From positions 2,615,266 to 2,679,265 of the forward strand of contig NW_003314261.1 of assembly GCF_000143415.4 (NCBI RefSeq): a stretch of 64,000 bases of DNA. Reading direction: 5' to 3'. This document shows positions 1 through 64,000 of the stretch, one piece after another (the stretch's first letter is position 1; the number at the start of each line of letters is the position of its first letter). The notes below the pieces were generated by a model. It did no database searches. It saw only the letters and a program-made list of their open reading frames with translations, and was not told the DNA's origin. A program made the translations under genes and the position numbers. The DNA comes from Selaginella moellendorffii. Lineage: Eukaryota; Plantae; Lycopodiophyta.

Positions 1-140
1 GGGAGAGTTACCACCATGTAGAAATGATGGCTCATATCCGAGCTAGTGCTTGTTCCGTGCTTCCCAGATCACTTGGACGCCAATGGACCACCAAATCACC
101 CATCGCTCTAACCCAACTCACTATGTTTGCTACTCCTTAA

Positions 141-1064
141 CATGGTTGGTCCCGATCGTTCCGAATGCCAACCGGCCGACTGCCCGACCGTAGTTATCTA
201 TCGACGGGCTGTGAAAATGCCGAACGGCCGAACGGTTCACAAAATTTTTTTGAAAAAAAAAAAAACATTTTTAGTAAAACCACATTAATAAAAGTAGGAA
301 AACCAAAGCATTAAACCAAACCAAACCAAACCAAACCAAAGCATTAGACTAAACTAAACCAACTACTACTCATTTTCTTCAACATCTTCGGCAAGTCCCT
401 CGACATCTCTAGCATCTTCCTCAACAATCACATCTTCATTTGGAAGATCTTCTTTGGCTAAATCTTCTATACTAAGAGATTCAAGCCTAGATTACATCTC
501 TACATTTGAAAGGGCATTTGCTATTTGCTCCACAAACATTCGGTGAGCTTGGTTCTGAACATGAAGAGGAACATTTGAAGCACTACATGCTTAAATATCA
601 TGCCCAAAAACTTTAGCAAGATGCGCCTTGATGCATTTCGGCAGACCGCCATACATTTTACCACAATAATTACATTTCCAATGCTCAGCTCCTTTGCCGG
701 AAGCATAAGGAGTGAGCTTGGTAACATGGGACCATGCCCAATCGGGTGCCATCGCTCAATTGTGCCAGAATCGCTATGAATCTCTACAATCAAATCTCTG
801 GAATCACTGAATTTCCATTTTAGGGCAAAAACTTCAAGTGTTGCGGACTGGGCGATTTGATTTGCGAGGCCTCAGTGCTGCTCCACGCTCAATCGAAAAC
901 AGAGGCAGGTATGCACGCAGCTCCTATGCCCTCCTCGCCGCAGCAGCATCAGAAATCTAGCGCGATCACCATTTTTTTTGCCGAACGGAATCATCGAACG
1001 GACCTGTCCGACCGCGTTCGGCGGCGGTCGGGGTTTCGGCCGAACGCGGTCGGGACCAACCATG
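141..1064. mobile_element. Non-autonomous hAT-family DNA transposon (~924 bp)
   Basis: Perfect 15-bp TIRs CATGGTTGGTCCCGA (141-155) / TCGGGACCAACCATG (1050-1064). 8-bp target-site duplication with one mismatch: CTCCTTAA (133-140) vs CTCCCTAA (1065-1072). Repeated subterminal GCCGAACGG/CCGAC motifs at both ends. An interrupted minus-strand reading (~370-600, ACSAS followed by an acidic tail) may be a transposase C-terminal remnant. Confidence 0.85.
301..362 (+). repeat. (AAACC)n-type short tandem repeat inside the hAT element
   Basis: aaaccaaaccaaaccaaaccaaacc with degenerate flanking units. Confidence 0.8.
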
Positions 1065-1600
1065 CTCCCTAACCCGAGTACCCCAGCCATGCCCTCCCCA
1101 GCACGCGATCCTTTGCCATGCAGCTCCAGTACTCGGGCCTCACACATTCAAACTACTGTAGAGCTCTTGCTTCGAAGTCTTGAGTGACCCCTAGCTCTCT
1201 TGTCGCTCCCAAAATCTGTTTCCATGTTTCTTTGGCCACTTTGCAATCCCACAGGACATGAGTCATGCCGCATTCCTTCCATTTATGGGCATCCTGATTG
1301 TAAAGTGTTGCTTGTAAATCCACGTCCACTTGGATCCCATATCGTTCTCCTGGTTCCAGCCACCAAAATCCAATCGCTTGAGCTGGAGATGGAGTGGGAG
1401 ATTCGCCCAGATGGATGCATTGGAGAGCTGCAATGGAAAGAACATCCCGGAAGAATCTAGGATCGAAATCGACGAATTACCTTTCAGCATTGTCAATGCC
1501 GTCTGCCGCTCGTGCGCTTCATTTCCCGCCACAGCAAACTCTTTATTGAGCCCTAAAGAGAGTTTGAATTTTAGGGTTCTATGCAAGTTTCCCTTGGAGA

Positions 1601-3502
1601 ATGCAGGCTGCCGTGAAGCTCGAGCCATGGGAGAGAGTGCCGTGGTCGACCGTCAAATCCGTGGTGCTGCGCCTCCAATCCATGATCTACCGCGCCGCCG
1701 TGGCCAACGACACCGCCAAGGTACACGCATTCCAGTCGCGGCTGCTGGAAAACGCTCACGCGCGCCTCCTGGCCGTGCGGCGGGTCACCGAGTCGAATCA
1801 GGGCGAGGCGTCGCTGGGCGTGAACGCGCTCATCACCAGCGAGGCCCGAATCGCGCTCGCCAGGACGCTGCGCATCACTGACAAGGGCCTGCCCTTTTGC
1901 GTCACGCGGCGCCGCCGGCTGGGGCGATGCTTGCAGGACGTTGTCCGCGATCGCGCCAAGCAGATGCTCGTCAAGCTCGCGCTGGAGCCGGAGTGGGAGG
2001 CTCGGTTCGAGGATGGATCCTTCGGGTATAGGCCTCACAGGAGCTACAGAGACGCCATGGACGCCATCACTCTCTCGCTCAAAGGCAAGGAGAAGTACGT
2101 TCTCGTCGCTCACTCGTGCTACATTTTTCAGGAGTTTGAGCACCGCGCGGTGATGAGCAAGCTGAGGAACTCGCTGCCGATCATCGCGTCACAGGTGGAG
2201 GCGTGGCTGAATGGAGGGATCATGGCACTCCGGTGGCTGAATCCGGGGTATCCAAGAGCTGGGGACTTTGGAGTGATCACTCCGCTGCTGGCTAACATCG
2301 CCATGCATGGATTGGAGACCGCCTTCTACGAATGGTTCGCGAAGTTCTATCCCGGCCATCCAGCTCCGCTCTTCGTCCGCTACTGCGAGCAGTTCGTCGT
2401 GGTCAATCGCTCTCATGCCTTCATCCTCGATGCTACTGTGTTTGTCCGGGATTGGTTGCGTGGAGTTGGCATCAAGCTCGATACGGATAGATACACGATC
2501 ACGGACTCGAGGTCGGGCTTCGAGTTCCTGGGATTTAAGTTCCAGCACGCCATGAAAAACGAGGAGATGAGGCTCAAGGTGAGGCCTTCCAGGAACTCTT
2601 ACAGGTTGTTTTTGTCCGAGCTCAAGACGGTCATCTCCCAGTCACGGGGAGGGTCGTGCTACAATCTTATAAGTCGGATGGCTCCGAAAGTTGTGAGGTG
2701 GGGGCACTACTTCAAGTACTGCCATGCTCGAGGGGTGTTTCGGAAGCTCGACAGTATGATCTATCAGAAGCTGAGGCCGTGGGTGTTTCGGAGGCGGAGG
2801 AACATGGGACGGGCCAAGGCCAAGCTCAAGTTTTTTCCAGAGAATCAGGTTTATCTCTTTGAAGGGACTGAGCGGCGGAGCTCATGGGTGCTCACGGATG
2901 GAGGGACGGAGAGGAGAAGGCCGGTCTTTTTGCCTCTGCTTCGCTGGTTCTCGGGTCAAGGGAAACTCGCCAAAAGCCGTGATGAAATAATGATCAACCT
3001 CAATCAAGTTGCTCTTCCGGATCCGAGGAGGTACGAACTTGGTTTGTCTTTCCTTGAGTTTCAAATTGGTTTTTCTACGTAGGCGACGTCGGATTGTTCA
3101 GCTGGATACTCTGATAGATCTCTGGTCCACTGAGAATCTTCTTAAGCTGGACGACGAAGAGCTCGAGGATTTTGCACAAGTGATGAAACTGGTAAGATCA
3201 GACGTATCCAGTATTTCTGTTACCGAAAAGTGTGTGCTTGCAGGGAAACAGGGTACTTTGGAAAGCTGTTACTGATCAAGACGACGGACACTACGTTTAT
3301 CTGTACGACAATCCCGTACGCTGTGCTGCTTTTCCATATTGTTTCTTTCACTCATTTGCTAAACTTTCAGGTGTTCGTGAGAATCAAGGAGGACATTTCC
3401 AGAAAACTAGACTTTATGTTCTCCGAAGCTGAGAGCGCTAAGCTGCTGACAACAGAATGCGGTGACACTACTTCGCCGCAGCATGGACACTTCAAATTTT
3501 AG
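1601..3502 (+). CDS. Nuclear group II intron RT/maturase-like protein (catalytically inactive) fused to a C-terminal SDHAF2/Sdh5-like domain; exons 1601-3030, 3083-3191, 3244-3315, 3371-3502; the 5' end may extend upstream
   Basis: RVT_N motif PWSTVKSVVLRLQSMIYRA...LLAVRRVTESNQG; RT2/2a DRAKQMLVKLALEPEWEARFEDGSFGYRPHRS; RT4 GVITPLLANIAMHGLE; RT5 VRYCEQFVV (YADD replaced); RT7 GFEFLGF; X/maturase domain LISRMAPKVVRWGHYF; no HNH. Three GT-AG introns (52, 52, 55 bp) keep the frame into RRRRIVQLDTLIDLWSTENLLKLDDEELEDFAQVMKLGNRVLWKAVTDQ...NPVFVRIKEDI. Confidence 0.8.
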
Positions 3503-3559
3503 CTATAGCAAGTCTCAACTAACACTTGTTGAGTACCCCTTATCATGGCTTGCGAAATA

Positions 3560-6500
3560 AGTTTATTATTGTATGAGAAAAAGACTTTAAGGGTATTCAA
3601 AATATATTGATGCTTAATGCTTTTAGCCAAAAGGCTTTTACTTTTAGGATGGTGTTCGTTGGTTACGAGGTGATTTATAATTCTAAGCCTAAAAAATGCA
3701 TGGACATGTAAAACAGTCTATGTACATAAAGACTAATTTGTTTTTGGAGGCTTTCAAGTGTCTTTCTAGTTTGAAATTATTTATAGACATTGTCTACACG
3801 CAAACTAACAGGTGTTGGAATTTGGTAAACAGTATGTTTAGGAACCAAAGACCAACAACCTATATATGGATAAAATTTTGTCATTGTTGACTTTTAATGT
3901 CTTTCTAGTCCAAAATTGTCTATGGATATTGTTGAGGCCAAATTCTGAACCTAAAAATACTAAAAAATAAAAATCACAAAAGTAATTAATGACTTAGAGA
4001 TGAATATCACCAACTCACTATGACAGCTTTGTGCACCATGGTGCATCTTACTCGTTACTACCTTGTAGAAGGCTATTGCAGTTGGCTATCCTAGATTTGT
4101 TACCCTTTGAGATAATGTCTTCAATTATAGTCCTTCATAAATTTCTTGAGTTAGGGAAGTCATCTATTAAAGCATGAGTTATGTGCAAGAATTTTTTTGG
4201 CTTCTTTAGGGGTGATGAAGTAACATTATTTGCCAATTGATGTTTACATATGGCATTTGGTGATTCATCTTCCCGCTTCTTAGCAGTGAAAAACAAACAT
4301 CAAAATGTTCTTGAATTCTAACTTATGGGTCTTTAGATGCACTAACTACTGTCACCATAGATTTTCTAGTCAAGGGTGGCATTATTGGTGCCAAAGCCAT
4401 TGAAGGTGGAAGGGTGGCCTTCATTTGTACAGGTGGGTTGGGGTGGAAGTCTATGTGGCTATATCATAAATATCCCAAAAAACACACTTGCTTCAAATAC
4501 CTTCCCTAATTTCTTAAATGCATCTTTAACCATTTTCAGGTCCACATGGTGTGAGTCCATCTCAAGCCTCATCATTATAATTGAGAAGTATAGTGGAGGT
4601 TTAGTATTGTAAGCATGCACAAACGACATTTTGTCTTTGTGCTTAGATGTAAAAATTTGTTATACAAGCTTGAGTAGATATTTGTATTAACCATTTTTGC
4701 ATGTTGGTGAAGAGGCTAAAGAAAAAATATGCCTTCAACCCAAATGTATTTTATGTAGTCATGGTGCCAAAATGTTACCAAGAACTTAGAGTTGGAGGGT
4801 GTAGCATGGATTTTGAAATCTACTACTTCCAATATATGCTTGCTAAATCAGTTTAGAACATCTTGTCTTTAAAAGCTAGGATCATTAATTTGCAAAATGA
4901 GGATGATATTTTCATTCTCCTAGGGTTAAAAAAAATTCAAATAAAAAAGACATTTAAAAAAAACCAAAAATGAAGATGCAAGAACAAGTCACAAGCTCTT
5001 TGAATTTGATTGAACTACCACAAAATGCTTTATTTCGTTAAAGTGGGACTTTTCATTATCCCACTTATGGTGTGTGGCCACATGCCATTTTTATAACAAC
5101 AATAAAAAATTGAAGTTTTAACTTTATAATTTATAAATTAAAAACTTTTCATATGATTTTGTGTTATAATATTGTGAAATATAAAAAAATAAATTAAAAA
5201 ACTGATAAAAATATTAATAAATATTAATTAAGTACTAGAAAATGGCATGTGGACACATGCTAATTAATGTCCCACTTTACTGAATAAGTCCCACTTTAAC
5301 GAAATAAAGCATCAAACAAATAGCTTCACTGCTATATGTTCAACATAGCAACCCACAACAACCCAAGTAGGATGTAGCAACATTAATTACTTAATAGAGG
5401 GATTCATTTGCAGTCACAATCATCTCCATCTTAAAACTTTCAAGACCATGTAAACAAAATATGAATGAATTTCTTATATTCCATTATAAACTTACAGATT
5501 GCAATTATGATAATACCATGATATGTTTATTAATCTAGCAATTAATTACTAATTCATTACCAAAGTAATATTTGACAAATTCTAATATCTTACCTTATTT
5601 AAAAAGTGTGATTTTTAATTTAAACATATAGCACTTAATCTAGCAAAGTTTAGCATTACTATAAAAAACCATGAATATACCAATACAATCATAGCCATTG
5701 ATTCATTTGAGCCATCCAATAGCTCAAGCCCTAACCTAAGTTTATTTAAATATTGATATAAAGTTTGAGCAAATCACTCCATTGCAGCAAAAGATGATAG
5801 ATATCTTATAAAATCTTCTTGATGAAGAAATTTTTTTTATCTATGGTTGACAACAATTTAGAAATAATACAACAAAAGGTTGCAACCTTTAAAGTTAGGT
5901 TAGATAATTTTATTCTTATGGTACATCTTTGAAATGAGTAAAACTTTTAGTGGAAAGAATTACACTAAAGAGACGATAAATAACCATTTAATGCGAATTC
6001 TAAAAGTTCACATACTTCATGATTATTCTTTTGAAAGTCCAAACGAGCCATTCTACTAAACCATTTGTTTGTGAATGATAAACACTTGTGAAAGTGTGGT
6101 ATATCCCCAGCCAAGATGTTAAAACATGAAATGCCTCAACCATAAATATAAAATTATTATTTGAAAGAATCCATTATAGACATAAATGTTAGAACACTAT
6201 TGTGAATATGATTTTAAAAGTTACTTATCGACTAATTCTTTTGGATATTCTTTCCTTATTATTACAACAGTAGAAAATTGGTATTGCTGGACCCTTTATT
6301 AATCTCTCTTGTGCTAGTGGAGTTAACTAGGCATTTTGAGTGTACTTAAACCAAACGAGCATAAGGATAGAATTTTTATGTACTATTAACTAAGTATACT
6401 TAGTTCGGTAAGGAGTTTAAGCCATATTGTGTTCCAATTTTTTATTACATATATACATTAGAATGTTAACTATATTAAAAAATAGACTATATTCTAGTTC

Positions 6501-9500
6501 TATAATAGTGCTGGAGAGAATCATATGATATCTGCATTAAAAATCATATTGTGTTCTAGAAAATACTTTGATAACAATGCTCAATTGACATTTTTTCAAA
6601 TAATTATCAATGAATAATAAGATCAATGGCCATTGTGAAAGATGTTGGATTTGAGTGAAAAAGTATAAGATTATTAATATTATCATGAAGGCCAAGATGG
6701 AAATGTTTCTTGAGAGATATATTCCATAAAATATTAGTGACAACTATTTGGAACTCAAATGTGTAGACAAATACAAACTTAAAGCTTTCACAGCGTGCTT
6801 GTTAAAATGGTTTTATTTCCATAGCTCTCACAAAAACCATATGGTTTTAACAAAATGAAACTTAAGTACATATTTTTTCAACCATGTATATGGTTTATAT
6901 ATGCATGTTCTTTCTAAAGCAATAGTTATCAATATATATAATATATTGCTCTATGAAACCTATTATGCATCTAGAATTCAACCTAGTTTCTATTATAGGT
7001 AACATATGATTGAGAAAGTATAAATTGATATGGTTTTAATTTAGTTATCTCAAGTATTATTATAATAGCAGAATATACTATAGTTTTCAATATAGATAAA
7101 GTTATGGTGTATTATATGTAAAATAAAACTCCTTATCCAACGGCCCCAATCTTAGAACAATTAACATATGAGAAAAACACAATTCTAATGAAAATTAGTC
7201 AATTCTCAATAGTGTCTTTTCAACGTGAAATGACAATGGATTAAAAACCACCTTTATATGTATTGTGGAGGTGCAAATCAACTTCAGAAATAGTATTCTT
7301 ATTTGTCCTCATACTTGTACAATAGATGTTGCAGATGTACTTCCAATAAATATGAACATCCAGTCCAATTAAGGGTTGTTGGTTCCATTCCTTCTTCTTA
7401 AATTTCTAAACCTTTCTATATCATTATTCATCTTCAGTCTTCTAGTTTAAATGTTTCTTTTTAAATTTTAGACAATAGTGATATCAATGTAAACTTCATC
7501 AATTGGAAATTTGCAATTTCTCATGGCATTTTTTTTTCAACTAGAACAACATCCAAGTTATGCTGAAATGATAGATGGTCGATAAATCTCTTTTAAGCTC
7601 ACCAAATATTAGATTAAGCTAGTAGAAGTGAAAGTATTTAGAATTTGTTATAGTATCACTTTCAATATTGTCTCTATACAAAAATACCTTCATCAATTTT
7701 AATCTTTCCTTGGTTTGAGCTAGTGAATTTGACAATGGATTAGAAATGGTGTGATGTTAATTAAACTATTTTCCTCTCTTCCAAGTCCTTTTCCTCTTCA
7801 ATTTAAATCTATCACAATACTTTGGTTGAGTTTCGGAATGTTGGTTGTTGTGATCATGTGTTATGAGTAATATGAGTAATTTCAATATGTTATAGAAGAG
7901 ATGATATAGGCAAAAACATATAAAAGTAAGATAAATTGTTCATTTAAGTTTTCCTCTTTTCTTTCTCATTTTCTTCTTTCCTTGCATTATATCTTTCTTT
8001 CTCTAAGTAAATTCTACAAGATGATCAAAGTCTTAATAGTGGTATTGAAGTGTTGATCCTTTATATGTAGCTTCATTGGAGGGGTTGGGAGAGATAAAAA
8101 AATGTGTTACAAGTGTTTATGAAGTAGTATATGAAAGATCAAATGTATGGAAATGAATAGTATTTGGCTGCAGGAATTTTTTGCTAACACTTGATTAGTG
8201 TCTCCATGGCAATTGATAACTTCTCAGCAGACTGCACTATAGTTAGATTGCCAAAATCAATTAAAAAGAATTAATTATAAAAATAAAGAACCAAAAGATT
8301 AGACTTTAAGTTTAGAGTAGCAAAATCAACTCCAAAAAGGGAGGATCACAGAGTGGTACTAAAATTTAATAGACCAAATGTTTGGAATTTAATTTGACAA
8401 GCAAGGGAAAGGGAGAACCTAGGAGGGTAACATGACCTAGCCCAAAAGGTGGTTGACTTGATATTATTTGTTTAATTAGTAACAAAGAAGCCTTTTGTTG
8501 ACCATTAGAGTTAACTAAATTGATTAGTGGTTTTGGCAAAAAGGATCTTAATGTTAATGATAGCATCAATGCTGCTAGAAAATCCTTCTTAACATTCTAT
8601 TGCACATCCACTTAGCTTAAAATTTTAACACCATAACTTATTATAGATGCATGTGAGACTTAAAAGCAAAAATCATAAAACTTGTAAATATATGCATCTA
8701 AAGGCAAAGTCCTTTATCTGATCTTTAGGAAATAGTTCATGAGATCAACATTTTAAAACTTCTTGATAAACAGAGCATGGAATCTTTTATCAAATCACTC
8801 TAAGAAGTCAATTTTGGATTAACTTTGAACTATGAAGAAAGATAGCCCATAAGCTTCATCATAAAAAAAATCAATTTTCATCTTGTCATTAGAAGGGTTC
8901 TGAAACTAACAACATTCTCAGAACTATAATTAATAATAAAACTTTTTGTTATTGCAAACATATAGTGATAACTTCCATTCTATAGCATGTTTGATGTACC
9001 TATGGTAATCACAGATAATGGATTGATTCAAACTTTAAACGTCCATTTGAAGTAGAAAATCCTTAATGAAATTAACAGAATCCTTCACATTCTTGATGTC
9101 ACTTTAAACCTCAATAATATAACATCCTTGCCTCAAGATGATATTATCAAAAAGTCTCCTCCTTGTCATGACCATTATCACTGATGCCACACTTTTCATC
9201 AATATTAATATTCTGCTCCTCCACCATTCCCAAAAGAACATTCTTAAAAGAACATGTTGTTCTGATATCAATGGAATGAATAAGGAGTGGATTTTAAGCT
9301 AACTTCCCAACCATAAATCATCTAAGTTATAGAATATTTTAAAAATATTTTTGTGGTTCATGTCATTTTCCCCTCATTCATAAACCAGCCCTAGACAACA
9401 GCCTTGGGAGCTTCACATAAAGGGAGTCCAAGACATATGGTCATGGAGAAAAAATGTGTAAATGATAATATTAATAATATAATAAGTAACCATAAAAGAA

Positions 9501-10060
9501 AGAAAACAATACAACTTTCTCATATGACAATACAGTCATGGAACAACAGAATGTGAATAAAGCAATGGCTCAAATTATATAGTAATACAACTACAATTCT
9601 CCTCTTCCTTGGGATTGTTATCTAAGTTATAATGAACTTTAGAAACACTTTTTTCATGTCATTTTCAATTTTCCACATAGCCTTATCTATAGAATAGCTA
9701 TTCCACTAAATTAACAACTCCTAAGTTGTTTTATAACATGTTTTCACCAACATTTGAGCAAGAATGTTAGCTAAATTAACTTTCTTAACATCAATCTCTA
9801 GGAGCTACTTTGACATCACCAAAGTGTAAACATACTTTACTTCTTCACTTCAAAGGAATAATGTCATGATTTAGTCTAGATTGTTAAGAACTTGCTATAG
9901 CTCCAAAGGGAAGAATGATATGAAGTAACCTAAAGGGCCCTTATTGCCGGTTAACTTAGAATGTGTTTAAAGTATATACTTAACTGATAATATATTTAGA
10001 TTATAAATAATTACTAATTTTCAAAACCTTTATAGCACTAATTACTAAGTAAAAAAAACT
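3560..10060. mobile_element. AT-rich, CpG-depleted, ORF-poor block, probably decayed transposon sequence (family not assignable)
   Basis: Sharp drop in GC, very few CpG, no long ORFs, contains an inserted MITE. Only weak LINE-like peptide fragments can be seen. Confidence 0.4.
5025..5312. mobile_element. MITE / small inverted-repeat element (288 bp)
   Basis: Perfect 27-bp TIR ATGCTTTATTTCGTTAAAGTGGGACTT (5025-5051) / 5286-5312. Inner 18/19 inverted repeat 5073-5091 / 5239-5257. Very AT-rich core. CAAA flanks both ends (5021-5024, 5313-5316). Confidence 0.8.
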
Positions 10061-11708
10061 ATTTCATATTATTGGAAGAATTTGGAGTTGGATGACTTGT
10101 GCTGGCTGGCCAAAAGGCTGCTGCTGAAGACTGGCCACCGATCTTCCAACACATTTTCCCAAAGATCTGGGACATAAGAAAAATACTGATACCCAGTGAT
10201 CTCTTTAGTCTGTGAATCCCACATTCTAAAGTAGGTGTTCTGGACTTCTCTATTCTTTACGTTAACATGCAACTCAAGCGTCTACAAGCTTGGGAGACAA
10301 AATCAAACCTTACGAATTTTTCTTTAAAGCTTAAAGGTCTCCTGCTCGTGGCCATGGACCCCCACGGAAAAGAGAGTGGAGGAAACTGGGTCTGTTCGTA
10401 CAACGCTCTAGGGCCCCACGCCCAATGAGCCAGTCAAGACCCACAGGCCGTGACTGGCTCAAAGCCTGGGCCAATCACAGTGGTCCACCCGTGTGCCACT
10501 TGATGCCGTAGATTCTTCTTTTCTTTTCCCGACGCATGCGACTAGAGGAGAAGTACGGTATGGGCCACGGTACAACCATGAACGTCGTCAGAGCTTTGCA
10601 TGGCCAGCATGTGCAAGAAGAGTATGCTAAAATTTTTTATTATCGGCCTTGATTTTATTGTATGGTTTTCATGACAACCTTCTTCCATCCTGCCGTATCG
10701 AATTTTAGGGATGCCCCACACTGGAGCCTAAATCTTGACCATTGCCCCCATTGACAACGAGACTCCAGCAACCCGATAGCATGCGTATCATCAGTTCAGT
10801 GCAAATGACTACTTAACCCTAAGCAGTTACTCGATGTCAGCGGCATTTTTACGGGTGACATCACCGATTGATTTTCCCGGAGTAGTAGTGGTACGGACAC
10901 TATGGTCCTCACCGCGCATTTAATGGCTTCTGATGCACAGCAGGGCGCCACGTGTGAATACGACGTGTAGACGGGTAAGGGACGGGCGATGTCCGAGTCG
11001 TACGGCTGCGGCTCAAACATCGTGGCCGAAGCGATTGCTAAATCTTCGGCCGGGAGAACATTACAACAGTAAAACTGTAGTCGATCAACTTGCCTGATCG
11101 TGAAATTTTATATGCTTTCGATCCAGAAGAATGGGGTTTGGATGCATGCTAACAAGCATCTTTGGCAATCCTCGTTCGCGGAATCAAGACTATTCACAAG
11201 GCCGCAAAACCAAACAAACGATTTAACGCTAAAATGTCTTGTTAATCTTATTTTTTGGTGGCGGCCATCGCCTTCACGGCCACTGTTGCGGATGCCTATG
11301 CCAGTTGGGCCAAATTTTTTACTGGATGCCCAAACACTCCCCCGTGGAAGGACGTGTTTTACTTTCCATATTTTCTCCATTGCGCGGGTAAAATGCGTGT
11401 CGAAAACACCTAGGTTGAGGGGATGATCCAAGGCGATTGCTTAGCGAGGAGGAGGAGGGCGACGGAGCCACCACGGCACCACCATCTCCACCACCGCTCA
11501 CTCCCACTCTCCCATCCCTTCTTCTCTGTCCTCTCGCTCTCCGCTACCATCGCGCGCCACTCGGTCGTCATCGGCGCAGAGGAGACGAAATCCCTCCGCG
11601 AATTCCAGCACCCAATTGGCCTCTGATCCAGCACCGCGCCTCACACCGCGGGTTTGAATCGACCCAGATAGAGGAAAACTCTCGATCATAGCAGGAGCGA
11701 GCGAGAGA

Positions 11709-13649
11709 ATGGAGGATATGGATATGCTCGAGGCGGTCTACGAAAGGAAGAGCCGGATGATCCCGGTAGGACCGCAGCCCAGCGTCGGTGGCGGCGATTT
11801 CCAGCAGCCGATGATGCAGTGGAAGGAGGAGGAGGAATCGGCGATGGGAATGGACGAGCTGCTCGCGCACGCCGGCTATAATGTGCGGGCCAGCGATCTG
11901 ACCCACGTCGCGCAGCGGATCGAGGAGCTCGACAGCCTGCTAGGGGCGGCGGCGCCCGCGGATATCCTGGCACAAGACACCGTCCACTACAACCCGTCGG
12001 ATCTGGTCAGCTGGATCGAGGGCATGCTGGACGAGCTCGTTCCGCAGCAGCCCACCGCTACCTCGTCCTCCGATATGGAATCGGTGGTCACCACGATCAC
12101 TCATCAGCAACAGCAGCACCTGGATTTCGGCGGTATACCGCCGCCGCCGCCGCACCAGCAGCAAGGCTACGGCGCCGCCTTCAATCCAAACGTGCTCTAC
12201 GCCGACCAGATGGATCTCAGCAAGAACGAGGTAGGAGTAGTAGCATCTCACTCGCAAATTGCTGCTTCCACCACACCGAGGCCGGCATCAGGTTCGTCCT
12301 CGTCGACGTCACCCCACGGCATACCGCCACATGCCGCCGGCGGTATGACGTCAGCCGCCGCCATGCCCACCATCCAGGAGAGCGACGAATTGAGCGGTGT
12401 CCGCCTCGTCCACCTCCTGCTCGCCTGCGCAAACGCCGTCCAGCGCGGGGACCTCGCCGCCGCCGGCGACATGGTGGCGCAGCTCCGGATACTCGTCGCG
12501 CACCCCAGCAGCAGCAGCAGCGCCATGGCTCGCGTCGCCACCCAGTTCGTGGAGGCCCTCTCGAGGAGGATCCAAAACAGCTGCTACAATGGTGGCGGAG
12601 ATCGCCAGTATCATCACCACCAGTCTCAGCAGCAGCAGCAGCGCCAGCAGCAATTCAAAGAAGAGAGCAGCGATCCTGGAAACACCAACAACGGCGCCAT
12701 GGATGAGATCCTACATTTCCACTTCTACGAGACGTGTCCGTACCTCAAGTTCGCGCACTTCACCGCCAACCAGGCCATCCTGGAAGCGCTCGAGGGCCAC
12801 AAGAGCGTCCACGTCGTGGACTTGGACCTCCAGTATGGCCTCCAGTGGCCGGCTCTCATCCAGGCGCTGGCCCTCCGCCCCGGCGGTCCGCCAACGCTCC
12901 GCCTCACCGGCATCGGCCCGCCGCAGCCCCACCGCCACGACCTCCTCCATGAGATCGGTCTCAAGCTCGCGCAGCTCGCCGACTCTGTCAACGTCGACTT
13001 TGCGTTCCACGGCGTGGTTGCCGCGCGGCTCAACGACGTCCAGCCCTGGATGCTTACCGTGCGTCGCGGCGAGGCTGTGGCCGTCAACTCGGTGTTCCAG
13101 ATGCACAAAGCGCTCGTCGAGGAGCCGTCGGATGGGGGGAATCCGGCGGCTGGCGGCAATGGTGGCGGAGGCCGTCGGTCCAGTCCTATCGACGAGGTTC
13201 TCCGGCTGGTACGTAACTTGAAGCCGAAGATCGTGACGCTGGTGGAGCAGGACGCCGATCACAACAGTCCGGTGTTCATGGAGCGCTTCATGGCGGCACT
13301 CCACTACTACTCCACCATGTTCGACTCGCTCGAGGCCTGCAACTTAGCTCCCGGGAGTGTGGAACAGATGGTAGCCGAGACGTACCTGGGACAGGAGATT
13401 GGTAACATCGTTGCCTGCGAGGGTGCCGCGCGGACCGAGCGGCATGAGACGCTGACGCAGTGGCGGATCCGGATGGCGAGGTCGGGCTTCCAGCCGCTGT
13501 ATCTCGGCTCCAACGCGTTCAAGCAGGCCAACATGCTACTCACGCTCTTCTCGGGTGACGGATACCGGGTGGAGGAGAAAGATGGCTGCCTCACGCTTGG
13601 GTGGCACAGTCGGCCCCTGGTCGCTGCGTCGGCCTGGGAGTGCTGCTAA
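11709..13649 (+). CDS. DELLA: DELLA protein (GRAS family gibberellin-signalling repressor), intronless
   Basis: MDELLAHAGYNV (DELLA), RIEELD (LExLE variant), TVHYNPSDL, VHVVD (VHIID), PYLKFAHFTANQAI, ERHETLTQW, terminal SAW. Confidence 0.97.
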   Translation: MEDMDMLEAVYERKSRMIPVGPQPSVGGGDFQQPMMQWKEEEESAMGMDELLAHAGYNVRASDLTHVAQRIEELDSLLGAAAPADILAQDTVHYNPSDLVSWIEGMLDELVPQQPTATSSSDMESVVTTITHQQQQHLDFGGIPPPPPHQQQGYGAAFNPNVLYADQMDLSKNEVGVVASHSQIAASTTPRPASGSSSSTSPHGIPPHAAGGMTSAAAMPTIQESDELSGVRLVHLLLACANAVQRGDLAAAGDMVAQLRILVAHPSSSSSAMARVATQFVEALSRRIQNSCYNGGGDRQYHHHQSQQQQQRQQQFKEESSDPGNTNNGAMDEILHFHFYETCPYLKFAHFTANQAILEALEGHKSVHVVDLDLQYGLQWPALIQALALRPGGPPTLRLTGIGPPQPHRHDLLHEIGLKLAQLADSVNVDFAFHGVVAARLNDVQPWMLTVRRGEAVAVNSVFQMHKALVEEPSDGGNPAAGGNGGGGRRSSPIDEVLRLVRNLKPKIVTLVEQDADHNSPVFMERFMAALHYYSTMFDSLEACNLAPGSVEQMVAETYLGQEIGNIVACEGAARTERHETLTQWRIRMARSGFQPLYLGSNAFKQANMLLTLFSGDGYRVEEKDGCLTLGWHSRPLVAASAWECC

Positions 13650-14373
13650 AGCCGACGCCCGGAATTTCGGGCCACTGTTCTTCTTCGGTGGTGTCGTTGT
13701 CGGACTCTCCAACATCTCGGGCAAGACTTTGTCGGCGCCTTAATAGTATCTCGATATTATCTCTAGCAGAAGTTGCTGCTGCTGCGCACTGGGCTGTGGA
13801 TGCTTTCCCTGTATATCGTGCTGTGCCTGGCTGCTAGCTCTGGGGGAGGCTTGAGTCTGTCCGAAAAAGTAATCCGTCGAAGTTAAATGGCTCGATCCGG
13901 TTTTTTGCTACAGGTTGCTGTGTGACACATGTCGGCAGTCAATGGATCGGACACCTGGTTGAGAGTTGAAACCAGGAAAAGAAAACGAGTCAGTCAGTGA
14001 GCGGCTAAGGAGAAGAGAGAAGAAATATAGTGTACCTGTTGCTGTTGTAAACTCTATATAATTCACTCCCCGCTAAAATAAGATGATCCATCCTGGCTAC
14101 TCTGGCTCCGAGCAGCAACAGCAACGCTGTAGCTGCCGACTTTAACAGCAGTGGCTCGAAGATCCGTTTCATGTTCCCTGACAGCAGCAAGGGCCGGCGA
14201 CGACAGCAACAACGCAAAGCTGTCTTAATTTCCTGCCACGGGCCCTGGAAGAAAGCATTAGACAAATGCAAGCGAAAACAAATGTCAGCGTTTGAATGAG
14301 AGCGTAATAAACGAGGATTGAAGATGCTGTGCTTGGACCTTGACGTTGATGGCGTGTGCCCGCTCGCAAAGCT

Positions 14374-16528
14374 TCACATGGCTCCTTGCTGCTTACAATC
14401 CCTGGTGTTGCTCTCGGGCGACTTGGACTTTTTCAAAAATTCTGCGAACCTCTCCTCGAAAACCAAGTCACTACAGCTATACACGCTACTCAGACCCTGT
14501 TCGTGAAAGTGTTTCCCCAGACGCTCGAACCGGCGTATGAGCCTCTTGTTGAGGCTGTAGCTGAAGAACTGAGGGAAATGAACGAGCTCGCGCTGAGGCC
14601 GATGCATGGCTTTCATGAAAAACTCGTACTTGGGAACCAGAAGCGTCGCGATGCTGAAGCCCAGGAGCGATGGCAATCTTTTCACCATGTCGGCAATTTC
14701 CTTTCTGCATGCAGGACCACACAAATAAAGAACGAAGAGATTTTGTTGTAACACTTGCCTTTGAAATCCAAGTTCGAGGAAGAAGCACACAGTTGGCTGT
14801 AGTTTCTTGTTGATGCTCAAAGTCAGCAAATGAGGACATCGGCTGAGCACCCTTGTCATCACGAGAGGAAAGTTATTCAGAAGTCAAGCAAGGGCCCGGC
14901 AAAGTGCTGCTTACTTGCCGATGCTTTCCGAGTCAATGCCTAGATTTTGTATGAACTTGAGGTTCGGACGGATCTTGGTTTCCACGTTCAAGCCCAGAAC
15001 CATTGGCTTGGACCGCATAACCTTGAGAATGTTGAAAATCCGTTAGGTAGATGGAAACGTGAACGAATGACTGCACAAACCCTGACGACATCAACACCGA
15101 GACTCGCAAGGAAGCGCACGGTCGGTATCATGTTGTCCTTGATGTGAAGAGTCATCAGCTGCGGAGCTTTAAACAAAACCTGCAATACTTTCGACAGCAC
15201 AGATACTTTAAAGAAACTATACTCACTTTGCCAAGGTCCTTGCGCACTAGGCCCAAGCTGAAGAGAAACTCAACTCTCTCCTGCATGTCATGCTTGATCG
15301 TCAGCAGTCGGGGGTGTCTTCTAAGCAGTTTTCCCATCAACAATGGTGGCACGCCCAGATTCTCGAGAGAAGACACTACTCGGCAAAGGGCCTGCGAATC
15401 AAGCTCAGGGTGATTACTAGAGAAAATGGCAGAGCTTCTCACCTCATGACTGTATCCCAGAAGTCCTGGATACAAATAGAGAATCTTATTGATGTCGTCG
15501 GCGGTGGCGTTGGTGCTCTTTAGAAAATCGACCAGGGGAGCCAGACCCTGAGCGTCCGTCTCGAGAAGAGAAAGCTTTCTGGAGATGATCCGTCCGATGC
15601 TGGTTTGCCGAACTCCAATGCTTTCCAGATAAGTTACCAGGCTTTTCAGCTTTTCCCCATCCATGAGAACCGATGGATACCGGTTGACAAGCCTTTCCGT
15701 GTCTCTGCGAGACAAGCCAATGCTTGCCATGTACGTGACACACTGAGTGAGATCATCCGCGCTTCTCGAGAGCAGCTGTGGAGCTCTCGCCACCAAACTC
15801 GAGAGGCTCATGGACGTGAAACCGAGCCGGTTGAGTACCACGACAGCGGGAGCTAGATCGTTGGGGTGATGGTGGAAAATCTTGGGCCACGCCGCGATCA
15901 CTCTAGCCAAGGAGTTGTACTTGACACCAACGCCTTGGAGAAACTCCACCATTGTGTCCACTGGCTCTACGCCCGACTCTAGAACGAACGGCATCACCTT
16001 TGACACGTCCGAGGCTTTGATCCCGAGCTTGTGGAAGTAGGAAACCAGCTTGGAGAAATTCTTCTCTTCGGCACGGGCCAGCACTGTAGAGACGCCGCTC
16101 TCGGCAGCTCTCGGTGCCTGGGAAGAAAGATTGCTGCGCGGATCGTGCGTATCGGACAATGTAGCATCTTCTTGCTCCTCTTGCAAGCCGCTGATAATCT
16201 TGTCGGCGTGCCTGAGAACTTCGAAAGCGTACCGTGAAGGAATCCCATGGCGCTCCAGCAGCGCAAGCAGCGCATTCACGACCTGGCCCCTCTCCAGCCG
16301 CGGCGATTGCGATTCCTCCACCGCCAGCGCCTCGATCTCCAGAAGCGTCGGGACATTGCGCTCCTTCTTGGATTTCGGCGCCGCGGCAGCAGCAGCAGCA
16401 GCTGCCAAGGAATACCTGGATCGAAACGAACAAGCCGCTATCCCTCTCGATCGACGGAAGAACGAGCGCTGGAAGACGCCATTGGCTAGGGCCGCGCAAG
16501 AAGAGTCGAGGAGGCGAGGGACCGCCAT
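14374..16528 (-). CDS. mTERF-family organellar protein, multi-exon
   Basis: Transit-peptide-like N-terminus. mTERF repeats (RAPQLL, RYPSVL, RRHPRLLT, RCPHLLTLSINKKLQPTVCFF, FPQFFSYSLNKRLIRR) spread over ORFs 15155-16528, 14988-15200 and 14374-14862. Confidence 0.9.
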
Positions 16529-16645
16529 GGCACATTGAAAATATGCGAGGATTTAGGGTTTATAACCAGTCGATTGCGATACTCACGCCAAACGAAAAAA
16601 TTAGTAGTAGTATCGATCACCATAGATGATCTTCGCAAAGCATTG

Positions 16646-17917
16646 TCAGTGGCGCCGCCTCTTGCTATACTCGTCGCTATAATCCTCTCCTTTCTCTCTC
16701 GATTTGTAGCTATGGCTGCTGGGCTTGTTAGCGTTGTGATCCCGATCTCTACTGTCCCTGTGTTGCTGCCTCTCTTTCTCGCGATCCAAATCCTTTCCAT
16801 CCTTGTGATCCCGCGAAGCTTTGCCGGTTTCTTTGCCGCTACCTCGGCCATCCTCGTCCTCGAAACCATACCCGCCACCGCCGCCCCGCTCGCTCTCCTC
16901 CCATCCGCCGCTACTCCACCCTCCAGCATTCGCGATCGCGTGCCCGTTTGCTCCGCCCCGTCCGAAGAACGCTGGATTTACGTGAGGCGGCGGCACGCCC
17001 GGGTAGTGCATCGGATACGCAGGACCCCGCGGCATGAATCCCATCCCGAAAATGCCCGGTCTCATCGGAGGAACAAAGCCCGGATCGCCAAACAGCCCCA
17101 TTCCTCCTAGCGGAAGTTGTCCATTGTTACCACCACCACCACGGCCGCGTCCTCGTCCTCTACCACCGCCGCCACCACCCCCGCCACCGCCGCTATTTTT
17201 CTTCCCGGCCTGGCCTTGCTGTGGAGCTTGCGCTGCTTGCGATGGCTGGCTCTGGCTCTGGCTCTTCGCGTTTACTTGCTTGAGGACTTGGGGCGTGGCG
17301 TACTGGACGACGCAAGGGCGCCCATTGAAAATCCTGCCATTGAGCTGCTCCTTGCATTGCTGGGCCGCGAGTGGATCGTAGAACTCAACCTGGCAGTAGC
17401 CCTTGGATTTGCCACTGGCTCTCTCCTCGGAGAATTTCAGCCCCTTGTGCCGCCCGAAATCCGCCAGCGCGGCCTCCAGATCGGCGTCTGTCGTCCACCA
17501 GTGAAGCTCCGAGATGAAAATCCCCGCCTTCGCATTCGCATCCACGAACTGCTGCTGCTGCGGTGGCGGCCGAGCGAGAATCCCTGGCGAAGAATCGATA
17601 GGAGCTGCTGGAGCAGCGCTCTCGCCAGTGGCAATGGGAGGATCTTCATCCTTGCTGAAACTCTCTGGCGCCGCATTAACCCTAGCCGGCGCTGTCGTCC
17701 TGTCCTGCTCGTCCCTGGGGTAGAGCTCACCAGATCCCTTCCCTGGCGCTGCCGCTACTGGCGATGGCGCTGGACGAGCTGGAGGAGCAGCCGCTTCCTG
17801 GGGAAAGAACCCTACATTTACATCGTCGTAGAGATCCTCGTACTCCTCATCGAAATCCTCGTCGCCGCCAATGCCCGCGCTGCCGATCTCCACATCGAAA
17901 TCGAGCTCCTCCACCAT
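16646..17917 (-). CDS. CFIm68/CPSF6-like RRM protein (cleavage factor Im large subunit), intronless copy
   Basis: YEDLYDDVNVG N-terminal motif; RRM IFISELHWWTTDADLE...ERASGKSKGYCQVEF; Pro/Gly-rich PPHVNPAFFGRG; R/D/E-rich tail ending KRRRH. Confidence 0.85.
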   Translation of the reverse strand: MVEELDFDVEIGSAGIGGDEDFDEEYEDLYDDVNVGFFPQEAAAPPARPAPSPVAAAPGKGSGELYPRDEQDRTTAPARVNAAPESFSKDEDPPIATGESAAPAAPIDSSPGILARPPPQQQQFVDANAKAGIFISELHWWTTDADLEAALADFGRHKGLKFSEERASGKSKGYCQVEFYDPLAAQQCKEQLNGRIFNGRPCVVQYATPQVLKQVNAKSQSQSQPSQAAQAPQQGQAGKKNSGGGGGGGGGGRGRGRGRGGGGNNGQLPLGGMGLFGDPGFVPPMRPGIFGMGFMPRGPAYPMHYPGVPPPHVNPAFFGRGGANGHAIANAGGWSSGGWEESERGGGGGYGFEDEDGRGSGKETGKASRDHKDGKDLDREKERQQHRDSRDRDHNANKPSSHSYKSREKGEDYSDEYSKRRRH

Positions 17918-18063
17918 CGATCAAGAGAAGATAAATAACAAGAAACCCTAATGCTATCCATTCCACGTCAGCAGGGTCATCCGCGCTGTCACGCCACGTC
18001 GGACAACAGTTAGGGCTCTTGAGACCTGGAAGTTCTTGATGTTTTCTATTTCTCTTTGTTCTT

Positions 18064-19233
18064 TTAGCTATACTCATTGGTAGCCTCTGGGTGGTAGTAA
18101 CACATCTCGTTCCATACTTTCTCTCTTAGCGCGTCCTCTCGGAGCTCCTCATCCTCGAAATCAAACTCAAACGCCGCGGATGCCGATGGCTCCAGCGCCG
18201 CGTCGTGGAGCATCGAGAGATACGGATGCTCCAGCGCGTCTGTGACCGTGAGCCGCTTCTTCGGATCAAACACGAGCATCTGGTCGATGAGGTTGAGCGC
18301 CAGTGGATTGGCTCTCGGATAGAGGCGCTCCAGCGGGATCTTTGGAGCAAACGGCAGCGAGCGGATGTAGCTCCTGGCCTTGTTGCTCAGGATGAACTGC
18401 AGGTCGTCCTCCTCGGGCGATCCAATTGTGTTGATGATGAGCTTGAGCTGGTGGATGTAGTCCTTGCCCGGGAAGATTGGCTTCCGGCCCAGCAGCTCCG
18501 CAAAGATGCAGCCCACTGACCACATATCGATCGCGCTCGTGTACTCTTCGCACGAGAGCAGGAGCTCCGGAGCTCGGTACCACCGCGTGACAACGTACTC
18601 GGTCATGAACTGGCCCTTGTCACTGCCAGTTCTCGCCAGGCCGAAGTCACAGATCTTGAGATCGCAGCTCGCGTTCAGGAGGAGATTGCTGGGCTTGAGA
18701 TCCCGGTGAAGAACATTAGCCGAGTGGACATACTTCAGTCCTCGTAGCAGCTGCTTGAAACGAGCTCTTAGCACTTTGAAACAAAAGGAGCTTTTTCGCT
18801 CGCTACGTACCTGATAGATGAAGTATTGGCAGTGATCATCCGTCAATGCCTGCGAGGATCTGATGATCTGGTGTAGATCCGTGTCCATGAGCTCGTAGAC
18901 GAGATAGACATCGTTGAATGACGATCTTCCCACCGGCTTCATGATGTCCTTGATCCCAATTATGTTCTCGTGGTAAAGATGGCGGAGAAGCCGGATCTCT
19001 CGCAGAGTCCTCCGCGCGTCCGTGGTGTTCTCGAACGCGTTGGTAATCTTTTTGATCGCCACCTTCTCGCCAGACTCGGAGTTTGTGGCCGAGCACACAA
19101 CGCCGTAAGCTCCCTTGCCAATCGGCTTGATCGGCGCATACCTCTGATCTATCTCGAACAAGCTGCGCCAGAGCATGTAGTAGTGCTTGCCGGGATGAGC
19201 AATGCCACCGGGAGGATCTACCTTTTGAGCCAT
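18064..19233 (-). CDS. Group C MAP kinase (TEY; MPK1/2/7/14-like), one 60-bp intron at 18751-18810
   Basis: [41 protein letters not shown]-terminal [18 protein letters not shown] is typical of group C. Confidence 0.95.
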
Positions 19234-20043
19234 GGGGAATTTAACACTTACAAGCTCGGGGAGGAGAGTCCATTCTGCTCGCTAATGCCGCTGCCCGAGT
19301 GGATTCCAGCATCTCTCTTTTCTCTCAACGATGGATCCAGCTCCCAGTAAAGAAGAAATTCTCGAATATAAAAACCAGCTTTGTTGCTTGCTCTGGATTT
19401 GGATTCGTGATGCTTCCAAAATTTGCCGAGCGGGGATTCAACACGCTGTGGGACAAATGTAGCCCCCCAAGAATGCCCGGAACGAACAAGGAAGAGTGAC
19501 GATCATACGGCCGGCATACCGCGGTCGAAATGCTGCTGCATCGCGCCAATTCGCGCCACGACAAGGCGAGGAGATCGGTCGCGCCAGGATGCGCCGGGGG
19601 AGAGGAGAGATCGGCGAGCCCTAGCTATGGCGAGGCGAGCGGGCGATGGAAGAAGAAGAGAGAAAGAAACCCTAGGGACGCAGCACCAAAGGAACGGGAA
19701 TCGACGGATGGGCGTAACGCTCGCCGGCTTCGAGCCTTGGACTTGTTGGGTGTTGCGTTAGTTAAACAGACAATCTAAATAAGTTGGTTTAACCTCTCTT
19801 TCTTGACCTCCTCTAGGGTTCTTCGCTGTGGGGAGAAGGATGCGCGTGGTATTGGAGCTGAGAGCCTGCAATTTTACTCCTACAAGATCGATGCGACCCG
19901 CAGGCAGGCAATGCTAGGTGTGTTCTTGGGCGATCCGCGAGCACGGATATCGCGAATCGATGAACAGCGCCTAGAGCGGGGCTTTTAGAATTTGGGGGCG
20001 AGGCGGAGGGATTTGTGACGAATTTCAAGGATTTTCAGCAAGA

Positions 20044-21161
20044 ATGGTGTTCTGGGAAGGCTATGCAAGCGATGAATTGATGGGAACGGTGCTGCCGTTG
20101 GTGGTCTACTGGGTTTATGCCGGTTTTTACCACTTGCTGCCGCCGCTGGATCACTTGAGGCTTCACTCACGCAAGGAAAGTAGCAGAAATCTGGTGACTA
20201 TGCCGACAGTCATCAAAGGCGTGCTGCTCCAGCAGGGAATTCAAGCGTCGATGGCGATTTTGCTCTTCTCGGTGAGATCTCTATCTCTTTTGTGGAAAAT
20301 GTGAGGTAGCGTTCGTTGTCGTTTGATGTCAAATTCCTGGCCATTCTCGTTAGTGTTTCGTTTCGTGAAAGTACTGTTTTTCCGAACGATTTTTTTTTCC
20401 TGTCCAAATCTTTTTTTTTTTGGGTCAAAACTTCCGCTACTTAGATAAAGTTGTGGTGGAGTTTCTCGGTAGACTTAGCGAGTTGGATGGAGTTTTTTGC
20501 TTTATTTCAAACTCTTGAAAGTTCGGTTAGCTTCTTGTCCTTGATCTGGTACTGCAAAGTTAGTTTTTTTTTCCCCGATAGTTCTAACACTCAACCTTAT
20601 TCTTTGCAGATCACGTCTCAGAAGCCGAGCGACGATAAAAATCCCGTCCAGCCACCGCTGGCGATGCAACTCTTCCAGTTCGTGGTTGCGATGCTGGTGA
20701 TGGATACTTGGCAGTACTTTGTCCACCGCCTGATGCATGTCAACAAGTTCCTCTACCGTCACGTCCACTCTCACCACCACCGACTCGTCGTGCCTTACGC
20801 TTTCGGCGCCCTCTACAACCATCCTCTCGAGGGCCTCTTGCTCGACACGGTCGGGGGCGCGCTCTCGTTTCTCGCCTCGGGTATGACACCACGAACAGCG
20901 GTCTTCTTCTTCTCGTTCGCGACGATCAAGACGGTGGATGATCACTGCGGGATCATGATCCCGGGGAATCCCTTCCACACCATCTTCCGGAACAACGCTG
21001 CTTACCACGACATCCACCACCAGCTCTTCGGCACCAAGTATAACTTCTCGCAGCCTTTCTTCGTGATGTGGGATAAGATCCTGGGGACTCATATGCCGTT
21101 TAATCTGGAGGAGAGAGCCGAGGGGGGATTCGAGGCCAGACCGCTCAAGCTCAAGGAATAG
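20044..21161 (+). CDS. SBH: Sphingoid base C4-hydroxylase; exons 20044-20271, 20610-21161
   Basis: SDELMGTVLPLVVYWVY; His boxes HRLMH, HSHHH, DDHCG, HDIHH; KYNFSQPFFVMWDKILGT. Confidence 0.93.
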
Positions 21162-21809
21162 AACGACACGGACATCATCGGAGTTGTGAGCTCGCTCGTC
21201 CCGGCCAAGATCATATCAGGCACTGTAAATTCTATCAGAGAGTGGTGGTTTCGCTGACGAGAGGAAGAGATTTGAGGAGAAACGCAGCGTTTGTATAGAA
21301 CAAAATGGACTTTCTGCCTAAAGAGTTACATGGATGGATTTGCATTTGAAGTTTTCTGGGATATACCCTTGCCTATTGTGGACCGGTCAAATGTGGGGGA
21401 TGAGAATCGATCCAACAACCGGTATACGTGTAAAGGAGACCAGCAAAGAGTTGACACCTGGTTTGATCCCTATTGTCCGCTTTGGACCACCACGTAAATA
21501 AAGTAGTGTTTGGCGGTGTTATATGGTGAATTACCTGACACGTCACAAGGGCAAACGAATATTTTACTCTCCGGCTCTAAGAACTCGCGGATTTAGGTCT
21601 ATTATAGAGGGACCCCTGCTTAATCGGGGGGGAGAAGAATCGTGCGCTCTCCGTTGTCCCGATTTTTGCGCATTGCCCGCGCAAAAGTCGATCGATCGTC
21701 TTCTTCTCTGGAATCGCGCTTGCGATTCTACTCTCTTCTTGTTCTCCGCGATGGCGTTCTGATTTTCTTGGAATATTTTCGTCATCGTCGTCTTTCCCTT
21801 GCTTCGGCC

Positions 21810-23661
21810 ATGGTAGGAGCCGGATTCGCAGTGCTTCGAGCGCTCCGTGCGGGCATGGAGCAGCAGAACGAGCCGATAACGCGGCTCCTGGATTTCTCGC
21901 TCATGCCGATCGCCAAGGTCCTTGTAATGTGCGCGCTGGGAGCGATTATGGCGTCACCGCGGATCAATATCCTCACGGCGAACACCAGGAAGCAACTGAG
22001 CAAGGTGCGCGAAAAATTTTGTGTGTCCCTTTCTGTCGTGCTCTCGCCGTGCTTAACACTTTGCTTTGTTCTTAATGTAGCTTGTTTTTACTCTGTTTCT
22101 ACCTTGCTTAATCTTCACGAAGCTTGGATCGGCAGTGACACTGCAGAAAATGCTCGAATGGTCGGTGTGAAGATTGTAGTTTCTTAATGTTTGATCGATA
22201 CTGATATGATGATGTTGTGATGTAGGTGGTTCATTCCAGTGAATGTTTTGCTCGCTACAATTCTTGGCTGCGCTCTTGGATGGCTTGTGGCTGTCATCAT
22301 CAAACCTCCTCGAGAGTTTTTCAATCTGACGATTGTTATGATCGGTGTTGGTGCGTTATACTTGCTAGCTTCACTCGAGTTTATGCATAATCTAACCTCT
22401 CGTAAGTGACTCTTTCTAACTTCTCTTTGTGACTTTTGCCAGGGAATATCGGGAACATCCCTCTTGTGCTGCTTGGAGCCGTGTGTCGTGACGACGAGAA
22501 TCCTTTTGGCGACCCCGCGACGTGCAATGCGCAATCCGTGGCCTACATATCGTTTGGTCAATGGGTAATAAGTTGTTTTCATCTCTTTATTTGCTTCGCT
22601 TTCTGAGCAAACGCGTGCAGGTTGGAGCGGTGATAGCATATACGTTCGTGATGCGCATGCTGAGACCTCCGAAAGGTGACACCACCGCCATTCAAGAATG
22701 TGACTTGACGGAGCCTCTGGTGATAAAAATCAACGGCCAGACCGCAGTTGTGAATCCCCTCGAGGTTCCTGTGGTGAAAGACTACCCGCAGCTTACCGCG
22801 TATGCAGAAGATGAGTGGAAGGATCCCGCACATAACAAGGTTCAAGAGTCTTTTATGCTCTGTCAAACACGCACTGACGAGTGACGTTTCTTTGCAGCAT
22901 GCACTTTTGAGGAAGTTCCTGGCAACTCTCAGGAGTGTCATGCAGCCAGCGATAAACGCTTCAGTAAGTCTGCTTTTCTTCCATCGTGCTTTCTCAAAGT
23001 CGCGAGGTGTCTTTAGATCCTGGCCCTTGTCGTAGGAGCAATACCATTTTTGAAGTACCTCTTCTTGGATGACGATGGAGCGCTGTTTTTTCTGTCTGAC
23101 GCCTTGAACATAACGGGGTACGCTTCTAAATAACGCTCGTTCAGTTGAATCTAAACGCCACGTCTAAATGCCACACAGGTCGGCGATGGTGCCCTGCATG
23201 ATGCTCGTCCTCGGTGCAAGCCTTGCTAAAGGTACACACATTCTAATCTTTAAGACCGTGTGTCCTTTTCCTAACTGCTGGTGTGCGATGGCAGGCCCGG
23301 GAGCGTCCAGCCTTGGCATGAAAACAACCGTTACGATCACGGTTGTGAGGCTTCTAGTCATGCCAGCGATCGGATTACTTGTCGTGGAGGGGGCAGATCG
23401 ACTGAGCCTCATCCCCGCTCAGAACAAACTCTTCCGCTTCGTTCTTCTCTTGCAACACTCGATGCCATCGTCGATTCTAGCTGGTAAGTCAGTGCTAAAA
23501 TTCTATCCATTCTCTAATGCGACTCGCTTTTACCAGGAACCGTGGCAAGCATTCAGGGCCATGGAGAGAAAGAAATATCGGCAGTTTTGTTCTGGGAGCA
23601 CATATGCGCCGTGTTTACGATGACCGCATGGCTGGTCCTCTTCCTCAACCATCTCTTTTGA
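21810..23661 (+). CDS. PILS: PIN-LIKES (PILS) auxin transporter family protein, multi-exon
   Basis: MPIAKVLVMCALG, LVFTLFLPCLIF, WFIPVNV, GNIGNIPLVLL, AMVPCMMLVLG, FRFVLLLQHSMPSSILAG; stop at 23659-23661. Confidence 0.9.
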
Positions 23662-23978
23662 GAACTGGTACGCGAAGATACGAGAAATAGTTTTGTTGTT
23701 GTTGTTGTACAGGCTTCTCACCGAATCGTGAGAACGAAAAGACAAAGGCTGGTTCTATATTGGACACGTAAGTTATTTACTGTTATCACAGCGATGCCTT
23801 GAAATTTAATAACGGGAAATTTTTTGTCGACTGATGAGTTGTGTTTGTTTCTTCCTTGAGAATTTACATAGCTCCTCGCAAATGGCTGCTGGCCGGTGGC
23901 TAAAAATTTCCAGCACTGGACGACAAAGCGATGATCAAGGTACTTACTTGGTTCTTCCTTGAAGCTGCTAAAATTCTT

Positions 23979-25124
23979 TTATACTTGTGCTGTAGCTCCA
24001 GCAACGATCTCGAGGATCTCTCCAGTGATCTTGGCTTGTCGCTGCCGGTTGTAAGTGATGGACAGGCTCTTCTTGAGATCCGAGGCATTCTCACTGGCGT
24101 TGTTCATGGCGTTCATCCTCGAGGCGAGCTCGCTGGCCACGGACTCTTGCAGCGCTCGCAGGAGCTGGCTGTTGAGGTAGAGTGGCAGCAGCGCGTCGAG
24201 GATCTGGACGGGCTCCTGCTCGAAGATCATGACTCCGCTAAACGGAGTCACCTCCGTCTTGAACGTATCACGCTCGACCGTGAGCTTGCCGTCCTTGGTG
24301 GTAAGCCGGAACATCTCATCCTCGTCCGCGTCTACACAGTTTCCATTGATGTCGCAGACCTGTCCCTGTGGAGAGAGCGGCAGCAGCGTGTGGATCACTG
24401 GCTCCGACTTGATGAGCGACACGAACTTGGTGTAGAGGAGCTCCACCTTGTCCACCTCCTCGCTCACGAACAGCGCGAAGAGCTCGTCGGCGATGGCCTG
24501 GGCCTCCGAGGTTGTGGGAGCCGAGCCGGTCTGGTACGTCTTGTCCAGTGGGATGTATGGCCGCCTCGTGAAGTAAGCATTGCCTTTCTTTCCAATGCTG
24601 ATCACCGTGAGCTCCACAGTGTCCTTGAGCTGCCGCATCCTCTCCTCGGCCTTCTTGAGCACTGTGTTGTTGAATCCTCCGCAGAGGCCTCGATCGCCAG
24701 TGACGACGACGAGCGCGACCTTCTTCACGGGCCTCACTTTGGTGAGAGGAGTGTCCACGTCCTCGAGCTGCAATCTCTCGTTGACGTTGTAGAGCACCTG
24801 GACGAGCGCCTCGGAAAAGGGGCGGCCGTTCACCACGGCCTCCTGGGCTCTACGCACCTTGGCCGCCGCCACCAGCTTCATGGCGTCGGTGATCTTCTGC
24901 GTGTTCTTCACCGTGTCGATGCGATCGCGGAGATCCTTGAGGCTGCACACCGCCACGGAGCGTCCCCGGCTGGCCCTGCTCTCGAGCTCGCCGCACAGCT
25001 CGCCGCCGCCGACGAAATCCGAGCGGCGCAGCTTGGAAAATTCGCAGCTGCCGCTCGGGCTGGCGACGCACCTTCTGGATCGGGAAGCTCCGGCCATCGT
25101 CATCGATGGGATCGCGCACGCCAT
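23979..25124 (-). CDS. ATPC: Chloroplast ATP synthase gamma subunit, intronless
   Basis: Transit peptide; LRDRIDTVKNTQKITDAMKLVAAAK; GDRGLCGGFN; redox insert VCDINGNCVD; YNRQRQAKITGEILEI. Confidence 0.97.
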   Translation of the reverse strand: MACAIPSMTMAGASRSRRCVASPSGSCEFSKLRRSDFVGGGELCGELESRASRGRSVAVCSLKDLRDRIDTVKNTQKITDAMKLVAAAKVRRAQEAVVNGRPFSEALVQVLYNVNERLQLEDVDTPLTKVRPVKKVALVVVTGDRGLCGGFNNTVLKKAEERMRQLKDTVELTVISIGKKGNAYFTRRPYIPLDKTYQTGSAPTTSEAQAIADELFALFVSEEVDKVELLYTKFVSLIKSEPVIHTLLPLSPQGQVCDINGNCVDADEDEMFRLTTKDGKLTVERDTFKTEVTPFSGVMIFEQEPVQILDALLPLYLNSQLLRALQESVASELASRMNAMNNASENASDLKKSLSITYNRQRQAKITGEILEIVAGATAQV

Positions 25125-25379
25125 TGCCTCTACCCCTCTCGCTAGAGAGCCCTAAATTTCAAAGTTGTGTGGTGCTCGCTCGCCTCATCCGCCATCGGAC
25201 GACTGGCGTTGCTTCGATTTGCATCCGACGGCTCGACGCCACAGCCTCATCCACAAAAAAATCTTTTTGGCGCGCAAAAGTATATCCTATTTAGTTTAGG
25301 GTTATGGAAACAGCGTGAGGGCTGGCAGCCGGCGAGGACGCCGGCTGCGAATGCCTCGCGTGAAATGTATCCTGCGTGA

Positions 25380-27038
25380 GGCGCCACTGCTTCTTTTTTG
25401 GCATCGGTGTCGCCGCAGCTCTTGATCAGGGGTAATCCGTCCTCACAGGCCGCTCACAAGCCGCGAAGGACGCTGGAAATCTGGAAATCCGTCGTCGGGA
25501 CGCTGGAAATCTGGTGTTGAAGGTATTCTCGCTATTCTTCCTCGCAGATCATTGCTGCTGGCATTGAAGCTGGCCAGGTATCCGAGGTTAGTGAGCGACG
25601 ATGGAATCTCACCTTGCAAGTGGTTAGGGATTCCAGGCTTTCGAGCTGACCAAGCTCGCCAGGGATGATTCCAGAGAAGCTGTTTAAGGAGAGATTTAAG
25701 CTCCGGAGTGCGATGAGTTTACCCAGCTCTGGAGGAATGGTGCCACTCAAGTTATTTGACGACACGAAGAAGCCTCCCACTGTACGAAACACTCCTTTCC
25801 AGTCGACAAGAATGGCAGTGTCAAGGAAGGAAGCCCGGTTGCGAGCAAACTCTTGGTATATTGCATCTCCATTTGCCTGCTGTGAAACATATGATTTCCA
25901 GTCAGTCGTTCTGGGGAAGAACGGAAATGCCGGTTTGTTGCCTGGTGGAACAACTTGCAAGCCTCGGAGTCCTTGGAGCTTACTTGGAATTCCTCCTCGT
26001 AAGGCCAGGATTTGCAACGAGGACAGGTTTCCAATACAGTCTGGGATGGATCCACTGAGTGGTTGAAGGCCAAGCTGAGTATGTCCATGTTGACGAAGCC
26101 ACAGAGCTCATCTGGCAAGCTTCCAGTCAGCTTGTTTCTGCTCAAGTCCATGAAGGCGAGACGATAGGTACTGTTTTCGATGTCAAGGCCTCCGGTTAAA
26201 CTGCTACCAGAGAGATCCAACTTGACTAGTTTGGTGAAGATGTTCGATGGGATGGGGCCTGAGAAGATGTTATTGCCAGCGGTCCAGCAAGTCTCGCAGG
26301 TTTTCAAGTCCAGCGGGAAGCTCTCCACTGAGCGCATTGCCGAAGTTCACAAGGGATGTAGCATTGGCGATGCTCGCTGAAAGGCTGCCATGGAACTGGT
26401 TATTGCAGAGGTTGAGAACCAGCAGCCTTGGAGAGAACAAGCTACTTGGAATCGTTCCTTGGAGTTCGTTCCTCTGCGCCAGAATGCCTTCCAGTCTTGT
26501 ACAGTTGGAGGAATGCTGCCAGATAGCTGGTTTTTAGCAACAGCAAGGAACCTGAAATTACCACCTCGGCAAGCATTCGCTGGTAGTGGTGAGCTACAAT
26601 GGTCGACCTGGGCAGGTCGGGTGAGCTACAATGGTGAGCTTCCAAACTTGAGAGCATTGACTTGTCCAACAACAACTTTAGTGGAGGATTTCCAAAGTTG
26701 AGGTACGCAAGCTTCACGCACTCGAACTAAAGTTGTTGTTGGACAAGTCAATGCTCTCCAAGTTTGGAAGTTTGCAAAGACTGTCCATGCCACTACTGAG
26801 TTGTCCATCCAAATTCGTGTCACGGAGATGGAGCGATCCAACAGAGTTATTGCGACACACCACTCCCGTCCAGCCACAGGGATTGTTGCCATTGTTCTTC
26901 TAGTCACTTAAGATGGTACTTCCAACAGCTGGATTTAAACTTGAGCAAGACTAACTTCTCGTCTTGTTCCTGCATGCACAGTGAGAACAGCGGAAGTGAA
27001 TGGAGAAGCACTGCGCACGAAACATAACATAGATTCAT
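25380..27038 (-). pseudogene. Decayed tandem paralog of the adjacent LRR receptor-like protein
   Basis: Colinear similarity to 27585-29855 (PAFPFFPRTTDWK, ILVDWKG, LIALRSLNLS, FMDLSRN..GSLP.ELCGF.NM). Early stop, multiple frameshifts, deletions and a local inversion. Confidence 0.85.
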
Positions 27039-27584
27039 AGTGGAATCTTTGGGAATTGCGATTCAATTTGAAGACGGTCAGAGGTTATGGCCCGGTCGAG
27101 TCGCCATGGCAGTTCTTTGTGAAACGAAAGGTTACATGTGGATCATAAACGCAATTTTATTTGCATTACCTCCAACCCATCATATCCACAATCAGATTGA
27201 GGCTTGGTTTTACTAAAAAGATTAATTTTCTGTATCTACTTTTCCAATATAAATAACACTTAATTTCATAGTGTAGAGTTTATTCTAATTATAAAACTTA
27301 TCAGTTCATCACTAAATGGTCCTTCATGGATTGGCTAAATGTTATTGTCAGTCATTAATTGTTGTGATGGCCAACTTCAAATTCCATCCTCTTCTTCAAA
27401 ATCAGTTAAACATTTGTGGCTTGAATAAATACTGAGTGCTTCCAAATATTTATATTTTAAATCTAAATTCTAATATAATATATAAATATAATTTAAAGAA
27501 ATAAAAAATAATTGTCCTGAATGAACAAATATCTCTATGATTTTAAGAGATAGCTTACTTCAGGCGGACAAAAACATATTTTTC

Positions 27585-29855
27585 TTATGGGCGATAAAAG
27601 AACAGAGTCACGGCCAGCGCGGACACGAAGCCGGCGAGGGTGCCGATTGCAAATGCCTCGACCGAAATATCTGTGGCATGTGGCGCCGCCATTTCTTCCG
27701 CATTGGTGTCGCCGCAGCTCTTGATCAGGGGTAATCCGCACAGACCGCTGTTCGATTGGAAGCACGACGCCGGAAATCTGGTGTTGAAGGTATTCTCGCT
27801 TGGGATTCTTCCTCGCAGATCGTTGCTGCTGGCATTGAAGCTGGCCAGGTATCCAAGGTTAGTGAGCGAGGATGGAATCTGGCCAGATAAGTGGTTGCTG
27901 GATACATCCAGGGATTCCAGGTTTTGGAGCTGACCAATCTCGCCAGGGATTCCTCCAGAGAAGCTGTTGAACGAGAGATTTAAGCTCCGGAGGGCGATGA
28001 GTCTTCCCAGCTCTGGTGGAATGGAGCCCGTGAGCCTGTTGGACGACACATCTATGGTCGTCGTGGTGGTAAATACATCTCCAACCAGCCGAAACGTTCC
28101 TTTCCAGTCGACAAGGATGGAGTAGCCTTGCATTTGCCGGAACAAGTTCCGGCTATCTAGGAATGCCGTCCTCCAGTCGAAGTATACCGAGTCTCCAAAC
28201 ATCTGAGTCCACTGCGCTAGAAAAGGCTTCCAGTCGGTGGTTCTTGGGAAGAACGGGAACGCCGGCCTGTTGCCTTGAGGGACGACTTGCAATCCTCGGA
28301 GTCCCTGGAGCTCACTTGGGAACTCTCCTCGCAAAGAGTTGTGCGAGAGGTCGAGGATTTGCAACGAGGACAGGTTTCCAAGGCAGTCTGGAATGAAGCC
28401 GTCGAGATGGTTGAAGGCCAGGCTGAGTACGTGCATGTTGATGAAACCACAGAGCTCACTTGGCAAGCTTCCAGTGAGCTGGTTCCTGCTCAAGTCCATG
28501 AAGACGAGATGGCTGCTGCTGTTGTCGATGCCAAGTTCTCCGCTGAAGTTGTTGCCGGAGACATCCAGCATGACCGGTCTAGAGAACAAGCTTGGCGGGA
28601 TGGAGCCCGAGAACCTGTTGTTTCCTGCGGAGAAGTCCAGCAGATCAACCAGGTTTGCAAATCCAGCAGGAAGCTCTCCACTGAGCTCGTTGTTGCAAAT
28701 TCCGAGGAAGGCAAGTGATGTAGCGTTGCCGATGCTCGCCGGAAGGCTGCCATGGAGCTGGTTACTGCAGAGGTTGAGGGCCAGTAGACTTGGAGTGAAA
28801 AAGCTGGCGGGAATGGTCCCTTCGAGCTGGTTGCTGGGTGCATAGAAGACTTCCAGTTTTGTACAGTTGGAGTATGAAGGAGGAATGCTGCCGGAGAGAT
28901 TGTTTCCATCCAGACCGACGAAGCTGAGGCGATCACCTCGACAAAGATTTGCTGGTAATGGACCAGTTAAACCGTTCAGTGCTGCCTCGAAGTCTTCGAG
29001 CGCAGAGTGGAGGCCAAACTCTTGTGGGATCTCACCGCCAAGTCTGTTATCAAAGAGCGAAATGCGTCTCAAGCTGGGAAGCCTGGCCAGTTCCACGGGG
29101 ATGCCACCGCTCAGGTTGTTCCCTGCTAGTCGCAACACTTCCAACCGCCTGAGCTGAGAAAATGCGAGAGGAATCCTCCCCGAAAGGATGTTCTTCCACA
29201 GCTGGAGCTCGCGGAGCCTGGACAGTCTGCCAAACTCACCAGGTATTTCTCCAGTTAGCTTGTTCTTTGCCAGGGACAACATTCTTAGATTGATCATGCT
29301 GATGTTCCAGGGAATAGTGCCACTCAGGTTGTTCCTGGAGAGATCAAGTAGTCGCAAGGTCTCTATGCTCATCATGTCCCAAGGGATTTGTCCCTGTATT
29401 CCATTCCGCGAGAGATCAAGCACCAGCAGCCGGCTAAGATTGCGGAAGCCCGACGCAGGAAGCTCACCAGAGATGCCATTGAAGCTCAAGTTGAGGTATC
29501 TAAGCTTGACACACTCGATCAACTGGTCTGGAAATCCTCCACTGAAATTGTTGCTTGACAGGTCGATGCTCTCCAAGGCTGGAAGCTGGCAAAGATTGTT
29601 GATTCCACTGAGGCGTCCACGCAAGTTCATACCAGAGAGATGGATCGATCGGACAGAAGAATTGCTACAGGCGACTCCTTCCCAGCCACAGGGACTTGAG
29701 TAATTGCTGCCACTGTTCTTCCAGTCGCTTAAGATCGTGGCATTTCCATCAAGGCTGGATTTAAACCCGAGTAAGATTTTCGTCTCCTCACGTGTGCATA
29801 GCGAGAAAGGCAGAAGGAGCAATGCGACCGAAGCATAGCAAATGATAGCATTCAT
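27585..29855 (-). CDS. LRR receptor-like protein (no kinase), intronless
   Basis: Signal peptide, LRRNT (PCGWEGVAC), many plant LRRs (LxxNxLxGxIP), island domain, LRRCT (NSGLCGLPL), C-terminal TM and very short tail. Confidence 0.93.
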   Translation of the reverse strand: MNAIICYASVALLLLPFSLCTREETKILLGFKSSLDGNATILSDWKNSGSNYSSPCGWEGVACSNSSVRSIHLSGMNLRGRLSGINNLCQLPALESIDLSSNNFSGGFPDQLIECVKLRYLNLSFNGISGELPASGFRNLSRLLVLDLSRNGIQGQIPWDMMSIETLRLLDLSRNNLSGTIPWNISMINLRMLSLAKNKLTGEIPGEFGRLSRLRELQLWKNILSGRIPLAFSQLRRLEVLRLAGNNLSGGIPVELARLPSLRRISLFDNRLGGEIPQEFGLHSALEDFEAALNGLTGPLPANLCRGDRLSFVGLDGNNLSGSIPPSYSNCTKLEVFYAPSNQLEGTIPASFFTPSLLALNLCSNQLHGSLPASIGNATSLAFLGICNNELSGELPAGFANLVDLLDFSAGNNRFSGSIPPSLFSRPVMLDVSGNNFSGELGIDNSSSHLVFMDLSRNQLTGSLPSELCGFINMHVLSLAFNHLDGFIPDCLGNLSSLQILDLSHNSLRGEFPSELQGLRGLQVVPQGNRPAFPFFPRTTDWKPFLAQWTQMFGDSVYFDWRTAFLDSRNLFRQMQGYSILVDWKGTFRLVGDVFTTTTTIDVSSNRLTGSIPPELGRLIALRSLNLSFNSFSGGIPGEIGQLQNLESLDVSSNHLSGQIPSSLTNLGYLASFNASSNDLRGRIPSENTFNTRFPASCFQSNSGLCGLPLIKSCGDTNAEEMAAPHATDISVEAFAIGTLAGFVSALAVTLFFYRP

Positions 29856-32800
29856 GACAGAAATCTTGGATGCTGCTCGACAGCGCTGCGACGGCTGTAT
29901 ACTCGAATTTCAAAGTCGCGGTCAAGCCCGAGACAACGTTTTTCTCAATCACGAAAGTGAAACGTTTGAATTTTCAAAAGTTAGGGCATATTATATTACT
30001 ACTTTTTACCACTTTTTGAGCCTTTAAATTTGTACTATGGAGTTTCTCTTGCTTCTGAATGGTTTAGTGACTTTTTATGAGTTTTTTTTTTCTAATATAA
30101 AGTTATTCTCAAATCTTATTTTGCTTATGACTGTAGCATTTTCTCTAAAATTTGTCAGGGCTTTTAAATTATAATGTTTAGTTATTTTAAGCTCTCTTTT
30201 TTTTTGAGAAAATTGAGCTTACACAATAATTTAGTATTTAGATCTTAACAGTCAAGTATAAAATATAAATAAAGAACTTAAATCTAATGGGTTTGATATT
30301 GCAAAAACTATAAGTAATTATTTTTATCCTTAATAAATCTATTCCATTAAGTTATCATTCCTTTAGTTGAGTGCTACACTTATAAAATATGAAAGTAAGG
30401 ATTTTAATTAAAACTAAAATTTAATATGGGTAATGAATAAGGATGAATATCTCCCTTTAATATTGTAATAAATTTTCTTTATTCCAGATGATATTTTGCC
30501 TTCTAATTCTTAAATTTTCTTGATGATCCCACTACTATAAATATTTTTGTAATTTATAAAACTTCATTAAAAAAAATATTTTAGTTTTTATCTAAACTAA
30601 TTTTATTTTTACTGGATTAATATATTATTATTTAACAATAAAAATCTCACAACTAGTTATGATTTTAGAAGGCTAATTTATATAGTAATGGTATATTTTG
30701 CAACTATTAAAAAATTTATAATTTTTCATAAGTGAGAAGAGTTGTTTGATTTTTATAATTAGAGGTGAGTCATGTAAAACAAATCTTTCATAAAACAACT
30801 CTATCTTCTTGTTTGTTTAAGCAAACCTGTAAGGGATGGTAATGAATATACCTAGAATATGCTTGAATATTTTAGGATATTCTATCATCCAATGGTGGTT
30901 ATTCATTTAAATTAATTTCATATTTATAATTTATAAACATGTTTATAATTTATAAACTTTTCTAACCACTTTGTATCATCATGAGCATGTGTGGTTTTTG
31001 GAGCATGAGCCAAAAAAACCATGTAATGTATAGTGCATTGGTTGGGTTCTATGTCCAGAATGGCAATTGCAAGGGAGCTCTCAAAGTTCCATTGCCAAGG
31101 CCCTCAATGCAGCCACCACCATGAAGCAGAGAATCTGGAGCTCCAGGGCTGGATGGATGAGGCAGCCAGTGATCCATGTGAAGGGAAGAATGAAAACGAG
31201 GAGGAGTGCTCATAGGGGGCTCCCAGCCTCAATTGCAACAAGCATGAAGTATTGAAACCAGCTCGGAGATTTGAGCAAGGCCCCCTCGAGATCAATCATG
31301 ATGCTATCGTTGTTCCTGGCCACTGTATTCTCCACTAGCTCCAATGGATTGCTCTTGTCCCTGGGAAGCATCAAGAAAATCATATTTGAACTAGTGAATT
31401 GATTGAGAATTGCCTCTCCCTGAAGGTTTGAGTTGAGAGCCATGATCCAGGATCAGAAACCCACCAAGGCAGTACTGATCCAGAATCAATCAATCAACCT
31501 GGAACACATCCATGGATGGAGCTTAGATCTTCCTCCATATGGCTGCTAGAAAACAAAGATCAGTGGAAGAAAGAGAGTCTTTTCAAAGAGGAGTCATTGG
31601 GAAGAGCAAATTGAGGCTCAATTTATGGATAGTGACCAAACCTTGAGTTTTGGAGGAAACCATGACATAAACATTGGGCTTTGACTTGGATGCATGAGTC
31701 CACACAAATGACAATCTTTCTATTCCTATTCCTTCCTCTTTTTTAAAGCAACAGATGGAAGGAGATTGTAGCAGCTGAGGAGTGGAGTCAAGTTGCTTCT
31801 AGCTTTAGCTTGGATGATGATGAGAAGTATCTAGCAAGGATGTTTACAACAAGGAGAGTTGAAAAGGTTTGTCACATGTGGAATTGGTATATTATCTACC
31901 CTAACCCTAATTGATGGATTTTAATTTTTAGCTCAAAGTTTTTTTTTGTTTAAGTGAAGGCTAGTTTATTTTTGGCTCTTTTTACTAATAAAATTAACTA
32001 AAGATAATTCTGTTTAATCAATCATATAGATATGTCAAATTTTGATTGTGCTATGGATGTTGTTCAGTTGTCACCCCCTGAGGATATGTCAACAGAAACA
32101 AATTATTATGAAGGTTTGGTTTTTCTCTTTATTCTTTAGTATTTCTTGATTTATTTCTTTTTGGTTTTGTAGTTTCACAAGCAAAGAGGACAAAGCTGAC
32201 CATCCTAAAAGCCACTATTGCATCACTTAACTTTGAAAAAGTAAATTCAACCAAGATTCTTGAGTTGAAGATTTTATCTATGTATGGTTTTGAAATCCTT
32301 TTTTTTCTGTAGTTTTGATTTACTTTTTGCCTAGGTATGGAACTTATATAGTTCATCTTGCACAGAACACTCTATGAAGTGCAAAATACTTAATTTATAT
32401 AATGGATTGTATAGATATGCATGGCTTGCAAACTTTAACTATATATAGTGATTCATCTATGTGTGTGTGATTATATAATAAATTTATGGTTGGCAAATGT
32501 TTCTCACTTACAAGATTTGTAATTTAAAAAAAAAATTAACAAGATTGTAATTATCTCACTTCAAATGGATTGAATGATAGAAAAACCTAATTTACCACCA
32601 TGGAAGTTCAGAAAAGTTCTTTATATTACAGATTCTTCTATCATTCAAATTATAAATGATTTTGATGTTAAACTAAGATTACAGCCAACTAAAGCCAACT
32701 TCATCTTTAATGGCTACTAGAGTTTATCCACAAGCTATACATGCTGTTATAATCAACATTGGTGTTTTTCCTAAAATAAAGATTGTTTTTTCTTATAAGG

Positions 32801-33059
32801 ACATAACTATGGTAATGTTTTTTCCTATTTAATTTTCTATTTCTAAGATATTTTTCACAGCCCTTTATGCATCTAGAGTGTGAAGAGCAGTATCATCATA
32901 TTGTACCAGATTTATATGCTGGATACATGCCAAAGTTTTTATTTTTTAATATTATGAAAAGCATGAGTGTGTCAGGTGATTTAGCAACACTTGGAAGTAC
33001 TTTATTTTTGCTACTAGTTGATTCAAACAAAATTCAGAGGCTCAATGAAGTTTATAGAA

Positions 33060-34620
33060 ACACACCGTGGGCTCACTTCTAAAGACACCACCCATGGAAA
33101 AATAATTTTAAAATCTATGAACTTACTGAAATAATGAGGCAAAAATATTATATAATCTTTATAAAAGATTTAAATAAAATAAAAATAGGAGAACAAACAG
33201 ATAAGAAGCTAGAATAACAAATCATCACAGATACATATAACACAAATATTATTCTATATTTGCAACTAATGAACAAGTAAAAGAACATAATGAAAAATAA
33301 TACAACACATACAAGGTAAAGATATAATTATAGAAGCATAAGACAAATATGGAAATTTCTGTCCTATATATTTCACACTGCCAGATGACACAAGAAAAAC
33401 ACAAGGAGTACATAAAATATTACATTTTAAAAGAAAATGGCAATTGAAATAACACAAAATATAGCAACAGAAGATGGATTAATAAATGGAGCAGATGGAG
33501 TATTACAAGATGTAACCCAGATTGAAGAAGAACAAATAATGTGGATAGAATTCCCAAATATAAAAACAGGTGAAAAATCAAGAGCTAAAGAAAACATAAT
33601 AATAAAGAAAAATAATGAAAAAACTGGACACCAATAAAAAAAACTAACAAGAATAATAAATATTACTAAAAATATAAATTATGTTATAAGTAGAACCCAA
33701 TTTCCAGTACAACCATGTGCAGGAAGAACAATACATAGAACACAAGGATCAACAGTTATGCAATTAAGATATGACCCATATAAAATAAAATATCCAGAAC
33801 AAGCATATACAGCATTATCAAGAGCATAAACACTAAAAGGTAGACATTTATATAGACCAAATGAACATAAACATATTAAAATCAATAAAGATGCAGTTAA
33901 GGAAATAATAAGAATGACAGCAGAAGCACCATGGCAAATTGATTTAATAGATTTACAAGAAGAAAAAATAGCTAACCAAATAATTATACAAATTTTAAAT
34001 ACAAGATCTATTACTGCACATCAAGAAGATATAAAGAGTGATTCACATTTATTAACATCCGATATAATATGTATGCAAGAAGTAAGAACCCAAAAACATG
34101 AGGATTTATATTTTAATAAATATAAATCATATATACATGAACAACCCCCACATATAGCAATATTGCATACAAATGACTACAAATCAGAAATAGTAGAACA
34201 TTTTAAAACAGAAATAATGGCAATGTCATATATATCACTAGAATTTTTTTTAAAAAATTACAGATAATAAATTTACATAAAAAATCTGGAACAAATATAC
34301 AAATATTCATAAAACAACTACAAAAATATATACAGAAAATATATATAAAAAACCATTAATAATTACAGAAGATTTTAATATTGACTACCAAAAAGAAGAA
34401 GCAAAACCACTTCAAATAGTAATGGAGAAAGAAGGATACATATAAATAATAAAACACAATACACGTAATAATAAATAATAGATCATATATGGATAAAAGA
34501 TATAATATATACAAAAGCAGGAATTGCATATTGGACAGATCATAACAAATTATATATCGTAATAAAAAATATTTAAAAACAAAAGCAAGCCAAGCGTTGC
34601 TACAACACAATGCACAGCAA
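33060..34620 (+). mobile_element. Degenerate Helitron 3' portion: PIF1-like helicase followed by an APE/EEP endonuclease (Helentron-like)
   Basis: Helicase motifs IYELTEIMRQK (~33113), QNIATEDGLINGADG, RTQFPVQPCAGRTIHRTQG (~33692), AYTALSR (~33802). Endonuclease motifs ILNTRS, DIICMQEV, EDFNID (~34370), IDHIW (~34480), TDH (~34536). Interrupted by stops and frameshifts. Confidence 0.8.
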
Positions 34621-34706
34621 TTTTATTCTTTCATTATTTTAAAATAAATAATAGAGGTTCTTTTATTCTTGTTCTTCTTCTTATTTAGAAATGAATACTT
34701 GGCCTA

Positions 34707-34716
34707 GTATATAAAA
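34707..34716 (+). promoter_or_regulatory. TATA box of the CVNH gene
   Basis: GTATATAAAA ~70 bp upstream of the ATG at 34782. Confidence 0.45.
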
Positions 34717-34781
34717 TTCCAAATTTCCACATGAATTTCTTAAAGCTGTTAAAATGTGTCAGACACATTTAATTTAGTAGA

Positions 34782-35267
34782 ATGGACTTTCATCTTTCTC
34801 TCATTGTTATGCTTTTGATTGCTTTGGTGAAAGCACAGGTCTTTTTGAATGAGTTTAATTTTTTTTCTATAACAAAACTATTCCCAAAATCTTATTTGGC
34901 TCAGGATTGTGGCTTCTTCTCCAGGACGTGTGGGAGCTATCAAATTACAAGGCTTGGTTACTTTTGGGCTACTTGCTTCAGAGAAAATCGAGCCTACTCA
35001 GTGAATTGGTATATCATTCTCAACTATTACGTAGAAAATGTGAATGGAGAGCTCAAACCCGGTGGCTCAGGCTTTGCACAAACATGTGATGGCCTACAAA
35101 TCGTAAAATTTGACACTGAATCTTCAGATCCCAACCACAGAAGGACAGGAATTGGAGGCTATTGCAAAGATTTCAATGGAACCCAAAACTGGTCACAATT
35201 TGATGTGGATTCCCATGTAATGAATAAGGATGGGTATCTTAAATGGTGTGGTCCTTGGACATGGTAA
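34782..35267 (+). CDS. Secreted cyanovirin-N homolog (CVNH lectin); probable 66-bp in-frame intron at 34839-34904
   Basis: Signal peptide MDFHLSLIVMLLIALVKAQ. Two CVN repeats: FSRTC...ATC...LNYYVENVNGELK / FAQTC...GYC...VDSHVMNKDGYLKW, matching cyanovirin-N FSQTC..LNSVIENVDGSLK / FIETC..LDDHIANIDGTLKY. Confidence 0.85.
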   Translation: MDFHLSLIVMLLIALVKAQVFLNEFNFFSITKLFPKSYLAQDCGFFSRTCGSYQITRLGYFWATCFRENRAYSVNWYIILNYYVENVNGELKPGGSGFAQTCDGLQIVKFDTESSDPNHRRTGIGGYCKDFNGTQNWSQFDVDSHVMNKDGYLKWCGPWTW

Positions 35268-35433
35268 TAGAAAGCCTTTTTTTTTAAGCTTCGCGCTACG
35301 TGCATATATTAGGGCTTGCCACTTAATTCTTGGTATTGCAGATGGGCGGAATGCACGACGCCTTTGTGCTTGTCTGCTCCTCCGGGCAAGTAATCAAACA
35401 ATATTTCGTGTAGATTTGAGCTAGACCGCTGAA

Positions 35434-37545
<2,112 letters not shown>

Positions 37546-37918
37546 AAATTCACAATATCTAATTCTATTTGAAACGTTCCACTTAGCCTAGAGCAAAAGA
37601 GATGTTGTGTTTGTGCGAGAATCCCATTACAATGCTGGTACTGTAAGTTTCTATTCTTGTATTCTTCTATAGTCAATCTCATCCGTAGGGCTAGCTCCAC
37701 GATCTCTTCCAGTGCTACCATCCAGTGCTAGGATGAGAGTTGGAGAAAATCTCCATTTGATGCTTTTCAAAATTGGAATTCCCGCAATTTTTCTCTTTTA
37801 GGGTTCCTGTGCTTGAGGTTAGGTTCCGTATGCAATTGGGGGCTGCGATCTTGGAGCGCTGCCGTGATCTCCTGCGCATCGCCTGGATCGTCTGGCGCCC
37901 ACATTGCAAGATGATGAG

Positions 37919-64000: not shown

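Follow-up and report, generated by a model that had tools for sequence, protein, structure and literature searches.

An open reading frame (ORF) of 493 codons in Selaginella moellendorffii resembles the maturases encoded by group II introns, and it lies in nuclear DNA. This raises the questions of whether it is part of a working gene, from which maturase lineage it descends, and what the residues are that splicing might add to its C-terminus. The ORF is present at 1601-3082 of a 64,000-nt stretch of DNA, hereafter the window, which is positioned on scaffold GL377565.1 of assembly GCA_000143415.2. The original prediction took the apparent stop of this ORF to be the TAG acceptor of a 52-nt intron (3031-3082), with two further introns (3192-3243 and 3316-3370) preserving the frame to 3502, and held that the roughly 100 amino acids thereby added align with plant SDHAF2, an assembly factor of succinate dehydrogenase. 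Our main reading, to which we assign a probability of about 0.6, is that of a real, expressed nuclear gene that combines a domesticated maturase of the chloroplast-like (CL) lineage with an Sdh5-derived exon 2, its product acting as an organellar splicing cofactor.

Gene structure, transcription and selection

Excision of the three introns, all bounded by GT..AG, yields a frame of 1743 nt or 580 codons at 1601-3502, with its stop at 3500-3502. RNA contigs from Logan, taken from four runs of four studies, were aligned to 1001-4200. Each run contributed a single contig (1306-1843 nt) that starts at 1595, or at 2031 in run X14, and ends between 3505 and 3593; the longest, of about 1.84 kb, spans 1595-3593. 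The same three segments are absent from the contigs of all four runs, the sole exception to the pattern being a 47-nt skip in X14. Since each run has one contig that lacks exactly these three segments, splicing is real and the maturase ORF and three small exons form one mRNA. The gene consists of the following elements:

1595-3593, + strand: transcript; contigs of X1, X2 and X7 cover 1595-3028, 3081-3190, 3243-3315 and 3371 to 3592, 3593 and 3505, respectively
1601-3030, + strand: coding part of exon 1, an RT-dead, endonuclease-less group II intron maturase (residues 1-476 plus 2 nt; Pfam, PDB, AlphaFold/Foldseek)
3031-3082, + strand: spliceosomal intron 1 (52 nt, GT..AG, phase 2), containing the apparent TAG stop of the 493-residue ORF
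3083-3191, + strand: exon 2, Sdh5/SDHAF2-like segment (36 residues; RRxxQ at the RGxxE position)
3192-3243, + strand: spliceosomal intron 2 (52 nt, phase 0; RNA contigs)
3244-3315, + strand: exon 3 (24 residues; no detectable family)
3316-3370, + strand: spliceosomal intron 3 (55 nt, phase 0; RNA contigs)
3371-3502, + strand: coding part of exon 4 (43 residues plus stop; no detectable family)

The predicted acceptor and the two further frame-preserving introns are thus borne out by RNA, which joins 3030 to 3083, 3191 to 3244 and 3315 to 3371 in the contigs of four runs; the amino acid strings quoted with the prediction were also correct. The skip in X14 (2083-2129) has ends AG..TC, so it is not an intron; it breaks the frame and lies 52 nt from the contig end. 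Either the assembly introduced this gap or the sample carries a deletion allele. In X1 the 3' UTR at 3530-3592 displays 21 differences and four indels relative to the window, the coding part being 99.7% identical.

The contigs of X1, X2 and X7 all end 6 nt upstream of the ATG, at 1595, that of X7 with five additional unmatched letters. This shared end may be the mRNA start or a mere graph break. An in-frame TGA is found at 1565-1567 just upstream of the ATG, and an out-of-frame ATG at 1581. A search near 1595 identified no canonical telo-box or site II promoter element; a telo-box-like motif resembling AACCCTAA is found on the minus strand at 1571-1578.

The stretch is expressed, as at least 15 RNA runs contain 40-74% of its sampled words. 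Downstream of intron 1, the additional 103 codons can be read through in the used frame alone; the other two frames contain six and seven stops. The chance of such an open frame is about P 0.003, and 42 of 20,000 shuffles remained open. Comparison of the RNA contigs with the window identified 13 coding variants at 12 sites, since one site varies in two ways. Of the variants, nine are silent and four replace an amino acid (407 synonymous and 1333 nonsynonymous sites), which gives a pN/pS of 0.14 (binomial P 6e-4). The gene is under purifying selection; no ortholog above 38% identity was found that would attest to long-term conservation. GC content amounts to 58.5% in exon 1 and 46-48% in exons 2-4, with a GC3 of 71% over the whole coding sequence. 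The contrast between exon 1 and the remaining exons fits a composite origin but does not prove it.

The neighbourhood is that of a nuclear gene. Besides a kinase, the window encodes DELLA/GRAS, mTERF, RRM and LRR-repeat (receptor-like) proteins. The DELLA ORF is represented in NCBI, and its 90% cluster mate is XP_024527831.1 of S. moellendorffii. No group II intron RNA was detected in 1-6000 (Rfam, E up to 1); the maturase ORF is not inside domain IV of any group II intron RNA detectable there, and its flanks are plant nuclear DNA. Approximately 850 nt upstream of the gene a short ORF with a BED zinc finger (zf-BED; 594-752, minus strand, Pfam E 5e-5) is found, probably a relic of a hAT-type transposase. 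A suspected LINE zinc-finger relic at 1153-1329 had no Pfam match.

The GenBank gene table has no call within 10 kb upstream of the DELLA gene, that is from window position 1709 onward and covering nearly the whole maturase gene. An exact look-up of the 493-residue ORF in a collection of 15 billion proteins found it absent. With no gene call, no exact copy and nothing closer than 38% identity, the gene is unannotated.

The row of genes at 11709-19233, consisting of DELLA/GRAS (+), mTERF (-), RRM protein (-) and protein kinase (-), has the same order on a related scaffold. The related block on GL377573.1, with a second DELLA gene (651 versus 646 residues), is rearranged with respect to window positions 5856-12500 and shows 91-94% identity in most aligned pieces and 81% in one. 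The comparison used the 10-kb flank of that DELLA gene, which ends before the maturase. Since the divergence exceeds what is expected for a second haplotype, the block may be a segmental duplicate.

A maturase without reverse transcriptase catalysis and its algal plastid kin

Pfam identifies RVT_N (3.8e-18), GIIM (6.4e-13) and, sub-threshold, RVT_1 (1.3e-06) in exon 1. The closest PDB entry is the T.el4h maturase/RT of Thermosynechococcus (6ME0, E 1.8e-35). An AlphaFold model of the maturase part without the spliced tail, based on an alignment of 74 sequences, has a pLDDT of 85.5 and a pTM of 0.83, with residues 458-476 disordered. Foldseek again gives T.el4h, here as resolved within intron RNPs (8FLI and 6ME0, TM 0.63-0.71), as the best structural match of the model. 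Exon 1 is a group II intron-encoded RT/maturase with the RT0-7 plus X layout and fold. The principal features are:

1628-1867, + strand: RVT_N domain (residues 10-89; Pfam)
2111-2113, + strand: His171, replacing the catalytic Asp of RT motif 3, which is conserved in at least 90% of 73 relatives
2381-2392, + strand: YCEQ, replacing the YADD catalytic motif (RT5), by alignment to relatives
2609-2830, + strand: maturase (X/thumb, GIIM) domain (residues 337-410), with 17 of 24 highly conserved columns retained

The catalytic Asp residues are gone: D171H in RT3, D177Q at the Asp of CFD, and YADD changed to YCEQ. Eight residues of RT1 are deleted as compared with the relatives. In run X7, A>T at position 2382 gives Y261F; this is the Tyr of the former YADD, invariant in 73 relatives. 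Homology stops within the DNA-binding (D) region at about residue 470, and the C-terminal DNA-binding plus HNH endonuclease domain that most close relatives have is not retained. A search for an HNH relic downstream, at 2900-4500 in all frames, found none. Elsewhere conservation is substantial, since 85 of the 123 columns conserved at 90% or more among the 73 relatives are retained (69%). Domains, fold and splicing all support the original prediction in so far as it sees here a nuclear gene for a domesticated group II intron maturase, and the lost Asp residues show this maturase to be RT-dead. Of the domains that the prediction expected, RVT_N, RVT_1 and GIIM were recovered, RVT_1 being weak, and Sdh5 stayed below the cut-off.

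A homology search of 5.8 billion proteins identified no relative above 38% identity. The named matches are four chlorophyte plastid proteins, from Gormaniella, Bracteacoccus and Jenufa. The host genes of four further relatives were read from their contigs:

P0001, the best match: petB, algal plastid
P0045: psbB, algal plastid
P0023: atpB, algal plastid
P0061: psaA/B, algal plastid

Hence all eight relatives with a known context are hosted by plastid introns of algae. A mitochondrial maturase ancestry finds no support in this set, the best relatives being plastid intron proteins with RVT_N and GIIM. A quick ML tree placed the Selaginella protein in a set of 32 rows that contains green-algal plastid proteins (SH-aLRT 98). 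Since the Selaginella branch measures 2.8, far above the median of 0.16, that placement is only indicative. Judged by its sequence, the maturase is assigned to the plastid/cyanobacterial CL lineage and not to the nMAT/matR lineage. Either an ancient transfer from plastid to nucleus or horizontal acquisition from an alga could have brought it into the genome.

Intron ORFs crowd the algal plastid contigs on which the nearest relatives lie (L006, 500-2350 and 6001-7809; L008, 1943-3691 and 6001-7752). On such contigs a mitochondrial-type maturase (Intron_maturas2) adjoins CL-type ones, and LAGLIDADG ORFs are found in psaA/B.

Lost catalytic motifs, a long branch, missing annotation, the failure to find orthologs and the transposable element relics upstream (zf-BED) are also what one could cite for a transcribed but decaying and functionless relic of organelle or horizontal DNA transfer. 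A relic of this kind agrees poorly with a 580-codon frame that is intact across three precisely spliced introns and with the retention of 69% of the highly conserved positions at an overall identity of 38%. The confident full fold predicted by AlphaFold, the low pN/pS, the GC3 and the expression in at least 15 RNA runs point the same way. Decay is already disfavoured and we consider it very improbable.

The Sdh5-like tail

The tail exons were searched separately, and the joined C-terminus only by means of a local HMM of bacterial SdhE. The sole Pfam match of exon 2 is Sdh5 (PF03937; E 0.0074, profile positions 10-43 of 76), at 16.6 bits and thus below the Pfam gathering cut-off of 27 bits for this family. 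Its sole PDB match is yeast Sdh5 (2LM4, E 0.085). All 100 matches of an ESM Atlas feature search were Sdh5 clusters, with scores near 0.8, a value reached by a third of shuffled proteins. The local HMM, exclusively bacterial, was made from 127 diverse SdhE representatives using E. coli SdhE as starting query; it gave exon 2 a score of 9.1 bits, which four of 5000 composition-matched shuffles reach. With hhalign a P of 0.00067 and a probability of 27% were obtained. When all six frames of the window were scanned, the exon-2 piece ranked first, at E 0.42.

Exon 2 aligns in one common register across five tests (Pfam, PDB, Atlas, SdhE HMM and hhalign), always to the part comprising RGxxE, helix 2 and helix 3. 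The homology sets in with the opening codon of exon 2, which is what capture of an exon would produce. Measured against the family profile, intron 1 falls directly ahead of the RG position and intron 2 behind profile position 43. Where the family has RGxxE, exon 2 has R-R-x-x-Q in these alignments. In 51 SdhE sequences the Glu is invariant and the Gly near-invariant, and the near-invariant Trp of the family is likewise replaced in exon 2.

Exons 3 and 4 have no match in Pfam, the bacterial SdhE HMM or the ESM Atlas, and joining the tail exons did not raise the score of that HMM. Hence only exon 2, with its 36 residues, answers to the claim that the added amino acids align with SDHAF2, and it does so below the Pfam cut-off; for exons 3 and 4 the claim finds no signal. 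Of the five helices of the Sdh5 domain only the 34 profile positions mentioned are detectable. In contrast to SDHAF2, Sdh5 and SdhE, the Selaginella tail lacks the N-terminal helix, a detectable C-terminal half and a mitochondrial presequence, and it is situated at the C-terminus of an RNA-binding protein. PF03937 is absent from all 120 homologs listed.

These figures leave room for another explanation, in which the maturase gene is as described but its C-terminal exons stem from unrelated or non-coding DNA acquired after loss of the endonuclease, with a chance likeness to Sdh5 between acidic, leucine-rich helices. The sub-threshold Pfam score, the PDB E-value, the hhalign probability and the E-value of the window scan would all be compatible with chance, as would the blank exons 3 and 4, the replacement of Glu, Gly and Trp together, and the Atlas scores of shuffled proteins. 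Chance accounts less well for one family out of some 25,000 being named by five tests in identical register, for the rarity of shuffles that reach the HMM score, and for a homology that starts exactly at an exon boundary. We regard a chance likeness as unlikely, albeit not negligibly so, and consider it fairly probable, from sequence comparison, that exon 2 derives from an exon of an SDHAF2/Sdh5-type gene, its flavinylation motif having since become inactive. The Sdh5-like tail is then most likely a captured helical appendage rather than a working flavinator.

The original prediction had further supposed that insertion into an SDHAF2 duplicate supplied the maturase with expression and targeting. 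This idea is disfavoured because the Sdh5 piece sits at the far end of the protein, whose N-terminus lines up with that of intron-encoded relatives, and no SDHAF2 relic is found upstream. Upstream of the ATG there is no Sdh5 relic and, besides the zf-BED transposase fragment, no coding relic.

Function and position among plant nuclear maturases

The proposed product is a free-standing protein of 580 residues that retains the RT0-7 fold and the X/thumb domain but neither the Asp triad of the polymerase nor the DNA endonuclease. Some 103 residues, joined on by way of three short spliceosomal introns, would have taken the place of its lost C-terminus. Such a protein would neither copy RNA nor cut DNA, and with both activities lost RNA binding would be what selection maintains. 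By analogy with nMAT1-4 and MatK, its function is best read as that of a trans-acting splicing cofactor for one or more organellar group II introns that lack an ORF. Plastid IIB-type introns would be the first candidates because of the ancestry of the maturase. Both the organellar location of the protein and its target introns are what we infer.

There is a conceivable demand for such factors in this genus. The mitochondrial DNA of S. moellendorffii contains 37 introns and no intron-borne maturase (PMC5654404), and matK is missing from some Selaginella plastomes (PMC6590440); together these point to a need for nuclear factors.

The N-terminus argues less clearly. It shows no added presequence with respect to the intron-encoded relatives, RVT_N beginning at residue 10. 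The first 40 residues are rich in Ala, Leu, Val, Arg and Ser and have a net charge of +3, with acidic residues at positions 8 and 11. Given the acidic residues and the missing extension, organelle import is putative. With no evident presequence, the protein could stay out of organelles, as a cytosolic or nuclear RNA-binding protein co-opted for a role other than organellar splicing. An N-terminus collinear with that of organelle-encoded relatives would suit this, and the very fast sequence evolution could reflect a change of function. To our knowledge there is no nuclear target class for such maturase proteins. The composition and charge of the first 40 residues do not exclude a presequence, and characterised plant nuclear maturases all act in organelles (PMC3927076). 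We consider a life outside organelles distinctly unlikely and prefer the organellar splicing cofactor.

How does the gene compare with known systems? Like nMAT1-4 it is nuclear, derived from a group II intron ORF, no longer mobile and probably active in trans on ORF-less organellar introns; the nMAT-type trait of being nuclear, transcribed and spliced by the spliceosome is shared as well. It differs in descent, since the nMATs are described as going back to mitochondrial maturases whereas the nearest kin of the Selaginella protein are algal plastid intron proteins. Mitochondrial-type relatives, for instance the neighbour ORF in L006, have an X domain of the Intron_maturas2 type, where the Selaginella protein has RVT_N plus GIIM. 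Unlike the nMATs it has no evident N-terminal presequence, and it has a spliced-on Sdh5-like tail.

T.el4h (6ME0, 8FLI), the best match in both sequence and structure, is a member of the CL lineage and shares the RT0-7 plus X layout. It is however intron-borne, catalytically active and bacterial, whereas the Selaginella protein is free-standing and nuclear, without the catalytic Asp residues or surrounding intron RNA.

MatK, the maturase of the plastid trnK intron, serves several plastid introns in trans. It resembles the Selaginella protein in having a degenerate RT and a conserved X domain, but it is of another lineage and encoded in the plastid, whereas the Selaginella gene lies in the nucleus, undergoes splicing and is joined to foreign exons.

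The nuclear maturases known from plants, among them eight Selaginella loci described by Guo and Mower (2013), are reported to derive from mitochondrial maturases (PMC3927076), and the nuclear copies of S. moellendorffii group with nMAT1/2 (PMC10012718). The present locus may be among those eight. Any survey that starts from gene models would have overlooked this gene, which the reference annotation lacks.

A full-text literature search returned no paper that connects a maturase or RT fusion with SDHAF2 or Sdh5, and no description of a plastid-type nuclear maturase in lycophytes. The novelty claimed for the architecture therefore stands as far as this search extends, and the gene represents a new lineage and architecture among plant nuclear maturases. 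The more detailed scenario, which comprises a CL-type origin separate from those of nMAT, matR and matK, exon capture from an SDHAF2 paralogue, and a lineage-specific trans-acting factor for organellar, probably plastid IIB, introns in a genus whose organelles would have lost maturases of their own, is offered tentatively, and taken as a whole we rate it below even odds.

The plastid lineage of the maturase, absent from the original prediction, is the more notable point. With its splicing verified by RNA, the gene is a clean example of a prokaryote-type ORF gaining spliceosomal introns and foreign exons. It is also a candidate factor in the organelle RNA biology of Selaginella, which is unusual. 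If the plastid ancestry is true, a second, plastid/cyanobacterial-type lineage of maturases was independently domesticated in plant nuclei, and this route to new splicing factors would be a recurrent one.

Follow-up and report, generated by a model that had tools for sequence, protein, structure and literature searches.

Structure of the gene and its transcript

The window analysed here is a stretch of 64,000 nucleotides from the forward strand of contig NW_003314261.1 of Selaginella moellendorffii, and all positions below are counted from its first letter, on the plus strand. It carries an uninterrupted maturase open reading frame (ORF) of 493 aa at 1601-3082, and the sequence reads an in-frame TGA at 1565-1567 that closes this frame upstream. 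Transcript contigs from four studies cover the span 1595-3593. Three GT-AG introns are removed from it, and the maturase exon is spliced in frame onto three small exons. The contigs from four runs share a start at 1595, so the 5' UTR (1595-1600) is 6 nt or longer. The coding part of exon 1 (1601-3030) comprises 476 codons plus 2 nt without internal spliceosomal intron and encodes RT0 (RVT_N), a degenerate RT1-RT7 region, domain X (GIIM) and what is left of the D domain.

Spliceosomal intron 1 (3031-3082; 52 nt, GT..AG) follows, and its joint occurs in the contigs of four runs, which come from four studies. The transcript contigs further define exon 2 (3083-3191; 36 full codons, RRRIVQLDTLIDLW...), which holds an SDHAF2/Sdh5-like piece, intron 2 (3192-3243; 52 nt, GT..AG), exon 3 (3244-3315; 24 codons, GNRVLWKAVTDQDD...), intron 3 (3316-3370; 55 nt, GT..AG) and the coding part of exon 4 (3371-3502; 43 codons, then the stop TAG at 3500-3502). 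They extend through the 3' UTR as far as 3593 (3503-3593). The resulting CDS of 1743 nt encodes 580 aa plus stop.

A preliminary description, made from the sequence only, had ended the feature at 2960. This end has to be moved: the frame is spliced at 3030 and continues to 3502, and the stop at 3082 is intronic. The three 3' exons with the SDHAF2-like piece, overlooked in that description, are part of the gene. Its intact frame of more than 470 codons stands, with 476 codons in exon 1 and a spliced product of 580 residues. It had also considered an unexpressed recent NUMT/NUPT; the gene is expressed and spliced, and therefore no unexpressed NUMT/NUPT. Differences between the transcripts and the window are allelic in type and not C-to-U editing. 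Public annotation apparently lacks this gene.

Nuclear setting

The neighbouring genes on the contig (DELLA/GRAS, mTERF, RRM, kinase, LRR and P4-ATPase) are plant nuclear genes. As proposed in the preliminary description, the GC-rich codon usage of the ORF resembles that of nuclear neighbours: its GC3 is 0.756, within the range of 0.54-0.81 across eight neighbouring genes. No tRNAs or other organelle hallmarks were found in the whole window. The maturase locus is thus an expressed nuclear gene of S. moellendorffii.

Loss of the polymerase and endonuclease

Motif changes were read residue by residue against the solved T.el4h-type protein 6me0_C and 22 homologues. All three catalytic aspartates are gone from the maturase exon. 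The RT3 motif (2099-2131) reads VLVAHSCYIFQ in place of xLDADIxKCFD, losing the conserved aspartates in both the alignments and the column counts described below. The RT4 'PQG' site (2255-2269) has RAGDF for GTPQG (RAGDFG for GTPQGG, with DFG in the place of PQG), and the RT5 motif (2381-2392) has YCEQ for YADD (RYADDFV to RYCEQFV). RT1 is partly deleted (the IPKPGK stretch). The same alignments therefore bear out the three replacements that had been read from the letters, namely YADD to YCEQ, DADIxxCFD to VAHSCYIFQ and a degenerate PQG. At the profile level, Pfam RVT_1 reaches 28.7 bits, under its cut-off of 29.6, and TIGR04416 reaches 160.9 bits against a cut-off of 300.

The absence of an HNH endonuclease and of intron RNA domain V/VI, both part of the preliminary description, holds as well. 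Pfam HNH has no match in the maturase ORF, the Cys/His columns are absent, and the alignment with homologues stops in the D region. Group II intron RNA (Rfam: Intron_gpII, D1-D4) is absent from the whole window at the gathering score and from 1-6000 even at E ≤ 10. As a positive control, the same models detected domain V/VI 20-200 nt 3' of the ORFs of relatives (L087, L089).

A tail with a weak SDHAF2/Sdh5 likeness

Searched alone, exon 2 matches Pfam Sdh5 with 16.6 bits (E = 0.0074; cut-off 27) over profile positions 10-43 of 76. Its sole PDB match, a weak one (E = 0.085), is yeast Sdh5 (2lm4, residues 33-64). The RGxxE motif is broken, with RRIVQ in exon 2 against RGILE in yeast Sdh5. Exons 3 and 4, each searched singly, gave no family match. 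Exon 2 thus weakly resembles a degenerate module of SDHAF2/Sdh5, the succinate dehydrogenase flavinylation factor, a likeness that is limited to one 36-residue exon and lies below the cut-off. Unlike SDHAF2/Sdh5, the spikemoss piece sits at the C-terminus of a maturase and lacks a presequence.

Retention of RNA-binding parts and fold

The N-terminal RVT_N domain is recognised by Pfam at aa 10-89 with 66 bits (cut-off 28.1; E = 3.8e-18) and domain X, the thumb, at aa 337-410 (GIIM, E = 6.4e-13; 2609-2830). Motif conservation was scored over 117 columns that are ≥ 90% conserved among 64 chloroplast-like (CL) proteins. The polymerase motifs (RT1, RT3, PQG and RT5) have lost 20 columns and kept 8. 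The remaining columns, counted without the deleted endonuclease part, show the reverse, with 16 lost and 63 kept (Fisher p = 2.9e-6 against the polymerase motifs). RT0 keeps 14 of its 18 columns and loses 4, and RT2/2a keeps 22 and loses 3. Domain X keeps 6 and loses 3, and together with the D remnant it is moderately conserved only. Good conservation, previously noted for RT0, RT2/2a and X alike, hence applies to the first two, and has to be toned down for X.

An AlphaFold model of the exon 1 protein has a pLDDT of 78.6 and a pTM of 0.75, with low confidence confined to RT1, the PQG loop and the tail. The best fold matches of this model are 8fli_B and 6me0_C (TM about 0.6); as modelled, the maturase fold is retained. 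In solved group II RNPs, intron RNA is held by RT0, RT2/2a, the RT4 helix, RT6-7, the thumb and part of D. The pattern of kept and lost motifs fits a protein that retains RNA binding without polymerase activity.

The locus could instead be a transcribed but functionless chimera, created when a plastid-type intron ORF landed in or beside a decaying SDHAF2 paralogue. The loss of the catalytic residues, the RVT_1 and TIGR04416 scores under their cut-offs, the broken RGxxE of the SDHAF2-like exon, a word search without plant orthologue and the apparent lack of a public annotation all agree with decay. Decay is harder to reconcile with 580 codons that stay open along a branch with about 2 changes per site; the 476-codon frame of exon 1 is open, yet four of the other five frames contain 10-28 stops. 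The losses cluster in the polymerase motifs and leave RT0 and RT2a nearly intact, codon usage has shifted to the nuclear style, allelic differences within the CDS comprise 4 synonymous and 2 non-synonymous changes, the predicted fold is confident, and expression is seen in runs of at least four studies. We consider a functionless chimera quite improbable.

Class affinity and closest relatives

The best solved match of the protein is the T.el4h-type intron-encoded protein (IEP), with E = 1.8e-35 over the full length, compared with E = 1.4e-7 over one third of the length for LtrA, which represents the mitochondrial class. The best 120 matches of a word search are RT/GIIM/HNH proteins with 30-38% identity, and the named ones among them are from chlorophyte chloroplasts. 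The closest relatives share 35-38% identity over about 90% of the length and reside within introns of algal plastid genes, five of them inside plastid petB, atpB and psbB/psbC. Cyanobacterial proteins come next, and cyanobacteria supply most of the best 79 bacterial loci. The protein carries the CL signature LALEPEWE/FExxSxGxRP, and this signature retrieved 584 CL relatives. The word search yielded neither an orthologue from another plant nor an identical or near-identical protein, and no kin above about 38-40% identity.

The protein reaches 418.6 bits with a profile HMM of the plastid clade and 329.2 bits with the cyanobacterial one, a lead of 89 bits for the former, whereas all six outgroups (six of six) score about equally or better with the cyanobacterial HMM. 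Pairwise phmmer scores fall from plastid through cyanobacterial to other proteins, with 239-317 bits for plastid CL proteins and 19 bits for the single mitochondrial-type control. Neither Intron_maturas2 (PF01348) nor MatK_N matched the maturase ORF at E ≤ 0.1 in Pfam. The mitochondrial-type control (L089:500-2347) matches both of these and neither RVT_N nor GIIM.

The best tree (IQ-TREE, mixture model) places the protein in a plastid clade of 35 rows with support of 100/99. It stands at the end of a very long branch, of about 2.1 changes per site, and its amino-acid make-up deviates. For this long-branch protein, AU tests rejected none of three constrained placements: grouping with the cyanobacterial clade gave p = 0.38, a position outside all CL rows gave p = 0.36, and pairing with the single mitochondrial-type control gave p = 0.21 at a delta lnL of 27.6. 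As the AU tests reject no placement, the class is also argued from the profile and pairwise scores. The solved structures, the domain profiles and the order of the nearest relatives, algal plastid and then cyanobacterial, agree with the cyanobacterial/chloroplast-like class named in the preliminary description.

Divergence might also give a chloroplast-like look to a maturase of the mitochondrial lineage, of the nMAT1-4, matR or matK kind. The AU test leaves room for the pairing with the single mitochondrial-type control. In addition, the nuclear maturases reported for S. moellendorffii so far, at seven loci, have all been traced to mitochondrial paralogues in the accounts that summarise Guo and Mower 2013 (PMC3927076, PMC10012718). 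Nevertheless, a mitochondrial lineage is very improbable given the pairwise scores for the control and for plastid CL proteins, the short LtrA match beside the full-length CL-type one, the possession of RVT_N and GIIM where the control has Intron_maturas2 and MatK_N, the CL signature and the position in the best tree.

The algal plastid and cyanobacterial relatives and the missing plant orthologue could also point to foreign DNA, either a contaminant from an alga or cyanobacterium or a gene that arrived horizontally only very recently and has yet to become one of the plant's own. However, three GT-AG introns of typical spikemoss size link the ORF to the 3' exons in single transcripts, the ORF lies among plant nuclear genes on one contig with a nuclear-like GC3, and near-identical sequence of the locus is present in sequencing runs from nine studies. 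The spliced transcripts and plant neighbour genes rule out contamination, and the identity of at most 38-40% to any known sequence means that the arrival was not recent. Foreign origin of this kind is barely credible.

The N-terminus

The N-terminus of the protein is level with those of organelle-encoded homologues, as its W10 lines up with a W conserved in those proteins. Neither an exon nor a presequence came to light further upstream: the contigs stop at 1595, and the upstream ORFs have no Pfam match. One contig of low depth extends before 1595 by 13 letters without a match, which were not counted as an exon because they lack an AG acceptor. With the N-termini level and the transcript starting 6 nt before the ATG, a classical transit peptide or presequence would therefore not fit. 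The absence of an N-terminal targeting extension had been overlooked in the preliminary description.

This N-terminus bears on a further explanation, in which the RT-dead maturase fold has taken up a new cytosolic or nuclear job, either as a general RNA-binding protein or chaperone or in a role of the SDHAF2-like tail. Besides the missing extension and the early transcript start, it would account for the two acidic residues among the first 11, for the unrelated exons that replace the C-terminal third, and for the very long branch, which indicates accelerated evolution. On the other hand, the kept parts (RT0, RT2a, thumb and D remnant) are the intron-RNA contacts of group II intron proteins, organellar introns are the only known plant substrates of the maturase fold, and import into organelles does not always depend on a cleavable presequence. 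We judge a new job outside the organelles unlikely.

Comparison with known systems

The spikemoss protein shares the domain order RT0-RT1..7-X-D with the CL-class IEPs of algal plastids and cyanobacteria (solved for the T.el4h type, PDB 6me0 and 8fli). The RVT_N, RVT_1 and GIIM models, the LALEPEWEAxFE/GFRPGRS signature and the predicted fold are common to both. Unlike these IEPs, whose ORFs occupy domain IV of their group II introns, it is nuclear and lies outside any intron, without domain V/VI RNA nearby, and it lacks the catalytic aspartates, PQG and part of RT1, with spliced exons replacing the HNH. HNH and D domains occur in most CL-class members and are absent in some.

The angiosperm nMAT1-4 and the nuclear maturases of S. 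moellendorffii and Physcomitrium are likewise nuclear, derived from group II IEPs, degenerate in their RT and presumed to be splicing factors in trans. nMATs carry N-terminal targeting extensions, and type I nMATs also lack an En domain. The domain X of nMATs, matR and matK is of the Intron_maturas2 type (PF01348). The spikemoss protein differs from the nMATs in its CL type (RVT_N + GIIM), its SDHAF2-like tail and its lack of an N-terminal extension. MatK (plastid trnK intron) and MatR (mitochondrial nad1 intron 4) also have a degenerate RT and serve several introns in trans (PMC8393795). In contrast to the spikemoss protein, which has no MatK_N or Intron_maturas2 match, these two are organelle-encoded, still borne by an intron and of the mitochondrial-lineage type.

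Proposed origin and role

Our interpretation builds on the observed sequence anatomy, transcription, splicing, nuclear context and class affinity. On balance, the gene is probably the nuclear descendant of a CL-type maturase, RT-dead and chimeric with 580 aa, that serves as a splicing cofactor for organellar group II introns and was recruited apart from the nMATs. The first 476 residues would descend from a CL group II intron-encoded protein and now stand free of any intron. They have lost the polymerase active site (RT1, the RT3 aspartates, PQG and YADD), the HNH endonuclease and the intron RNA. Still present are RT0, RT2/2a, the helix of RT4, RT6-7, domain X as the thumb and a portion of the D domain. 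In the place of the endonuclease end stand about 104 residues, joined on via three short spliceosomal introns, of which the first part is weakly SDHAF2/Sdh5-like. We infer that the protein binds the RNA of organellar group II introns and assists their splicing, as a maturase that no longer reverse-transcribes. Proxies and the literature further suggest that a plastid-type intron was its source and that its recruitment was independent of that of the mitochondrial-type nMAT genes.

A bolder version is possible, though we think it less likely than not. In it, the gene would be the first land-plant nuclear maturase from a plastid-type intron protein, would have arisen in the spikemoss lineage and would have captured the 3' exons of an SDHAF2 paralogue. 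Its product would be imported by a non-classical route and would serve as a trans factor for IIB-type introns in organelles that are almost without maturases of their own.

Significance

The classic example of a mobile-element protein domesticated as a host splicing factor is the nuclear maturase, which also serves as a model for the origin of Prp8 and the spliceosome. To our knowledge, Selaginella has more mitochondrial introns than other land plants. The mitochondria of S. moellendorffii are reported to contain 37 introns, 35 group II (according to the text) and two group I, with matR listed as absent and nad4L located in nad1i728g2 (PMC5654404). Selaginella plastomes have 7-11 introns left, and matK is absent in some species (PMC6590440). 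Selaginella is therefore a telling host, with many mitochondrial introns, no matR, and plastomes that shed introns and, in some species, matK.

In the accounts of plant nuclear maturases given in PMC3927076 and PMC10012718, these genes are of mitochondrial-intron origin throughout. If our reading is true, the same domestication has happened again, from a source in the chloroplast-like lineage. The gene would then be a natural experiment on the parts that a maturase still requires when it neither reverse-transcribes nor moves, with RT0, RT2a and the thumb kept and RT1, RT3, PQG, YADD and HNH lost. Because its tail is chimeric and a presequence is missing, the location of the protein is open to a direct test.

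Expression and structure of the maturase gene

The maturase stretch is present, wholly or partly, in 20 listed public runs out of 24, and these 20 represent nine named studies. Four runs, each from a different study, supplied transcript contigs that were mapped onto positions 1-6000 of the window. Each run has one contig (1757-1843 nt), in one case a chain of shorter contigs, that extends from 1595 to 3505-3593; as assembled contigs, they give no transcript levels and place the 5' end at 1595 inexactly. Three joints with GT..AG ends are identical in all four runs and define introns at 3031-3082 (52 nt), 3192-3243 (52 nt) and 3316-3370 (55 nt), all on the + strand. The resulting CDS (1601-3030, 3083-3191, 3244-3315 and 3371-3502, +) comprises 1743 nt (580 residues and a stop) and is open across all three splice joints. 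The frame that the preliminary description found intact for >470 codons is thus open, but belongs to a longer gene that is spliced into a 580-residue product. In these four runs, very few contigs lie immediately upstream of the gene and none on 3600-6000.

The contigs differ from the window by T>C, A>G, A>C, G>C, C>T and G>A changes common to several runs, of which four are synonymous and two non-synonymous within the CDS; they look allelic, unlike organellar C-to-U editing. GC3 of the maturase exon (0.756) lies inside the 0.54-0.81 range of the other genes in the window, in keeping with the nuclear-like, GC-rich codon usage noted earlier, and elsewhere the window contains unremarkable nuclear genes of plant type (DELLA/GRAS, mTERF, two RRM, kinase, LRR and P4-ATPase). 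The maturase ORF is a live nuclear gene, and the spliced transcripts from four studies rule out an unexpressed NUMT/NUPT, the case named as refuting in the preliminary description.

Loss of polymerase motifs and retention of RNA-binding parts

The intact ORF at 1601-3082 (+) encodes 493 aa with Pfam matches to RVT_N (aa 10-89, E 3.8e-18) and GIIM (aa 337-410, E 6.4e-13). RVT_1 scores 28.7 bits, slightly below its own cut-off of 29.6, and Pfam gives no HNH match in the ORF, as expected from its first reading. The ORF reaches 160.9 bits with the NCBIfam group II intron RT/maturase equivalog, whose cut-off is 300, and is therefore considered a family homologue and not a standard member. Among solved structures, 6me0_C, a T.el4h-type protein of the chloroplast-like (CL) class, is the closest (E 1.8e-35, almost full length), followed by IIC proteins (E 6e-14 and 1.7e-8), versus E 1.4e-7 over only one third of the length for LtrA of the mitochondrial class. 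With RVT_N and GIIM present, these scores uphold the CL class proposed previously.

Motifs were read from two alignments, one to 6me0_C and one of 23 rows that includes database homologues. RYADDFV has become RYCEQFV in RT5 (2381-2392, +), LDADIxKCFD has become LVAHSCYIFQ in RT3, GTPQGG has become RAGDFG in PQG, and ten residues of RT1 are deleted. Both alignments confirm the YCEQ, VAHSCYIFQ and degenerate PQG already noticed. Among 117 alignment columns, each ≥ 90% conserved in 64 CL proteins, the spikemoss protein retains 72. The polymerase motifs (RT1, RT3, PQG and RT5) account for 8 kept and 20 lost columns, versus 63 kept and 16 lost outside these motifs when the deleted endonuclease columns are left out (Fisher p = 2.9e-6). 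RT0 (14 kept, 4 lost) and RT2/2a (22 kept, 3 lost) are as well conserved as was claimed. AlphaFold models the exon-1 product with confidence (pLDDT 78.6, pTM 0.75), except for weak stretches at RT1 (99-109), in the PQG loop (209-222) and in the tail. By fold, the model matches 8fli_B and 6me0_C best, both of them group II intron proteins.

Rfam detects no group II intron RNA in the whole window, which agrees with the reported lack of a recognizable domain V/VI. This blank is meaningful since the same search, applied to two relatives and to a mitochondrial-type control maturase, detects domain V/VI directly 3' of each ORF.

Relatives and lineage

A word search returned 710 relatives, the best 120 of which are RT/GIIM proteins with 30-38% identity, mostly with HNH; the four that are organism-named are chlorophyte chloroplast proteins (Gormaniella, Bracteacoccus and Jenufa). 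Five traced relatives are encoded in plastid genomes, within petB, atpB and psbB/psbC. A bacterial genome scan with the patterns LALEPEWE and FExNSxGFR yielded 584 relatives, and cyanobacterial sequences (30-36% identity) dominate the top 79 by a wide margin. The top three ‘bacterial’ matches come from MAGs labeled Labilibaculum, Spirochaetota and Aquaticitalea. These matches, which group within the plastid clade and whose contigs are just 3-10 kb long, probably represent mis-binned pieces of algal organelle genomes.

Trees were built with FastTree (205 rows) and with IQ-TREE under a site-mixture model (71 rows). Both separate a cyanobacteria-dominated clade from a plastid clade, and both place the spikemoss protein in the latter (ultrafast bootstrap 100, SH-aLRT 99 in IQ-TREE). 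The rows closest to it are P0001, a petB-intron protein, and P0003, although the position within the clade is not settled by the trees. The spikemoss branch is long (2.1 changes per site, the median being 0.49) and the protein's amino-acid composition is deviant; accordingly, AU tests reject neither grouping with the cyanobacteria-dominated clade (p 0.38), nor a position outside the 64 CL rows (p 0.36), nor pairing with the single mitochondrial-type control (p 0.21, delta lnL 27.6). The phylogeny proposed in the preliminary description, run here with plastid, cyanobacterial and other bacterial rows, therefore favors the plastid clade while rejecting no alternative, and topology-independent tests were added for this reason.

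The plastid clade HMM scores the spikemoss protein at 418.6 bits and the cyanobacterial HMM at 329.2 bits, whereas all six outgroups score about equally or higher with the cyanobacterial HMM; left-out clade members favor their own HMM by 229-312 bits. With phmmer, plastid rows reach 239-317 bits, cyanobacterial rows 207-247, other bacterial classes 50-164 and the mitochondrial-type control 19. This control (L089:500-2347, in a plastid cytochrome b6 intron) displays RVT_1, Intron_maturas2, an AI2M-like HNH and a weak MatK_N, without RVT_N or GIIM matches, the opposite of the spikemoss protein. The CL assignment is well supported by these sequence comparisons, and plastid-clade affinity is the best reading, short of strict phylogenetic proof.

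Two algal plastid loci are of separate interest. At L088:4880-13752, three CL intron proteins in succession (of 583, 628 and 580 aa) interrupt atpB, an unusually high density of introns for a single gene. The L089 genome carries both a mitochondrial-type maturase (500-2350, Intron_maturas2, cytochrome b6 gene) and a CL one (6001-7809, psbB), each followed by a domain V match.

According to reviews (PMC3927076), Guo and Mower 2013 reported seven nuclear maturase loci in S. moellendorffii, with four in the nMAT1/2 clade and one (nMat6) in the nMAT3/4 clade, all traced to mitochondrial paralogues. A 2023 maturase phylogeny again groups spikemoss nuclear paralogues with nMAT1/2 (PMC10012718). The gene at 1601-3502 may be one of the two Guo and Mower loci whose clade placement these reviews do not give. 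It appears to be absent from public annotation, as the word search gave no identical or near-identical protein. S. moellendorffii mitochondria lack matR and contain some 35 group II introns (PMC5654404), and Selaginella plastomes retain 7-11 introns, with matK missing in two species (PMC6590440).

C-terminal tail

The tail was searched one exon at a time. Exon 2 (3083-3191, +; 36 codons, RRRIVQLDTLIDLW...) has a single Pfam match, to the succinate dehydrogenase flavinylation factor Sdh5/SDHAF2 (E 0.0074, profile positions 10-43 of 76, under the family cut-off), and a single PDB match at E ≤ 10, yeast Sdh5 (E 0.085). The alignment to yeast Sdh5 shows RRIVQ in place of the RGxxE motif. No match was obtained for exon 3 or exon 4 searched alone, and GC3 of exons 2-4 is 0.46-0.56. 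Judged from this likeness, the 3' exons were probably captured from a decaying SDHAF2 paralogue and would now replace the lost endonuclease domain, which is a lead and not proof.

Other features of the window

Contigs of all four runs also cover 352-870, at only about 90-95% identity and with loose ends on both sides, suggesting an expressed repeat or a family of paralogues instead of transcripts of the exact locus; the ORFs at 521-793 (-) and 872-1147 (-) have no Pfam match. An AAACC-type microsatellite or short tandem repeat (277-362) directly follows a poly-A/T tract (241-262). AT-rich blocks (4000-10000 and 30000-36000, GC 0.28-0.35) lie amid GC-rich gene islands (GC 0.5-0.62), and a perfect, MITE-like 27-nt inverted repeat occurs at 5025-5051/5286-5312, its arms 234 nt apart. 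An intronless DELLA/GRAS gene (11709-13646, +; 646 aa; DELLA E 5e-29, GRAS E 3e-130) is present, as is an mTERF-family gene (15155-16525, -; 456 aa), about 12 kb from the maturase gene and belonging to another family of organellar gene-expression factors, adjoined by an RRM protein gene (16646-17914, -). Long ORFs overlap on opposite strands at 23931-25142 (+, 404 aa, no Pfam match) and 23979-25124 (-, 381 aa).

Proposed role

The main obstacle to an organellar role is the absence of an N-terminal extension: in the alignment, the protein starts level with its organelle-encoded homologues. The ATG lies 6 nt from the transcript-contig start, an in-frame TGA occurs at 1565-1567, and two of the first eleven residues are acidic. 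This start favors a role outside organelles, which we regard as improbable though by no means negligible. A transcribed relic is less likely, given that the frame stays open despite the long branch and that the losses are selective.

In solved group II intron ribonucleoproteins, the intron RNA is held by RT0 and the thumb. The parts retained in the spikemoss protein are those of this grip, and those lost are required solely for DNA synthesis and target cleavage. Import into organelles, if any, would follow a non-classical route. Because the RNA-gripping parts are kept and the DNA-synthesis and cleavage parts are lost, we infer that the protein most likely acts in trans as an RNA-binding cofactor in the splicing of organellar group II introns.
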